A program made the position numbers and the translations under genes. Positions 1 through 64,000 of a DNA stretch of 64,000 nucleotides are shown here, one piece after another. Position 1 is the first letter of the stretch. Each line of letters opens with the position of its first letter. Source of the stretch: an uncultured Solirubrobacterales bacterium (GTDB lineage: Bacteria > Actinomycetota > Thermoleophilia > Solirubrobacterales > 70-9); NCBI GenBank assembly GCA_963843495.1, contig CAWJJX010000003.1, positions 430,665-494,664 of the forward strand. Direction: 5' to 3'. The notes beneath the pieces are model-generated. The model was not told the DNA's origin. It made no database searches and saw only the letters and a program-made list of their open reading frames with translations.

Positions 1-1
1 G

Positions 2-154
2 GTGCGCACTCCCGACGGCGGCGAACTCTCCTTCTTCGGCATGTTCGCGAGCTTCGACACCCCGTTCGAGGTAACGACCTCGGAGCTGGCGATCGAGTTG
101 CTCTTCCCGGCCGATCAGACGACCGCCGAGACGCTGCGCAAGCGGCATGAATGA
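2..154 (+). CDS. 3' end of a gene truncated by the window edge, function unknown
   Basis: Frame open from base 2 to TGA 152-154 (..ELAIELLFPADQTTAETLRKRHE*). The stop overlaps the start region of the next gene. No diagnostic motif. Confidence 0.35.
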   Translation: MRTPDGGELSFFGMFASFDTPFEVTTSELAIELLFPADQTTAETLRKRHE

Positions 155-1451
155 GTCCTTCGACGTGATCGTCGTCGGCGCCCGTTGTGCGGGCGCGCCA
201 CTCGCGACCATGCTCGCTCGTGCCGGCGTTCACGTCTGCGTCGTCGACAGGAACCGCTTTCCGAGCGACACGCCTTCGACGCACGGAATCCAGCCCACCG
301 GCGTCCAGGTCCTGGAACGCATCGGGGTCCTCGATTCGATCCTGAAGGTGGCGCCGCCGATACTCCGCCTACGGATGTCGTTCGACGACGTCGTGGTTCC
401 CGCGGCCGACATCGTCGCCATAGCCGGCGCGCCAGGCATCAGCGTACGCCGGATCACACTCGACGAGATCCTGGTGAACGCCGCCGCGGATGCGGGCGCG
501 GAGGTCCGCACCCAAACCGCGATTACCGGGCTGGTGGTGGACAACGGCCGCGTCGTGGGCGTCACTACACCGGCAGGAGAGCTGCGGGCGCCTCTCATCG
601 TCGGGGCCGACGGCGCCCGCTCGGCGGTAGCGAGGATGGCTGGGGCGCGGGAGTACCACCCGACCCCAAACGGCCGCGTGTTCATGTGGGCGTACTACGA
701 GGCCGATCCGACCAACGGCGAGATGTGGATCGGCAAGATCGGCGACCATGCCTACCTGGGCATGCCGACCGACAACGGCCTGACCCTGGTCGCCGTCTGC
801 CCCTCGATCGATCGCCGCGACGAGGTGCGCGCCGATCGCGAGGGGGTCTACGAGGAGGGAATCCGCGCCTGGCCGGAGCTGCACGCGGGGATGGTCGAGA
901 CACGGCGGGAGGGTCCCGTGCGCACGATGGCGAACATGCGCGGCTTCTTCCGTCAGTCCGCGGGCCCAGGCTGGGTGCTCGTTGGAGACGCGGGTCATTT
1001 CAAGGACCCCACCCCGGGTCAGGGAATCGCCGACGCGCTTCGACAAGCTGAGAAGCTGGCCACGGCGATCACGCGCGCGCTCGGCGGCGGCCCCGGCGGA
1101 CCGGACGAGATCCTGCACGAGTGGTGGCGCTGGCGGGACGAGGACGCGTGGGAGATGTACTGGTTCGCCCATGACGCGGGGGCGGCCGGGCCAACGCCGC
1201 CGCTGCGCCGCGAGGCGCAGCGGCGGATCGCCGCGGACCCCAAGCTGACAACTGCGCTGGTCCGAATCTTCAACCACGATCTGCGTCCCTCAGAGGTCTT
1301 CACGCCAGCCTTCGCCCTGACGACGATGTCGCAGGCGCTGCGTCACGGCCGCGCTCACCGTCGGGAGATCATGCGTGACGCGAGGACGCTCGCGGTCAAC
1401 GAGCTCCGGCGACGACGCTCGGCGCGCCGAGCAAATGGGCAGCTACGCTGA
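147..1451 (+). CDS. FAD-dependent oxidoreductase/monooxygenase (geranylgeranyl-reductase-like flavoprotein)
   Basis: 434-aa ORF with N-terminal dinucleotide-binding motif DVIVVGARCAGAPLA, then GADGARS and VLVGDAGHFKDPTPGQG flavoprotein motifs. Confidence 0.85.
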   Translation: MNESFDVIVVGARCAGAPLATMLARAGVHVCVVDRNRFPSDTPSTHGIQPTGVQVLERIGVLDSILKVAPPILRLRMSFDDVVVPAADIVAIAGAPGISVRRITLDEILVNAAADAGAEVRTQTAITGLVVDNGRVVGVTTPAGELRAPLIVGADGARSAVARMAGAREYHPTPNGRVFMWAYYEADPTNGEMWIGKIGDHAYLGMPTDNGLTLVAVCPSIDRRDEVRADREGVYEEGIRAWPELHAGMVETRREGPVRTMANMRGFFRQSAGPGWVLVGDAGHFKDPTPGQGIADALRQAEKLATAITRALGGGPGGPDEILHEWWRWRDEDAWEMYWFAHDAGAAGPTPPLRREAQRRIAADPKLTTALVRIFNHDLRPSEVFTPAFALTTMSQALRHGRAHRREIMRDARTLAVNELRRRRSARRANGQLR

Positions 1452-1539
1452 GATCGGCTGAAACCGGTGAGGAATGCTGCCGGTCGCGCGGCGGGCGACG
1501 TCTTCCACGCTCAGCTCGCCCGCCGCGTCGTTCGGACCG

Positions 1540-1968
1540 CTACTGGTTCTGCTCCGCCTGGGCGCGGATGCGCTCCTCCTGCTCGCGCAGCTCCGGCGTG
1601 AACTCCTCGCCGAAGTCCTCCGCCTCGAAGACCTGGCGAATCTCGATCTCGCCGGGCTCGTCGTGCGGGTTGGGGCAGCGCTTGATCCACTCGACCGCCT
1701 CCTCGAAGGAGTCCACCTGCATCAGCCAGTAGCCGGCGATCAGCTCCTTGGTCTCGGCGAAAGGGCCGTCGGTCACGGTCCGCTCGCCACCGCCGCCGAA
1801 GCTGACCCGGGCGCCCTTCGAGCTCGGGTGCAAGCCCTCCCCGGCCAACAGCACCCCAGCCTTGACCATCTCCTCGTTGAACTCGCCCATCTCGGCGAGC
1901 AGCTGCTCGCTCGGCATCACGCCGGCCTCGGAGTCCGTGCTCGCCTTGACAATCGCCATCACTCTCAT
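1540..1968 (-). CDS. YCII-related (DGPF) domain protein
   Basis: 142-aa ORF MRVMAIVKAS.. with a YciI-like pattern including TDGPFAETKELIAGYWL. Purine-rich RBS-like stretch upstream. Confidence 0.75.
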   Translation of the reverse strand: MRVMAIVKASTDSEAGVMPSEQLLAEMGEFNEEMVKAGVLLAGEGLHPSSKGARVSFGGGGERTVTDGPFAETKELIAGYWLMQVDSFEEAVEWIKRCPNPHDEPGEIEIRQVFEAEDFGEEFTPELREQEERIRAQAEQNQ

Positions 1969-2029
1969 CTCGTGTCCTTTCGGTCGTCTTCGCGGAAGCT
2001 CGGTTGCCCGATATTCCCGCCTTTACCCA

Positions 2030-2518
2030 CTACGACGAACGAAGACAGCCGAAATCGACACGGCCCCGGCGAATCGAGTCAGCGCGGTTCCCCGTCGCGG
2101 ACGAAGCCTTGGCGCGAACTGGCAGCCAGACCGCAAGCAGAAGGAGGGTTGGGATCATTCCGGCCGGGACGTCGCCGACCAGGTGGATGAGCGCGTGTAG
2201 CTCCGTAACGGCCAGCACGGCCATCGTCGACATATGCGCGGTGTTGATCGCCAAGGCGAGATCGATTGCGGACTGGTGCCGGAGCGGATCACTGGCGCTG
2301 CGAAAGAGGGCGATGCCGATCACGACGTTGATCGCGACCAGCATCAGCACGACTGGGCGCCCACCATGGCCCCACATGGTCAGTGACCCGAGCGTGCTGT
2401 CGTGGGTGACCACCCCGAAGACCTCGTTGAGGCCCATGAGCACGAAGAACGCAGTCCAGAGCGCTCCATAGAGCCGCAGCGACAGGCTTAGGCGCGCGAG
2501 CGACCGGTCGCCACTCAT
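2030..2518 (-). CDS. hypothetical integral membrane protein
   Basis: 162-aa ORF with about 4 hydrophobic helices. Its start overlaps the TetR stop (2515-2518), suggesting co-translation. Confidence 0.6.
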   Translation of the reverse strand: MSGDRSLARLSLSLRLYGALWTAFFVLMGLNEVFGVVTHDSTLGSLTMWGHGGRPVVLMLVAINVVIGIALFRSASDPLRHQSAIDLALAINTAHMSTMAVLAVTELHALIHLVGDVPAGMIPTLLLLAVWLPVRAKASSATGNRADSIRRGRVDFGCLRSS

Positions 2519-3168
2519 CTCACGGGCCGGTCCACCGGACCGTCGACGGCAGGCTTTGACCCCATCGCCCCAACCCCGGTGAAGAAGATGGTCAGCATCG
2601 TGCCAAGCAGCTCCTTCGGCACCGCCTCCGGCTCGAGCAGCGTCTCGAGCGCGAACCCGTTTGCCATCGCGATCGTCATCGTCGCCAGTTGCTCGGTGGT
2701 GATCGACGGGTGCAGAGGAAGCTCATCGGCCCGGGCCTGAAGCGCCGCGCCAAGGCGCTCGCGCATCCAGCGATAGCGGGTGACGAGCTCTTCGCGGAAG
2801 TCCTCGTCACGATTGGCGTAGGCGTTGAACTCGAAGAACAGGCGGTGCCAATCGGGATCCGCGTCGAGCATGGCGGCGAGGTTGTCCCCCACGCGCGAGG
2901 CCTTCTCAGAGGGCGACCCTTCCCCCGCGATCACCTGCTCGATCTGCTCCATCCGCACGGAGAAGCGCTCATCGAGCATTGCCAGGAACAGCTCCTTCTT
3001 GTTCTTGAAGTTGGCGTAGAAAGCGCCCTTGGTGTAGCCGGCGTCCTCAGCCACCTGGTCGATCGAGGTGCGGTCGAGCCCGTGGCGCGCAAATGCCCGC
3101 GCGGCTGAGGCCATCAGACAGCGGCGCGTCTCGGCCCGTCGTTCCTTGTGGGTGAGTCGCTTCGGCAT
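2515..3168 (-). CDS. TetR/AcrR family transcriptional regulator
   Basis: N-terminal HTH (ASAARAFARHGLDRTSIDQVAEDAGYTKGAFYANFKNKKELF). Start placed at internal ATG 3168 (MPKRLTHKE..), which abuts the stop of the upstream cyclase gene. Confidence 0.8.
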   Translation of the reverse strand: MPKRLTHKERRAETRRCLMASAARAFARHGLDRTSIDQVAEDAGYTKGAFYANFKNKKELFLAMLDERFSVRMEQIEQVIAGEGSPSEKASRVGDNLAAMLDADPDWHRLFFEFNAYANRDEDFREELVTRYRWMRERLGAALQARADELPLHPSITTEQLATMTIAMANGFALETLLEPEAVPKELLGTMLTIFFTGVGAMGSKPAVDGPVDRPVR

Positions 3169-3764
3169 CAAGCCGGCGCGTTCCCCAAGCGGGCGCAGGG
3201 GGCAAGCCAGCCGCTCAGCCTCGGAGCGAGGCGTGCCCAGCCCCACCTGAAGGCGGAGCGCTCCGCGGCGGATGCGGACCACGTGACCACGGGCTCGGGC
3301 ACGTTCTTGAGCCAGTGGAGCTGGCGTTCTCCGAGCTCCACGCCGTCGAGCGAGCCTGCCGCGGCGAGGGCGTCATCGGAGACCAGCACCTCGCCACCGC
3401 CGGCGGCCGAGCAAAGCCGCGCCGCGACGTTGACCCCGTTTCCGTACCAGTCGCCCTCGCGATGAACGGCTGTGCCGGTGTGGACGGCAATCCGAACCGG
3501 TGGGATATCTGAGTTGCGGACGCGTTCGCTGAGCCGCACACCGAGATCGACCCCGGCTCGCGGATCCTCGCAGCGCAGCATCATCGCGTCACCGATCGTC
3601 TTGATCTCCTCGACATCGTGCTGCCCCAGCAGGGCGCGAACCTGGCGGTAGAAGCGCTGCGCCACGTCAGCGGCATCGCCATCGCCACGCTCGGCGGTGA
3701 GCGCCGTGAACCCGACGAGGTCCATGAACAGGAACGTGTGCGCGGGAGCCACTACCGAACTCAC
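3168..3764 (-). CDS. class III adenylate/guanylate cyclase catalytic-domain protein
   Basis: 198-aa ORF with cyclase motifs FLFMDLVGFTALT, EIKTIGDAMML and GNGVNVAARL. Confidence 0.8.
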   Translation of the reverse strand: MSSVVAPAHTFLFMDLVGFTALTAERGDGDAADVAQRFYRQVRALLGQHDVEEIKTIGDAMMLRCEDPRAGVDLGVRLSERVRNSDIPPVRIAVHTGTAVHREGDWYGNGVNVAARLCSAAGGGEVLVSDDALAAAGSLDGVELGERQLHWLKNVPEPVVTWSASAAERSAFRWGWARLAPRLSGWLAPCARLGNAPA

Positions 3765-3894
3765 ATACTAGATAGTATCCAAATACCTTTCGGTACGCAG
3801 CCAGCAGAGTCCGGGCCTCCACAAGCACTCAAAGTCTATGTAGCAATCTGGCTAGGCTTTCAAGCTGAGAATCCGTGTAGCTGGAAGGAGGCTG

Positions 3895-4701
3895 ATGAGC
3901 GACCGGCCGAGCGGACGTGGAGAGGGGCCAGCGGATGACTGCGGACCCTCCTACGGGACTCGGGCACCAATGCGGCGCCGCGAGATGGTGGCGCTGTCGG
4001 CAGGGGCCCTGGCGACCGCCGTCCTCTACGCCTGCGGCGCCGACGGGGACGAGGCGGCCAGATCTGTAGCGGGGGGAACCACGACGCCCGACTGCGTGTT
4101 GACGCCCGAGCAGGAGGAAGGCCCCTTCTACATCGACCTGGCGCAGGTTCGGCGAGACATCGTCGAGGGCCGCCCCGGCGTACCGCTCGCGCTCGCGCTG
4201 ACCGTCGTCGACTCGAGCACCTGCGCGCCGATCCGCGATGCCGCCGTCGACATCTGGCACTGCGACGCACAGGGCGTCTACTCGGGCGAGCCATCGGAGG
4301 GCAGCGAGGGCGAGACCTACCTGCGCGGTATCCAGCTGACGGACCGGAACGGCCTGGCTGAGTTCGCGACCATCTACCCCGGCCAGTACCCGGGGCGGAC
4401 GACGCACATCCACGTCAAGGTCCACATCGGCGGGCGGCAGAGCGATGGCGCCTACTCCGGCGGCCACGTCTCGCACATCGGCCAGCTGTTCACCGACGAC
4501 CGACGCGACGCGGAGGTCTTTGCGCTCACCCCCTACAACCGGAATACGGCCGAAGTCCTCCCGCGCAATGCGGATGGCATCTTCCGGTATCAGGGCGGCT
4601 CGAGCTCGGTGCTCCCCCTCGCACCGGCGGGCACCAGCCTCGCGCAAGATGGCCTGGCGGCCAGAGCGACGCTGGGCGTGGATCCCGGCGCGACTTCCTA
4701 A
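3895..4701 (+). CDS. secreted intradiol ring-cleavage dioxygenase-like protein
   Basis: Strong SD GGAAGGAGG 5-6 nt upstream of ATG 3895. Signal/lipobox-like segment (RRREMVALSAGALATAVLYACG). Contains EGPFY.. and VDIWHCDAQGVYSG, typical of the dioxygenase_C family. Confidence 0.75.
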   Translation: MSDRPSGRGEGPADDCGPSYGTRAPMRRREMVALSAGALATAVLYACGADGDEAARSVAGGTTTPDCVLTPEQEEGPFYIDLAQVRRDIVEGRPGVPLALALTVVDSSTCAPIRDAAVDIWHCDAQGVYSGEPSEGSEGETYLRGIQLTDRNGLAEFATIYPGQYPGRTTHIHVKVHIGGRQSDGAYSGGHVSHIGQLFTDDRRDAEVFALTPYNRNTAEVLPRNADGIFRYQGGSSSVLPLAPAGTSLAQDGLAARATLGVDPGATS

Positions 4702-5702
4702 CGCGGCCCGTCGGTATGCACGAACAGCACCGGATCGCCGAGGCGACCCTCCGCACGTAGCGCCCGCAGGCCGGCCATCGCCTTCGCGGTATAGACGGGA
4801 TCGAGCGAGAGCCGCTCCTCGGCGGCGAGGCCGGCGGCGCGCGTGGCCGCCTCGGTGGGGTGGCCGTAGCCGGCTCCGATCTGGTCGCGGGTCAGGTCGA
4901 GCATGCCCGGATCGAGCTGGAGCCCGGCGAGGCGCGCTCCGCGGCGCTCCAGCAAGGCGGCGGTGCGCCGCGCGAGGCGAGCGAACACCGGTGCGTCGAG
5001 GCGGAGCTGGTCGTTGACCACGACCCCGGAGACGCGAGTGCGCAAGCCGGCGACCTGGAAGCCGAGCGCCAGCCCGGCCGCGGTACCGCCGGTGCCGACC
5101 GGGACAACGACGTGTGCTGGCTCGGGCAGCGAGCCGTCCTCGACCTGGGCGGCGATCTCCAGCGCCGCCTCGACATAGCCGAGCACTCCGACCGGCGAAG
5201 AGCCACCGGCCGGCAGCAGGTACGGCGGGTGGCCCCCGCGAGCATTGCGCGCGAGCAGCCACGGCAACATCGCCACGGTCCGTGCCTTCGTGTGGGTGCG
5301 GTAGATGCGCGCGCCCGAGGCTTCGAGCCGTGCGAGCTGGGCGGTGACGTGGGCGTCGATCGGCTGGTCGACCAGCGCGAGCGCTGTCTCGATCCCGTGC
5401 TCGCGGGCGTAGAGCGCGGTCGCGAGCCCCCAGTTCGTGCCGAGGCCGCCGAAGGTGAGGATCGAGCGGCGGCCGCGGCGCCGGGCATCGGGGATCAGCC
5501 ACTCGAGCTTGCGCACCTTGTTGCCGCCCCAGCCACCCGAGCCGAAGGCGCCATCTTCCTTCACCCAGATGCCGAGGCCCTCCAGCTCGCGGACGGGCGT
5601 CGGGCGCTCGGACAGGGCGAGATGGGGAAGGGTCTCGGCAAGGGCCGGGAAGCGCTCATGTAGACGGGGAATCAAGGGTGCGTTGAACGTCTGAGTCAGC
5701 AC
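4698..5702 (-). CDS. PLP-dependent ACC deaminase / D-cysteine desulfhydrase family protein
   Basis: 334-aa ORF with the PLP-lysine region GGNKVRKLEWLI and the glycine loop VVPVGTGGTAAG. Confidence 0.85.
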   Translation of the reverse strand: MLTQTFNAPLIPRLHERFPALAETLPHLALSERPTPVRELEGLGIWVKEDGAFGSGGWGGNKVRKLEWLIPDARRRGRRSILTFGGLGTNWGLATALYAREHGIETALALVDQPIDAHVTAQLARLEASGARIYRTHTKARTVAMLPWLLARNARGGHPPYLLPAGGSSPVGVLGYVEAALEIAAQVEDGSLPEPAHVVVPVGTGGTAAGLALGFQVAGLRTRVSGVVVNDQLRLDAPVFARLARRTAALLERRGARLAGLQLDPGMLDLTRDQIGAGYGHPTEAATRAAGLAAEERLSLDPVYTAKAMAGLRALRAEGRLGDPVLFVHTDGPR

Positions 5703-5995
5703 CCCCCGCCACCGCCGCCGGAGTCTCCACCTGAGCCGAAGAACATGCCACCGCCAAGCCAGGGGATCGCCGACGCCCTCCAGAAGGCTTCACGCTGGGG
5801 CAGCGCCGACTCGGGAAAGACCGCGACCAGCTTCCGGCCGAGCAGGAAGCGACGCTTCGCCACGTCTACGGTCCGTCCGGTCTCGGCGACTTCCTTAGCC
5901 CACTCGACCGCCTGGTCGCGATCGTCGAACCATTCCTGCCACTTCCCGTCGAACCCGATATCCCACTTGGCCATCGCGAAAGCGTACGGTGACAC
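5696..5995 (-). CDS. hypothetical small protein with Gly-rich C-terminus
   Basis: 99-aa ORF. Its 3' end overlaps the start of the ACC-deaminase-like gene by 7 nt. No recognisable domain. Confidence 0.45.
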   Translation of the reverse strand: MSPYAFAMAKWDIGFDGKWQEWFDDRDQAVEWAKEVAETGRTVDVAKRRFLLGRKLVAVFPESALPQREAFWRASAIPWLGGGMFFGSGGDSGGGGGGC

Positions 5996-6060
5996 GACGT
6001 GACTCGCAACGCGACTGACTAGTTCGGAAAGATCTGGCTTTGCCGCCCGTGTTGACCTTC

Positions 6061-8446
<2,386 letters not shown>

Positions 8447-8449
8447 CAG

Positions 8450-8857
8450 CTACGCGGCCGGCGGCTGGTCGATGCGCACCAGGTTGCCGGACGGGTCGCG
8501 CACCGCGAGGTCCCGCGTTCCCCACGGCTGGTCGGTCGGCTCCTGCACGATCTCGGCGCCCGCGGTGCGCAGCTGCTCGAAGGTGGCGTCGAGATCGTCG
8601 GTGTGGAAGTGGACGCCGTTGAACGCGCCCGTGGCGAGGAGGGCGGCGAGCGCGTCTTGGTCTGCGGGGCTGCCGTTCAGGTAGTTCGTGAGGACGATCG
8701 CGACGCCGGGCTGGGAGGCGGCGCCGACGGTGATCCAGCGGAAGTCTTCCTTGCCGACGTCATTGCGCAGTTCGAGGCCGAGTACATCGCGGTAGAAGGC
8801 CAGCGCGAGCTCGGGGTCATGGACCAGGACGAAGCATTGGGAGAGAGTGAGGTTCAT
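8450..8857 (-). CDS. VOC (glyoxalase/bleomycin-resistance) family protein
   Basis: Start placed at MNLTLSQCFVLVHDPELALAFYRDVLG.. The VOC fold pattern ends in RDPSGNLVRI. The stop lies 4 nt upstream of the uvrA-like start. Confidence 0.8.
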   Translation of the reverse strand: MNLTLSQCFVLVHDPELALAFYRDVLGLELRNDVGKEDFRWITVGAASQPGVAIVLTNYLNGSPADQDALAALLATGAFNGVHFHTDDLDATFEQLRTAGAEIVQEPTDQPWGTRDLAVRDPSGNLVRIDQPPAA

Positions 8858-9037
8858 GCCCGCAAGGCTAGGGAGCCGGCGCTCCGGGCGTTTCTCCGAT
8901 CCTGCTCGACTTGGCGGCAAAGGCGAGCGAGGTCCTTGGCGATGCACCCCGGCACGCTCGCGAGCCCGATGCGCCGCGTCATCAGATAGCCGTACGGCGT
9001 CTCCCCGTAGGTCACTCGGAACTGCCCAACCATCGCG

Positions 9038-9625
9038 TCAACGAGCGATGACGCCCGCTTCGGCGGCCGGCGCCGCATAGGCGGCGGCGAGCGTCGCGAC
9101 CGTCTCGTGGGCGTTGAGCCCACTCGGGTTGGGGACCACCCAGAGCGCCGCCCCGGACCAGCGGATCGCGCTATCGAGCGTGTCCGGCTGCCGGCCCAAA
9201 GACGCGCGGCGCTCGCCGAACGCATCGCGGTATGCGGTGACACCGGCGATCGCGACGACCGCGGGCCGATGATCGGCGACGAACTGCAACAGCCGCTCGC
9301 CGCCCTCGCGCAGCTCCTCACACGAGAGCTCGGAGGCGCGCGCGGTGGCCCGCCGCACGAGGTTGGTGATCCCGATCCCCCGGGCCACGAGATGCGCGCG
9401 ATCGGCATCGGTCATCCCGGCGATCCGATCGACCTCGTAATCGGTGATGCCGGCCGTGGCCAGCGCCGGGTAGAAACGATTGGTGGGATGCGCAAAATGG
9501 GTTTCTACCGCGGCCGTCCACAAGCCCGGGTTGATGCCGACAAACAGCAGCCTGAGCCCCGGCCCCACGAGATCGTCGACCTCGCGGCCGCGAAACGCCT
9601 CCAGCTCCAAACGCGTGAACCGCAT
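9038..9625 (-). CDS. mug: G:T/U mismatch-specific uracil-DNA glycosylase (MUG, UDG family 2)
   Basis: Motifs LLFVGINPG and VVPNPSGLN. Start placed at MRFTRLE (9625); an alternative ATG is at 9667. Confidence 0.75.
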   Translation of the reverse strand: MRFTRLELEAFRGREVDDLVGPGLRLLFVGINPGLWTAAVETHFAHPTNRFYPALATAGITDYEVDRIAGMTDADRAHLVARGIGITNLVRRATARASELSCEELREGGERLLQFVADHRPAVVAIAGVTAYRDAFGERRASLGRQPDTLDSAIRWSGAALWVVPNPSGLNAHETVATLAAAYAAPAAEAGVIAR

Positions 9626-9713
9626 GCCCGCGATCCTGTCGAATTCGCGCGTTCTCGTTCGTCTCATGGGTAGAGGAAGCTCAGAGAGCCCCCGTGACCA
9701 AAGGAGAATCGAG

Positions 9714-10247
9714 ATGGGAAAGCTGATCGCGACAACGCAGGCCACCGTCGACGGCGTCATAGACCCGGTCGGCGAGTGGGTACAGGCGGACGGGGACCAC
9801 GGCGACTACTCGTTCGAGCGTCAGGCGAGATCCAGCGGGCTGGTGCTGGGCCGCAAGACCTACGAGGGGCTGGCGGGGTACTGGCCGAGCCAGTCGGGCA
9901 AATGGGCGGACATGGTCAACCCGATGCCGAAGTACGTCGGTTCCAACACCCTGTCCGGCGATCTCGAGTGGAACGCGACCCTGCTCGAGGAAGACCTCGA
10001 GGACTCGATCCCGAAGCTGAAGGACGAGGTCGACGGTGACCTGTTCATGCACGGGAGCGGCGAGTTCGCGTATGCCCTCGCCGAGCGGGGGCTGATCGAC
10101 GAGTACGAGGTCTACCTGAACCCGATCGTCTGGGGAGGGGGAAACCTCCACGTCCTCGGCGACAGGGGAACCGTCCGGATGAAGCTCGACGACGTGAAAC
10201 GGTTCGACTCCGGAGTGGTCCTCCTCACCTACCTCCCGGCGTCTTGA
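9714..10247 (+). CDS. dihydrofolate reductase family protein (RibD C-terminal domain)
   Basis: AAGGAG RBS at 9701-9706. Sequence MGKLIATTQATVDGVID.. and the C-terminal pattern LIDEYEVYLNPIVWGGG are typical of RibD_C proteins. Confidence 0.8.
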   Translation: MGKLIATTQATVDGVIDPVGEWVQADGDHGDYSFERQARSSGLVLGRKTYEGLAGYWPSQSGKWADMVNPMPKYVGSNTLSGDLEWNATLLEEDLEDSIPKLKDEVDGDLFMHGSGEFAYALAERGLIDEYEVYLNPIVWGGGNLHVLGDRGTVRMKLDDVKRFDSGVVLLTYLPAS

Positions 10248-10258
10248 CCCAGAACCAG

Positions 10259-10897
10259 CTACTGCTTTTCGGTGTCCGTGCCAGGACCGCCGACCAGCTT
10301 GTCGCTCCCGCCGCCACCCTTCAAGGTGTCGCGGCCGGGTCCACCGAGCAGCTTGTCCGCCGCAGCACCGCCGCGGAGAATGTCATCTCCGCGCCCGCCG
10401 TCGATCTTGTCGCTGTCCGCGCCGCCGCTAAGGCTGTCGTTGAGGTTGCCGCCGGTGATGGAATCGAAGCCGGACCCGCCATCGAAGATGTTGATGTGAT
10501 CCGGAGCCCCGATGAACTTGTCGTCGGAGTATTCGGTCGGGTCGCTCACCATGGAGATGGCGTGGATCTCGATCGGCCCCTGGCCGCCACCGAGGTCGTC
10601 GGGCAGCTGCGAGAAGTCGAAGAGGGTGGACATGGACGAAGAAGCCTCGATTCGCCTCAAGTCGCGGCAGTAGGCAGGGCCGTTGTCGACGGAAACGCCG
10701 CTGACGGTAAGCTCGCCGTCGCTCGCGCAGCGAGGGACGATTTTTCCCTCGCCGCCACCAACCGTAAGCACACCATTGGTGAAGGTGCCAAAGGCATCCG
10801 CCCTCGCCGGCATGAGCACCGCGATCACCAGCGCGAGCGTCGCGCCGATCAGCGCCCGACAGGATGATCCGCCGAACCGAAGCCGAAGCGCTGCCAT
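10259..10897 (-). CDS. secreted protein with hemolysin-type (RTX) calcium-binding repeats
   Basis: N-terminal signal peptide (..LALVIAVLMPARADA). C-terminal GGxGxD nonapeptide repeats (GGSGFDSITGGNLNDSLSGGADSDKIDGGRGDDILRGG..). The start overlaps the msrA stop (TAATG). Confidence 0.75.
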   Translation of the reverse strand: MAALRLRFGGSSCRALIGATLALVIAVLMPARADAFGTFTNGVLTVGGGEGKIVPRCASDGELTVSGVSVDNGPAYCRDLRRIEASSSMSTLFDFSQLPDDLGGGQGPIEIHAISMVSDPTEYSDDKFIGAPDHINIFDGGSGFDSITGGNLNDSLSGGADSDKIDGGRGDDILRGGAAADKLLGGPGRDTLKGGGGSDKLVGGPGTDTEKQ

Positions 10898-11403
10898 TAG
10901 ACCGCGGTCTCGCGATTGGCAGCCTCGACACCAGGCCTCGGGAAGGGGGGCGTGCAGCCGTCCGGAAAGCGTCGGAAGTAGTCCTGATCTCCGGCCTCAG
11001 CCTCCCAGAAGGGACCGGCCTCGCTGATCTCGGTCACGACCTTGCCGGGCCAATGGCCCGACGCGTCAACGTCGACGATCGTCTCCTCGGCCACCTTGCG
11101 CTGCTCATCGGTCGTATAGAACATCTCCGAGCGGTAGCTGAACCCGACGAGACGTTCGTCAAGGTCGGGGCGGTGGACCTGGAAGAAGAACTCGAGTAGG
11201 TCCCGATAGGAGATCCGCTCCGGATCAAAAACGACTTTGACCGCCTCGGCGTGGCCGGAATTGTTCTCCACCGTCGGGTTGTCGTTCTCGCCGCCGATCC
11301 ATCCCACGCGGGTGGAGATGACTCCGTCGCGGTCGCGCAGAAGCTGCTGCATGATCCAGAAGCAACCCCCCGCGAGGATCGCGGTCTCGGTGTCGCCGCT
11401 CAT
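10897..11403 (-). CDS. msrA: peptide-methionine (S)-S-oxide reductase MsrA
   Basis: Active-site motif GGCFWI and GHAEAVKVVFDP. Start placed at MSGDTETAILAGGCFW (ATG 11403) with a GGAAGGA RBS. Confidence 0.9.
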   Translation of the reverse strand: MSGDTETAILAGGCFWIMQQLLRDRDGVISTRVGWIGGENDNPTVENNSGHAEAVKVVFDPERISYRDLLEFFFQVHRPDLDERLVGFSYRSEMFYTTDEQRKVAEETIVDVDASGHWPGKVVTEISEAGPFWEAEAGDQDYFRRFPDGCTPPFPRPGVEAANRETAV

Positions 11404-11499
11404 GGCCTTGTCCTTCCTTCGAAGTTCTTTGAGACTAGTCTCGGAAGCCCCGTCGATCAAATCGGGAACCGGATTCCGCCCTGCGGGCATCTACCTCTG

Positions 11500-12081
11500 A
11501 TGGCAGCTGACACAGAGCTCTGGGAACGAACCCGCTCCGGTGATGCCGAGGCGTTCGGCGACCTCTACGAGCGCCATGCCCGCGCGATCCAGTCCTACTG
11601 TCTCTGGCGCACCGCCGACCTCCAGGCTGCCGAGGACGCGACAGCAACGGTCTTCCTCGAAGCCTGGCGAAAGCGCCAGCGCCTGACCCTGAGCAGCGAC
11701 AGCGCCGCGCCGCTGCTGCTGGGGATCGCCAACAACGTCGTACGCCGCCACTGGCGGAGCCAGCGACGCTACCGAGACACCCTCGAGCGGATGCGAAACG
11801 TCGGCCAGGTCCCCACTGACCTCGAGGCCGAGGCGATCGCCCGCGTCGATGCGATCCAGCAGGTGCGCGATGGCGGCGAGGCGATTCGCGCGCTGCCGCG
11901 GCGGGAGCGCGAGGTGCTCGCCTTGCTCGCCTGGGGCGATCTTTCCTACGGCGAGATCAGCGAGGCCCTCGGCCTGCCCACCGGCACCGTTCGCTCCCGT
12001 CTCGCCCGTGCCCGTACCCGCCTCGGAGACGCCTTCCCCGACGCGACTGCGGCGGCCAGACCCGCGGAGGAATCCCTGTGA
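11500..12081 (+). CDS. ECF-type RNA polymerase sigma-70 family factor
   Basis: Region 2 (FGDLYERHARAIQSYCLWRT..DATATVFLEAW) and region 4 HTH (LSYGEISEALGLPTGTVRSRLARAR). ATG at 11500. Confidence 0.85.
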   Translation: MAADTELWERTRSGDAEAFGDLYERHARAIQSYCLWRTADLQAAEDATATVFLEAWRKRQRLTLSSDSAAPLLLGIANNVVRRHWRSQRRYRDTLERMRNVGQVPTDLEAEAIARVDAIQQVRDGGEAIRALPRREREVLALLAWGDLSYGEISEALGLPTGTVRSRLARARTRLGDAFPDATAAARPAEESL

Positions 12082-13787
12082 CCGAGTCCAAACCCGACCT
12101 CTCACCGCTACTCCCCGACGAAGCCACGCTGAAGGCGCGGCGGGCAGCGCTCGTCGACGCGGTTAGCCCGGGTGGGCAGGGCCCGCAGCCCGCGACCGGC
12201 TGGCGTCGGCGCGGCCTGCGCTTGGCGCTGTGCGGCGCTACGGCCCTCGTCGCCATCGCGGTCGCACTGATCGTCAGCGCCGGCGGCGACAACACTCCAG
12301 CGGCCTTCGCCGTCGAACCGCAGGAGGGCGGCGGCGTGACGATCAAGGTCTACAGCCTCGAAGACGCCTCCGGCCTGGAGAAGGCCTTGGAGGACACCGG
12401 GATTCAGGCGCAGGTGACCTGGTTGCCGGCCGGGAAGGTCTGTCGCGAACCGCACTTCACGCCGTCGAGGGTGAAACTGCCCGGAGGCGGCACCATGGGC
12501 GGCCTCACGATGGGTGGGCCCGGTGCCATGACTATCACCGTCGGCAGCACCCAGACGTGGCGCAAACGCTTCGGTGAACTCATGCGTGGTGAAATCTCCA
12601 ATGAGGCATACCGCAGCTCGACCGGGAACATCAATCTCGATCCCAAAGCGCTTCGCCCCGATCAGAGCGTGGTGCTCTCCGGAGCTCCCGTTCCGCACGA
12701 TGGCGACCCCGAAGGGGGGAGCATCGCAAAGCTGGGAATCGCAGAGGGCCCGGTTGAACCCTGCGAGCCGGTCCCGGCGCCGCCCAGCGGCAGCGGCTCT
12801 TTTGGGCTAAGCGCCGGGGGCGGGCCCAGCTACACCCCGATCGGCGACGAAGCCCTGCGCCCCACCGCTATCGCCGAGGCCCTGCGCCAAACCGCTATCG
12901 CCGCCGAAGCGTCCGACACCCCAGTCGAAGCGCCGCCCGGTCCCGGCAGCCGATTCCTCTACTCCAAGACGAAGGTGGTCCAACTGCAGGGCTGGCTTCC
13001 GGAAGATTCCGAGACGAGGCCGACGGGTTCCAAAAAGAACCCCAGGTACTTCACGGCAAACCTGACGGGCTCGCCGGATGTCCGCAATGCCCTTGTGCCG
13101 ACACTGAAGGAAGTCTGGACGGCTCCCGACGGGACGACACGCGAGCGAGAAACCCTCGGCCGGGTCGCCTTCTTCTCCGGCGCCGACCAAAGGCTTTGGG
13201 AAGAGGCGGGCTCACCACCCCCCTTCGCATACGACTCAGACGAACACGAGGTAAGCCGCGACAGCTCCGGGCGCCTGGTAAAGGACTACGCGTCCAAATC
13301 TTTCCGGGGCCGCCGTGAATTCTCCTATCTCTCCCGAGTCTCCCGGCTTCCGACCGAGCCCGAAGCTCTGCGCCTGGTCATCGAAAACCGCCGCGGCGAG
13401 AGCTCGCCAGTTGATCCGTCACCGGCCGACTCGCTAAGAGGCGGCGCGACGGTCGAAAGGCTCTTGGAAATCCTGAGCGAACCGATCACGAGCCCAGCGC
13501 TACGCGCGGCTGCCTTCAATGCCCTAGCTGAAATTCCCAGCATCGGGCTCGAGCGCAATGTGGCCGATGTCGCTGGACGCCGGGGCGATGCGATCAGCTG
13601 GATCAGGGAACGCGGATTCGGCCGCAGGTTCATCTTCGATCCCCACACGTCCAAGATCCTCGCGGAGGCCGAAATGATCTTCGAGGCGAAGCCCGCGGAG
13701 TACCCCGAGGTCCCCGATGGCACCGTGTTCCGCGAGACCGCCTATCTGCAATCAGGGATCGTCGACTCCACGCATGAACGTAGGTAA
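12078..13787 (+). CDS. membrane-anchored protein downstream of ECF sigma (putative anti-sigma / sigma-associated protein)
   Basis: The GTG start overlaps the sigma stop (GTGA). One TM helix (LALCGATALVAIAVALIVSA) follows a short cytoplasmic N-terminus, with a large extracytoplasmic domain. The anti-sigma role is inferred from position only. Confidence 0.55.
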   Translation: MTESKPDLSPLLPDEATLKARRAALVDAVSPGGQGPQPATGWRRRGLRLALCGATALVAIAVALIVSAGGDNTPAAFAVEPQEGGGVTIKVYSLEDASGLEKALEDTGIQAQVTWLPAGKVCREPHFTPSRVKLPGGGTMGGLTMGGPGAMTITVGSTQTWRKRFGELMRGEISNEAYRSSTGNINLDPKALRPDQSVVLSGAPVPHDGDPEGGSIAKLGIAEGPVEPCEPVPAPPSGSGSFGLSAGGGPSYTPIGDEALRPTAIAEALRQTAIAAEASDTPVEAPPGPGSRFLYSKTKVVQLQGWLPEDSETRPTGSKKNPRYFTANLTGSPDVRNALVPTLKEVWTAPDGTTRERETLGRVAFFSGADQRLWEEAGSPPPFAYDSDEHEVSRDSSGRLVKDYASKSFRGRREFSYLSRVSRLPTEPEALRLVIENRRGESSPVDPSPADSLRGGATVERLLEILSEPITSPALRAAAFNALAEIPSIGLERNVADVAGRRGDAISWIRERGFGRRFIFDPHTSKILAEAEMIFEAKPAEYPEVPDGTVFRETAYLQSGIVDSTHERR

Positions 13788-13911
13788 CGGTGATCGCCTC
13801 GGACGGCAGACCCCGCGGTTTCCTCACCTGTTCTCCGGAGGGCTTCGTCTCCTGCCTTGCTTCACTGTATCCCTTGAATGCTACGCTGTAGCGGCACTGT
13901 GGGAGGGGGAT

Positions 13912-15581
13912 ATGAATCGACGGTCTGCAGTACTCGCGCTGGGCATCGGAATGCTCCTGCTCCCGGCAGGTGGCGCGTCGGCGGCGGGCTTGTCGCCGTC
14001 GGTCTCTCCCGACCGGGTGATCGTCGAGTGGGCCGCAGGTGCCAGCCCGGCGGAGCGCCGCTCGGCTCGAGCGGAAGCCGATGTCGAGTTTGCCCGCGAT
14101 CTCGGTAATCGCCGCTTCCAGCTGGTCGAGACGGAACCGGGGCAAACGCCACGGGAAGCGATCGACGAGCTGGCGACTGACCCGGCCGTGGTACACGCGG
14201 AACGCGATGGCTACCTTCGCCTGGACTCGATCCCCAACGATCCTCTTTTCGGCGAGCTCTGGGGGCTGCAGAACACCGGCCTGGGAATCGCCGGCTTCCC
14301 AGGCGCCGTGACGGGCGCCGACATCGACGTGATCAGCGCCTGGGATTGGACCGTCGGGACGCCGGACACAACGAACTGAGCGCAGGCGGTGAAGTGTCCA
14401 TCCACGTCGAATACAACGCCATCAACGTTCTCAATCCCGCTGCAGGTGTTTGGTTCGACGACATCGATCTGTTCTGCATTGCGGAGGTGGGGGATCCAGG
14501 TGGATACGTCTTCATGCAAGGCACCTCGATGGCGGCCCCGCATGTGACCGGCGCCGCCGCCCTGCTCTTCTCTTCAAGCCAAGCGCGAGCGTGACCGAAG
14601 TACGGCAGGGGCTGCTCGGGAGCGTAGACCCTGTCTCCTCGCTGGCTGGGAAAACGACCTCTGGCGGTCGCCTCGACGTCGACGCGGCGCTCGACCTCTT
14701 CGACACGATTCCCCCGGCGACCCCGACCCTGAGCGCGACCAACCCAGCCTCGCCTTCGAAAACAACCAGCCACGGCTGATCGGCTCAGCCCAACGCGGGG
14801 TCAGCATCAGCGTGTACGCCAGCGCGGACTGCTCTGGCTCTCCTGTCGCCACCGGCACCGCTGCTAAGTTCGCCGGGCCGGGCATCGCCGTCACGGTCGG
14901 GGGACGCAACCACCACCGAGCTCTCTGTGGCCGCCACCGACCTCGCGCCGCACACCTCGCCTTGCTCGGCGCCGATTACGTACACGGAGGACAGCGATAT
15001 CGTGCCACCGGCCCCCCGCAGCTGACCGGCACCGAGCCCGCCTCGCCAGGATTGAGCGGCGCTCGGATCCTCGGCACCGCCGAGGCGGGGTCGACGGTGA
15101 GGGTCTATGCCGGCTCGGGGTGCGCCGGCTCGCCCGTCGCCACCGGCAGCGCGGCCGAGCTCGCCTCACCCGGCATCCCGGTTCACGTCGCCGAGGGCCT
15201 CACCGCGGTCTTTTCAGCGACCGCCACCGACGCGAGCGCCAACACATCGGACTGCTCGGCGCCGATCTCCTACACACGCTTGAAAACGCCGACGGACCCA
15301 GGCAGAGGGGGTACAAATCAGGGCGGGGGTGGTGGCTCGCCTCCGCCGCCCGCCCCAGCGTGTCGTTCCGAAGCTGACCGGGCAAACGCTGGCGCACGCG
15401 AAGGCGGCGCTGCAGGCAGCAGGCTGCAAACTCGGCCACGTGTGGAAGCCCAAGCCCGGTAAAAGCAAGCGGGCAACCGCGCTTCGTCGTCAAATCCTCG
15501 ACCCCCGGCGTGGGCGCCAGCCCCGCTGACGGCAAAGTCGACCTCATACTCAGGAAGAAGCCGAGAAAAGCTCGTCGCTGA
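13912..15581 (+). pseudogene. decayed subtilisin-like S8 peptidase gene (I9 propeptide, Ser motif, Ig-like repeats, PASTA-like C-terminus) with missing catalytic core and multiple frame breaks
   Basis: Signal peptide plus propeptide up to ..DVISAWDWTVGTPDTT, then a stop at 14377. GTSMAAPHVTGAAALL lies only about 45 codons later, so there is no D-T-G or His block. Further frame changes occur near 14570, 14775, 14897 (G5 run), 15010 (C-run), 15360 and 15490. Confidence 0.7.
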
Positions 15582-15606
15582 CGGTCAAGCGGCATAGGAT
15601 TGCGTC

Positions 15607-16008
15607 GTGCCGTTCACTCTCAGGAATCTCAAGAGGGACTTGGAGGACCTCGGGTCCAACTTCGACGGCGCGCCGGACCTCGAGTTCCGCCTCGCAACCA
15701 AGGCACTCGATCTCGAGCAGTCCGGACTTTGCTATCAGCGCGTCCCGCCCAGCTATCGCTTTCCGCACGGTCACACGCACAAGAAGCAGGAGGAGGTGTA
15801 CGTGGTCCTGCGCGGGAGCGGACGGATGAAGCTCGACGACGAGATCGTCGAGCTCGAGGAATGGGACGCGGTGCGCGTCCCGCCCGGTACGTGGCGAGGC
15901 TACGAGGCCGGGCCGCAGGGTCTCGAGATCCTCGTCATCGGCGCGCCCAATCTCGGCGAGGATCCACGCGAAGACGTCGATGGCCAGCGCGACTGGTGGG
16001 CGGACTAG
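15607..16008 (+). CDS. cupin domain protein
   Basis: 133-aa ORF with a GTG start. Cupin motifs FPHGHTHKKQEEVYVVLRGSG and WDAVRVPPGT. Confidence 0.8.
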   Translation: MPFTLRNLKRDLEDLGSNFDGAPDLEFRLATKALDLEQSGLCYQRVPPSYRFPHGHTHKKQEEVYVVLRGSGRMKLDDEIVELEEWDAVRVPPGTWRGYEAGPQGLEILVIGAPNLGEDPREDVDGQRDWWAD

Positions 16009-16029
16009 CGCCAGGTGCCTGACAAGGCA

Positions 16030-16045
16030 ACCTTCGGGTTATGAG
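16030..16045. repeat. 16-bp exact copy of the tRNA-fMet anticodon-arm segment (ACCTTCGGGTTATGAG), possible old att core
   Basis: Identical to 28874-28889 and 22190-22205. The flanks are not tRNA-like. Confidence 0.45.
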
Positions 16046-16127
16046 TTCCATTGTGCATCTGCCATAACCGCTCCCCCCTAGCTACGCCAGCTGGCATGCC
16101 TGCCTGCAGACCCTATGCTGCCGGCAA

Positions 16128-16568
16128 ATGACGATTCAGCGGATGGACAACGTTCTCATCGTCGTCGACGACCTCGAGGCTGCCAAAGCGTTCTTTGTCG
16201 AGCTCGGTATGGAGCTGGAGGGCGAGACGCAAGTGGAGGGGGCCTGGGTGGGCCGCGTCATCGGGCTCAACGACGTCCGAGCCGACATCGCCATGATGCG
16301 GACTCCGGACGGCCACGGCCGGGTGGAGCTGACGAAGTTCCACACGCCGCCAGCGGTTAGAGCCGAGCCCGAAAATGCGCCGGCGAACGCGCTGGGCATA
16401 CGCCGCATCATGTTCGCCGTCGACGACATTGACGATGTCGTTGCCCGCCTGCGCAACCACAGTGCCGAACTCGTTGACGAGATAGCGCAATACGAGGACA
16501 TCTACCGGCTCTGCTTCCTGCGCGGCCCTGAGGGCATCATCATCGGACTGGCCGAGCAGCTCAGCTGA
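16128..16568 (+). CDS. VOC (glyoxalase/bleomycin-resistance/dioxygenase) family protein
   Basis: 146-aa ORF MTIQRMDNVLIVVDDLEAAKAFFVELGMELEG.. showing the typical VOC pattern. Confidence 0.8.
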   Translation: MTIQRMDNVLIVVDDLEAAKAFFVELGMELEGETQVEGAWVGRVIGLNDVRADIAMMRTPDGHGRVELTKFHTPPAVRAEPENAPANALGIRRIMFAVDDIDDVVARLRNHSAELVDEIAQYEDIYRLCFLRGPEGIIIGLAEQLS

Positions 16569-16576
16569 AACTCCAG

Positions 16577-16595
16577 GTTGCCCCATCTGTTGCCT
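16577..16595. repeat. GGTTGCCCCA-tc-TGTTGCC tandem decamer motif
   Basis: Same arrangement and spacing as TGTTGCCCCA-tt-TGTTGCCCCA at 22301-22322. Confidence 0.5.
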
Positions 16596-16651
16596 AGCCG
16601 GCCGCGCTCGCACCCCAACGCGACCGGCACGTGCTGCGGCTAGTTAACCCT

Positions 16652-17182
16652 CTAGTTGCGCCGGCGGTAGTGCAAGTACACGGTCGCTCCGAACGTGCGG
16701 GTCTCGACCAACTCGAGGTCGATGTGCACGTCCGGCGGAAAGTACGGCGTACCCCCACCCACCACGATCGGGATGACGAACAGCTCGAACTCGTCGATCA
16801 GCCCGCGCCGCATGCATTCCGCCGCAAGGCCAGCGCCGCCGACCGCGATCCTCCGGTCGCCGAGCGCGGCGATCTCTTCCTCGAGTGTTTCGGTGGCCAG
16901 GCGGTTGCTGCCCTCGACGCTCGTCAGCGTGGTCGAGAACACGACCTTCTCGAGCGGGCGCCAGATCTCGGCAAACTCCGCCATCGCGGGGTCGGAGAAC
17001 TCCTCGGTGTCCCACACGAGCATCGTCTCGTAGAGGCGCCGGCCGAGCAGTTGGGCGTCGGTCGCGGCGGCCCGTTGGTTGTGGAACCGGTGCAGCTCCT
17101 GGCTGGGCACCGCCCAGTCGAAGCTTCCGTCGGGTCCGGCGATGTAGCCGTCAGCCGACAGGCTCATGGAATAGGAGATCAC
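16652..17182 (-). CDS. dihydrofolate reductase family protein (RibD C-terminal domain)
   Basis: ..ISYSMSLSADGYIAGPDGSFDW.. and LIDEFELFVIPIVVGGG. Start placed at GTG 17182; ATG 17167 is the alternative. The long N-terminal extension of the ORF looks non-coding. Confidence 0.7.
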   Translation of the reverse strand: MISYSMSLSADGYIAGPDGSFDWAVPSQELHRFHNQRAAATDAQLLGRRLYETMLVWDTEEFSDPAMAEFAEIWRPLEKVVFSTTLTSVEGSNRLATETLEEEIAALGDRRIAVGGAGLAAECMRRGLIDEFELFVIPIVVGGGTPYFPPDVHIDLELVETRTFGATVYLHYRRRN

Positions 17183-17264
17183 GAGGACGCAGTAAACCGC
17201 GTCGAGCTGACGGCCTTCTCGGCGACCCCGCCGCAGTTGACCTGGGTGGGCAGTTCTGCGCCGG

Positions 17265-17285
17265 CTTAGTACCCACTTAGTACCC
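17265..17285. repeat. tandem direct repeat CTTAGTACCC-a-CTTAGTACCC
   Basis: Two exact 10-mers with an 11-bp period, about 85 bp upstream of the DHFR-like start and about 60 bp from the degenerate tRNA remnant. Confidence 0.5.
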
Positions 17286-17345
17286 GCCAGGGATTTGTCG
17301 CGAGCGCCTAGACACGAAAAGGCTCCATTTCCGGGGCCTTCTCCT

Positions 17346-17381
17346 ATAGCGGGGGAGCGATTCGGTCCCAATAGTGACCTT
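17346..17381 (-). repeat. degenerate copy of the tRNA-fMet 3' half (acceptor/T-arm), candidate decayed att site
   Basis: ATAGCGGGGGagcGATTCGgtCCC[aata]GtGACCTTC compared with tRNA ATAGCGGGGGcgaGATTCGaaCCCGcGACCTTC: the first 10 nt are exact, 20/24 then 8/9 after a 4-nt indel. Confidence 0.55.
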
Positions 17382-17465
17382 CTCATTCCAATCGAATGGG
17401 CTTCAGACCTCCGCCGCTAGAAGGACTCAACCTGCGCCGCTCGCCCTCATGGAGCAGATTCGCTC

Positions 17466-18551
17466 TCAGCGAGAGAGCATCGGCTCGCCCTTGACAGCGG
17501 ATCTTCGCGCTATCTCAGGGACCGAGGTTGCCACCGAGGCTCGGATCGCTTCGCGTGGCCACGTCGCCGCAACCGGATCGTCTTCGAGGTCGGCGAACGG
17601 GACCGGCCGCGGCAGCGCCCGTAGACGGGCGATCCGCTCGCCCACCGGGGGGTGGTGCGTAAGTGCATCCATCAACCGCGACGGACCATCGTCCGCCGGG
17701 CACACCGAGCGTAGGTACCAGCAGGTCAGCTCGGCCTGGCCGAGCGAGGCGGCATAGGCGTCCGCCGTCAGCTCGCGCGCCAGTTTGTAGGCGGTCCAGC
17801 GACTGGACAACATCCGTTCTCCCATCCCGCCGCGCGCCAGGCGGATCGCCCAATGCCCAGGCAGACAGAGTAGACCGAGGAGTTTCCACGCCCCGGGCAT
17901 GTACTCAAGCTGGAGCCCGGGATAGGGATCAACCCCCTTTCCCAGTCGTTCGACCGCAACGCCGAGCCATGGGTCCGACGAGCGGAGGTGGGAGAGCTCA
18001 TGGCCGAGCAGCGCCGGAAGCGCCGGGGACTGCATCGCGGCCGTCGTGAGGAACAGCGTGTCGCGGCGCACCATCGCCCCAGCGACCGGAAACTCGACGA
18101 TCACGACCCGTTCGGGCATCGGGATGTTGACGTCGTATGTCCAGAGGTCGGCCATCGCGCCGAAGAGCTGCTTTCGCTCCTCCGTGTCGGGCCGGTGGAC
18201 GACGCCAGGGTCGAGGCGCTCGTCGCCGTGCCGGCCGACGCGGGCGAGCGCTGCCACCGACCAGACCGGCCGCCTCAACGCAACGGCCCAGGGCATCACC
18301 GCAACCCAACCCCCGAGCGGGACGACCAGATCGATCCAGACGATCGCCCCGCGAGTCATCAGCCAGCGCGCGGCGCCACCGAGGAACACCTCGACCGCGA
18401 GGAAGAAGAAGTAGAGAGCTAAGCCCTCACGCTCGCGACCGCGCGACCGGTGCACCTCCTCTCCGCCCCCGGTAAGCACGTAGAAGAAGTCCGCGACTCG
18501 CATCGGCACGCGGTCGAGCCAACCGAAGAACCCGCGAATCCTTGCTTCCAT
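17466..18551 (-). CDS. membrane-bound M48-like zinc metallopeptidase
   Basis: HExxH motif LLGHELSHL with N-terminal TM helices. Start placed at MEARIRGFF (ATG 18551); an alternative ATG is at 18596. Confidence 0.6.
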   Translation of the reverse strand: MEARIRGFFGWLDRVPMRVADFFYVLTGGGEEVHRSRGREREGLALYFFFLAVEVFLGGAARWLMTRGAIVWIDLVVPLGGWVAVMPWAVALRRPVWSVAALARVGRHGDERLDPGVVHRPDTEERKQLFGAMADLWTYDVNIPMPERVVIVEFPVAGAMVRRDTLFLTTAAMQSPALPALLGHELSHLRSSDPWLGVAVERLGKGVDPYPGLQLEYMPGAWKLLGLLCLPGHWAIRLARGGMGERMLSSRWTAYKLARELTADAYAASLGQAELTCWYLRSVCPADDGPSRLMDALTHHPPVGERIARLRALPRPVPFADLEDDPVAATWPREAIRASVATSVPEIARRSAVKGEPMLSR

Positions 18552-18709
18552 GCCGTGACTCCCGTCCCACGGTCCCGCCCGATCAGCGAGGAACATCTCC
18601 AGGGTACCCGCGCCGATCGAGCGGCCAAACCACCCCGCGCCAGCTCTCCCTGCAGAGGGCAGCGCTCGTCGTAGCCAAGCTGAAGGCCCAAGAATGCGTC
18701 GTTGTTCAC

Positions 18710-21045
18710 CTAAAGCCTGGCGCGAGCACGAAGACGTGCCTCGGTACGCGCCTCCAGGATCGCCCGCAGGTCTACGCCCTCGCGCTCCTTGTCTTCCAGA
18801 ACCACTACAAGCGCATACCGCTGCGGGGCAGTCTCCGGAGACCACCTAGCGGCTAGATGCTGAACCACCACGTGGTAGCCATGCGTGTCGACGGTGTCGA
18901 CTTGCTTTCGAACATGGGAGCGAACCTGGAGCGTGGCGTCCTGGCACTCCTGACTGCCTGGCTCTAGATCCGGACGCCTTCGACCCTTGGTGGGCAGATC
19001 TTTCCTGCCTTTGTCTTTCGGTGGCTGCTCTTTCCAGATCTCCTCTATTTCATCGGCGGACAGACCGCGTACAAGATCCATCTTCATATTCGCCGCCAAA
19101 TACTCACGACGCGTACGCCGAACCGGAGGATCAAATGCAAGCGCAACGGTGATGCGCCGCGTCCCACTGACCTCGACAAACTCTGGAGGAATCGGAACGG
19201 GGTGAATAACCGCCGTGTCGGGATCAATCTCGCCTTCAAATGTCATGGCGACACGGCTACGACCGCTATCGGTCGCCCGCTCATCGGAAAGAAGGCCATA
19301 GCCAGAAGCCCGCCGAAGCTCTTTGGGACCGAGGGCCTCTGGTCCAAGCACGGGCTGAGTGGCCGCACCGATGAGAGCTCGTACGAGGTTGGCACTGATC
19401 CCGGGGTAGCGCGCCAGAATCTGGGCCGCAACCCGCGTTACCCGGGGGCGGCAAAACTCGTGCCATTGGCAATCCCAAAGAGCCGACCATCACGGGCATT
19501 CAGAGAAACGACGCTAACCCCGTGATCACGCTGCTCAAGCATGTTCACGTCGTTTAGGACCCAATTCCCTCCGAAGTGAGTCACATCGGGCTTCACGCCG
19601 CCCGCAGCACCCGGGCCGGAGCGAGTGAATGGCGACGGCTCACTGGCTTTGGCAATTGCACGATCGCCGGGTCGCACCGTGCCATCGGCACGCTGCGGAG
19701 CTTCGTTGCGTGCAAGCGCTCCAACCGTAAGAACGTTGGCTCCAGCGCCGGGCTCTGCTACCCCAGCCGAATCGCCAAAAAGGTAGGTCGGGTAACCGCT
19801 GAGCGCATCCTCCCCATCTCGAAGATCCTCGATTCGGTGATTACCAGCCGCCACAACAATGACTGCGTCTAGCTCCCGAGCAAGTTCGTCCATGCGCTCG
19901 CTCCAGATGCTCAGATGCGGTCCCGAGAACGCAAACCGATCGGCTATCGAGATGTTGAAAACACGAACGCCGTATCGATCATGAAGGGTTCTAATCGCCT
20001 CCTCAATGACCACAAATGCAGGGCGCTTCGTGGGGAAGATCGCATCGCCTGGCTGATCTGGATCAGCCTCGAGCACGCGAACGGAATGCACTGGCCCGAT
20101 GGCCACCCAAGAGCCTTCACCGGCGAGGGCGGCTTCGATATCCCCCAAAACAAGCAATCCAGCTACGAGGGTTCCGTGATCAGTCGGCGGCTGCCAATCA
20201 TGGTCATCGGGGAGCGACATACGCGAAGCAATCGATTCGTCAAGCAGGGGATGCTCCATCACTTCGTCATCGATCAGGCCGATCGGTGCCACCTCTCGGC
20301 GCTCAAGGTCGGGTAGATCCTCCGCCGCCGCTAATCGCCAAGTGGTCGGCTCAAGCCGTGGAACGGGCGACGTGCGGATCAACTCAACTACCGCAAGATT
20401 GAGCAATTCGCCAATGCACTCGTTGCTCGCATGCACGCGAACGACAGTGAACCGAGGGCTTTCATCCGCAGACAGGACCTCTGCCTCGTGACGATCAAGG
20501 ACTTGACGAACCGAGGTAACCCGACTTCGAGCGTCCTGCCCGTTAGCTGACGGCCAGATAATGATGTCGACAGTCAACTCATCTTTTGCAGCTAGCTCCT
20601 CCTCTGAAACACCCGGTCCTTGGCGGTCCTCACGCGAGTAGGGAAGGATCTCGATAATTCCCTCAAAGAAAGTAAGGCCGGGAGCCCCCTTCCGAATCTC
20701 ACCTGCCGCCGTGTAGGCATCAAGTTTCTCCTTGAAGGCACCGGGCCCCTCATCCGCCAGCACGAAATAGGTCCAGCTCTTAGTGTTTCCTAGCCACTCA
20801 AATCCGCTCTCTTGCAGCTTGTCCTCATCGACCCCTCCCGAGTACATGCGGATCTTGAATACGAGAGCAGGATCTACCCCCTCCTGAGTCCTGATAGGCG
20901 GTTGAGCTTCTACAGCTTGGGCCAGGTCCTGCTGAAGCTTGTTCCCGTGCGCACCGGGCTGCTGTTTGTGATCCGAACCTCCCCCTCCAGGAATACGGCG
21001 ACTTTTGATGGGTCGAGGCCGCGGAAGCGGCAAATGATCTGCCAC
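18710..21045 (-). pseudogene. IetS-like S8 (subtilase) serine peptidase, about 778 aa, interrupted by a 1-nt frameshift in a C/G run at 19444-19448
   Basis: Asp (APIGLIDDEV), His (TDHGTLVAG), Asn (VVAAGNH) and Ser (NGTSFAAP) motifs. The frame stops right after GTSFAAPG. The +1 frame continues as RVTRVAAQILARYPGISANLVRALIGAATQP.. into ORF 18710-19351. Adding one C to the C5 run restores ..FAAPRVTRV... Confidence 0.8.
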
Positions 21046-21049
21046 GTGC

Positions 21050-22111
21050 CTACCAGGGCCGAGCTAGCGCATCCTCGATGGCACGCTCAAAGTCGTTTTC
21101 CGAGACGGCTTTGCGGCCAGCAAGAATGGCGTAGCGCATCGCGTCCCACGCCACCTTCTCTGCGGCGGCATGTGGCTTGCCTTTGAGCTTGCTAGCACCA
21201 GCTTCCACATCGACGTGTTGCTTCTTTACCGCACGAAGCCCGCGCCGCAGCAAGAGGCGATTCTGATGCACCGTCGGTCGCCCAAACTCCAAAACCTCAT
21301 CAAATCTCCTCCAAAGAGCCGAATCGAGAAGCTGCTCATGATTCGTAGCGGCAAGGAGAAGGCTTGAGCCTCGAAAAGCGTCAAGCATCTGGAGAAAAGC
21401 CGTGACGACCCGCTTGACCTCGCCATGCTCACCAGGGTCATCACGAGCCTTTCCGAGCGCATCAAACTCATCGAAGAGCAGGACCCAAGATCCGTTCTTT
21501 ACGAAGTCGAAGACACGATGCAGATTGGAGGCGGTCTCTCCCAAATAGCTCGAAACCACCGCATCGATGCGCACAATGACCAGTGGGAGGCCGATTTCAG
21601 TTGCAAGTGCCTCCGCGGCACTGGTCTTGCCGCAACCAGGAGGCCCGTGAAGAAGTATTCGTTGGCGCCGAGGGACGCCTCGACGATCCAGCTCCTCCCA
21701 CCGCCCGTATTCATCCGTCAGAGTTTTCAACCGACCAAGTAGATCGCCATTAAGAACGAGATCATCGAGAGCGCGCTGCGGGTGTCGGACCTCTGCTAGC
21801 GGCCACTCCCCCTCCCGATCTTTGGGTGGAGATGGCAACTCAACATCCGGAGCGACGGCCGTCGTATGTCCGCCGCCGACTAGAAGACCTCGGAGATCAC
21901 GGGCTAGGGCGGTGTGTTGCTTCGCCTCCTCCTCCTCAATGATCTCCTGCGCAGCCCTACGGAAGGCGAGCTCATCGCCCTCTTTGTAGGCACGAAACAT
22001 AGCCTTTAGCTCACGACCCGCCACATGTTCAGCGTAACGCGGTCTGCGGTCAAGAGGCTCGTTGCTGAATCGACTGCAGCGAAGGCCATCTGCGCCTGAA
22101 GGTGCTCTCAT
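21050..22111 (-). CDS. IetA-like AAA+ ATPase
   Basis: Walker A LLHGPPGCGKTS, Walker B VLLFDEFDAL and sensor region LLLAATNH. The stop lies 4 nt before the S8 peptidase start. Confidence 0.8.
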   Translation of the reverse strand: MRAPSGADGLRCSRFSNEPLDRRPRYAEHVAGRELKAMFRAYKEGDELAFRRAAQEIIEEEEAKQHTALARDLRGLLVGGGHTTAVAPDVELPSPPKDREGEWPLAEVRHPQRALDDLVLNGDLLGRLKTLTDEYGRWEELDRRGVPRRQRILLHGPPGCGKTSAAEALATEIGLPLVIVRIDAVVSSYLGETASNLHRVFDFVKNGSWVLLFDEFDALGKARDDPGEHGEVKRVVTAFLQMLDAFRGSSLLLAATNHEQLLDSALWRRFDEVLEFGRPTVHQNRLLLRRGLRAVKKQHVDVEAGASKLKGKPHAAAEKVAWDAMRYAILAGRKAVSENDFERAIEDALARPW

Positions 22112-22161
22112 CGAGCGCCTTCAGCGAGTCTGCGACCACAGCATTCGGTCGCTAATAGAGG

Positions 22162-22207
<46 letters not shown>

Positions 22208-22293
22208 TGAGCCTGGAGATCGGCTGGGCTACGTAGAGCGCGGTCTAGAGCGGTTTCAGCGAGTCGAGCTACGTGTAGATCGGCTGGAATCTG

Positions 22294-22322
22294 TGGGGCA
22301 TGTTGCCCCATTTGTTGCCCCA
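22294..22322. repeat. TGGGGCA/TGTTGCCCCA hairpin plus tandem TGTTGCCCCA-tt-TGTTGCCCCA decamers (candidate recombinase arm-type sites)
   Basis: Exact decamers at 22301-22310 and 22313-22322, preceded by the inverted heptamer TGGGGCA. They lie 87 bp inside the island from the att repeat. Confidence 0.55.
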
Positions 22323-22536
22323 GCGGACGACCGGCGCAGCCTCGTTGACCCGCGGTCACAATGGCAAACATGAAGAAGGCTGTTGTCTGCACTCACCTGC
22401 GCCGCCGAACCAACCGAGCGACGGCGATGCGGTCTTTGCTGCGACAGGCCCGCCCCCCATGGAGGCAATGCCGCCGAGCGAGTGAAGCAGGTGCGGCCTT
22501 GCAAGTGCGCCGCTGATTTCACGTGCTAGGGAAGAG

Positions 22537-22920
22537 CTATACCGATGAAGCCGCCACGACCGAGACATTGTCGTGAGCAATCGCCCCGCCCTTCTGTGCA
22601 CGCGCCGTCACCAGCGCCGGCTTGCGGCTTGCAGGCGCTACGTCGAGCACGAACTCGATCCCCAGGCGCCGAACCGCATTGATGATCGTGTCGATCTCCG
22701 GGTTGTGCTCCCCGGACTCGAGCTTGACAACGCGCGGCTGCGAGACACCCAGCTTCTTCGCCAGCGCCCTTTGGCCCAGTTTGTGCTCAGCGCGATATCG
22801 CAGCAGCGTTGCCGCAAACTCCCGCGCAGGAGTAAGTCTCTGCCACTCCGCCCGAAAGCTCGGACCGACAAGCTGCTCCTCGGCCAAGAGTGCATCGAAA
22901 GTTTTGTCGGAAGCTGGCAT
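22537..22920 (-). CDS. XRE-family helix-turn-helix transcriptional regulator / antitoxin-like protein
   Basis: HTH segment LRYRAEHKLGQRALAKKLGVSQPRVVKLESGEHNPEIDTI. Lies 78 bp downstream of hsdM. Confidence 0.75.
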   Translation of the reverse strand: MPASDKTFDALLAEEQLVGPSFRAEWQRLTPAREFAATLLRYRAEHKLGQRALAKKLGVSQPRVVKLESGEHNPEIDTIINAVRRLGIEFVLDVAPASRKPALVTARAQKGGAIAHDNVSVVAASSV

Positions 22921-22998
22921 CGGCGGCTCTGATAATAGTTCTATTATCGCACGTCAATCGCAGCGTCACAGCGCTTGCTGCTACGAGGAACCAAAAAG

Positions 22999-24432
22999 CT
23001 AATTGGAAGTGGCACGGGTCAGGTGCTCCAATGCCTGCTGCAAATCCGCCGCGACCTGGGAGGTCAGTTCATCAATGCGCGCCAACCCCGGGGCCGTCGA
23101 TTCTTCTGCATCAACCTCCCATGAGAGGTCTAGTCGAGCATCATCGGATGCCAACAAATCGGCATGTGAAAACCGGCGCCAGCGCGGTGTCTCAGCTGAG
23201 TCTGTGCGACCGGACTCGCCGTACCGCGCCACGAAGTCAAGAAGATCGTCACGGCGCAGTGGACGCTTCTTCAGCGAAAAGCGATTCCCCGAACGTAGGT
23301 CGTAGACCCAAAGTGACCCCTCAGCTACGGGGTTACGATCGAAGAAAAGAACATTCGCGCTGACGCCGGTTGCATAGAACAAGCCCGCTGGCAATCGGAG
23401 CAGCGTGTGCACGTCGCACCCTCCAAGGAGTCGCCGTCGAATCGCCGCCGCGGCCCCGCTCTCGTAGAGAACATTGTCAGGCAGAACGACCGCCGCCCGC
23501 CCGCCCCCCTTTAGGCAAGCGACGATGTGCTGGAGGAAATTGAGCTGCTTATTTGCCGTCTCAACCCAGAAGTCGGAGCGAACGACTCTAAGTTCGTCTG
23601 CCGTGCCGGATCCGTTGGCAGTGGCGTATTTCACGCTTCCTTTGATGCCGAATGGAGGATTCGTCAGCACCAGGTCGACTGTTTCGATCGGCGGAACCGA
23701 CAAGCTGTCGGCACAGGCAATTGGCAACTCGGCATCGTTATCGCCGGAGACCCCATGGAGGAACAGGTTCATCGCCGCGAGACGAGCCACCTCCTGTACG
23801 AGCTCTACGCCGCGAATGGCCCTCGTCCGAAGGTGCTTGCGCTTCGCGGTCGACAGCCTTGGGTTATGGCGGACGATGTGCTGGTGGGCGGCAAGTAGGA
23901 AACCGCCAGTCCCACAGGCTGGGTCGAGGATCACCTCTCCGGGCGCCGGAGCTAGGCACTCGACGAGGGCGTCGGTGAGCGGCCGGGGCGTGAAGTACTG
24001 GCCCGCGCCGCTCTTCGTGTCACGAGCATTCTTCTCAAGCAGCCCCTCGTAAGCGTCTCCCTTGACATCGTCGGAGAGCTCGGCCCACGTCGTCTGGCCA
24101 ATTAGATCCGCTACGAGCAGACGAAGCTTTGCGGGGTCCGCGATCTTGTTCCGGGCGTCACCGAAGATGAGACCTAGCGTTCCCCCTTCGCGACCAAGAC
24201 CCGCGAGCACTTCCCCATACGCCTGATGCATTGCCTCCGCGTCAAGCGATGCAAAGGATCTCCAGGAGAGACGCACGGGAACGACTCCATCGCCCCGCTC
24301 GTCGGCCATCTTGAGGAAAAGAAGATAAGTGAGCTGCTCGACATAATCCGGATAGGAGAGTCCGTCATCGCGCAAGACATTGCAGTACTGCCATAGCCTG
24401 CGAACCAGCTCCTGCGCACCAGGAGCACTCAT
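22999..24432 (-). CDS. hsdM: type I restriction-modification N6-adenine DNA methyltransferase subunit HsdM
   Basis: HsdM N-terminal region (LWQYCNVLRDDG..YVEQLTYLLFLKM), SAM motif ILDPACGTGGFLL and catalytic LTNPPFG. ATG 24432 overlaps the stop of the upstream HNH gene (ATGA). Confidence 0.9.
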   Translation of the reverse strand: MSAPGAQELVRRLWQYCNVLRDDGLSYPDYVEQLTYLLFLKMADERGDGVVPVRLSWRSFASLDAEAMHQAYGEVLAGLGREGGTLGLIFGDARNKIADPAKLRLLVADLIGQTTWAELSDDVKGDAYEGLLEKNARDTKSGAGQYFTPRPLTDALVECLAPAPGEVILDPACGTGGFLLAAHQHIVRHNPRLSTAKRKHLRTRAIRGVELVQEVARLAAMNLFLHGVSGDNDAELPIACADSLSVPPIETVDLVLTNPPFGIKGSVKYATANGSGTADELRVVRSDFWVETANKQLNFLQHIVACLKGGGRAAVVLPDNVLYESGAAAAIRRRLLGGCDVHTLLRLPAGLFYATGVSANVLFFDRNPVAEGSLWVYDLRSGNRFSLKKRPLRRDDLLDFVARYGESGRTDSAETPRWRRFSHADLLASDDARLDLSWEVDAEESTAPGLARIDELTSQVAADLQQALEHLTRATSN

Positions 24433-25289
24433 GCGATGGGGGGAATATTGGGAAGCACTGCACGCTCGATCCACTTACGATCTCTAAAACGCCGGATGTA
24501 AGCGATTGCCGCGCGCGAGTACTCTCGCTTTTCGCCGGTCATTCGGATCAGATCCCTGATCACGGCCTTAAGCGTCTCGGTGGCGCTCGCCTCGCCTCGC
24601 AGTCGGCCAGCCTCGGCGCGGTCACCAACGGCAACGCGCCGCAGGACCTCTGCATACATGTCTCGCCGGTCCTCCACAAATGCCGGCCAGTCAAGATGGA
24701 GCAGCTCCCGGCTCGCCTCGACCCTCCGAACCACCGTTTCGGATTCCCTGTGAGCAGGGGCCACGGCCACCCGGCCGTCGATATCAAAAGTCAGGAGCGG
24801 TGGGTCCTCGGGGTCAATCGGGTCAAGCAGCTCAGGCTCCTCATGGCACAGTTCTTTCGGAGAGCACCATCGCCGATCCTCATCGAGTAGCGGGAAATGG
24901 TCGCCCTTCCCAAGCACCGTGTCTTCGTCCGGGTTACGGCGCCGCCTATTTGCCCGATGGCAACTGAGGCGCAAGTTGCGCCAGTCGAATGCCAGCCACC
25001 AATAGCCGTCATGCTCTGGGCACTCCGCAACCTTGCCCTTCGGCCGGTAGTGGTCGACGTCATCGTCGGAGCCTGGATTTCGGGACTCCGTGTACCAGCA
25101 CTTACGGCCGTAAGTCCCCTCAAAGACCGAGCGAAACTCGGCATACGCTTTTCGCTTCGCCTTAATGAGTTGGCGCCGTTTCTCATCGTCCAACTCGGAC
25201 AGCATCGCCTGCCGCATCACTTCCGCGGCGTCGATCAGCTTTTGCGCCTCGACGTCGCCGAGGAGCAAGTCCAAGTCGATGTACCTCAC
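24429..25289 (-). CDS. HNH-family nuclease-like protein (Septu PtuB / TIGR02646-like)
   Basis: DVDHYRPKG .. WRNLRLSCHRANRRRRN HNH core. The N-terminal Cys pair is degenerate (KCWYTES). ATGA overlaps at both ends. Confidence 0.7.
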   Translation of the reverse strand: MRYIDLDLLLGDVEAQKLIDAAEVMRQAMLSELDDEKRRQLIKAKRKAYAEFRSVFEGTYGRKCWYTESRNPGSDDDVDHYRPKGKVAECPEHDGYWWLAFDWRNLRLSCHRANRRRRNPDEDTVLGKGDHFPLLDEDRRWCSPKELCHEEPELLDPIDPEDPPLLTFDIDGRVAVAPAHRESETVVRRVEASRELLHLDWPAFVEDRRDMYAEVLRRVAVGDRAEAGRLRGEASATETLKAVIRDLIRMTGEKREYSRAAIAYIRRFRDRKWIERAVLPNIPPIA

Positions 25290-26929
25290 GGAGTCAGCGG
25301 ATGGTCGGCGAGTTCCTGAGCAATTTCCTCGGCCACCTCATCCGCGAGCTCCTCGCGACGCCGAGATTCCTCAACGCTTACTTGGCCGGCCACGGTCGTA
25401 GGTTCGCCTCCCGCCGTGGTAAAGCGGGGCATGAACTGGTCCAGGAACAGCTGGTAGAGCGGGTCGCGATCCTGCTTCCAAAATGAGTGTGCGTTCAGCT
25501 GGTCGCCCAGCTCCCGCAGCTCCCGCTCCTCTGCTTTCGTCAGCGTATCCTTCATCGCAAGCTCCCGCTGCCGCTCCACTTCCTGCAACGTCTTCCGATC
25601 GAGACCACCTGACGGCAGGCGAAAGAGATCGCTCGCGAGGATAGCTTGGATCCCCATGCCTTGGGGATCGTTCAGGGGCCCGTCCACTTCAGCCGTACCG
25701 TTTTCGGCGCGCCTAAAGATCCTCACCTGAGGACGCGTGAGCCGGGCGAAGACGAGTGGGTCGTGAGTGGCCATCACGATGTGAGAACTCTTGGGGTCGA
25801 CAATAAAGCGATCAAGGAAATCCAGATAACGCGTACTCCAGCCAGGATTGAGGTGCGTGTCCGGCTCGTCGAGCAGGAACAAAGCCTCGGCACGAGCCGT
25901 GAACTTGAGTAGGCCTAGCACCAACAGAAGTTGCTGCTCTCCCTCCGAGAGATCGTGATAAGTGACCTCTCCACCGCCAGCCGCTGGCGTCATACGCACG
26001 CGAGTACGAACCTCTCCAAGCAGCTTCGAAAGATGGGTGCTCTCAAGCGCCGTAAAGAACGCGTACGGATCGTCGTAATGCTGGTAAACACTCTCAAGCG
26101 CGGCAGCGCTAGGAAGAAACAAGTAGACACTCTCGATGGAGGGGTTCTGTGGGCCCACTGCGATTCTCCGTGGCATACGCGACGGCAGCAGCGCAGCTTC
26201 GTAGACATGGTCTAGGAAGACCTGAACCTCGCCGACGGCATTCCAAAAACGAGGGTCACCTCCTTTTCTCTTTCTGCCACCCCAATCTGGTTTCTTTAGG
26301 GCAAAGAGAACACTGTCAAGACCTTCAATTTGAAGTTGCTCGCGCAAGAATGCTCGACCGCCGCCGTCGTCGCTCTCAGGCTCCATGAAGAAGGCGAGTA
26401 GCGCGAATTGCCCGTGCAGGGTTTCCGCATAGAAAAGACGACGGAGAATGTTCGGGTCAATCGCGCTTTGCCGCTGGTTTCGAGCTTTGATGATGAAGTC
26501 GTAGAAGCGTTCGCGATGGGGCTGATAGAGCGCAGCGAGTCGATCGGTGGGGCCGGAGTAGTAGCCGAATACAAACGCAGGCCGGTAGAGGGGGCCCCGC
26601 TCGTCCTGCTGCTCGAACTCCTTACGGGACAGCCGACGGTAGCTCTTCTCGCCTGGCGCTTGCGCCAGCACCACCGGCCACGACTCAGAGGCAGCCTCGA
26701 TCTTGACCTTGTAATCGCGACAGTGGTAGTGCAGGCGGTAGTCGAAGGGCGCAGGTCGACCAAGGTCGAGCTGGCGGAAGATCAGCGTGAGTGCCTCCAA
26801 GAGGTTCGACTTACCGGCGCCGTTCTCCCCGACCAAGACCGTGTATGGGGACTCTTCATCGAAGACGATCTGAAGATCCTGAAGATTCTTGAAGTTGCGT
26901 ATATAGACCTCGTTAAGGCGCATCGGCAA
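25286..26929 (-). CDS. ABC/SMC-like AAA ATPase (Septu PtuA-like, restriction-system-associated)
   Basis: Walker A VGENGAGKSN, signature-like LSEGEQQ, Walker B ALFLLDEPDTHL and H-loop MATHDP. The start overlaps the hsdS 3' end. Confidence 0.8.
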   Translation of the reverse strand: MPMRLNEVYIRNFKNLQDLQIVFDEESPYTVLVGENGAGKSNLLEALTLIFRQLDLGRPAPFDYRLHYHCRDYKVKIEAASESWPVVLAQAPGEKSYRRLSRKEFEQQDERGPLYRPAFVFGYYSGPTDRLAALYQPHRERFYDFIIKARNQRQSAIDPNILRRLFYAETLHGQFALLAFFMEPESDDGGGRAFLREQLQIEGLDSVLFALKKPDWGGRKRKGGDPRFWNAVGEVQVFLDHVYEAALLPSRMPRRIAVGPQNPSIESVYLFLPSAAALESVYQHYDDPYAFFTALESTHLSKLLGEVRTRVRMTPAAGGGEVTYHDLSEGEQQLLLVLGLLKFTARAEALFLLDEPDTHLNPGWSTRYLDFLDRFIVDPKSSHIVMATHDPLVFARLTRPQVRIFRRAENGTAEVDGPLNDPQGMGIQAILASDLFRLPSGGLDRKTLQEVERQRELAMKDTLTKAEERELRELGDQLNAHSFWKQDRDPLYQLFLDQFMPRFTTAGGEPTTVAGQVSVEESRRREELADEVAEEIAQELADHPLTP

Positions 26930-28553
26930 CCGCCCTCAGCGTCTGGTTCTCGGCGGGATCCCCAGTCGCTTCGACCGACGTGCCGATCTCCTCACGAAGA
27001 GCGAGATAGAAGCGCTCGATCTCCCCGATCTCATTCAGATCAAATCCGGCCGCCCTGCAGAGTTCCGGAATCGTCATCGGTCCTGAACTCCTCAACGTCG
27101 CGGCAAGCCGCAGCTCGTCCGTATCAGGTCCAGCAGCCTGTCTCTTGGCCACGCCTCTCCTTTCCACAGCCTCCTCACTGATCTCGATCTTGTCCGATGG
27201 CGGCTTACCGCTGCGGACGAGCAGACTGTCAGCAGGCTCGTCGCTCGCCTCCTGCGGAACAAGGCCGCCCGACACCGCCCCGGAGAGGATCTCTTTTTCA
27301 ACCGCGTTGATCCGCTCGAGCGAAAGGGCAATCGTCTCCCGACGCTCGCGAGACTGATCCAGAAGCTGTCTCGCCCTACGGACTATCGAGCGCTGCTCAT
27401 CGATAGGTGGCAAGGGAAACGGCATCGCGGCGAAACGGGTGCGAGACAAATGCGCGATGTTCGTCGACCCGCGTGCAAAGCGCCTGAACTCACCGCTATG
27501 CAGGTAATGTCGAAAGACGATGAGCGCAAACTCTGGCTCCACGTCCGAACTGGCTCGGAAGCGCAGCAGAGTGTTCTGGAAGCAGGCACCCGGTGGCTCT
27601 CCTCGATAGACGGCCGGCCGGCCGACAAGCTCGAGACTCTGGCCCTCGTTCAGCAGGACATCTCCGTCTTCAAGGACATACCTCTCGAACTCCTCCGGCG
27701 TGAAGTTCATCTCCTTGACATCGCCCAGATCGATCCGATCCTCGAAAACGTTCGCCACGCGCAGGTAGGGATGCATGTTGGGCCCACTGTGACTCGCAGG
27801 CGCCCGCTGCTTTCCCAGGCGGATTTCCGCAACTTCATCGACACGTTGCAGCTTCCACCCAGCGGGGACAGGATTAACTCGGGCATTGCTAGTCCGTTCC
27901 AGCCCTGATCCGCGCGCAGAAGACGCTTTATCTAGCAGTCCACCAGTAGCGGCCGCCAGTACCTCCGACTCTTGCTCATTGGTTCGTGCGAGTGCCCTCT
28001 CCAGCGAAGCGGCGGCAGCATGTAGCTCAGTGATACGCCGACTCGCCTCAACGACTATCCGATTTTGCTCTGCGAGCGGCGGCAAAGGGAAGGGAAGTCG
28101 TGCGAAACGCGTCGCCCCAAGGTGCTGGATTCCAATGCCCCGCGCCGCACCCGCGAATACACCCGATGCCATGTAGTGCCGGAAGACGAGAAAGGCATAC
28201 TCCGGAACCACAACATGCGGCCGAAAGCGAATAACGGTGTTCTGGAAGCAACAAAGCGGCATCTCGTTGCGCCAGATCGCCGGCCTCCCCACTTGGTCTT
28301 CGCTGCCTGAGGCCTCGGTCAACACGACGTCGCCATCCGCAAGCGCGTACACCGACCGCTCCGCAGGCGTGAAGTCCATTTCCTGGATGTCCTCCAGATC
28401 GATGCCGACTGACGTGATGTTGGCTGCCCGCACATACGGCGTCGGGAACGGCCCCGTCTGTCGTCGAGGCGAGCGTTGACGTCCGACCCGCACGCGCCCG
28501 ACCTGGGCAACCGTCGTTTCGACCCAGCTTGCCGGAAGATCAGAGCTACCCAT
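26913..28553 (-). CDS. hsdS: type I restriction-modification specificity subunit HsdS with about 100-aa C-terminal extension
   Basis: Two target-recognition domains, each followed by a conserved helix (FPLPPLAEQNRIV.. and FPLPPIDEQRSIV..). The usual end GGLVPQEASDEPADSLL is followed by an extra 99 residues. Confidence 0.85.
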   Translation of the reverse strand: MGSSDLPASWVETTVAQVGRVRVGRQRSPRRQTGPFPTPYVRAANITSVGIDLEDIQEMDFTPAERSVYALADGDVVLTEASGSEDQVGRPAIWRNEMPLCCFQNTVIRFRPHVVVPEYAFLVFRHYMASGVFAGAARGIGIQHLGATRFARLPFPLPPLAEQNRIVVEASRRITELHAAAASLERALARTNEQESEVLAAATGGLLDKASSARGSGLERTSNARVNPVPAGWKLQRVDEVAEIRLGKQRAPASHSGPNMHPYLRVANVFEDRIDLGDVKEMNFTPEEFERYVLEDGDVLLNEGQSLELVGRPAVYRGEPPGACFQNTLLRFRASSDVEPEFALIVFRHYLHSGEFRRFARGSTNIAHLSRTRFAAMPFPLPPIDEQRSIVRRARQLLDQSRERRETIALSLERINAVEKEILSGAVSGGLVPQEASDEPADSLLVRSGKPPSDKIEISEEAVERRGVAKRQAAGPDTDELRLAATLRSSGPMTIPELCRAAGFDLNEIGEIERFYLALREEIGTSVEATGDPAENQTLRAVADAP

Positions 28554-28755
28554 CTCTGGGATACAAGCAATTCGGCCCGGGTCTTCGCCCCCTTACGCTT
28601 CCGATACCTAAGCCTATGCCGCTAATAACGAGGATTAGCCGACGACCCAAGAAGGCGGCCGAGCCGCAGTCTTCAAGCTGAAGGCCAATCAAAGAGGTCT
28701 TGCTCGCTCGCTGGCGCTCCCCGGACGCGACCCAATCGACCTCTCTCGAAGCTCA

Positions 28756-28775
28756 TGTTGCCCCAGGCTGCCCCA
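28756..28775. repeat. TGTTGCCCCA-ggc-TGCCCCA motif (candidate arm-type site at the tRNA-proximal island end)
   Basis: Exact decamer at 28756-28765 plus heptamer at 28769-28775, about 70 bp inside the island from the tRNA 3' end. Confidence 0.5.
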
Positions 28776-28815
28776 TGGGCGATTTTGAACCCCTTGTCTG
28801 CGCCTCCAGAAAGAC

Positions 28816-28841
28816 AAAAACCCCGCATTTGCGGGGTTTTT
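28816..28841 (-). terminator. intrinsic (bidirectional) terminator hairpin immediately downstream of tRNA-fMet
   Basis: AAAAA-CCCCGCA-tt-TGCGGGG-TTTTT: a perfect 7-bp GC stem flanked by A5/T5 tracts. Confidence 0.8.
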
Positions 28842-28847
28842 GTGAAA

Positions 28848-28921
<74 letters not shown>

Positions 28922-29022
28922 GCGGTCTGGTCATGCTAGCAATGCGGCCAGGGGTTGGTGGGCGGGATCGGGGGTATGCGGATGCTCTTGCTTCGGCTGG
29001 CTGTCTAGAGTGGCGTGGGCGG

Positions 29023-29967
29023 ATGCAGGGAGATCTGAACCGGGTGGCGGTGATCGACGTCGGGTCGAACTCGACGCGGCTGCTGGTCGCAGATGTCAGC
29101 GGGGGCAGGGTGACCGAGGTGGAACGGCAGAGCCGGGTGACGCGGCTCGGGCGAGGGGTCGACCTCTCCGGGCAGCTTTCCGCCGAGGCGATCGAGGCGG
29201 CCTGCGAGGCGATCGCCGACTACATGGCGATCTGCCGGGAGGCCGGCGTCGAGACCGTCGACTCGATCGCCACCAGCGCGGTGCGGGACGCCTCCAACGG
29301 CGACGCCTTCGTCGCCGAGCTGCGCGAGCGCTTCGCGCTCTCGGCGCGCGTGCTCGATGGCGATGAGGAGGCCCGGCTCACCTACGTCGGTGCCACCTGC
29401 GAGCAGCTGCCCACGGAGCCAACCCTGGTCGTCGACATCGGCGGTGGCTCGACCGAGCTGATCGTCGCCAGCGGCCGTGAGATCGGCTTCCACGCCTCTC
29501 TGCAGGCGGGCGTCGTTCGCCACAGCGAGCGACACGTCGCCTCCGACCCGCCAGCCGCAACCGAGCTGGAGGCGCTCGCCGCCGACGTCCGCGCCCTGAT
29601 CGAAGGCGTTACCGCTGGGGAACCGGGCGCAAGCGCCGCCAGCGGAATCGCCGTCGCCGGCACTCCCACGTCGCTTGCCTCGATCGAGCTCGGCCTCGAG
29701 CCCTACGACCCCAAGCGCGTCCACGGGCACGTGCTCCGCCTCGAGTCGATCCAGCGCCTGCTTTCCCGCCTGGCCTCGGCACCGCTGGCCGAGCGGGCCG
29801 AGATCCCCGGCATGCACCCCGACCGCGCACCCACCATCGTCGCCGGCGTTGTCATCCTGGTTGAGACGATGCGTGCCTTCGGGCTGGAGCGGATCACCGT
29901 GTCCGAGCACGACATCCTTTACGGCACCGCCCTCGAAGCGGCAGCAACCGCGCTGGACTGCGGATAA
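29023..29967 (+). CDS. Ppx/GppA family exopolyphosphatase / guanosine pentaphosphate phosphohydrolase
   Basis: VAVIDVGSNSTRLLVA, TSAVRDASNG and VVDIGGGSTELIV actin-fold ATPase motifs. Start placed at MQGDLNR (ATG 29023). Confidence 0.85.
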   Translation: MQGDLNRVAVIDVGSNSTRLLVADVSGGRVTEVERQSRVTRLGRGVDLSGQLSAEAIEAACEAIADYMAICREAGVETVDSIATSAVRDASNGDAFVAELRERFALSARVLDGDEEARLTYVGATCEQLPTEPTLVVDIGGGSTELIVASGREIGFHASLQAGVVRHSERHVASDPPAATELEALAADVRALIEGVTAGEPGASAASGIAVAGTPTSLASIELGLEPYDPKRVHGHVLRLESIQRLLSRLASAPLAERAEIPGMHPDRAPTIVAGVVILVETMRAFGLERITVSEHDILYGTALEAAATALDCG

Positions 29968-30294
29968 ACCCGCACGCGTCATCCCGGGTGTATACGTGGA
30001 CCACCTGGACAGCGCAGTTCCGAAAGGCGCTCCAGATGGTCGAACATTGCGGTCGAACCCAGAAAAGTTGGTAGTCTCTGCCTACCTAATTACTGGTATC
30101 GGATAAACAGCCAACTAGACATATCGGATAGCCAGGCAGATAATCGATTCATCGGGGAGATGGTGGGGCACACCACCGCAAACCCGGTACAGGGCTCGGA
30201 CGATTGCCGCATCATGGCGCCTCCCGCCGTCTGGGTCCACCAAATAAGACTGGTCCCTGAAGACGTACCCCTGCCCGTCCTGAGGGACCAACTT

Positions 30295-30324
30295 GAATCG
30301 GCCGCCAGCGATGGCGGCCGATTC
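30295..30324. terminator. strong hairpin (12-bp perfect stem) in the ppx / TPP-enzyme convergent intergenic region
   Basis: GAATCGGCCGCC-agcgat-GGCGGCCGATTC, followed by TCGTCT on the plus strand. Confidence 0.55.
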
Positions 30325-30360
30325 TCGTCTGGGCCCTAAGCGGCTGGGGAGGCCCCGCCG

Positions 30361-31973
30361 TCAAGCCAAATTCGACTTGCGCGGGTAGACGACCTCCGGG
30401 TCGGTGAGGACGTTGACGAGCGTCGGCTTGCCGGACTCAAAGGCCCGCTCGAGCGCCGGCCGCAGTTCCTCCGGCTCGCGCACGAGGACGCCCTCGCAGC
30501 CCAGCGCTTCGACCATCTCCTCATAGCGCGTCTCCGGCCGCAGCTCCGCCGCGACCGAGTAGCCGTAGAGGAACTTCATCGGGTGGTGCTCAAGCGCCCA
30601 GATGCCGTTGTTGCCCACAACCCCCACCACGCCTAGACCGTGACGCGCCATTGTGTCGAACTCGATCCCCGCGAAGCCAAAAGCGCCGTCACCGAGCAGC
30701 AGGCACACCTGCCGGTTGGGATGGGCGAGCTTCGCCGCGATCGCCTGACCCGGACCGGCACCGAGGCAGCCGAAGGGACCGGGGTCCATCCAGCAACCGG
30801 GCTGGTAGGTGTCGATGAAGCGGCCCGCGTAGGAGACGAAGTCGCCGCCGTCGCCGACGACGACTGCGTCGCGCTCGAGCACCTCTCCCAGCTCCTTGTA
30901 CACACGCACCGGGTGCAGCGGAGAGCGCGAGTCGTTCAGCTCCGCCTCCTCCCCGCGACGCTTCTCCGCCTCGACCTCGCGCAGGTGGTCGAGCCAGGCA
31001 TCCGTGCGACGGTCGACCGCACCGACCGCCTCGCGGATCGCAGCGAGGCTGGCGGCGACGTCGCCGACCAGGTCGACCTCGGGCACCCGGTTGGCGCTGA
31101 GCTCGTTCGGCGCGGCATCAAGCCGGATCAGCTTCGCGTCTTCGGCAATGCTGGCGCCGAAGCCGAGGCGGAAGTCGAGCGGCACGCCGATCACCAGTGC
31201 CACGTCGGCGCCACCGAGGCCCACGCCGCGCGCCCGGCTGAATGCCAGCTCGTGATCCGCCGGCAGGCAGCCGCGGCCGAGGCCGTTGAGGAAGACCGGG
31301 ATCCCCAGAGCCTCCGCCAGCTCCCGTAGCTCGTCCTCTCCCCTCCCCCAGTACAGCCCTGTCCCGGCCATGATCGCCGGGCGCTCGGCGGCGGCGAGCA
31401 GCGCCGCCGCCTCCTCGACCCCCGCCGCCGGCTCAGCTCCCCCGCTGCCCGGCACCGCCGGAATCTCCGGCTCCACCTCGGTGAAGACCACGTCGAGCGG
31501 GTAGTCGACGAAGGTCGGCCCATTGGGAGCCGCCATCGCCAGGTCGAGCGCCGCCGCCGTTCTCGCCGCGATCTCCCCCGGCGCCTTCACCGTCTCCGCC
31601 GACTTGACCAGGGGCGAGACGAACGGCAGATGGTCGATCTCCTGCAGGGAGCCGGATCCCCAGCGCAGCTCCGGCGCTCGCCCCCGAGCACGCAGACCGG
31701 CGAGCAGTTCGCCTGCGCCCCCGCGATCGCGCTCATCCCATTCGTGACCCCGGGGCCCGCCGTCAGCGCCGCGACCCCAACCCCTCGCGTCGCCTTCGCA
31801 AACCCTTCCGCCGCAAAAGCCGCCGTCTGCTCGTGCCGCACGTCAACGATCTCGATCCCCTCCGCAACGCACCCGTCGTATATGGAGAACAGGTGTCCCC
31901 CAGACAACGTGAAGAGATGCGTCACCCCCCGGGACCTCAGAACTTTCGCGACTATCCGCCCCCCATGATCCAC
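30361..31973 (-). pseudogene. thiamine-pyrophosphate-dependent enzyme (acetolactate synthase large-subunit-like), 1-nt frameshift near 31675-31686
   Basis: The N-terminal part (31973->) runs ..[24 protein letters not shown], then goes out of frame. The correct continuation [36 protein letters not shown] joins ORF 30361-31590, which carries the TPP-binding LLGDGAFGF. The break is at a C5 run. Confidence 0.8.
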
Positions 31974-32011
31974 AGAAGCTGGAGCCTAAGGGACGCTGCT
32001 CGCGCCAACAA

Positions 32012-32098
32012 TGCCCGGGGCGGGACTCGAACCCGCAAGCCCCCCAGTGGGGCAACGCCTTTTAAGGGCGCCGCTTTTGCCAATTTCGCCACCCGGGC
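32012..32098 (-). tRNA. tRNA-Leu (anticodon TAA), type II with long variable arm
   Basis: Reverse complement GCCCGGGTGGCGAAATTGGC..GCGCC-CTTAAAA-GGCGT..TTGCGGGTTCGAGTCCCGCCCCGGGCA. The cloverleaf has a 7-bp acceptor stem and a TTCGAGT T-loop. Confidence 0.85.
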
Positions 32099-32329
32099 AG
32101 GGCGATGGTAGCCGGGACTACCGGGTTCCTAAAGCCGCACTAAAAACTGCTGAGGTACCGCAACTACCTCGCTGCTACGGTGTCTTTGAGCTAGAAGACA
32201 AACGCCTTCCCTGGCTTCTTTGGAGGAACCGCTTGGAGGCATCAGCTCTTACCCACGCCAGTCGCCGCGGACTGCTCGGCCCGGCGTTCGCCCCTGCTCA
32301 AGCTGCAGGGCGACGAGCGTCTCATCGCG

Positions 32330-33762
32330 ATGGCCCGCGCCGGCAACCCCGGCGCCTTCGAGGCCATCGTCGACCGTTACCAGGGCCGGCTGCTCGGCTT
32401 CTGTCGCCAGATGCTCGGCTCCACCGAGGACGCCGAGGACGTGCTGCAGGAGGTCTTCGTCAACGCCTACCGGGCGATGCTCGCCGACGAGCGCGAGATC
32501 AACCTGCGCCCCTGGCTCTACCGCATCGCGCGCAACCGCTGCCTCAACCACCTGCGCAAGCCGACCGCCGACGCACAGGAATCGATGGACATGGTGCCGA
32601 CGGTCGAGGCGGCCTCGACGGCGGAGAAGGTCCACAACCGCGAGGAGTTCCGCCAGCTCCTCGCCGACGTCAGCAAGCTTCCCGAGACTCAGCGCTCCGC
32701 CCTGCTGCTGCGCGAGATGGACGCGATGTCCTACGAGGAGATCGCCCAGGCGATGGAGACCAGCGTCCCCTCGGTCAAGTCGCTGCTGGTGCGGGCGCGG
32801 ATCTCGCTCGCCGAGGCCAGCCAGGCGCGCCAGCTGACCTGCGGCGAGGTGCGGCTCGAGCTCGCCGAGGCCGCCGAGGGGCTGCGCAAGCTATCCGGCC
32901 CGGTGCGGCGCCACGTGCGCGACTGCGAGGAATGCGCCGACTTCCGCTCGCAGCTCCGCTCCAACGACAAGGTGCTGGCGGCGCTGGTCCCGGTGGGCCC
33001 GCTGGTGGCGCTGAAGGGCTTCATCGCCTCCAAGCTTGGCTTGGGAGGGGCGGGTACCGGTGGCGCCGCGACCGCGACCGCAACGGCGCGGGCGCCACCG
33101 GAGCCGGCGCCGGCGCCGTCGGCAGTGTCGGCGCCGCCCTCAGCTCGGGTGGCGCCGCCGGAGGAATCGGCGCGGTCGGCGGGGCGATCGGCTCCAAGGC
33201 GGTCGCCGGCGTCGTCACCGCCGCCGTGATCACCGCCGGCGCAGTCGAGGTCAAGCGTGAGAGCGAAGCGACCCCGGTAAAGGCGCCGGCGATCTCGCGC
33301 ACCCACACGACCCCGGCCACGGCCCTCGCGCCCGCCCACGACACCGCGGCGCCGGTCCACGAGCAGGCTTCCACGCCGCCGATCGAATCGCCGCCCGCAG
33401 AAGAACCGGCGCCGGTCACGGAGGTCAAGCCCCCGACCACTGAAGCCCTCCCCGGCGAAGCGGCTGACCATTCGAGCAGCGGCAGCAGCGAAGGCATCGA
33501 AGCCAGCGAGCCCTCAGCCGGCATAGAGGGTGCGACGCCGCCGGCGGCAGGCGCCCCGGCCGGAGGCGGCACCGTCGTCGTCACCGTGGGTGGCACGACC
33601 ACCGAAGCGCCGCCCGCCCCAGCCCCCGAAAGCGCGCCTCCTCCACCGCCGCCCGCACCGGTGGAAAGCACTCCACCGCCGACGTCTGAAGCACCGCCTT
33701 CCCCGCCGCCAAGCTCCGAAGGCACGTCCAGCGGCGAAAGCGAATCTGCCGCCGGCCCCTAG
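32330..33762 (+). pseudogene. ECF sigma factor fused to a zf-HC2 anti-sigma-like segment, TM helix and Pro/Ala/Ser-rich tail; probable frameshift near 33080-33095
   Basis: Sigma region 2 (DAEDVLQEVFVNAYR, RPWLYRIARNRCLNHLR), region 4 (MSYEEIAQAMETSVPSVKSLLVRAR), then HVRDCEECADF. After ..KLGLGGAG the sensible continuation (..GAIGSKAVAGVVTAAVITAGAVEV.. then a P-rich tail to 33762) lies in the frame of ORF 32011-33762. The 5' end is uncertain: there is no start codon upstream of ATG 32330, although LQGDERLIA precedes it in frame. Confidence 0.6.
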
Positions 33763-34726
33763 CTGACCCGGCTGGCCGGCGACCCCCGAGTCGCCAGCCC
33801 GACTGCAGGCCGATCACTTTGAGCCGCCGCATCAGGCAGGTGCCGGCGAACTCGCGCGTGTCAGCCAGCGAGTAGCCGAACAGCTCGTAGTCCTCGTCCT
33901 CCGGTGCCCACGGCGGCGAGAGCACGCCGTCGGCGACCGGCAGGGATTCCTCCAACGTGCGCTGGATCGCGGCCTTGTAGCGCTCGTCCTCCCGCGCCTT
34001 CTCGCGCAGGAAGACCGAGCCGAAGGCGACGTGGCGATGCTCGTCGCGGGCGACGTTCTGGAAGCCCTCGACGAAGGCCGGCAGGGTGCCCTGCCGTTCG
34101 TTGTAGTCCATGATGAAGTGCTGCCCCGTGAGGGCCAGCATCCCCTCGATCACCATGTGGTAGAGCGTTACCGCCTCGACCAGGGCCTCGGTGTCCTCCG
34201 GCTCGGCCGAGAGGCGGTCGGTCCGCTGCTTCAGCATCTCGTCGAAGAGCCGGCCGAAATTCTCGTTGAGGTGCGCGGAGGTCTCCTCCAGCATCGCGCT
34301 GAGACCGTCGCACTCGAGCACGCCGACCTCGCGGTAGAAGCGCTCGAAGAAGCGCACGTGGCGGGCCTCGTCGGCGATCTGCGTGCAGAGGAAGATCCGC
34401 TGGTCCTCGGTCGGCGCCGCCCGCATGATCGGGCCCAGCTCCTCGGCCACCTTCTGCTCGCCGATGAAGAAGGAGGACAGTCCGTACATCCGCTGGAAGC
34501 GCTCCTCGTCGTCGAAGCGCTCGTTCCAATCTTCACGGTCGCGGCTGAAGTCGAGCTCCTGCGTCTGCCACTGCTGGCGCTCCCAGAGCAGGTAGAGCTC
34601 CTCGTAGGTGAGCAGCTTGACCTCGCCGGTGCGGTCGGCGGCCTCCATCAGCGCCGGGTCGGCGGTCGCCTGGAAGTCCTCCCGCCCCGTCCTCAGCTCG
34701 GTTCCGGACGCCTCGGTCGTACCCAT
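33581..34726 (-). CDS. ferritin-like di-metal-carboxylate protein (R2-like ligand-binding oxidase / RNR beta-like)
   Basis: ATG 34726 with an AGGAGA RBS. ExxH motifs QIADEARHVRFF and VARDEHRHVAFG. The 3' end is uncertain: the last about 75 codons are Arg-rich and overlap the convergent gene, so the true stop is probably nearer 33800. Confidence 0.7.
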   Translation of the reverse strand: MGTTEASGTELRTGREDFQATADPALMEAADRTGEVKLLTYEELYLLWERQQWQTQELDFSRDREDWNERFDDEERFQRMYGLSSFFIGEQKVAEELGPIMRAAPTEDQRIFLCTQIADEARHVRFFERFYREVGVLECDGLSAMLEETSAHLNENFGRLFDEMLKQRTDRLSAEPEDTEALVEAVTLYHMVIEGMLALTGQHFIMDYNERQGTLPAFVEGFQNVARDEHRHVAFGSVFLREKAREDERYKAAIQRTLEESLPVADGVLSPPWAPEDEDYELFGYSLADTREFAGTCLMRRLKVIGLQSGWRLGGRRPAGSARGRRQIRFRRWTCLRSLAAGKAVLQTSAVECFPPVRAAVEEARFRGLGRAALRWSCHPR

Positions 34727-34785
34727 TTGTCGCTCTCCTCGTCTCGGCTGCGCGGGTCGGCCGAGACTAGCACCGGGCTGGCTGG

Positions 34786-35502
34786 TCAGCCAGTCGAGTG
34801 CGACTCGCCCGGGGCGAGGATCACCACCCGCGAGGAAGTCTTCTCCTCGACCTCCGACTTGAAGGCCTCGGCGTCGGCCTCGATCAGCGGCAAGGTGTCG
34901 TAGTGCATGGGGATCACCGTGCCGGCGCCGACGAACTCGGCGGCGACGGCGGCGTCGCGACGATCCATCGTGTAGTGGCCGCCGATCGGCAGCAGGGCGA
35001 CGTCGATCGGGCTGCGCTGGGCGATCAGCTTCATGTCGCTGAAGAGGCAGGTGTCGCCGGCGTGGTAGACGGTGGTGCCGCCGAGCTTGATCACGAGGCC
35101 GGCGCCGGGGCCGATCGGGACGCCGTGCTCGGCGCTGAACGGATCCTCCGCGGAGCCCGGCAGCGTGTTGGTGTGCCAGGCGGGCACGAGCGAGATGTAG
35201 CCCCACTCGAACTCGACCGTGCCGCCGAAGTTGGGATCGCTGACGTTCTCGACGCCCCGGCCTTCGAGCCACTTGGCCAGCTCGACGATCGCCACGCAGT
35301 GGGCGCCGGTGCGCTTCGCCACGGGGACGGCGTCGGCGATGTGGTCGGCGTGCCCATGGGTGATCGCGATGTGGGTCGGCTCGACCTCCTCGGCGGTGGC
35401 GACAGCGATCGGGTTGTTCGGCTTCAGGAACGGGTCGACGAGGACCGTGGTCCCCCCGTCGCTCAGCTCGAAGCACGACTGGCCGTGGAACTTGATCTCC
35501 AT
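34786..35502 (-). CDS. metal-dependent hydrolase, beta-lactamase fold (UPF0173 family)
   Basis: MEIKFHGQSCFEL.., the motif THGHADH, and ..VYHAGDT. Confidence 0.85.
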   Translation of the reverse strand: MEIKFHGQSCFELSDGGTTVLVDPFLKPNNPIAVATAEEVEPTHIAITHGHADHIADAVPVAKRTGAHCVAIVELAKWLEGRGVENVSDPNFGGTVEFEWGYISLVPAWHTNTLPGSAEDPFSAEHGVPIGPGAGLVIKLGGTTVYHAGDTCLFSDMKLIAQRSPIDVALLPIGGHYTMDRRDAAVAAEFVGAGTVIPMHYDTLPLIEADAEAFKSEVEEKTSSRVVILAPGESHSTG

Positions 35503-35504
35503 CT

Positions 35505-35831
35505 TCAGCTCTCTCCTTCTCGGTTACCGGGGTTCGTCATCTCCTCGTGGAGTGCCCAGCCGACGGCGACTCCAACCATCATTCCCATCCTCGCCTCCTC
35601 GGCGAGCAGCGAGCGCACCGCCGCGACCCGCTCGTCGGGGTCCGGCACGGTGGCGGCGCGCAGCGTCTCAGCCTCGTGCGACTCGCCGAACCAGCCGCCC
35701 TCCGCGAGCGCGGCTGCCAGCACCTTCTGCAGCTGCGGCGCCGCTCGGGCCACGATCCGCTCCGCCTCGGCGAAGCGCTCGGCGTCGGCGAGGCGCTCGA
35801 TGGCGGCATCCAGTTCCTCGTCCGAAGGCAC
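35505..35831 (-). CDS. conserved hypothetical protein
   Basis: Coding-looking C-terminal part of ORF 35505-36092. Start set at GTG 35831 (VPSDEELDAAIERLAD..), just downstream of the rhomboid-like stop. Confidence 0.45.
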   Translation of the reverse strand: MPSDEELDAAIERLADAERFAEAERIVARAAPQLQKVLAAALAEGGWFGESHEAETLRAATVPDPDERVAAVRSLLAEEARMGMMVGVAVGWALHEEMTNPGNREGES

Positions 35832-35865
35832 GGCTGGGGAGCCTAGCGACGCCTCGATCCGCGGG

Positions 35866-36636
35866 TCAGTGGGATTGGTTGAGCGCCGAGGCCGCGAGGC
35901 CGGCGAGTGCGCCGACGGCGCCGCCGACCAGCCCGGCGAAGACGTCGGCGCTGGACTCGAAGATCGGCAGGGCGAGCAGGACCGCCGCCGCAACGGCAAC
36001 CCCGATCGCGTCGAAATCGTCGTCGATCGCCCGGTGGGCCTCGGTGCGGCGAATCGCGAACCAGGCCGCGAGGGCACCCAGCGCCATCCCATTGCCGCCG
36101 GCGATTACATCGATGTCGCCCTGGGCATTGGCGATGCCAGTGGCGACGAGCATTCCCAGCGCCGCGCAGGCGAGGAGCAGGACAGCCGTCGCCGGGGTTC
36201 CCAGGCGTCGCTCGAGACCGCCGGCAAAGATCGCCAGGGCGACCGCGACGACGAAGAGGTAGCCGACGTCGGTGTAGGCGAAGGGAGCGGTGAGGTAGCG
36301 CCACCACTGGTCGTAGAGCGGCACGACGATGCCGCCGTAGGTACTGAGCGAGTTTCCGCTCGCCTTCTGCACGAGGAGCAGGGCGGCGGGGCCGAGGATC
36401 GCGGCCGCCGTGGCGTAGAGACGGAAGGCGGGCGCCGACTCGCGGCGGCGGCGGCGCAGAATCCGCGGCCGAGTGCGACGTGGCGGCTTGGGCTCCAGGC
36501 CGTCGCCGCGCCTTTCGAGCTTGGGAGCCCGCTTGCGCAGCCGCGCCCCGCAGTAGGGGCACTCGGTCACGTACGGACTGACCTCCGAGCCGCAGTTCTT
36601 GCAGATGACGCTGAGCTCAGTCTCGCTCATGGTCAT
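35866..36636 (-). CDS. rhomboid-family membrane protein homologue with N-terminal zinc-ribbon; catalytic Ser/His apparently absent
   Basis: CKNCGSEVSPYVTECPYCG zinc ribbon, 6 TM helices and a WWRYLTAPFAY (WR motif) region. GGNG stands in place of GxSG, and FAGLVGG in place of the AHxxG helix. Confidence 0.7.
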   Translation of the reverse strand: MTMSETELSVICKNCGSEVSPYVTECPYCGARLRKRAPKLERRGDGLEPKPPRRTRPRILRRRRRESAPAFRLYATAAAILGPAALLLVQKASGNSLSTYGGIVVPLYDQWWRYLTAPFAYTDVGYLFVVAVALAIFAGGLERRLGTPATAVLLLACAALGMLVATGIANAQGDIDVIAGGNGMALGALAAWFAIRRTEAHRAIDDDFDAIGVAVAAAVLLALPIFESSADVFAGLVGGAVGALAGLAASALNQSH

Positions 36637-36732
36637 CCGAGGATAACCGCCCTGTGGCAGGCGCTAGAAGGGCAGCGGCGATGACATACTGAGGTCTTAC
36701 CCATCTTCCGTGTACCCCTAGGAGGAAACAGC

Positions 36733-37653
36733 GTGGAGTTGAAGAGCCTGACCGAGCAGAAATCGCTGCTGGCCACCCTTGCCCCCGGCAAACGAGCGCG
36801 CCTGCGCCGCCTGCTCTTCGAGTTCGGCCCCGGCAACGGCACCCTGATGCTGCTGCCGATCGACCAGGGAATCGAGCACGGCCCGCGGGACTTCTTCCCC
36901 AACCCCGCCTCCAAGGACCCCGACTACCAGTTCCGCCTCGCCGCCGAGGCGGGCTACTCGGCGCTCGCCTGCCAGATCGGCATGGCGAGCAAGTACTACC
37001 CCGACTATGCGGGCCAGGTGCCGCTGATCCTCAAGGTCAACGGCAAGACCGACGTCCCCTCCTCCGCCAAGGCGTTCTCGAGCTGCAACGCCAGCGTTGA
37101 GGACGGCGTGCGGCTCGGCGCCGACGCGATCGGCTACACGCTCTACGTCGGCTCGCCGCGCCAGGACGAGGACCTCGCCCAGCTGCGCGCGGTGCGCGAA
37201 GACTGCGACCGCTTCGGCATGCCCCTGATCGTCTGGTCCTACCCGCGCGGCGAAGCGATCGGGGCCAAGGGCGGCCAGAACTCCTTCTACGCGATCGACT
37301 ACGCGGCGCGGATGGCGATGGAGATGGGCGCCGACGTGGTCAAGCTCAACATGCCGAAGATCGACCCGGAGAAGGACAAGGACGCCCAGGCGCCCTACAA
37401 CAAGATGCAGGTGGACCAGGCCGAGGCGATCCGCCAGTGCGTCGAGTCGGCCGGCCGCGCGCTCGTCGTCCTCTCCGGCGGCTCCAAGGTCGACGACGAG
37501 ACCGTGCTCGGCCACACCCGGGAGATCATGCAGGCCGGCGGCTCGGGCGTGATCTTCGGCCGCAACGTCTGGCAGCGCGAGTGGAACGACGCGCTGGGGA
37601 TCATCGGCCAGATCAAGGAGACGCTGCTCGGCAACGTGCGGCGGATTCCCTAG
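36733..37653 (+). CDS. class I fructose-bisphosphate aldolase family protein (DhnA/DeoC-LacD type)
   Basis: AGGAGG RBS followed by GTG 36733. Motifs LPIDQGIEHGP, ILKVNGKT, GADVVKLNMPK and VVLSGGSK. Confidence 0.8.
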   Translation: MELKSLTEQKSLLATLAPGKRARLRRLLFEFGPGNGTLMLLPIDQGIEHGPRDFFPNPASKDPDYQFRLAAEAGYSALACQIGMASKYYPDYAGQVPLILKVNGKTDVPSSAKAFSSCNASVEDGVRLGADAIGYTLYVGSPRQDEDLAQLRAVREDCDRFGMPLIVWSYPRGEAIGAKGGQNSFYAIDYAARMAMEMGADVVKLNMPKIDPEKDKDAQAPYNKMQVDQAEAIRQCVESAGRALVVLSGGSKVDDETVLGHTREIMQAGGSGVIFGRNVWQREWNDALGIIGQIKETLLGNVRRIP

Positions 37654-37694
37654 CCCAAGGGGATGAGATCGCCCCTCCCCGGGCTTGAGCAGGG

Positions 37695-38216
37695 ATGGGG
37701 CGGAGCGCTTGGAGACGCGGTCAGCTCGGCAGCCTGGCGCTGCTGCTGATCGCGACGACGCTGATCCTGCGGCCATGGGAGGGCGATGAGGCTGACCAGG
37801 GAGGGCCCGGCGCCGCCAGGGCGCTCGTCGTCCGCGTGATCGACGGCGACACGATCGCCGCGAGGATCGACGGCAGTGTTGAGGACGTTCGCTACATCGG
37901 CGTCGACACGCCAGAGACGGTCAAGCCCGGCGCGCCGGTGCAGTGCTTCGGCCCGCAGGCCTCGGCCTTCAACCACCGCCTGGTCGAGGGGAGGCGGCTG
38001 CGCCTCGTCTTCGGGATTGAGCGGCGCGACACCTACGGCCGCCTGCTCGCCTACGCCTTTCTCGGCCGCCGCTTCGTCAACGCGATGCTCGTCCGGCGCG
38101 GCCTCGCGCGCTCGCTGAAGATCCCGCCCAATGACCGCTTCGCGCCGCTCTTTCGGCGGCTGGAGCTGGGCGCGGCGCGCGCCGGGCGCGGGCTCTGGGG
38201 CGCCTGTGCGCCGTGA
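37695..38216 (+). CDS. thermonuclease (staphylococcal nuclease, SNase) family protein
   Basis: TM/signal anchor followed by VIDGDTI..VRYIGVDTPE..YGRLLAYAF.. Confidence 0.8.
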   Translation: MGRSAWRRGQLGSLALLLIATTLILRPWEGDEADQGGPGAARALVVRVIDGDTIAARIDGSVEDVRYIGVDTPETVKPGAPVQCFGPQASAFNHRLVEGRRLRLVFGIERRDTYGRLLAYAFLGRRFVNAMLVRRGLARSLKIPPNDRFAPLFRRLELGAARAGRGLWGACAP

Positions 38217-38304
38217 GCTATTCGTGACGAATCCCACATGCTTCGCCTGCAACGTCTCGTGCGCCTTTGCTACGGTCCCCCGCGGCCCACTGGGCCATCG
38301 ATCT

Positions 38305-38544
38305 ATGCGAATGCGACAGAGCATCTCCCAGTTCGAGGTGGCGTTCGAGCAGGAGACCACCTTGGAGCGCCGCCGTCGCGAGCAGCTGCGCCGCCGCGCC
38401 GCGAACCGCTCCCGCGCACGTCGGATCACCCGCAGCGAGCAGGAGAGCAAGGTGCGCTTCAGCGTCCTCGCCGTCTGCCTCACCGTGACCGTCGTCGTGG
38501 TCGTCGTCACGATGTTTGAGGCGCTTGCCTTCGTGATGGCGTAG
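38305..38544 (+). CDS. small tail-anchored membrane protein, hypothetical
   Basis: 79 aa starting MRMRQSISQFE.., with an Arg-rich middle and a C-terminal TM helix FSVLAVCLTVTVVVVVVTMF. Confidence 0.45.
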   Translation: MRMRQSISQFEVAFEQETTLERRRREQLRRRAANRSRARRITRSEQESKVRFSVLAVCLTVTVVVVVVTMFEALAFVMA

Positions 38545-38588
38545 CGGCCGTGCGAACCTCCTGCTCCGTCGAATAGACTCGCGCGCCG

Positions 38589-39146
38589 ATGGCACGACGC
38601 TCACTCAAGCCGCAGCTGAACCAGATCCGCGCCTGGGTGCGCCAGGGGCGGACCGACGCCTGGATCGCCCACCAGCTCGAAGTCAGCACCTCCGAGCTGC
38701 GCGAGTTCCGCAACCAGCACGGCTTCACGCCCGACGAGGAGGATGCCGGGTCGGGCGAGGTCGACCTCCGCGACGAGATCGAGGCCGAGATCGAGGCCGC
38801 GACGGCGGAGGAGGCTGTAGAGGAACCCGATATCGACGACGACGCCGATGACGATGAGGAAGACGGCGAGTCGTCGCGCGAGGCGGCTGGAGATCGGCCG
38901 AAACGGCGGCGGCGGCGTGGTCGTCGCGGCGGCCGGGGCCGACGCAAAGAGCTGGAGGCGAGCTTCGACCACGGGGAGACCGACGGCTACGGCCTCTGGC
39001 TCGATCCGGCGGTCAAGGACAACCCGGTCTATGCCGAGCATTGGGCGGGCAAGCGGGAGGTCACCGTGCGGATCGACGTCGATCAGATCGTGATTCGTCG
39101 CGCCGGGGAGCAAGCTGAGCCCTCTGGCGGCGACGCCGACGAATAG
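38589..39146 (+). CDS. hypothetical protein with HTH-like N-terminus, acidic tract and Arg-rich tract
   Basis: 185-aa ORF. The N-terminus IRAWVRQGRTDAWIAHQLEVSTSELREF resembles a small HTH. A D/E-rich tract is followed by PKRRRRRGRRGGRGRRK. Confidence 0.55.
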   Translation: MARRSLKPQLNQIRAWVRQGRTDAWIAHQLEVSTSELREFRNQHGFTPDEEDAGSGEVDLRDEIEAEIEAATAEEAVEEPDIDDDADDDEEDGESSREAAGDRPKRRRRRGRRGGRGRRKELEASFDHGETDGYGLWLDPAVKDNPVYAEHWAGKREVTVRIDVDQIVIRRAGEQAEPSGGDADE

Positions 39147-39154
39147 GCAAGCTC

Positions 39155-39267
39155 CGGGCCAGTCCCAGCAGGGCTCCGCTTAACTTTTTCGAGGGGCGTG
39201 GGATTGCTGGCGCCCGAGCGTGCGCTCGCGAAAAAGTACAAGACGCTCCGCCCTACTGGGACTGGCC
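39155..39267. repeat. long imperfect palindrome (19-bp arms, 18/19) spanning the intergenic region and the stop of the membrane-protein gene
   Basis: GGGCCAGTCCCAGCAGGGC at 39155-39173 pairs with GCCCTACTGGGACTGGCCC at 39249-39267. There is inner pairing of CTTTTTCG with CGAAAAAG. Confidence 0.6.
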
Positions 39268-41556
39268 CTGGGGCGTATTCGGGACAGCGTGCAGCGGGGC
39301 GTTAGCTGGGCCGCACGTCGAGGGATCGAGCTTGCCAGTGAGCTTCCAGACGGTGACTGGGCCGCTGCGGAGGATTGGAGCTGTGGCGGGGTCGTTGCGG
39401 AGCCAGCGGGACTCTGGGGAGGGGATTGGGTCGTCGGGGTGGAGGAAGTTGAGGAAGGGGGCGGTGACCAAGAAGTCGAGATCGGCGGCGTTGACGGCAC
39501 GACGGAAGGCGGCGCAGGTTGGGATTGCGTTGAAAGCGGCGTGGGGGCCCTTTTCGCCTAGGTATACGACGTGGTTGGAGAGGTCGGTGCCGTTGAAGCC
39601 GTACTGGAGGAATCCGGCCGTGGTGCCAACGAGGCCGATGCGGGTGTCGGTCTCCTCGCGAGCCCACTGGTAGGCGCTGTCGAGGCCCAGGCCGGGGATT
39701 TCGGACCCAGGCCCGAAGCGGTCGCGCAGGTAATCGCGCTGCAACGGGTAGCCGAGCGCGACGATCAGCAGGACGAGGGTGGCGAACCCACCGAGGACGA
39801 CGCCCCGTCCGGCTCCTCGTGCGCGGGCGAACAGCAGCGCCACCGGGACCCCGACCACGAGCAGCGCGAAGACCAAGGCGAAGACGCGCGACGGGTCCCT
39901 CACCACCGCATCCCCCCGGTCGGTGACCACCAAAACAAGGAGCAGCCCCGCCAGCACCCCCCACTCCCACCGCCGACGGGCCCAAGAGCGATCCATATCT
40001 CTGTTTTGGGTCCCGTCGCGCCAGAGGGCTACGGGGAGAAGGGTTAGGCCGAGGAGGAGGGGGGGGATCGCGTAGCGGATGTTGATGCCGAAGCCGACCG
40101 GTTCCCCCTCGGCGCCGGCGGCGCTGAGGGGGGTGAAGAGGTAGGCGAGGAGGCCGAGCAGGGCGACAGCGCCCAGCCAGCGGATGATCGGCTCCCGGAA
40201 GCGAAATAGGGCGAGCAGGCCACCGGCGAGCGCGGCTGCGATCACGACCGGCCAGAGCGCTCCGAACGCTTGGTGCAGTCCCGGCCCGAAGTACTCGCGC
40301 CAGACCTCGGTGTCGGTGAGGTAGTGGACGATGCTGAAGTCCGGGCGACCCTCTTGCAGTCGCTCCGGATGAGGCAACGAGATCGGCCCAATGCTCGTCG
40401 CCTGGGGCAGCGGGTTGCCAGCGACGATCAGGTTGCGCAGGTACCAGTAGCCACCGCCCAGAAGGGCCGGCACGAACCACCAGCCGAAAACGGCCCACCG
40501 GCGCCCTGTCGGCGCCAGCGCAACGACCGCGACCGTCAAAGCCGCAGCCATGGCTACCGCCGTCGACTTGGTCCCCACAGCAACCCCAACAGCCAGACCG
40601 GCGACCGCCAACGCCCACTCAAGGCGCCGACGGGACCCAAAGCGATCTATATCTTCGCTTTGGGTCCCGTCGGCGGGTGTGGTGCGGGTGGTCCAGGCGT
40701 TGACGAGGATTGCGGCGGCGGCTAGCAGGAGCGCCGCTGCTACGAGATCGTTCTTGGCCGCGCCGGGCTCGCGCACGACCAGGGTGTGGCACTCGAGCAC
40801 TATTGCCGCCGCGACGACCGAGAGGTGTCCCCTGCCGTAGGGACGACCGATGCACCACGCGGCGAGGAAGGCGATGGCGAGGAAGGCGAAGTTGATGAAG
40901 GGCGAAAGCGTGTCGCGGTGCGTCAGCAGAATCCCAACCGCGTGCAGGAGCTCGGAGTTCTGCGGGTAGAGCCAGTTGGTGAAGACCGTCTCGGTGTAGT
41001 GCAGTCCGGTGACGGAGTGGGCCTGCACCATGTCCGCCGCGAAGGGCATGTGGTACCAGAGCGAGTCGAAGTTGAAGATGCCCCGGTCGAGGGCATCCTT
41101 GGCGGTCAGGCCCCAGTGGGCGAAGACGAGGGCTATAACGCCCCATGTCACGACCAGGGCCAGGGTTTCTGGGCCGGCGGGTCCTGTCACGGATTTGGTC
41201 CCACCACCCGGCTGCGGCGCGGCTTCGCCGCGTCCTCGGGGGTGGTCCCCCAAATCCGCGCCACCCCCCGGCAGAGACGGATTGCCTGGCGTGGGACGAA
41301 CGCGCCAGGCGACCACCGCAGCGAGAAGCAGGGGTGAAGCGACCAGAGCCCATTGGTAGAAGAGCTGAAGGGTTCCGAGGAGCTCGGCCAGCCAGATCAG
41401 CAAGGCAAGGGCGGTGACGCTCTCGACTAGGCGGGCTGGGGCGCCGGTCCAGCCTGGGAGGAGCTTTTGGCGGAGGTGGAAGGCGCTGAAGCCGATCGAG
41501 AGGCCAACGGCGGCGAGAGCGAGGGCGCTGAGGATGTAGGAGCCGGGGCCGATCAC
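39253..41556 (-). CDS. large polytopic membrane protein (possible GT-C-type glycosyltransferase; function unverified)
   Basis: 767-aa ORF with more than 12 predicted hydrophobic helices, plus a soluble C-terminal domain of about 150 aa. Confidence 0.7.
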   Translation of the reverse strand: MIGPGSYILSALALAAVGLSIGFSAFHLRQKLLPGWTGAPARLVESVTALALLIWLAELLGTLQLFYQWALVASPLLLAAVVAWRVRPTPGNPSLPGGGADLGDHPRGRGEAAPQPGGGTKSVTGPAGPETLALVVTWGVIALVFAHWGLTAKDALDRGIFNFDSLWYHMPFAADMVQAHSVTGLHYTETVFTNWLYPQNSELLHAVGILLTHRDTLSPFINFAFLAIAFLAAWCIGRPYGRGHLSVVAAAIVLECHTLVVREPGAAKNDLVAAALLLAAAAILVNAWTTRTTPADGTQSEDIDRFGSRRRLEWALAVAGLAVGVAVGTKSTAVAMAAALTVAVVALAPTGRRWAVFGWWFVPALLGGGYWYLRNLIVAGNPLPQATSIGPISLPHPERLQEGRPDFSIVHYLTDTEVWREYFGPGLHQAFGALWPVVIAAALAGGLLALFRFREPIIRWLGAVALLGLLAYLFTPLSAAGAEGEPVGFGINIRYAIPPLLLGLTLLPVALWRDGTQNRDMDRSWARRRWEWGVLAGLLLVLVVTDRGDAVVRDPSRVFALVFALLVVGVPVALLFARARGAGRGVVLGGFATLVLLIVALGYPLQRDYLRDRFGPGSEIPGLGLDSAYQWAREETDTRIGLVGTTAGFLQYGFNGTDLSNHVVYLGEKGPHAAFNAIPTCAAFRRAVNAADLDFLVTAPFLNFLHPDDPIPSPESRWLRNDPATAPILRSGPVTVWKLTGKLDPSTCGPANAPLHAVPNTPQGQSQ
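39971..40028. repeat. intragenic palindromic element, copy B (degenerate)
   Basis: CGACGGG-CCCAAGAGCGATCCATATCTCTGTTTTGGGTCCCGTCG. Encodes DGTQNRDMDRSWARRRWEW in frame. Confidence 0.6.
40614..40674. repeat. intragenic palindromic element, copy A (perfect 19-bp arms 40627-40645 / 40655-40673)
   Basis: CCGACGGGACCCAAAGCGA-tctatatct-TCGCTTTGGGTCCCGTCGG. Encodes DGTQSEDIDRFGSRRRLEW in frame. Confidence 0.7.
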
Positions 41557-41578
41557 CGGGACCGCTCCGGGGAGATCG

Positions 41579-41947
41579 CTAGTTGAGGCCGCGGACTACG
41601 AGGGGGGTCTCGCCGGGGGCGATCATGCCCTGGGCGCGGGCCCTGCTGTTGAGGACAATCGGGTCGTCGGCGTGCTGGATGCGCCAGTGCAGGCTGGTGT
41701 TTTCGTCCTGGACGCGGTGCAGCTCCGCTTTCGCCGCCGTGGTCGCCGTATAGGTCTTGACCACGTCGATCACCGGGTTGAGGTACGAGTAGAGGACTGC
41801 CGCCAGCACCAGCGTCAGCGCGATCCGGCCGACCCTGTCCCAGTGGATGCGACTTGCCCCGCTGCGCGGAGCGGGGCGCCGCCGCGCCGCCGGTCGGCGC
41901 CTGGGCCTGCCGATGGCTGGTTTGCGGGCCTGGGCGCGTGCGGCCAT
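41579..41947 (-). CDS. septum formation initiator family protein (FtsB/DivIC-like)
   Basis: Arg-rich N-terminus, one TM helix (IALTLVLAAVLYSYL) and a coiled-coil segment. It occupies the conserved position immediately downstream of eno. Confidence 0.75.
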   Translation of the reverse strand: MAARAQARKPAIGRPRRRPAARRRPAPRSGASRIHWDRVGRIALTLVLAAVLYSYLNPVIDVVKTYTATTAAKAELHRVQDENTSLHWRIQHADDPIVLNSRARAQGMIAPGETPLVVRGLN

Positions 41948-41983
41948 GCCCAGACCTACTAGGCCGAGCCCCGCATTCCTCCA

Positions 41984-43291
<1,308 letters not shown>

Positions 43292-43309
43292 CTATTTATC
43301 CCGGCGGCG

Positions 43310-44629
43310 CTATTCGCTAGGCACGACGGGCGGGGCACCGGGCGGCGGCGCGCCTTCGGGCAGGGCCGGTTCGAGCAGCGAGGGACGGGGCCGCTGCGCC
43401 AGTTTCTGCCCTTCCGGCGTCAGCGGATTGACCGAGCCCGGCTGCGCCGGCTTGACCTGCGGCACCGGCGCGGGGCAGGCTTCCGGCGGACCACCTTTGG
43501 GATCGGCTTCGTAGCAAGCAGGGTTGGCTTCCGGCGAGCGGCCGCTCGCCGTGAAGTTGGCGCAGCGTTCGATCGTGAAGTCGTCCGCGCAGAACGTGCG
43601 GGATTTCCACCGGCTGCCGTAACCATTGACGAAACGGGTGAATTCCTGCTGCCGGGCCTGTTCGGCCAGCTGCGTGCTGATCTGCGATTTGGCCACCTCG
43701 AGCGACTGGACGTCCTCGGGGGTGACCTTCATCACCTCGAACACGGCGTATCCCTGGGCTTCCTGGATTGGGCCTTCGACCTCACCCTGCGAGGCGGCGA
43801 AGATCGCGCCGCCCAGCGGTTCGGGGATCTGGCCTTCGGTAACACCAGTCTGAAGACCGCCGCTTTCCTTCGTCGCGGCGTCGGTCGAGAATTTTTTGGT
43901 CACCTTGCCCCAGCTCTGGGTCGAGTCGTCTTTTTCGAGCTGGGCCTTGGCCGCTTCGACCTTCGCCTTGTCTTTGTTTTTGACGATGCGAACGTCGCGC
44001 GATTCCGGGGTGGTGAACTGCGAGGACTTGGCCTCGTCGTAGAAGGCTTCGATTTCGCCGTCGCTGGGGACCTTGCCCGTTTCCGTGACCGCTTCCTGGA
44101 TCTTGCCGCTGAGGATCTGGATCGTCACGCGCTGGTTGACGTCCTCCTCGGTGAAGTTCGCTTCTTTGAGGAATTCCCTGTACTGCTTCTCCGTTTTGAA
44201 GGCTTGGTTTTTCAGTTTCACCAGTTCTTTGGAGATTTCGTCCTCGGTCACCGTGAAGCCCATTTCCTCCGCCTGGCCCTGGATCCAGATCGCGTCGAAG
44301 ATTTCCCCCAGCGCCGTTTTCTGCACTTCCTCGTACTGTTTGTCACCAGGTTTGGGCACCGGTTGGATCTGGGCGGAGGCGGCCGCCTGCTCGAGGGCGC
44401 GCTCAAACTCCTCTTCGGTGACCGTGCCGAGGTCCTCGTCGGGCGCGTCCTCGACGATCGCCACCGCTCCCGATGGGACGCTGGGGTTGCCGAGCCCCTG
44501 GGCGATCGCGAAGATTAGGAAGAGGACGATGAGGAGGGCAGCGAAGACCAGCAGCGCGAGCCGCTGTAGCCCGGCCGACTTCCTCCCTTGCCTCTGATTC
44601 GAAGCCACGGATCGCGCAGCATAAATCAA
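43310..44629 (-). CDS. membrane-anchored SurA-N / parvulin-type peptidyl-prolyl isomerase-like protein
   Basis: N-terminal TM helix, a SurA-like chaperone region, a parvulin-like segment (RDVRIVKNKD..GGLQTGVTEGQIPEPLG..GYAVFEV) and a Cys- and Pro-rich tail. Confidence 0.7.
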   Translation of the reverse strand: MIYAARSVASNQRQGRKSAGLQRLALLVFAALLIVLFLIFAIAQGLGNPSVPSGAVAIVEDAPDEDLGTVTEEEFERALEQAAASAQIQPVPKPGDKQYEEVQKTALGEIFDAIWIQGQAEEMGFTVTEDEISKELVKLKNQAFKTEKQYREFLKEANFTEEDVNQRVTIQILSGKIQEAVTETGKVPSDGEIEAFYDEAKSSQFTTPESRDVRIVKNKDKAKVEAAKAQLEKDDSTQSWGKVTKKFSTDAATKESGGLQTGVTEGQIPEPLGGAIFAASQGEVEGPIQEAQGYAVFEVMKVTPEDVQSLEVAKSQISTQLAEQARQQEFTRFVNGYGSRWKSRTFCADDFTIERCANFTASGRSPEANPACYEADPKGGPPEACPAPVPQVKPAQPGSVNPLTPEGQKLAQRPRPSLLEPALPEGAPPPGAPPVVPSE

Positions 44630-44656
44630 ATGCCGCGTCGGGTGCCGCTAGCGGGG

Positions 44657-47600
44657 CTACGTCGCGACCGGGGCACCCGTCGCCTTCGCATCGCGGATCG
44701 CCTCCGCCATCGCCAGCACCGCAACGAGGCGTGCTTCGGGCTCGTCCTCGACGCGCACGCTCGCGGTCCTCTCACGCCACTCGTAGAGGGCGCCCTCTAG
44801 CCGCTCACCGAGCGCGCTGGCGCCCTCCGAGTCGAGCTCGACCCCGGTGACGCTGAGGCGCCCGCCGCGGAACTCGACGCTGCGGGCGCCCGCCAACCCC
44901 AGCTCGATCCGAGCCCGCTGCAGCGCCAGCAGGTTCTCGGCCTCGGGCGGGGGCGGCCCGAAGCGGTCGTCGAGCTCGTCGCGGATCGCGCGCAGCTCGC
45001 CGGGCTCGCGGGCCGCAGCGATGCGACGGTGGACGTCGATCTTCGCCGCCTCGAAGGGAATGAAGGCAGCGGGAAGGTAGGCGTCGACCGGCACGTCGAG
45101 CCGCACGGGCTCGGGCGCCTCCTCGCCCTCCTCGCCCTCGCCGGCCTCCCGTGCGAGGCCAACCGCCTCGTCGATCATCTGGCAGTAGAGCTCGAAGCCA
45201 ACGGCGGCGACGTGGCCGGACTGCTCCTCTCCGAGGAGGTCGCCGGCGCCGCGGATGTCGAGGTCGCGCATCGCGATCTTGAACCCCGAGCCGAGCTCGG
45301 TGTGGTCGGCGAGGGTCGAGAGGCGGGCCGCCGCCTCCTCGGTAAGAGCCTCGGCCGAGGGGTAGAGCAGGTAGGCAAAGGCGCGCTCGCGTGAGCGCCC
45401 GACCCGGCCGCGGATCTGGTACGCCTGCGCCAGGCCGAGCTGGTCGGCGCGCTCGACTATCAGCGTGTTCGCGGTCGGTATGTCGAGCCCCGACTCGATG
45501 ATCGTGGTCGTCACCAGGCAATCGGCCTCTCCGCGCAGGAAGCCGAGCATCGTCCCCTCGAGCTGGGTCTCCTCCATCTGGCCGTGTGCTTCGGCGAAAC
45601 GCGCCTTGGGCACCAGGCCGCGCAGACGCTCAACGGTCTCGGGCAGCGAGTCGATCCGGTTGTGCAGGAAGAAGGCCTGGCCGCCGCGCTCCAGCTCGCG
45701 ATGGATCGCCTTGGCCACCAGGTCCTCGTCGTAGGGGCCGACGTAGGTCCGGACCGGGCGGCGTCCCTCAGGCGGGGTCTCGATCGTCGAGATGTCCCGC
45801 AACCCAGCCAGGCTCATCTGCAGGGTACGCGGGATCGGAGTCGCCGAGAGGGCCAGCACGTCGACCTTGAGCTTCAGCTGGCGCAACAGCTCCTTCTGCT
45901 TGACGCCGAAGCGCTGCTCCTCGTCGACGATGACGAGGCCGAGGTCCTTGGCCCGCACGTCGCGCGAGAGCAGGCGGTGGGTCCCGATCAGGACGTCGAC
46001 CTTGCCCGCCTCGAACTCGGCCAGCGCCGCCTTCACCTCCGCCGGCTTGCGCAGACGAGAGACGCCCTCGACGACGAAGGGCAGGTCGGCGAGCCGCTCG
46101 CGGAAGGTGCCGAGGTGCTGCTGGGCGAGGACCGTCGTCGGCACCAGCATCATCACCTGCTTGCCGTCGGAGGCAGCCTTGACCGCCGCCCGCAGCGCCA
46201 CCTCGGTCTTGCCGAAGCCGACGTCGCCACAGACGAGCCGGTCCATCGGCTGCTCGGCCTCCATGTCGCCCTTGACCGCCTCGATCGCTTCCACCTGATC
46301 GGCGGTCTCGCGGTAGGCGAAGGCGGCCTCCATCGTCATCTGCCACTCGCCGTCGGCGCCGAAGGCGTGCCCCTTGCGCGTGCGCCGCTCGGCGTAGAGG
46401 TTGAGCAGCTCACCGGCGAGCGCGCCCGCGGCGCGGCGCGCCCGAGCCTTCATGTTCTGCCAGCGCTTGCCGCCGAGCGCGGAGAGCGTTGGTTCGCCGC
46501 CGGCGCCGACGTACCGGCTCAGCTTGGCGAGCTGATCGGTGGGGACGTAGACGCGGTCCTCGCCCTTGTATTCGAGGTAGAGGTAGTCGCGGGTGACGCC
46601 GCCGACCTCGCGCGTCTCGAAGCCGGCGAAGCGGGCGACGCCGTGGTCCTCGTGGACGACGTAATCGCCGACGCGCAGGTCGCTGAAGGCGAGCCTGCCG
46701 CGGGCGGCGCCCGGGGCGCGGGCTTCGGCGCGGCGGCGCCGGTGGACGAGGCGGCGGAAGGGGTAGACGGCGAGCCGCAGCTCGGGGCTGACGAAGCCCT
46801 CGCGCAGCCGCGCCTCGGCGAAGGTGAGGCCGGGGTCGGGCGAGAGGCGGCCGCCGTCGAGCAGGGCCGCGTCGAGCCGGTCGAGACCGTAGCGCGCTCG
46901 CTCCGCCTCGCCGCGGTCGTCGAAGGCGACGATCGTGCGGTAGCCCGAGCGGACCTGCTTCTCCAGCTCCGCCTCGGCCTCCTTGACGCTGCGGGCGGGA
47001 GACTCGGCACGGGCGGCGCGGAAGGCGTCCTCGTCGCCGTCTCCCGCCGCCTTGAAGGAGAGGACAGCGCGCTCCGCGAGCGGCACCGCGACGTCGACGT
47101 AGAGCCTGCTGGCGTCATCGGAGTGCATCGCGGTCGTCGCGTCCTCCCAGTGGTCGCGCAGGGCGGGCTCGATCTCCTCGGCGGCGGCGAGGATCACCGT
47201 GGCCGCGTCGGGAACCAGCGTCAGCGGCGGCCCGAAACGCTCCAGCGGCAGCACCTCGGCCAGGCTGGGCGCCTCCCTGCCCTCCTCTGCCGCCTCCATC
47301 GCCACCAGCTCGGCGAGTTCGCGGTGCTCGGCGTCGAGCTCGGCCGCCGGCGCCAGCTCGACCCGCTCGGCGTCGCCCAGCGAGCGCTGGGTAAAGGTCG
47401 AGAACCAGCGCATCGACTCGACCTCATCGCCGAAGAGCTCGATCCGCACCGCCCGCTCCTCGGTCGCGCCGAAGACATCGAGGATGCCGCCGCGAGCGGC
47501 AAACTGGCCGCGCTCCTCGACCTGCTCGACCCGTTCGTAGCCGGCCGCGGCGAGGTCGCGGGCGACGCCCGCCGGGTCGATTTCCTCGCCCGCGAGGATC

Positions 47601-48043
47601 GTCAGGCCGGAGGGACGCAGGGCGGCGTCGGGCACCGCCTCGGCGAGCGCCGTGGCGCTGGCGACGACGAGCGCGTCCGTCTCCTCGGCAAGCGCGTCGA
47701 GCGCGTCGATCCGCAGTCCCACCAGGTGGGGCGGCGGCGTCACGTGCGAGGCGAAGCCGGTCCCGCGCGACGGGTAGAGGCGCACGCGTCGCGGTGCCAG
47801 GTAGGCGCGCAGATCGGCGGCGAGGTCACGGGCGGAGCGATCGTCGGCGGCGACCAAGAGCGCCGGCCTGCCGGCCAGCCCCCTGTCGTCCTCGAGCAGA
47901 GAGGCGAGCAGCAGCGGACGCAGCATCGCGGAGGCCGCCACCCCGACCGCCTCGTCACCGCCCGCGGCGTCGCGCACGCGGCCGGCGAGCGCGTGCACGC
48001 GCTCGTTCTCGGCGGCAATCTCGATCAGCGGTCTGAGTGACAT
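44657..48043 (-). CDS. mfd: transcription-repair coupling factor Mfd
   Basis: About 1128 aa with a UvrB-homology N-terminus, an RNAP-interacting domain (VGDYVVHEDHGVARF), SF2 helicase motifs (GDVGFGKTEV, VIVDEEQRFG) and a TRG motif. Start placed at MSLRPLIEI (ATG 48043). Confidence 0.95.
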   Translation of the reverse strand: MSLRPLIEIAAENERVHALAGRVRDAAGGDEAVGVAASAMLRPLLLASLLEDDRGLAGRPALLVAADDRSARDLAADLRAYLAPRRVRLYPSRGTGFASHVTPPPHLVGLRIDALDALAEETDALVVASATALAEAVPDAALRPSGLTILAGEEIDPAGVARDLAAAGYERVEQVEERGQFAARGGILDVFGATEERAVRIELFGDEVESMRWFSTFTQRSLGDAERVELAPAAELDAEHRELAELVAMEAAEEGREAPSLAEVLPLERFGPPLTLVPDAATVILAAAEEIEPALRDHWEDATTAMHSDDASRLYVDVAVPLAERAVLSFKAAGDGDEDAFRAARAESPARSVKEAEAELEKQVRSGYRTIVAFDDRGEAERARYGLDRLDAALLDGGRLSPDPGLTFAEARLREGFVSPELRLAVYPFRRLVHRRRRAEARAPGAARGRLAFSDLRVGDYVVHEDHGVARFAGFETREVGGVTRDYLYLEYKGEDRVYVPTDQLAKLSRYVGAGGEPTLSALGGKRWQNMKARARRAAGALAGELLNLYAERRTRKGHAFGADGEWQMTMEAAFAYRETADQVEAIEAVKGDMEAEQPMDRLVCGDVGFGKTEVALRAAVKAASDGKQVMMLVPTTVLAQQHLGTFRERLADLPFVVEGVSRLRKPAEVKAALAEFEAGKVDVLIGTHRLLSRDVRAKDLGLVIVDEEQRFGVKQKELLRQLKLKVDVLALSATPIPRTLQMSLAGLRDISTIETPPEGRRPVRTYVGPYDEDLVAKAIHRELERGGQAFFLHNRIDSLPETVERLRGLVPKARFAEAHGQMEETQLEGTMLGFLRGEADCLVTTTIIESGLDIPTANTLIVERADQLGLAQAYQIRGRVGRSRERAFAYLLYPSAEALTEEAAARLSTLADHTELGSGFKIAMRDLDIRGAGDLLGEEQSGHVAAVGFELYCQMIDEAVGLAREAGEGEEGEEAPEPVRLDVPVDAYLPAAFIPFEAAKIDVHRRIAAAREPGELRAIRDELDDRFGPPPPEAENLLALQRARIELGLAGARSVEFRGGRLSVTGVELDSEGASALGERLEGALYEWRERTASVRVEDEPEARLVAVLAMAEAIRDAKATGAPVAT

Positions 48044-48134
48044 GGCAGGCGAAACGCCCGGAGCGGGGCTCCGGGCGGGTCGGGCGATTCTACGAGGCGA
48101 GGCCGGGCGGCCCTCCAGACCTAGTATCTGCACC

Positions 48135-49967
48135 ATGTCCGCGCTGGGAGACGTGGCGGCGGCGATCCTGCCGCCGGAGGCAGGGGGGCCCGACCCCGAG
48201 CGCGTGGCGGGCGTAGCCCGGCGGATGGTCTCGCGGATGCCACCCGCGTCTCAGGCTGGGATCGGCGCAGCGCTGATCGGCCTGGAGGCGTTCTCGCTGG
48301 CGCGCACCGGCCGGCGACTTGGGAGGGCGGCGCCGGAGCGCCGGGAAGAGCTGCTGGCCGAGGTCACCCGCCTAGGCGGTGCGCCGCTGCTGGACACGGT
48401 CAAGTCGATAATCATGCTGGCCCACGGTGCCGACGCCTACGCCGGCGAGATCGCCGCGGTCGGCTCGCGCCACGAGCCGTCGCGACCCGACGGCGCGCTC
48501 AACCTCATCCCGGCGACCGAGTGGGCTCTGCACGCCAGCTGCGACGTGATCGTGATCGGGTCCGGCGCCGGCGGCGCCTTCGCCGCCCGGGCGCTGGCCC
48601 GGGCCGGCCTCGACACCGTGATCGTCGAGGAAGGCGAACGCTGGACTGCGGAGCGAATCCGCGACTCCCATCCGCTCGATCGCTTCGCCGGCATCTACCG
48701 CGACGGCGGCACGACGACGGCGCTCGGCAACCCGCCGATCGCCCTGCCGCTGGGACGCGCCGTGGGCGGCACGACGGTGATCAACTCGGGCACCTGCTAC
48801 CGGCCCCCGACCGCCGTTGCCCAGGCCTGGCATGAGCACCACGGCCTGGCCCACGCCAACCTCGAGCTGCTCGGCCCGCGGGTCGCCGACGTCGAAGCGA
48901 CGATCGGCGTGGCGCCGGCGCCGATGGAGGTGCTGGGCCGCAACGGGGAACTCGCGCTGGAGGGCGCGTCGGCGCTGGATTGGCAGAACGCGCCGCTGCG
49001 GCGCAACGCGCCGGGCTGTCGCGGCGCCTGCCAGTGCGCGATCGGCTGCCCCAACAACGCCAAGGGCGGCGTCCACCTCAACGCCCTGCCGCAGGCCTGC
49101 GAGGCCGGCGCGCGGATCGCCTCGGGCCTGCACGTGCGCCGGGTGCTGACCGAAGCGGGGCGGGCGACCGGCGTGCTCGCCCGCGCAACGGACGGCCGGG
49201 AGGTGCGCATCGCGGCGCCGCTGGTCGTCGTCGCCGCCGGGGCGGTGCCGACGCCCCCCCTGCTGCGGCGCAGCGGCCTCGGTCGCCATCCCGCCCTCGG
49301 CCGCAACCTCTCGATCCACCCGGCAACCGGCATCACCGCGAGCTTTGAGGAGGAGGTGATCCCATGGCGCGGCGTGATGCAGAGCGTCGGGATCGAGGAG
49401 CTGCACGAGCGCGAGGGGGTCCTGCTCGAGGCCACCTCGACGCCGCCCGGGATGGGGGCGGTCTCAGCGCCCGGCTACGGCACGCACCTGCTGCGGCGCC
49501 TCGACCGCGCCGCCAACACGGCGACGCTGGGAGCGATGATCGCCGACGAGCCATCCGGTCGCGTCTTCGGCCGTCGCTCGCCCCTGGTCACCTACCGACT
49601 CGCCAAGGCCGACGAACGCCGTCTCGCCATCGCCGTCGCCGCGATGACGCGCGTGATGCTCGCCGCCGGCGCAAGGGAGGTCGAGCTGGGGGGCGGCGCC
49701 CCCGTGGTCCGCTCCGAGGCGGACCTGGACGCGGCGATGCAGCAACTCGACGTGCGCCGCCTGCGACTCGCCGCCTTCCACCCCACCGGCTCCGCCGCCG
49801 CCGGGTCGGACCCATCGCGCCACCCGGTCGATCCGGAGGGCCGTTTGCGCGGCATCGACGGGGTCTGGGTCGCCGACGGCTCGATCCTGCCCAGCTGTCC
49901 GGGCGTGAACCCCCAAGTCTCGATCATGGCGATCGCCGCGGGGGTCGGCGAGGCGGCAACCGCGTAG
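48135..49967 (+). CDS. GMC-family FAD-dependent oxidoreductase
   Basis: DVIVIGSGAGGAFAARALARAGLDTVIVEEG Rossmann motif and a C-terminal GMC_oxred_C-like region (..HPTGSAA..VADGSILPS..). Confidence 0.85.
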   Translation: MSALGDVAAAILPPEAGGPDPERVAGVARRMVSRMPPASQAGIGAALIGLEAFSLARTGRRLGRAAPERREELLAEVTRLGGAPLLDTVKSIIMLAHGADAYAGEIAAVGSRHEPSRPDGALNLIPATEWALHASCDVIVIGSGAGGAFAARALARAGLDTVIVEEGERWTAERIRDSHPLDRFAGIYRDGGTTTALGNPPIALPLGRAVGGTTVINSGTCYRPPTAVAQAWHEHHGLAHANLELLGPRVADVEATIGVAPAPMEVLGRNGELALEGASALDWQNAPLRRNAPGCRGACQCAIGCPNNAKGGVHLNALPQACEAGARIASGLHVRRVLTEAGRATGVLARATDGREVRIAAPLVVVAAGAVPTPPLLRRSGLGRHPALGRNLSIHPATGITASFEEEVIPWRGVMQSVGIEELHEREGVLLEATSTPPGMGAVSAPGYGTHLLRRLDRAANTATLGAMIADEPSGRVFGRRSPLVTYRLAKADERRLAIAVAAMTRVMLAAGAREVELGGGAPVVRSEADLDAAMQQLDVRRLRLAAFHPTGSAAAGSDPSRHPVDPEGRLRGIDGVWVADGSILPSCPGVNPQVSIMAIAAGVGEAATA

Positions 49968-49970
49968 GGC

Positions 49971-50702
49971 TCAGGCCCTGTAGGGCAGGCCGGGCCCGGT
50001 GCGCTGCCACTCGACCTGGCTCACGCCCTCGTGGCGGGAGCGCCCCTCGACGTCGTCCCACTCGTGCAGCATGCGCTTGAGGCGGGTGAGGCCCTCCGGG
50101 TCGAGCGCGGCGACCTCGGCTGCCAGCTCCAGGGTCGCGTCCTCGGTCGCGGCCGCGGGCGCGACCCGGTTGACCAGTCCCAGGCGCAGCGCCTCGTCGA
50201 CCCCAACCGTGCGCGAGGAGAGCAGCAGGTACTTGGCCGTGGCGAGCCCGCAGAGCGTGACTAGGCGGGCCGGCCCGACGGGAACGCCCAGCGCCGCACC
50301 CGGGAAGCGCAGCCGCAGGTTCGAGCCGCCGACGCGCATGTCGCAGGCAATCGCGATCTCCGCTCCGCCGCCGACCACGTCCCCGGCGCACACCGCGATC
50401 GTCGGCTTGGGGAAGGCGACGATCGCGTCGTAGAGGTCGGCGAAGAGCTGCACGCGCCGCACCCGCCCTTCCTCATCGAGCTCCTCCTTGACGTCCGCGC
50501 CAGCGGAGAGCGCCATGTGGTCGCCCGAGCCGATCACCAGCACCCGCATGTTCTCGTCCGCGCGCGCCGCCGCGACGTGCTCGAGCAGCTCGACCAGCAT
50601 CTGGGTGTTGATCGCGTTGCGCGAGGCGGGACGCCGCAGGCGCAGCACCGCGACGCCCTGCCCGTTCAGCTCGTAGGTCGTTACCGCGGCGGGATCGGTC
50701 AC
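49971..50702 (-). CDS. enoyl-CoA hydratase/isomerase (crotonase) family protein
   Basis: 243 aa containing NAINTQM..VIGSGDHMALSAGADV..GGGAEIAIACD. Confidence 0.85.
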   Translation of the reverse strand: MTDPAAVTTYELNGQGVAVLRLRRPASRNAINTQMLVELLEHVAAARADENMRVLVIGSGDHMALSAGADVKEELDEEGRVRRVQLFADLYDAIVAFPKPTIAVCAGDVVGGGAEIAIACDMRVGGSNLRLRFPGAALGVPVGPARLVTLCGLATAKYLLLSSRTVGVDEALRLGLVNRVAPAAATEDATLELAAEVAALDPEGLTRLKRMLHEWDDVEGRSRHEGVSQVEWQRTGPGLPYRA

Positions 50703-51247
50703 GGCGTGGAAACTAGCTCCTCGACGAGGCGCTCGGCCTCCTCGGCGGCGCGCGTCACCAACTCCTCGACCTCCTGTCTGGACTCGCGGAAGCGCCCCAG
50801 AACGTATGAGGCGACGATCTCCGGATCGGTCGAGTCGGGACGGCCGACCCCGACGCGGACGCGCCAGAACTCGGCATCGCCGAAGCCGCGCTTGAGGCTC
50901 TTCAGCCCGTTGTGGCCGGCCAGGCCCCCGCCGAGCCGGGCCCTGACCTCGCCAAAGGGGAGGTCGATCTCGTCGTGGAGGACGACGACGCGCTCCAGCG
51001 GCACCTTGAGCGAGCCGCGCGCCGGCCCGGCTGAGTCGCCGGACACGTTCATCTGGGTCTGCGGCAGCAGGATCGCCACCCGCGGGCCCCCGGGGTTCGC
51101 CCGCCCTTCGCTGATCAGGCCGCCGAAGCGGCGCTTCGCGCGGGGCAGGTCCCAGCGGCGCGAGAGCTCCGCCGCGACCTCGAAGCCGACGTTGTGGCGC
51201 GTGCCCGCGTAGCGCTCACCGGGGTTGCCCAGGCCGACGATCAGAAT
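50699..51247 (-). CDS. pth: peptidyl-tRNA hydrolase; no canonical start codon in frame (candidates ATT 51247 / CTG 51244)
   Basis: In-frame translation gives (R)ILIVGLGNPGERYAGTRHNVGFEV..LPQTQMNVSG..HNGLKS... The frame is open up to the rplY stop (51305-51307), but the first ATG/GTG/TTG is at 51079, well inside the conserved domain. Confidence 0.8.
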   Translation of the reverse strand: MLIVGLGNPGERYAGTRHNVGFEVAAELSRRWDLPRAKRRFGGLISEGRANPGGPRVAILLPQTQMNVSGDSAGPARGSLKVPLERVVVLHDEIDLPFGEVRARLGGGLAGHNGLKSLKRGFGDAEFWRVRVGVGRPDSTDPEIVASYVLGRFRESRQEVEELVTRAAEEAERLVEELVSTP

Positions 51248-51304
51248 ACGGTCGCCGCCCTCGCCCTCGCCGCGATCGGCACAGCGGCGGAAGAGCGACA
51301 GGAG

Positions 51305-51997
51305 CTACTCCCCGCCGGACTCGCCCGAGTCGCCGCCCTCGCCCTCGCCGGCCTCCTCGGCGGCGGGCGCCTCGCCCTCCTCGCCGACCAGCTCGGCTTC
51401 CTCCTCGACGGCGGGCTCGGGCTCTTCCTCGACCCGGGGCGGCGAGAGGGTGGCGATCGTCACCTCGTCGGGCTCGTCGGCGACGAGCTTGACGCCCTCG
51501 GGGACGACCAGGGCCGAGAGCTGCAGGGTGTCGTTGATCTCCATCGCCGAGACGTCGGCGACGATGCGATCGGGAATCTCGGCCGGAAGCGCTTCGACCG
51601 TGACCTCGCGGGTGACGTGCTCAAGCACGCCGCCGCCCTTGACACCGGGGGCGGAATCGCCGCCCTCGAGCTCGACAGCGACCTCGGCCTGGATCGCCTC
51701 GTCGAGCCGCACCTCCTGCAGGTCGATGTGCTGGAGGCTGCCGCGCACGGGATGCAGCTGCTGCTCCTTGACGACGACGGGCACGACTTTGCCCCCCTCG
51801 ATCTCGAGGTCGAAGAGGGCGGCGCCGTCCGCGAGGACCGAGCGCACATCGCGTTCGCTGACCTTGAAGGCGCGGGCCTCCGAGCCGCCGCTGTAGACGA
51901 CGCCGGGGACGAGGCCGTCGCGGCGCAGCCGGCGCGAGGTCCTCGAGCCGAACTCGGTGCGGGGCGCTGCCTTGAGCTTTTCACGGTCGCGGGCCAT
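51305..51997 (-). CDS. rplY: 50S ribosomal protein L25 / general stress protein Ctc
   Basis: 230 aa with an L25/Ctc fold (..RRLRRDGLVPGVVYSGG..) and an acidic E/G-rich tail. Conserved rplY-pth order. Confidence 0.9.
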   Translation of the reverse strand: MARDREKLKAAPRTEFGSRTSRRLRRDGLVPGVVYSGGSEARAFKVSERDVRSVLADGAALFDLEIEGGKVVPVVVKEQQLHPVRGSLQHIDLQEVRLDEAIQAEVAVELEGGDSAPGVKGGGVLEHVTREVTVEALPAEIPDRIVADVSAMEINDTLQLSALVVPEGVKLVADEPDEVTIATLSPPRVEEEPEPAVEEEAELVGEEGEAPAAEEAGEGEGGDSGESGGE

Positions 51998-52050
51998 TCC
52001 GGACGGGAGAGGATAGAGAAACGGCGGCGAACGGAACCTGTGGCAACCTG

Positions 52051-53475
52051 TTGGCCGTGGCTGACGATTCGAAGATCCCGAAGGGACGGGTGCGCCGCTC
52101 GGCCAAGCTGGGCTCGATCGTCGGCGTGCAGGGCGCCCGCTACGCCGGAACCAAGGCGACCAACGTCGCTCGCTCCGAGGAGGAGGGGCGCGAGCGACTC
52201 GAGCAGCGCCATCTCGAGACGGCGATGAAGATGGTCGGCGCGCTCGGCCAGATGAAGGGAGCGGCGATGAAGCTGGGCCAGTTCGCCTCCTTCATCGACA
52301 CCGAGTTCATCCCGGACGAGTACCGCGACATCTACCAGGAGCAGCTGGCGAAGCTGCGCACCGACGCGCCGGCGATGCCATGGGAGAAGGTCGAGAAGGT
52401 GCTGGAGGAAGAGTGGGACGGCGAGCCGATCTCCGAGCTTTTCGCCGAGTTCGAGCGCGAGGCGTTCGCCGCGGCCTCGATCGGCCAGGTGCACCGGGCC
52501 GAGCTGCTCGACGGCCGCGCCGTGGCGGTGAAGATCCAGTACCCGGGGATCGCCGAGGCGCTCGACGCCGACCTGCGCAACGCCGGCACGATCGTCCGCC
52601 TTGCCCGCGCCCTCGCCCCCGGCCTCGACGCCAAGGCGATCGCCAAGGAGCTCCGCGAACGGGTGATGGAGGAGCTCGACTACGAGTACGAGGCGCAGAA
52701 CCAGCGCAGCTTCTCGCGCGCCTACCGCGACCACCCGTTCATCTACGTGCCGGAAGTGATCACGCGCCTCTCGCGACGCCGGGTGCTGGTCACCGAGCTG
52801 GTCGAGGGCCTCGGCTTCGACAAGATCAAGGAGCTGGCGCACGAGGAGCGCAGCCGCTTCGGCGAGATCGTCTTCCGCGGCAGCTTCGGTTCGATCTACC
52901 ACCTGCAGCACTTCAACGCCGACCCCCACCCAGGCAACTACCTGCTGATGGCCGACGGCCGCGTCGCCTTCCTCGACTTCGGCATGACCAAGAAGCTCGA
53001 CCGCGAGCAGATCCTGCTCGAGCAGCGCGCCTTCGACGCCGCCTCCCGCGACGATCCCGAAGCCTTCCGCGAGGCCCTGCATGAGCTGGGCTTCGTCAAG
53101 AACCCGTCGAAGCTCGACGCCGAGCGGCTGCTGGAGCACATGCAAGCCGTCGGCGGCTGGTACGTCGAGGACCGTGAGATCGAGATCAGCCCACGGCGGG
53201 TGATGAAGATCATCGAGTCGACCAACGACCCGCGCTCGGAGTACTTCGACCTGATGCGGAGAGAGTCGATCCCCGCCGACGAGTTGATGGGCCGGCGTAT
53301 GGAAATCGGCGTGGTCGCGGTGCTCGGCCAGCTGCGGGCCAAGCGCAACTGGCACCGGATCATGCGCGAGTGGGTCTACGCCGAGCCTCCCGCGACGGAG
53401 CTTGGCGAGCAGGAGTGGGAGTACTTCGAGGGAAGAGGTGTGGTGCAGGTGCCTGGATTGCCGAGCAACGCCTGA
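52051..53475 (+). CDS. ABC1/UbiB (AarF) atypical kinase family protein
   Basis: 474 aa with ABC1 motifs AAASIGQVHRA..VAVKIQYPG and HFNADPHPGNYLL..DFGM. Confidence 0.85.
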   Translation: MAVADDSKIPKGRVRRSAKLGSIVGVQGARYAGTKATNVARSEEEGRERLEQRHLETAMKMVGALGQMKGAAMKLGQFASFIDTEFIPDEYRDIYQEQLAKLRTDAPAMPWEKVEKVLEEEWDGEPISELFAEFEREAFAAASIGQVHRAELLDGRAVAVKIQYPGIAEALDADLRNAGTIVRLARALAPGLDAKAIAKELRERVMEELDYEYEAQNQRSFSRAYRDHPFIYVPEVITRLSRRRVLVTELVEGLGFDKIKELAHEERSRFGEIVFRGSFGSIYHLQHFNADPHPGNYLLMADGRVAFLDFGMTKKLDREQILLEQRAFDAASRDDPEAFREALHELGFVKNPSKLDAERLLEHMQAVGGWYVEDREIEISPRRVMKIIESTNDPRSEYFDLMRRESIPADELMGRRMEIGVVAVLGQLRAKRNWHRIMREWVYAEPPATELGEQEWEYFEGRGVVQVPGLPSNA

Positions 53476-53488
53476 GAGGGGAGCGCCG

Positions 53489-54346
53489 ATGAGCCGGATT
53501 CGCCGTGGTTGGGAGCTGACGAAGAAGAGCTGGAGGCTGCTTCGGGAGAATCCCGCGCTGTTGCGATTCCCGCTCTATGGCGGCGTGGCGACGATCGTCT
53601 GCGCGATCATCGTCGTCGGCCCGGGCCTCTACCTGATCGAGGACGACCAGGCGGTGTTCGGCGGAGCCGTGGCCGTGATCGGCTTCTACCTGCTCGCCCT
53701 GATCGGCACCTACTTCAGCGTGGGTCTTGCCGCCGCCGCCAACATGATCTTCCAGGGTCGAGAGGCGAGCGTCGGCGACGGACTCGCCGTGGCGCGCACC
53801 CGCCTCTCCCAAATCGCCGGCTGGGCCGCCGTCTCGACCGCGATCGGCCTCGTGCTCAGCGCCCTTGAGAATCAGGGTGCGGCGGGCCAGATCTTCGGCC
53901 GCGTACTCGCCGTCGGCTGGTCGCTGATCACCTTCCTCGCGGTTCCGGTGATCGCGCTGGAGGGCACCGGCCCGTTCGAGACCCTGAAGCGCTCGTCGAG
54001 CCTCTTCAAGTCGCGCTGGGGCGCCCAGGTGACCGGCAACATCGCGATCGGGGGGGCAGTCTTCCTCTTCGGCGTCCTGCCCTCGGCGCTGCTGATCTTC
54101 GCCGGCTTCCTGATCTGGGCCTCGGCTGGCTTCGCCGGCGCCCTGCTGCTCGTCCTCGGCGTGATCGGCCTGGCGATCTCGATGCTCGTCTCCAGCGCGC
54201 TCAGCAACATCTTCGGCGTCGCCCTCTACCGCTTCGCCCTCGACGGCGAGGCGGTCGGCGGCTTCACCCCTGACGAGCTCAACTCAGCCGTCCGCACCCG
54301 CGGCGGCCGCAACGCCCCACCCACCGCCACCCCCGGCACCGTCTAA
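53489..54346 (+). CDS. integral membrane protein, hypothetical
   Basis: Start placed at MSRIRRGWELTKKSWRLL. About 6 TM helices. Confidence 0.65.
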   Translation: MSRIRRGWELTKKSWRLLRENPALLRFPLYGGVATIVCAIIVVGPGLYLIEDDQAVFGGAVAVIGFYLLALIGTYFSVGLAAAANMIFQGREASVGDGLAVARTRLSQIAGWAAVSTAIGLVLSALENQGAAGQIFGRVLAVGWSLITFLAVPVIALEGTGPFETLKRSSSLFKSRWGAQVTGNIAIGGAVFLFGVLPSALLIFAGFLIWASAGFAGALLLVLGVIGLAISMLVSSALSNIFGVALYRFALDGEAVGGFTPDELNSAVRTRGGRNAPPTATPGTV

Positions 54347-54357
54347 CCACCTCGCTC

Positions 54358-54399
54358 CAGTGCGCCTTATCCCCCTATTGCGGGGAAAAAGCGCACTGG
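54358..54399. repeat. GTGCGCCTTATCC palindromic element, copy 1
   Basis: CCAGTGCGC-CTTATCCCCCTATTGCGGGGAAAAA-GCGCACTGG with 9-bp outer stem. Confidence 0.6.
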
Positions 54400-54426
54400 A
54401 AGGGATTCGACGGGGAGAACCTTGCT

Positions 54427-54469
54427 CCCGTGCGCCTTATCCACGCATGACGGGGAAAAGGCGCACGGG
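54427..54469. repeat. GTGCGCCTTATCC palindromic element, copy 2 (overlaps the start of the DUF559 gene)
   Basis: CCCGTGCGCC-TTATCCACGCATGACGGGGAAAA-GGCGCACGGG with 10-bp outer stem. About 45 bp resemble copy 1, which lies 69 bp upstream. Confidence 0.6.
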
Positions 54470-55378
54470 AAAGAGGGAGCACGGGATTGCGGCACTGGCC
54501 GAGACGCAGCACGGGGTCGTTTCGCGGCACCAGCTGCGAGCGCTGGGGCTCCGCGATCGCGCGATAGACGAGCGAATCACCTCGCAGTATCTGCTGCCGC
54601 TCTTCAGGGGCACGTTTGCGGTGGGCCATCGCGCGATCAGCCGGCGGGGACGCATGCTCGCCGCCGTACTGGCCTGCGAGGTGGGAACGGTGCTTTCGCA
54701 CGGGAGCGCCGCAGAGTTGCTCGGTCTCGATGACAAGCAGCTTCCATACATCGAGGTCATTCCTCCGGACTGGTCGGGGCGCAAGATCCCGGGAATACGC
54801 TGGCACCGCGTGCGCCTGCCATTGCCGGACGAGATTGAGATTCGGGACGGCATCCCGTGCACCACTGTGTCGCGCACGATCCTCGACATGGCGGGACGGT
54901 CCGGCTGGGCGCAGCTGCGACGGCTAGTCGAGCAGGCGCGATCTTGCGGCAGCTCGACGCGGACGAGATCGACCTCGTGCTGTCGCGGGGACGCAGGCTG
55001 GGAGCGCCTCGACTTCGCGCGATCCTGGCAGGCTGGCGCGGTACTACGGAGGCCCGTCCACTATTGCGCAGCAGGCTGGAGGCCCGTCTCCTCCCCCGCC
55101 TCCTCGAGGAGGGCCTGCCCGCTCCACGCACCAACGTCAAACTGCGCGTCGACGGGCACGCTCTCGAGGTCGACATGCTCTGGTCCCAGCAGCGACTGGC
55201 AATTGAGACGGACGGTGAAGAGACGCACGGCACGCGGGCCGCCTTTCAGCGTGATCGCTGGCGCGACCAGGTCCTGGTCGCAGCCGGCTACCGCACGGCC
55301 CGCGTCACCTGGGCCCAGGTCAAAGACGAACCGAACGCCGTCGTCAGCCGCATCGCTCGCATGCTCAAATCCAGTTAG
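54447..55378 (+). pseudogene. AbiEi-like N-terminal domain / DUF559 (Vsr-like endonuclease fold) protein, 1-nt frameshift near 54936-54941
   Basis: MTGKRR..QHGVVSRHQLRALGL..VLSHGSAAELLGL.. up to ..LRRLVEQA. It then continues in another frame as AILRQLDADEIDLVL..VDMLWSQQRLAIETDGEETHG..DRWRDQVLVAAGYRTARVTW (DUF559 core). Confidence 0.75.
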
Positions 55379-55388
55379 AGACCGGCTT

Positions 55389-55431
55389 CCGGTGCGCCTT
55401 ATCCACGCTATCCGTGGATAAGGCGCACCGG
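55389..55431. repeat. GTGCGCCTTATCC palindromic element, copy 3: perfect 19-bp stem with 5-nt loop, likely bidirectional terminator
   Basis: CCGGTGCGCCTTATCCACG-ctatc-CGTGGATAAGGCGCACCGG, sited between convergent genes. Confidence 0.75.
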
Positions 55432-55443
55432 AGCGGAGGGGGG

Positions 55444-56181
55444 CTAGGGGAGCTGGGCGAAGAGGCGGGGGTCGTTGGAGCAGAGCCCGGTGACGCCTGC
55501 GGCGAGGAGCTTCTTCATGCGGGGGAGGTCGTCGACGGTCCAGGCGATCAGCTCGACATCGGCGAGCTCGGTGATGCTAGCCAGGCGGCGGCTGATCAGC
55601 GGGTGGTAGACCCACATCGCCTCGACCCCGAGCTTCGGCAGCTGCTGGGCGGCCATGCCGGGGAGGCGCTGGCGCATCGCCACCAGCGCCATCAGCATCG
55701 GGGCCTTCGCCCAGCGCTTCGAGACCCAGTCCTTGGTCACCTTCGGGTAGGTCCAGCCGCGGCGCAGGCCCGGTTCGAGCTCCCGCACCCGCGCCAAGGT
55801 GGAGAGCTCCATCGTGGAGATCATCGACCGGTCGATCAGATCGCGCTCGCGCAGGGCGTTGACGATCTCTTCGTCGCGGCCGGGCAACTTGACGTCGACG
55901 TCGATTTCGACCCGGTCGAGCGGCGGCTCGAGAAAGGCGTCGAGCGCCTGCTCGAGGGTCAGCGGCTGTCGCCGCTCCGCGTCTTTCCAGTCGTGGGCGA
56001 CGATGAGCGGGGTGCGCTCGGCCGCGGCGATCCGCGGATGTCCGTCCCGCGTCCACAGAACGTCGAGCTCGATCGTGTCAACGTCAGCCTCGACCGCGGC
56101 GCGAAAGCTCTCGATCGTGTTGCCGGGGGCGATCAGGTCGGCGCCCTTGTGGCCGACCAGCCGCAAACCGTTTGGCGTCAA
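55444..56181 (-). CDS. glycerophosphodiester phosphodiesterase family protein
   Basis: TTG start 56181 overlaps the prs stop (TTGA). Motifs LVGHKGA..NTIESF..DTIELDV are typical of the GDPD domain. Confidence 0.75.
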   Translation of the reverse strand: MTPNGLRLVGHKGADLIAPGNTIESFRAAVEADVDTIELDVLWTRDGHPRIAAAERTPLIVAHDWKDAERRQPLTLEQALDAFLEPPLDRVEIDVDVKLPGRDEEIVNALRERDLIDRSMISTMELSTLARVRELEPGLRRGWTYPKVTKDWVSKRWAKAPMLMALVAMRQRLPGMAAQQLPKLGVEAMWVYHPLISRRLASITELADVELIAWTVDDLPRMKKLLAAGVTGLCSNDPRLFAQLP

Positions 56182-57221
56182 AAGAGCTGGTTCTCGCCGG
56201 CGAAGATCTCGGAGACCGAGTCGTCGGTGAAGATGCGGCGGATCGAGTCGGCGAAGGTGCCGGCGGTGGAGAGCACCGTGATGTTGTCCGGCGCGCCCGG
56301 CCGCAGCGGGATCGTGTCGGAGACGACGATCTTCTCGATGCCAGAGCTCTCGTAGGCGAGCCGCTCGTAGGCGGGACCGGAGAAGACGCCGTGGGTGGCG
56401 CAGGCGATCACCCGCGCCGCGCCCTCGTCTTTGACCGTCTGCGCCGCCGCGCAGAGCGTACCGGCGGTGTCGATCATGTCGTCGACCAGGACCGCGGTCT
56501 TGCCCTTGACGTCGCCGACCACGTAGCCGATCTCGGCCACCTGCTGGGCGGGACGCTCCTTCTCCATCACCGCCCAGTGGGTGCCGATGCGGCGGGCGAA
56601 GTTGCGTGCCGTCTTCACCCGACCGGCATCGGGGGAGACGATCACGAGGTCCTCGGCCGGGTACTGGTCGGCGAACCACTGGGTCAGCATCGGCATCGCC
56701 GTCATGTGATCGACAGGGACGTGGAAGAAGCCCTGCACCTGGCCGGCGTGCAGGTCCATCGTGAGGACGCGATCGACCCCCACCCCCTCCAGGCACTTGG
56801 CAACGATGCGGGCGGAGATCGGCTCGCGCGGCGCCGACTTCTTGTCCTGGCGGGCGTAGCCGTACCAGGGCATGACGGCGATGATCCGGTGAGCGGAAGC
56901 GCCCTGAGCCGCGTCGATCATCGTCAGCAGCTCGATCAGGGCGTCGTTCGGCGTCATGTCGGAGTGTTCGTTGGCGCAGGTCGACTGCACGAGGAAGACG
57001 TCGGCGCCCCGGATCGACTCCTCGTAGCGGCAGTAGACCTCGCCGTTGGCGAAGGTCTTCAGCGTCACCTGGCCGAGGTCGAGGTCGAGCTTGCCGGCGA
57101 CCTTGGCGGCCAGCTCCATCGAGCTGCGGCCGCCGAAGACCATCAGCCGCTTCGAGTAGTCGTGGGGTATGGCGGTCGCCGCCGCCGATGTGGCCTGCGG
57201 GCGCTCCTCGATCGTGCTCAC
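56178..57221 (-). CDS. prs: ribose-phosphate diphosphokinase (PRPP synthetase)
   Basis: 347 aa containing ..VFGGRSSMELA..DLHAGQVQGFF..VLVDDMIDTAGT... Confidence 0.95.
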   Translation of the reverse strand: MSTIEERPQATSAAATAIPHDYSKRLMVFGGRSSMELAAKVAGKLDLDLGQVTLKTFANGEVYCRYEESIRGADVFLVQSTCANEHSDMTPNDALIELLTMIDAAQGASAHRIIAVMPWYGYARQDKKSAPREPISARIVAKCLEGVGVDRVLTMDLHAGQVQGFFHVPVDHMTAMPMLTQWFADQYPAEDLVIVSPDAGRVKTARNFARRIGTHWAVMEKERPAQQVAEIGYVVGDVKGKTAVLVDDMIDTAGTLCAAAQTVKDEGAARVIACATHGVFSGPAYERLAYESSGIEKIVVSDTIPLRPGAPDNITVLSTAGTFADSIRRIFTDDSVSEIFAGENQLF

Positions 57222-57228
57222 GGGTCTG

Positions 57229-58620
57229 CTACTCCTCTTGCGTCTCCGCCGCCTTGCGGTCGGCGTAGCCCTCGATGTTCCGTTGCTGGTTCTCGCTCAC
57301 CGCGAGCGCGCCCTCCGGCACGTCGCTCTTGATCACTGCTCCAGCGCCAGTGTAGGCACCGTCGCCGACTTCTACCGGCGCGATCAGCATCGTGTCAACG
57401 CCGATTCGCACGTTGCGACCGATCGCAGTCCGGTTCTTGCGGAAACCGTCGTAGTTGGCGGTGATCGTGCCGGCGCCGAGGTTGCTGCCATCCCCTATGT
57501 CAGCGTCGCCGACGTAGGCGAGGTGGGGCACCTTGGCACCCTCGCCGATGCGCGAGTTCTTGACCTCGACGAAGGCGCCGGCCTTGGCTCCCGATGCGAG
57601 CGACGCCTCCGGGCGCAGGTAGGCGAAGGGCCCGACGTTCGCACCATCGCCGACCTCGCACTCAACCAGGTAGGAGTGCGGCACGGAGACGTCCTCGCCG
57701 AGCCTGGCGTCGATCAGCGTGCTCAGTGGGCCTACGGTGGAGCGGGCGCCTATCTCCGTGCGCCCCTGCAAGCTGGTGCCGGGCTCGATCCGCGCGTCGG
57801 CGGCAATCTCGACGTCGGCGTCGATCCAGGTCGAGGCGGGATCGACCACGGTCACCCCGGCGAGCATGTGAGCGGCGAGGATGCGGCGGCGGGCAATGGC
57901 CTCCACCGCGGCCAGGTCGGCGCGGTTGTTGACGCCCATCGTCACCGCGAGATCCTCAGAGAGGTGGGCGGCGACCGCATGCCCGGCCTCGCGCAGAGCA
58001 GGGACGACATCGGGCAGGTAGTACTCGCCCTGCGCATTCTCGTTGGAGAGCCGTGCGAGGGCGTCAGCCAACGGTGCCGCGTCGAAGACATAGGTGCCGG
58101 CGTTGATCTCGCGGATCTCGAGCTGGGCGGCGTCGGCGTCGCCGGCCTCCTTGGTCTCGACGATGCGCTCGACCTCGCCGGAGGCATTGCGGACGACGCG
58201 ACCATAGGAGCCGGGGTCATCGAGCTCGATCGTCAGCAACGTGGCAGCCGCGCCGGCCTGCGCGTGGGCGTCGAACAGGCCGGTGATGTTCTCGGCTGTG
58301 ATCAACGGGTGATCGCCGGAGAGGACGAGAACGGTCTCGGCTTCTTCGATCAGCGGCAGAGCCGCGCGCACCGCCCCACCGGTGCCGTCGGAAGCGGGCT
58401 GCTCAATGATCCTGACCTTGTCGGGAAGGCCCGCGACGATGTCTTGGCTGGGTGAGGTGATCGCCACGACGTTCCACTCGCCCTCCGTCGTCTCTCGGGC
58501 AGCGAGGATCGGCCAGGCGACCATCGGGCGCCCACAGAGGGGGTGCAGCATCTTCGGCGTCGTCGAGCGCATTCGGGTGCCCTCGCCGGCAGCCATGACC
58601 AGCACTAGGGGAGACTCCAC
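57229..58620 (-). CDS. glmU: bifunctional UDP-N-acetylglucosamine diphosphorylase / glucosamine-1-phosphate N-acetyltransferase
   Basis: LVMAAGEGTRMRS nucleotidyltransferase motif and a C-terminal left-handed beta-helix of hexapeptide repeats. GTG start at 58620. Confidence 0.93.
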   Translation of the reverse strand: MESPLVLVMAAGEGTRMRSTTPKMLHPLCGRPMVAWPILAARETTEGEWNVVAITSPSQDIVAGLPDKVRIIEQPASDGTGGAVRAALPLIEEAETVLVLSGDHPLITAENITGLFDAHAQAGAAATLLTIELDDPGSYGRVVRNASGEVERIVETKEAGDADAAQLEIREINAGTYVFDAAPLADALARLSNENAQGEYYLPDVVPALREAGHAVAAHLSEDLAVTMGVNNRADLAAVEAIARRRILAAHMLAGVTVVDPASTWIDADVEIAADARIEPGTSLQGRTEIGARSTVGPLSTLIDARLGEDVSVPHSYLVECEVGDGANVGPFAYLRPEASLASGAKAGAFVEVKNSRIGEGAKVPHLAYVGDADIGDGSNLGAGTITANYDGFRKNRTAIGRNVRIGVDTMLIAPVEVGDGAYTGAGAVIKSDVPEGALAVSENQQRNIEGYADRKAAETQEE

Positions 58621-58634
58621 TCGTAGATCGTAAT

Positions 58635-58761
58635 GGGGGCGGGGGTGGGGTGGGGCACCCTTCCGCTCGCTGGGTTTTCGCCGTCAGCGGGTAGATCTCT
58701 CGATAAGAACTAGGGCGAAAAGAGGACGCCGCTCGCTGCAGGTGTCCCACCCCACCCCACC
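58635..58761. promoter_or_regulatory. glmU leader region: G-run block (58635-58655) and complementary C-run block (58746-58761) forming a long imperfect hairpin / G-quadruplex-prone motif
   Basis: GGGGGCGGGGGTGGGGTGGGG versus CCCACCCCACCCCACC about 90 nt apart, with inner pairing GTTTTCGCC / GGCGAAAAG. Confidence 0.4.
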
Positions 58762-58863
58762 ACCGTCAGCCCAGGCCGTACCAGGGGTCCGCTGGCCGGA
58801 GCCGCCAGCACCTCATCGACAAGCCAGCGCTGGCGAGCTGGCTTCTCGGTCAGCTGGCGAGGG

Positions 58864-59436
58864 TCAGTCGGCCTTGGCGAGGTCTCGGCCGACGAGCGCG
58901 ACGCTGGTGAGGGTCCAGCCGGCGAAGATTAGGTCGATGCCGACGAGGAGGCCGATCGCCCAGTCGGCGCTGCTGGGGAACTTGGCGAGGATGAGGATGC
59001 CGATCAGGAGGCCGGCGAAGCCGCTGAGGCCGACGAGGCCGGCGCCCTCGTGGCCGCGGGCGGCGAAGGCCACGGCGATCCGGGTCAACCCCATGAAGAG
59101 GAAATAGATGCCGAGGACGAGCGTCAGGGTGAGGGTCCCGTTGTGTGGTTCGACAATCAGCCAGAGCCCGACGATCACGGTGAGGAGCGCCCAGAGCAGG
59201 CGCAGGACAACCGTCCCGATCGAGTGCGCGGTGAACGCGCCGGCAACGAGGAAGACGCCCGCGATGAGCAGGATCCAGCCGATGAAGATCGCGGTCCCGA
59301 CCGAGGCGACCGCGGGCACGACGATCGCCACGCAGCCGATGAAGATCGCCAGCACCCCGACGGCCATCAGCGCCTTCCAGCTACGCCGCAGACCCTCGCG
59401 AACCTCCGGGTCCATCGAGACGCTCCCCATCTCCAT
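58864..59436 (-). CDS. HdeD/DUF308 family membrane protein
   Basis: 190 aa with six TM helices and repeated xxGxxxIxxG DUF308-type segments. Confidence 0.7.
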   Translation of the reverse strand: MEMGSVSMDPEVREGLRRSWKALMAVGVLAIFIGCVAIVVPAVASVGTAIFIGWILLIAGVFLVAGAFTAHSIGTVVLRLLWALLTVIVGLWLIVEPHNGTLTLTLVLGIYFLFMGLTRIAVAFAARGHEGAGLVGLSGFAGLLIGILILAKFPSSADWAIGLLVGIDLIFAGWTLTSVALVGRDLAKAD

Positions 59437-59503
59437 GCGAGGACCCTAAGCCGCCCAGCGGACGGGATCAAGATCGAGCGAGGGCGCTAGTCTCGGAGCG
59501 CGG

Positions 59504-59575
59504 TCCGGGATGGTGTAATCGGTAGCACGCCAGGTTTTGGTCCTGGAAGCGGGGGTTCGAGCCCTCCTCCCGGAA
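59504..59575 (+). tRNA. tRNA-Gln (anticodon TTG)
   Basis: TCCGGGA-TG-GTGT-AATCGGTA-GCAC-G-CCAGG-TTTTGGT-CCTGG-..-TTCGAGC-..-TCCCGGA-A forms the cloverleaf. Confidence 0.88.
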
Positions 59576-59583
59576 CTGAGGGG

Positions 59584-60832
59584 CTATTCCTCGCCGCCGC
59601 GCGGCACCTTGCCCGCTTCCGCGCCCGGCTCCAGGGCCGGGCCGCGCGGAGAGGCGATGCCAAGGACGCGCATCGCCTTGAGGCCGAGGCCGAGCTTCTC
59701 GCGGCCCTCGGTGGCGGAGACGTCGTGGCCGCAGAGCTCCTTCACGCGCTCCAGCCGGTAGCGGATCGTGTGGCGGTGGGTGAAGAGCTGTTTGGCGGTG
59801 GCGGCGACGTTGCCGTCGTTGTCGAGGTAGGCCTCGACGGTCGCCACCAGCTCGGTCTCGTACTGCTCGTCGTAGGCGGCGAGGGGCGCGATCGTCTCGG
59901 CGTAGAAGCGCTCCAGCTCGCCCGGGTCCTCGCTCATCGCCGGCAGCAGCAGCCGGTAGGAGCCGGTGTCCTCGAAGGCCAGCAGCGAGCGGCCCTCGGC
60001 CTCGCCGACGTTGACCGCCAGCCGCGCCTCGTTGCCCGCGCGGTAGAGGTCGACCGGGTCCGCGGCGCGGCGGCTGCGCCCGATCGTCAGGTGGAAGCCG
60101 GAGAGGCTGTCCTCCAGCTCGCGGGCGAGACCGGCGGCGGCGCGCGCGAGCCGCTCGTCGTCCTCGGCGGGCACGATCACCGCCACCTCGGCGGACTCCT
60201 CGTCCACCGGTGCTCGCCAGCGACCCGGGGGCGAGCGAGCGCAGCGCGCGCAGCGCCAGCGTCAGCACCCGCCCGCGCCACTCGCCCGTCTGCGCCGCGC
60301 GCGGCGCAGCCCGCAGGATCAGCACCCCGGCGCCGCCGTTCAGGTCGGTGCCGAGCTCGGCCGCGCGGGCGACGATGTCGCCGCGATCGGTGACCTCGCG
60401 GGCGAGCACCGCGGCGACGAAGGCCCCGGCCACCTCCTCGCTCTCCCACTCCGGCGAGCGCGAGCGCTCCAGCTCGAGCGCCAGCAGCGTCGTCACCATG
60501 CGGGCGATCGCCGGCTCGGGCGGCGACGGCGCGCGGTAGCGCAGCTCGCCGACGACGCTGTCGGCGACCCGCAGCTCGACCCGGTCGACTCCCTCGCCAC
60601 CGGCGAGCAGCTTCTGCTCCTGGTCCGGGGAGGCGCCGGCGACCGCGAGCACGGCGCTGGAGCGGTCGATCAGGGCGACGCTGGCGTCGAGGACCTTCGC
60701 CGCGGCGCGCGCGACCGCGGGCAGGCCGGCGCCCGACTCGACCGCCTCGGCGAGCGCGTCGAGAGTCCCCGGCTCTCCGGCGCTTTTGCAGGGCACTTTT
60801 CCCCGTTTGCGAGGCCGCAGGCATCGGCCCAT
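59584..60832 (-). pseudogene. PucR/CdaR-family transcriptional regulator, frameshift near 60215-60235
   Basis: The N-terminal part (from 60832) runs to ..RSLAPGSLAS. The C-terminal part, in the frame of ORF 59584-60207 (..VDEESAEVAVIV..), ends with the PucR HTH AATAKQLFTHRHTIRYRLERVKEL. The break is next to a CCCGGGGG run. Confidence 0.75.
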
Positions 60833-61072
60833 TATCCCGGCAGGGGCGATCCCAGCCTACGCCGTTGAGAGATGTCGACGATGTCGGTGTAGTAGTAGAC
60901 GACCACGAGGCCCGAGCACGATCCCGATCAGGATCAGCGCGGCGAGCACGAAGAGCGAGAGGAAGCCGGCGGCGGCCTTCTCCCAGATCCGGCCGTAGGA
61001 GCTCAGCGCCGGCACCAGGATCAGGCCGACGAAGGCGACCAGGCTGATCAGCCCGGCGCCGCCGAAGAGCAC
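60832..61072 (-). pseudogene. small two-TM membrane protein, apparently frameshifted
   Basis: From GTG 61072: LFGGAGLISLVAFVGLILVPALSSYGRIWEKAAAGFLSLFVLAALILIGIVLG. The likely continuation LVVVYYYTDIVDISQRR.. is in another frame, with TAA at 60832-60834. Confidence 0.3.
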
Positions 61073-61076
61073 GTAC

Positions 61077-62605
61077 TCATGCTCGATCTTCTGCCAGCGC
61101 GCAGCGGCAGTCACTGGTCGGATTCTGACGCAACTGGGAGATGACGAGAGCGACGGCGGCGCAGAGCGCGAAGGCGGCGACCCCCAGCGCCCAGCCGCCG
61201 CTGACGTCGCTGAGGTAGTGGACGTTGAGGTAGACGCGCGAGAGACCGACCAGCGGCGGTCAGCGCGATCCCCGCCGCGACGACGGCGGCGCCCCGCGCC
61301 ATCCCCGGGCGCAGCCGCAGCACGATCGTCACCGCCAGCCAGACGTAGAGGATCGAGTAGGCGGCGTGGCCGCTCGGAAACGAGGAGCCGGAGGAGTCGA
61401 TCAGGCCGCCCGTCCGGCCGCGGCCGGTCGACCGCGTCCTTGAGCTCGTGGACGCCGACGACGATGATCAGCGATCCCGCCGAGCAGGACGCCGAACTCG
61501 GTCCAGCGCCGCGCGAGCGACGAGCAGCGCCGCGCAGACGAGCGCCAGCGCCCAGGTCAACGCGCGCGAGCCGAGGAAGGTGACGACCTTGGCGACGATC
61601 GGTCAGCCAGCCCGCTCGCAGCGGCTCGACGACGTCGATCGCGGTCTTGTCGCCGGGCGTCGGCCCCGGGTCGCCGCCGACGATCACCGCGTAGGCGACG
61701 AGGACGAAGAGGACGACCGCGAGGACCGCCATCAGCGAGGTGAACTCGAGCCCGAAGGTGCCGCCCGGCGTGACCCGGTCCCAGAGGAAGCGCAGCTGCG
61801 GCCGGAAGCGGCGCCCGAGGAGGACGAGCCAGCGAGTCGCGGCGTGGCGCCTCCATCCAGCGCACTGCCGCCGCGCCGGTTCGCCGCGACCCGGAAGTGG
61901 CGGACCGTGAGGACGACCCCGCCGACGACGACGATCAGCGTGCCGAGGATGAAGGCGCCGCGGCCGGCGTACTCGGCCGCGCTCTCGACGCTGCGCGAGA
62001 AGAAGTAGCCGATCAGGATGTGGGCGCTCGACCAGAGCCCGGTGCCGAGGATGCTGTAGGGGACGAAGGCGCGGTAGCGCATTCCCGAGCTGCCGGCGAT
62101 GAACGGCGCCAGGGCCCGCACCAGGCTGATGAAGCGGCCGATCGAAGATCGTCTTGCCGCCGTGGCGGGAGAAGTAGTCCTCGACCTTCTCGAAGCGCTC
62201 GTGGCTGATCCCGACCCGCGGCCCGTTGCGCAGGACGAACCCGCGCCCGAGGCGGCGGCCGATGAAGAAGCTCGTCGTGTCGCCGGCCCAGGCGGCGAAC
62301 CAGGCGATCGCGATCAGCAGGTAGACGTCGATCGCGCCCTGGCCGGCGACGGCGCCGCCGAGCAGCATCATCGTCTCGCCGGGGACGACGAGGCCGACGA
62401 AGGCGCCGGTCTCGGCGAAGGCGAAGACGCCGACCAGCAGGTAGGTCCAGGCGCCGAGCGCGTCGGAGATGTCTTCGAGCAGGCCCTGCAGGTCGATGTG
62501 GCCGAGCTCGCGGCTGATCAGGTAGTAGCCGATGGCGACGAGAACCGCGACGAGCCCGACGAGGAGCCGTTTGCGCCTGCCGCCGCCCTCTCCCGGCAGC
62601 CTCAC
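61077..62605 (-). pseudogene. bifunctional DedA-family / PAP2 phosphatase membrane protein, fragmented by several frameshifts
   Basis: DedA part: ..AFAETGAFVGLVVPGETMM..WAGDTTSFFIGRRLG..RALAPFIAGSSGMRYRAFV... PAP2 part: KDAVDRPRP .. SRVYLNVHYLSDVSGGWALG. The pieces lie in all three minus frames. Confidence 0.65.
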
Positions 62606-63440
62606 GGGGCCCTCCCCGCCTCGCAGACGATCGCGTCGTCGCGGTCGATCGCCGCCGCCGCCGACTCGCGCCGCGGCGAGGCTCGCGAAGAGCCCGAACG
62701 CGGTCGGCCCGGAGCCGCTCAGCGAGCGCGACCGGCGCCCCGGCCGTCGCGCAGCGCGTCGAGCGCGTCGCCGATCTCCGGCCGCAGCGAGCGCGCCGCG
62801 GGCTCGAGGTCGTTGACGAGCAGCTCGGCGTAGGCGAGCGGCGAGGCGCCGGCGCCAGCCGCACCGCGCAGCTCGCCCGCGAGCTGCGCCAGCTCCCGCG
62901 CCGCGCGACCGAGGCCGAGCCGGTCGGCCTCGGCGAAGACCGTCGGCGGTGCTGAGGCCGCCGCCGCCCGGCAGCAGCACGACGGCGTGGGCGGCCGGCT
63001 CGGGCAGCCGCTCGACCCGCTCGCCCGCGCCCCCGACCAGGGACAGCGCCGGGCGCAGCTGCGAGGGCACGTCGGCGCCGAGCTCAGCCGCCAGCTCCTG
63101 CAGGTCGCGCAACCTCGCCCGCGGCCAGCCGCAGCACCGCCGCAGCGTCGGCGCTGCCGCCGCCGAGCCCGGCGGCGACCGGGATCCGCTTCTCGATCTC
63201 GACCCGCAGCGGCGGCCGCTCCCAGCCGCGCGTCGCGCAGCGCCGCCAGCGCGCGCGCGGCCAGGTTCTCGCCCTCGACCCCCGGGCAGATCACCTCGTC
63301 GCGCGTCGGCCTCGGTGACCTCGATCAGGTCGGCCAGCGCCAGCGGCTCGAACAGCGAGCAGAGCTCGTGCAGGCCGTCGTCGCGGCGCTGGCCCGAGGT
63401 AGAGGCAGAGGTTGAGCTTGGCGGGGGCGTGGATCGGCAT
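62602..63440 (-). pseudogene. ispE: 4-diphosphocytidyl-2-C-methyl-D-erythritol kinase, fragmented by several frameshifts
   Basis: MPIHAPAKLNLCLYLGP (ATG 63440), EIEKRIPVAAGLGGGSADAAAVL, LSGSGPTAFGLF and the C-terminus ..IVCEAGRAP*. These pieces are spread over three frames. The stop overlaps the DedA GTG (GTGA). Confidence 0.75.
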
Positions 63441-63453
63441 CGGCGGCAACGGC

Positions 63454-64000
63454 TCAGTCGCTGCCGCGGAGCTTCGCGGACAGGGCGGCGAACTGCTCGG
63501 GCGACAGCGCCTCCGCCCGCGCGTCGGCGGCAGGCCGAGCTCCGCGAGCGCGGCCCGCACCGCCTCGAGCGACCCGGGCCTCACGTGCTCCAGCGAGCGG
63601 GCCAGCGACTTGCGGCGGTGGGCGAAGGCGTCGCGGACCAGCTCGCGGGTGGCCGCGTCGGCGCCGGGGCCGGTGCGGCGCAGCCGCAGGATCGCCGACG
63701 TCGACCCGCGGCCGCGGCCTGAAGACCGCCGGGTCGACCGTGCGCAGCAGCTCGACCTCGCAGGCGAGCTGGACGAGGACGCTCGGCGCCACCGTAGGTG
63801 CGGCCCCCGGGCGCGGCCCGCAGGCGGTCGGCGATCTCGCGCTGGACCATCACCGTCCAGCGCCGCAGACCGACGGCAGCTCCTCGATCGTGCGCAGGAT
63901 CAGCGGCGTCGCGACCGAGTAGGGCAGGTTGGCGACCATCGCCGTCGGCGCCGGCTCGAGCGCGGCGAGGTCGAGCTTCATCGCGTCGCCCCAGTGCAGG
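63454..64000 (-). pseudogene. rsmA: 16S rRNA (adenine1518/1519-N6)-dimethyltransferase RsmA/KsgA, 5' end outside the window, several frameshifts
   Basis: MVANLPYSVATPL, VMVQREIADRL, APSVLVQLACEVELL..VFRPRPRVD, SAILRLRR..AFAHRRKSL and ..LSPEQFAALSAKLRGSD* are found in alternating frames. Confidence 0.75.

Follow-up and report, generated by a model that had tools for sequence, protein, structure and literature searches.

A mobile four-gene cassette in which a Septu-like PtuA/PtuB pair is embedded in a type I methyltransferase and specificity module without HsdR

Introduction

In Septu systems, as described in E. coli and Bacillus (PDB 8EE4/8EEA), the gene for an ABC/OLD-type ATPase precedes and overlaps that for an HNH nuclease, and regulation of stand-alone Septu by ATP level and its sensitisation by a phage tail fibre have been reported (PMC12819146). 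Retrons have co-opted the same PtuAB pair by the addition of a controlling sensor (PMC12819146), and OLD-ABC ATPases coupled to HNH nucleases are said to have been reported in RM-like systems (PMC12839542). Septu and other systems are often embedded in methylase-containing systems, an arrangement proposed to reflect a genomic sink, transfer as a linked set or shared regulation (Payne et al. preprint; PMC11232893). In addition, an ABC-ATPase nuclease, PrrC, occupies the slot between hsdS and hsdM in the gene order HsdR-HsdS-PrrC-HsdM (PMC11555353), and EcoprrI holds PrrC inactive until EcoprrI is inhibited by Stp (PMC12707154).

Both embedded Septu pairs and RM-like systems based on ABC ATPases have thus been described before. 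However, the four-gene variant considered here, in which a type I methyltransferase and specificity subunit (M/S) are joined by PtuAB, is itself uncharacterised. The original prediction knew of no mechanistic description of such a coupled unit and, likewise, our searches of the full-text literature (Krishnan 2020 lying outside their scope) turned up no paper that describes an M/S + PtuAB cassette or tests one experimentally.

Results

Four overlapping genes, hsdS, ptuA, ptuB and hsdM, span 22999–28553 on the minus strand of the window, the whole 64-kb stretch of DNA analysed here. The predicted open reading frames for hsdS (26913–28553), the ATPase (25286–26929), the HNH protein (24429–25289) and hsdM (22999–24474) are all present at these coordinates, and Pfam and PADLOC profile searches established that they are real genes. 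Their translations contain every motif that had been quoted: GENGAGKS, LSEGEQ, LFLLDEPD and ATHDP in the ATPase, DVDHYRPKG, NLRLSCHRANRRRRN and KCWYTES in the HNH protein, and ILDPACGTGGF and NPPF in HsdM. Some details of the junctions had to be revised. The ATPase was said to start at TTG 26929, but ATG 26923 (MRLNEV..), where the profile match and the homologues begin, is the likelier start, and a 545-aa product identical to this version is already on record. Because of this start, the hsdS stop lies in an overlap of 11 nt rather than the 17 nt claimed. Furthermore, the junction between the ATPase stop and the HNH start reads GTGA and not ATGA; that between the HNH stop and the hsdM start is indeed ATGA (24429–24432). 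The four genes are translationally coupled, and the same cassette, with overlaps of 11 or 14 nt and of 4 nt, recurs in approximately 50 loci (of 45 hsdS/ptuA overlaps, 31 measure 11 nt and 13 measure 14 nt).

The hsdM gene (22999–24432, minus strand) encodes a 477-aa type I-family N6-adenine DNA methyltransferase (Pfam N6_Mtase, 1.8e-65, and HsdM_N; PADLOC MTase_I, 2.2e-161). Across 35 unique sequences, NPPF and the D, P, A, both G and F residues of motif I, DPACGT[A/G]GF, are invariant, and the C and T are kept in 34. The ptuA gene (25286–26923, minus strand) encodes a 545-aa Septu-family ABC/OLD-type ATPase that matches the PADLOC PtuA profile PDLC00293 almost end to end (1.1e-162; residues 3–539 against profile positions 1–523 of 527), as well as Pfam AAA_21, AAA_15 and SMC_N; its Walker A, Walker B, signature and H-loop residues do not vary among 15 homologues. 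By sequence, its PDB matches are local ones to PtuA 8ee4 only (E 1e-9). The ptuB gene (24429–25289, minus strand) encodes a 286-aa Septu-family HNH nuclease with a full-length PADLOC PtuB match (5.2e-70), and it scores 39.7 bits against TIGR02646, under the cut-off of 52. Its AF2 model (pLDDT 92.6) was compared with the PDB using Foldseek, and the best nine matches were all PtuB chains (prob 0.98–1.0). Residues D79, H80, N105, N114, C64, W65, Y66 and E68 are invariant in 39 of 39 unique family members. The PADLOC and structural matches bear out the proposal that the ATPase/HNH pair is Septu-like, and the retention of catalytic motifs indicates that HsdM, PtuA and PtuB are all under selection.

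The product of hsdS (26913–28553, minus strand) is a 546-aa type I-family specificity subunit (Pfam Methylase_S, 1.7e-13, in two stretches; PADLOC Specificity_I, 9e-97) with homologues of 530–590 aa. It comprises two paralogous target recognition domains (TRDs), TRD1 (28074–28493, minus strand; approximately aa 21–160) and TRD2 (27354–27833, minus strand; approximately aa 241–400), which align at about 45% identity, together with coiled-coil linkers and an extra C-terminal domain. The latter (26916–27107, minus strand; approximately aa 483–546) is winged-helix-like and hangs on a disordered linker of about 40 aa, and the 3' end of its coding region overlaps the ptuA start. Its AF2 model has the order H-H-H-beta-hairpin (pLDDT 88–91, with the linker below 50), and the Foldseek matches are MarR, ArsR and Z-alpha winged helices, albeit weak (E 0.02–0.05). 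The domain is conserved in the family alignment and its profile matches the C-terminal end of HsdS in relatives with and without R; to our knowledge, canonical HsdS carries no such tethered domain. Conserved, and present in PtuAB-carrying relatives of either kind, the extension is available as a putative structural adaptor for coupling to PtuAB.

About 50 independent loci hold all four genes, in Actinomycetota, Alpha-, Beta- and Gammaproteobacteria, plasmids and viral contigs. Among the 65 related loci surveyed first, 41 have the complete set on the same strand; apart from one decayed copy (L003), the rest lack genes only where the contig ends. All four are also found in eight viral-contig loci (PtuA 34–40% identity), in Ralstonia and in a distant representative. 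The predicted conservation of S-ATPase-HNH-M holds for the association of the four genes but not strictly for their order, which is either S-A-B-M or permuted M-S-A-B. The latter is found on a Vibrio plasmid (L015) and at loci L077–79, and shows that the association survives rearrangement. The four proteins co-diverge, with co-varying pairwise identities (r=0.95 for HsdM vs PtuA, 0.84 for PtuB and 0.87 for TRD1). The four-gene arrangement is therefore a conserved unit and no accident.

These observations bear on the proposal that two independent systems simply share an operon, namely an orphan M·S methyltransferase with an epigenetic or anti-restriction role and an embedded stand-alone Septu, with no coupling between them. 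Such a reading draws on the embedding described above and on the fact that orphan methyltransferases are widespread (PMC12707154). However, at identities as low as 34% and in both gene orders, no PtuA or PtuB of this subfamily was found without M and S wherever the contig permits a check, the partners have not been shuffled (as the HsdM and PtuA identities attest) and the overlapping reading frames are conserved. Moreover, HsdS bears a family-specific extra domain and, on one metagenomic contig (L081), HsdS and PtuA are fused in a single ORF. We therefore consider uncoupled coexistence very unlikely, and equally so its corollary that the benefit lies in co-transfer or co-regulation only, as for Septu in Hma.

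The cassette is carried by a mobile element. A tRNA-Met gene (28848–28921, minus strand; ARAGORN, and Rfam tRNA at 64 bits) flanks hsdS and forms the integration site, and a partial copy of its 3' part lies at 22141–22210 (no strand assigned), forming with 28825–28894 a direct repeat of 70 nt at 83% identity. The tRNA gene and its partial copy bracket an element of 6.7 kb that contains an HTH gene, hsdM, ptuB, ptuA and hsdS, and GC content is 0.58–0.62 over 19–29 kb vs 0.65–0.72 in the flanks. The four-gene defence cassette has been acquired horizontally, and its genes stay together as they pass between phyla, plasmids and prophage-like elements. The HTH gene (22537–22920, minus strand; XRE-type, Pfam HTH_3 9e-10) lies 78 nt downstream of hsdM and is a possible controller of the cassette; in other lineages, different small DNA-binding genes (Phd/YefM, MarR or RHH) lie directly upstream of hsdS.

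As predicted, the type I M/S module in which the pair sits has no HsdR. In Pfam scans, the long ORFs of the 64 kb yielded only Mfd, a genuine TRCF with UvrB_inter, CarD_TRCF_RID and TRCF domains, and tblastn with five bona fide HsdR proteins from related loci detected no HsdR or remnant in the window (best E 0.26). Remnants were similarly absent from the R-less related loci when these were searched with bona fide HsdR. A consistently co-occurring hsdR would have told against the original prediction; none was found within 10 kb, the sole exception being L022, which has a separate, canonical type IB R-M system roughly 2.5 kb away from its cassette. This was also the one bona fide HsdR in 466 kb of surveyed flanking DNA.

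It could be argued that the cassette is an ordinary type I system whose HsdR acts in trans from another genomic location, with the nested Septu pair as an add-on. Our view of this genome spans 64 kb, L022 does place a type IB R-M system nearby, and the R of the R-containing relatives belongs to the same type IB-like family. However, of the 35 loci with 5 kb or more of flanking sequence on one side, a single one has a nearby HsdR, which comes with its own HsdM (29% identity). Furthermore, the cassette rides integrative or prophage-like elements without R and a Vibrio conjugative plasmid that lists M-S-A-B and no R in its whole 70 kb, and so it cannot rely on every new host to provide an R that is family-specific and compatible. 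Supply of HsdR in trans is thus very unlikely.

HsdR adjacent to the cassette was found only in four deep-branching relatives, in the orders R-S-A-B-M (L074 and L076) and R-M-S-A-B, and is complete and type IB-like (HSDR_N, ResIII, Helicase_C and EcoEI_R_C). The window's clade is monophyletic and entirely R-less. Thus, M, S, PtuA and PtuB form the constant core and HsdR is dispensable, R being optional; as deep sister lineages retain it, the R-less cassette probably descended from a type I locus that was complete and had the pair embedded in it.

The sister loci also keep alive the main rival explanation, that PtuAB is a PrrC-like guard, or M·S its decoy, with the pair held latent on M·S and freed or activated when a phage anti-restriction factor binds or inhibits the complex. 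We regard this as rather unlikely, and place at the same level its presumed triggers (an Ocr/ArdA-type DNA mimic or a Stp-like peptide) and its outcome (abortive infection via DNA or tRNA cleavage, the R-less M·S serving mainly as bait). The position of PrrC and its release by Stp are precedents, the sister orders with a complete R are the architecture expected of a guard, PARIS combines an ABC ATPase with a nuclease and is triggered by Ocr (PMC12839542), and some PtuAB systems cleave tRNA-Tyr. The TRDs point the same way: within the window's clade they show no hypervariability, as would befit a bait whose DNA specificity is irrelevant. Across cassettes, TRD1 has a mean pairwise identity of 0.64, the level of PtuA (0.65), and tracks it closely (r=0.87), the corresponding values for TRD2 are 0.53 and r=0.73, and pairwise comparison of TRD1 revealed no TRD swaps between close cassette pairs. 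However, between deep lineages the TRDs diverge further than the enzymes (TRD1 19% identical where PtuA is 40%), and the methyltransferase motifs invariant in 35 diverged sequences would not be needed by a mere bait. The R-less clade, moreover, has no primary restriction activity to guard, and yet it is the most widespread sampled (plasmids, prophage-like elements and islands).

Discussion

Our best reading, held with about even confidence, is that M·S has two roles, marking self DNA and licensing PtuAB, which acts as the effector. The cassette would then be a self-contained, mobile, methylation-based defence with four obligate components, in which PtuA and PtuB occupy the place of HsdR. An M2S1 complex would methylate the host target sequence and read its methylation state, and PtuA-PtuB would be physically attached to it, probably via the HsdS C-terminal domain and PtuA. 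The pair may be licensed to cut once M·S engages unmodified target DNA, and would therefore be a restriction effector without translocation of the HsdR type; it could cut DNA or else tRNA, the latter being the substrate of some PtuAB systems. Both of the hypotheses first put forward, that PtuAB replaces HsdR or that M/S gates PtuAB, are live.

Specificity in classical type I systems is under diversifying selection, and the lack of TRD hypervariability within the window's clade counts against licensing of PtuAB by M·S. So does the presence of HsdR in the sister-lineage operon, where PtuAB cannot simply be "the" nuclease. We also count against it that the slot between hsdS and hsdM is that of the guard nuclease PrrC (PMC11555353), and that the reported triggers of stand-alone Septu are ATP level or phage proteins and not DNA methylation (PMC12819146). 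If licensing by M·S is nevertheless true, the Septu effector would have gained, in the type I methyltransferase, a third sensor module, beside stand-alone Septu and the type I-A retrons.

The cassette can be set against several known systems. It shares with Septu its gene pair, their overlap and the profile and structural matches. However, its PtuB is approximately 17% identical to solved PtuB, solved PtuA is matched only locally, the pair scores under the NCBIfam PtuA/PtuB and TIGR02646 cut-offs and, where contigs permit a check, it never stands alone but is always with HsdM and HsdS. The type I-A retrons (Ec78/Eco7 and Ec83; RT-msDNA) similarly place PtuAB under an added sensor module, and the cassette PtuA, like retron PtuA (PMC12819146), forms a context-specific clade. 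In the cassette, however, what has been added is a type I methyltransferase with its specificity subunit; no retron ncRNA or reverse transcriptase was found at the cassette, where Rfam detects only the tRNA. In PrrC/EcoprrI (type IC R-M), an ABC-ATPase-regulated nuclease is likewise encoded between hsdS and hsdM, R-S-PrrC-M paralleling the R-S-A-B-M of L074 and L076, and functional dependence on R-M proteins is counted as a further likeness. PrrC, however, is one protein with a C-terminal anticodon-nuclease domain, whereas the cassette has two proteins and an HNH domain, and HsdR is missing from the window and most relatives.

With classical type I R-M, the closest family being type IB/EcoEI-like as judged by the sister-locus HsdR, the cassette shares HsdM motifs I and IV and an HsdS with two TRDs and helical spacers; it differs in lacking HsdR, in TRDs that are not hypervariable within the clade and in the tethered winged-helix domain. 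Septu in Hma and the "guilt-by-embedding" systems (Payne et al. 2021, 2024) also have a co-oriented Septu pair between methylase-system genes. For Hma, however, the host is HmaABC (helicase, m5C/DUF1156 methylase and ATPase) and Hma is also found without Septu, whereas here the host is type I M/S, there is no helicase and the association is obligate for this PtuAB subfamily. Finally, MADS and RM-like systems join a methylation self-mark to an ATPase and to a nuclease that is not HsdR, and the MTase, S-like and AAA_15 ATPase components of MADS match the cassette weakly. The scores for MADS2, 3 and 5 (119 vs 720, 45 vs 420 and 43 vs 400 bits) lie far under the cut-offs, and MADS has eight genes where the cassette has four.

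A four-gene cassette in the window

Four minus-strand ORFs fill positions 22999-28553 of the window, as the original prediction had it, and ORF translation with Pfam and PADLOC searches called for only small corrections. The outer two belong to type I restriction-modification (R-M). The gene hsdS (26913-28553; 546 aa) encodes a specificity subunit whose two target-recognition domains (TRD1 and TRD2) are evident from two Methylase_S stretches, a PADLOC Specificity_I match (9e-97) and an internal TRD1/TRD2 alignment, and hsdM (22999-24432; 477 aa) encodes an N6-adenine methyltransferase with the SAM motif and NPPF (Pfam N6_Mtase, 1.8e-65; PADLOC MTase_I, 2.2e-161). Between them lies a pair described at the outset as Septu-like, a view upheld by full-length PADLOC matches to both proteins and by the fold of PtuB. 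The first member, ptuA (25286-26923; 545 aa), encodes a PtuA-type ABC ATPase with intact motifs (AAA_21/AAA_15/SMC_N; PADLOC PtuA PDLC00293, 1.1e-162). Directly downstream, ptuB (24429-25289; 286 aa) encodes an HNH protein of the PtuB/TIGR02646 type with the catalytic D-H/N/N residues; it has no Pfam match and scores 5.2e-70 with PADLOC PtuB. The overlapping junctions that had been predicted are present, with an hsdS/ptuA overlap of 11 nt when counted from the ptuA ATG at 26923. The ptuA/ptuB junction is GTGA and not the ATGA claimed, and the ptuB/hsdM junction does read ATGA.

Across 35 unique HsdM sequences NPPF is invariant, as are the D, P, A, both G and F of motif I (DPACGT[A/G]GF), with its C and T present in 34 of the 35. 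PtuA keeps all of its ABC motifs, the Walker A/B, signature and H-loop being invariant, and matches solved PtuA proteins in local stretches of sequence only. In PtuB, residues D79, H80, N105, N114, C64, W65, Y66 and E68 are invariant in all 39 sequences. The 'degenerate Cys pair' ascribed to this protein comprises C64, which never varies, and position 69, where 19 of the 39 sequences have Cys and 18 have Ser. An AF2 model of PtuB (pLDDT 92.6) returned PtuB chains at Foldseek PDB ranks 1-9 (probability 0.98-1.0, TM 0.38-0.57, approximately 17% identity), from E. coli Septu and the retron Ec78/Eco7/I-A complexes. A PDB sequence search with PtuB gave nothing meaningful, and this link to PtuB comes through the fold search only.

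The curated NCBIfam cut-offs were not reached for retron PtuA or PtuB, for TIGR02646 (39.7 bits on PtuB against a cut-off of 52.15), for TIGR04435 ('restriction system-associated AAA ATPase') or for MADS2/3/5, and these scores point to a distinct, distant Septu-like subfamily. PADLOC holds HMMs built from this subfamily (Vibrio homologues score 1.5e-207 and 5.8e-100), which is why the pair is annotated as Septu. A link between HsdM/HsdS and PtuAB is absent from any system definition that we found.

Conservation of the unit

Related loci were drawn from metagenome, viral and plasmid collections and from per-protein look-ups, and a genome-contig search with one protein gave three loci. Close homologues of PtuA number in the thousands, at approximately 60% identity and across phyla, with Solirubrobacterales/Conexibacter as the nearest relatives, and the PtuB family comprises 352 representatives of 50% identity clusters at E<=1e-30. 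No match to the window PtuA was found in the INPHARED phage collection. Gene tables from seven sources (Conexibacter, Bradyrhizobium, P. aeruginosa, Sediminicoccus, Paractinoplanes, a soil contig and Ralstonia) share the order hsdS-ptuA-ptuB-hsdM (S-A-B-M) and its overlaps, set in unrelated flanking DNA. Furthermore, when the four window proteins were searched by tblastn, all four genes were contiguous and co-oriented in 41 of 70 loci; in the others absent genes coincide with contig ends, the sole exception being L003, a decayed copy. Plasmid copies occur in Roseomonas, in Pantoea (PtuA 38% identical) and on a conjugative Vibrio vulnificus plasmid, where the order is M-S-A-B. Among IMG/VR viral-contig loci with PtuA at 34-40% identity, the four genes are present in all eight, in S-A-B-M order in five and in M-S-A-B order in three, and a distant PtuB representative is also found in S-A-B-M order. 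The association is therefore kept in other genomes even where the order is permuted.

The hsdS/ptuA overlap is 11 nt in 31 of 45 loci and 14 nt in 13. Pairwise identities co-vary tightly with those of PtuA (HsdM r=0.95, PtuB 0.84, TRD1 0.87), so the partners have not been shuffled. In one metagenomic contig (L081:1-2499; JGI 3300064040 Ga0604922_0044044), a single unbroken ORF runs from the C-terminal half of HsdS through its winged-helix region and a 21-aa linker into a complete PtuA; PtuB and HsdM come next. This apparent natural HsdS-PtuA fusion is a Rosetta-stone hint, from that single contig, of physical association. If two independent systems merely happened to reside together, neither the four-gene conservation, nor the co-variation, nor the overlaps, nor this fusion would be expected, and we consider such co-residence improbable. 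As judged by gene order and alignment, the four genes are shown to behave as an obligate, co-inherited, translationally coupled, mobile and HsdR-independent unit with intact methyltransferase, ATPase and nuclease sites.

Absence and distribution of HsdR

No hsdR had been seen in the 64 kb, and our searches agree: Pfam on the long ORFs found Mfd only, and tblastn with five genuine HsdR proteins gave a best E of 0.26. Mfd (44657-48136) carries UvrB_inter, CarD_TRCF_RID, DEAD, Helicase_C and TRCF domains and is, as predicted, a genuine transcription-repair coupling factor. The SF2 helicase-nuclease subunit of type I R-M is therefore missing from the window, and none is adjacent to the cassette in the window's clade. 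We surveyed 466 kb of flanking DNA, with at least 5 kb on both sides in 16 loci and on at least one side in 35, using Pfam on ORFs of at least 600 aa together with precomputed gene tables. The sole bona fide HsdR in these flanks (L022:18683-21238) is on the opposite strand and adjoins its own HsdM, which is 29% identical to that of the window; by this arrangement we judge it to be part of a separate canonical system. This type IB-like hsdR-hsdM pair (L022:16429-21238) is convergent to an R-less S-A-B-M cassette, and its HsdR is 54% identical to the one adjacent to the M-S-A-B cassette of the viral contig L079.

In four deep-branching viral-contig loci, a type IB-like HsdR with HSDR_N, ResIII, Helicase_C and EcoEI_R_C domains is encoded directly upstream in the same operon, giving the orders R-S-A-B-M (L074, L076) and R-M-S-A-B (L078, L079). 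A rough NJ tree built from PtuA places the window in a monophyletic, R-less clade (at least 50% identity), and on deeper branches R-containing and R-less loci are interleaved. For example, identity is 56% between L079 (with R) and L077 (without R), and 47% between L074 (with R) and the Vibrio plasmid (without R). From this interleaving, and from the lack of an adjacent R in the window's clade, the constant core is M+S+PtuA+PtuB. The tree topology suggests that R has been lost repeatedly; repeated gain seems less likely. Remnants or pseudogenes of HsdR were not found by tblastn in the window or in any R-less locus. This result, the flank survey and the R-less clade all speak against an HsdR supplied in trans, an explanation to which we assign little probability.

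HsdS and its C-terminal extension

The two TRDs of HsdS are paralogous (approximately 45% identity), from which a symmetric bipartite m6A site would be predicted. Inside the clade their conservation matches that of the enzymes (mean identity 0.64 for TRD1, 0.53 for TRD2 and 0.65 for PtuA), and the lowest value belongs to the helical spacers (0.36). TRD swaps of the type I style, expected among near-identical cassettes, were not seen between close pairs. Across deep lineages the enzymes are better conserved than the TRDs, with TRD1 falling to 19% where PtuA is 40%. On these alignments the behaviour of the TRDs is unusual for type I. TRD exchange has left few traces in the family; one is in HsdS of Methylorubrum populi (P0341; columns 300-460 of our HsdS alignment A4), which has a TRD1-type domain (..YLRAANIT..LTEASGS..) in place of the second TRD. 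Separately, in L026-L028 ptuA lies approximately 1.4 kb from the HsdS match (query residues 5-369; gap at, e.g., L026:8630-10001), about 0.8 kb more than the rest of HsdS would require, so the C-terminal half may hold a divergent or inserted segment.

A disordered linker of about 40 aa follows the second HsdS spacer and leads into a conserved domain of three helices and a beta-hairpin (pLDDT ~90). Its modelled fold is tentatively winged-helix-like, the Foldseek E-values being weak (0.02-0.05). A profile of the extension matches the C-terminus of HsdS in distant R-less loci as well as in the R-containing L074 and L076, and the extension thus tracks the PtuAB partnership and not the loss of R.

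Genomic setting

GC content is 0.58-0.62 over approximately 19-29 kb, versus 0.65-0.72 in the flanks. A tRNA-Met gene (28848-28921) adjoins hsdS, and a 70-nt direct repeat (22141-22210 and 28825-28894; 83% identity) copies the 3' part of this tRNA. The tRNA and its partial copy therefore bracket, as att-like repeats, a 6.7-kb element containing an XRE-HTH gene, hsdM, ptuB, ptuA and hsdS; no integrase was found within it. Just outside, beyond the inner repeat, is a second defence system, IetAS (18710-22111). The low GC, the repeat bracket and this neighbouring system together indicate that the cassette was acquired horizontally as a discrete unit and sits in a tRNA-linked defence island.

IetA (21050-22111; PADLOC 5.8e-87) is followed by the main part of IetS (19438-21045; profile positions 27-536), and the IetS C-terminus lies in another frame as a 213-aa ORF (18710-19351; profile positions 589-788 of 795), a split that is likely a frameshift, pseudogene or sequencing error. 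The position of IetAS past the repeat suggests tandem accretion of two islands at tRNA-Met. S8 subtilase ORFs of IetS-like size (approximately 850 aa) are also found near other cassettes (L026:3840-6395, L028:3166-5721, L055:16452-18998), which could be recurrent co-occurrence or mere defence-island clustering. Just downstream of another cassette, on the opposite strand (L037:4217-11472), an SNF2-like helicase and an Eco57I/TaqI_C-type methylase-specificity fusion look like a further RM-like system in the same island.

Small DNA-binding genes immediately precede hsdS and often overlap it by 4 nt (L008:8039-8275, L080:9768-10004, L010:7856-8269, L013:9766-10248, L012:8059-8280). Their type varies with lineage (Phd/YefM-like in P. 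aeruginosa and Ralstonia, MarR in Sediminicoccus and Roseomonas, RHH in the soil contig); the window differs in having its XRE-HTH gene downstream of hsdM. These genes may be lineage-specific controllers. By analogy, the Phd/YefM, MarR, RHH and XRE neighbours resemble controller/repressor genes of R-M-like systems, a weak indication that the system is potentially self-toxic. A scan of 18.5-29.2 kb for sigma-70 promoters and terminators gave no excess over shuffled sequence and is uninformative on transcription in a high-GC organism.

Proposed mechanism and significance

The original interpretation, a Septu-like pair nested within an orphan hsdS/hsdM module, is supported, and conservation of the unit, the optional status of R and a candidate adaptor on HsdS can be added to it. 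We propose that an M2S1 complex would methylate a target sequence and also read it, that PtuAB would be attached to this complex, with the tethered domain of HsdS and PtuA as the candidate interface, and that PtuAB would be licensed on unmodified targets and act as the effector in place of HsdR. We regard this scheme as a whole as evenly balanced between right and wrong. The substrate of PtuAB is not predictable here, since both DNA nicking and tRNA-Tyr cleavage are on record for characterised PtuAB systems (PMC11555353, PMC12819146, PMC13096335). Slightly short of an even chance, in our estimation, is a form of type I-like restriction that needs no R, where M2S1 would sense sequence and methylation and directly license the tethered Septu ABC-ATPase/HNH complex without HsdR-type translocation; PtuAB so licensed would destroy unmodified invader DNA or shut down translation. 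If true, this would be a third, methylation-gated mode of PtuAB control, beside ATP-level sensing and retron msDNA, and would explain why HsdR was repeatedly lost with M+S+PtuAB persisting.

The main rival is that the pair acts as a PrrC-like guard. PrrC occupies the same slot between S and M in an R-S-PrrC-M locus (PMC11555353), sister lineages of our cassette retain R, and the HsdS TRDs are conserved. However, there is nothing for the R-less form to guard, and catalytic motifs would not have to be invariant in a bait; we therefore consider a guard unlikely, though it deserves more weight than the other rivals.

Automated annotation would report an ordinary Septu and a type I system with parts missing, and so overlook one conserved four-gene unit. 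If M·S does control PtuAB, the cassette would offer a simple four-gene model for switching on a Septu effector, and also for coupling methylation-based self/non-self discrimination to effectors other than HsdR. The patchy distribution of HsdR gives natural comparisons with and without R, and a concrete interface is suggested by two features of HsdS, its fusion to PtuA and its tethered winged-helix domain. Carriers are found among many soil and clinical taxa (P. aeruginosa, Ralstonia, Bradyrhizobium and Vibrio vulnificus plasmids among them), and anyone transforming these or working with their phages would face the cassette as an unrecognised barrier, or as a methylation signature.

Comparison with known systems

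The cassette does not match stand-alone two-gene Septu (type I, Doron 2018/PADLOC), since in the window, as in every sufficiently long locus, hsdS and hsdM flank the pair. Its slot between hsdS and hsdM matches that of PrrC, but the complete R-M-S locus is lacking here; an ATPase-nuclease among the hsd genes of a complete R-M-S locus is found in L074, L076, L078 and L079. The cassette nuclease has an HNH fold, in contrast to the PrrC-type domain of PrrC.

Retron type I-A was rejected because the neighbours are hsdS, hsdM, HTH and IetAS, with no reverse transcriptase, and an Rfam search of 18-30 kb at the gathering threshold found tRNA only and no msr/msd ncRNA. PtuA is not a retron Ec78 orthologue (NCBIfam NF041760, 56.7 bits against a cut-off of 500). 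Retrons do share with our proposal an added sensor that controls PtuAB, and their PtuA forms a context-specific clade (PMC12819146). MADS was rejected on NCBIfam scores (MADS2 119 versus 720 bits, MADS3 45 versus 420, MADS5 43 versus 400); it is an eight-gene operon with MAD2, MAD3 and MAD5 equivalogs, whereas the cassette has four genes only. Hma with an embedded Septu was also rejected, as the flanking genes score Specificity_I and MTase_I in PADLOC. Hma has the HmaA helicase, HmaB methylase and HmaC ATPase around the pair, and a helicase is absent from our repeat-bracketed element.

Septu between the genes of the methylase-containing Hma, and defence genes within type I R-M, BREX and DISARM, are already known (PMC8565338; bioRxiv 10.1101/2024.01.29.577857; PMC11232893), and OLD-ABC ATPases paired with HNH have been noted in BREX contexts in a paper that cites Krishnan et al. 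(PMC12839542). A September 2026 preprint lists RM, BREX, MADS and DISARM as methylation-based defences, together with its own MANTIS. In the full-text literature, with Krishnan et al. 2020 lying outside the search, we found no M+S+PtuA+PtuB system described or tested. The cassette is thus uncharacterised, but it is related to Septu-type effectors, to embedded defence and to RM-like systems with non-HsdR effectors, and is not categorically new.
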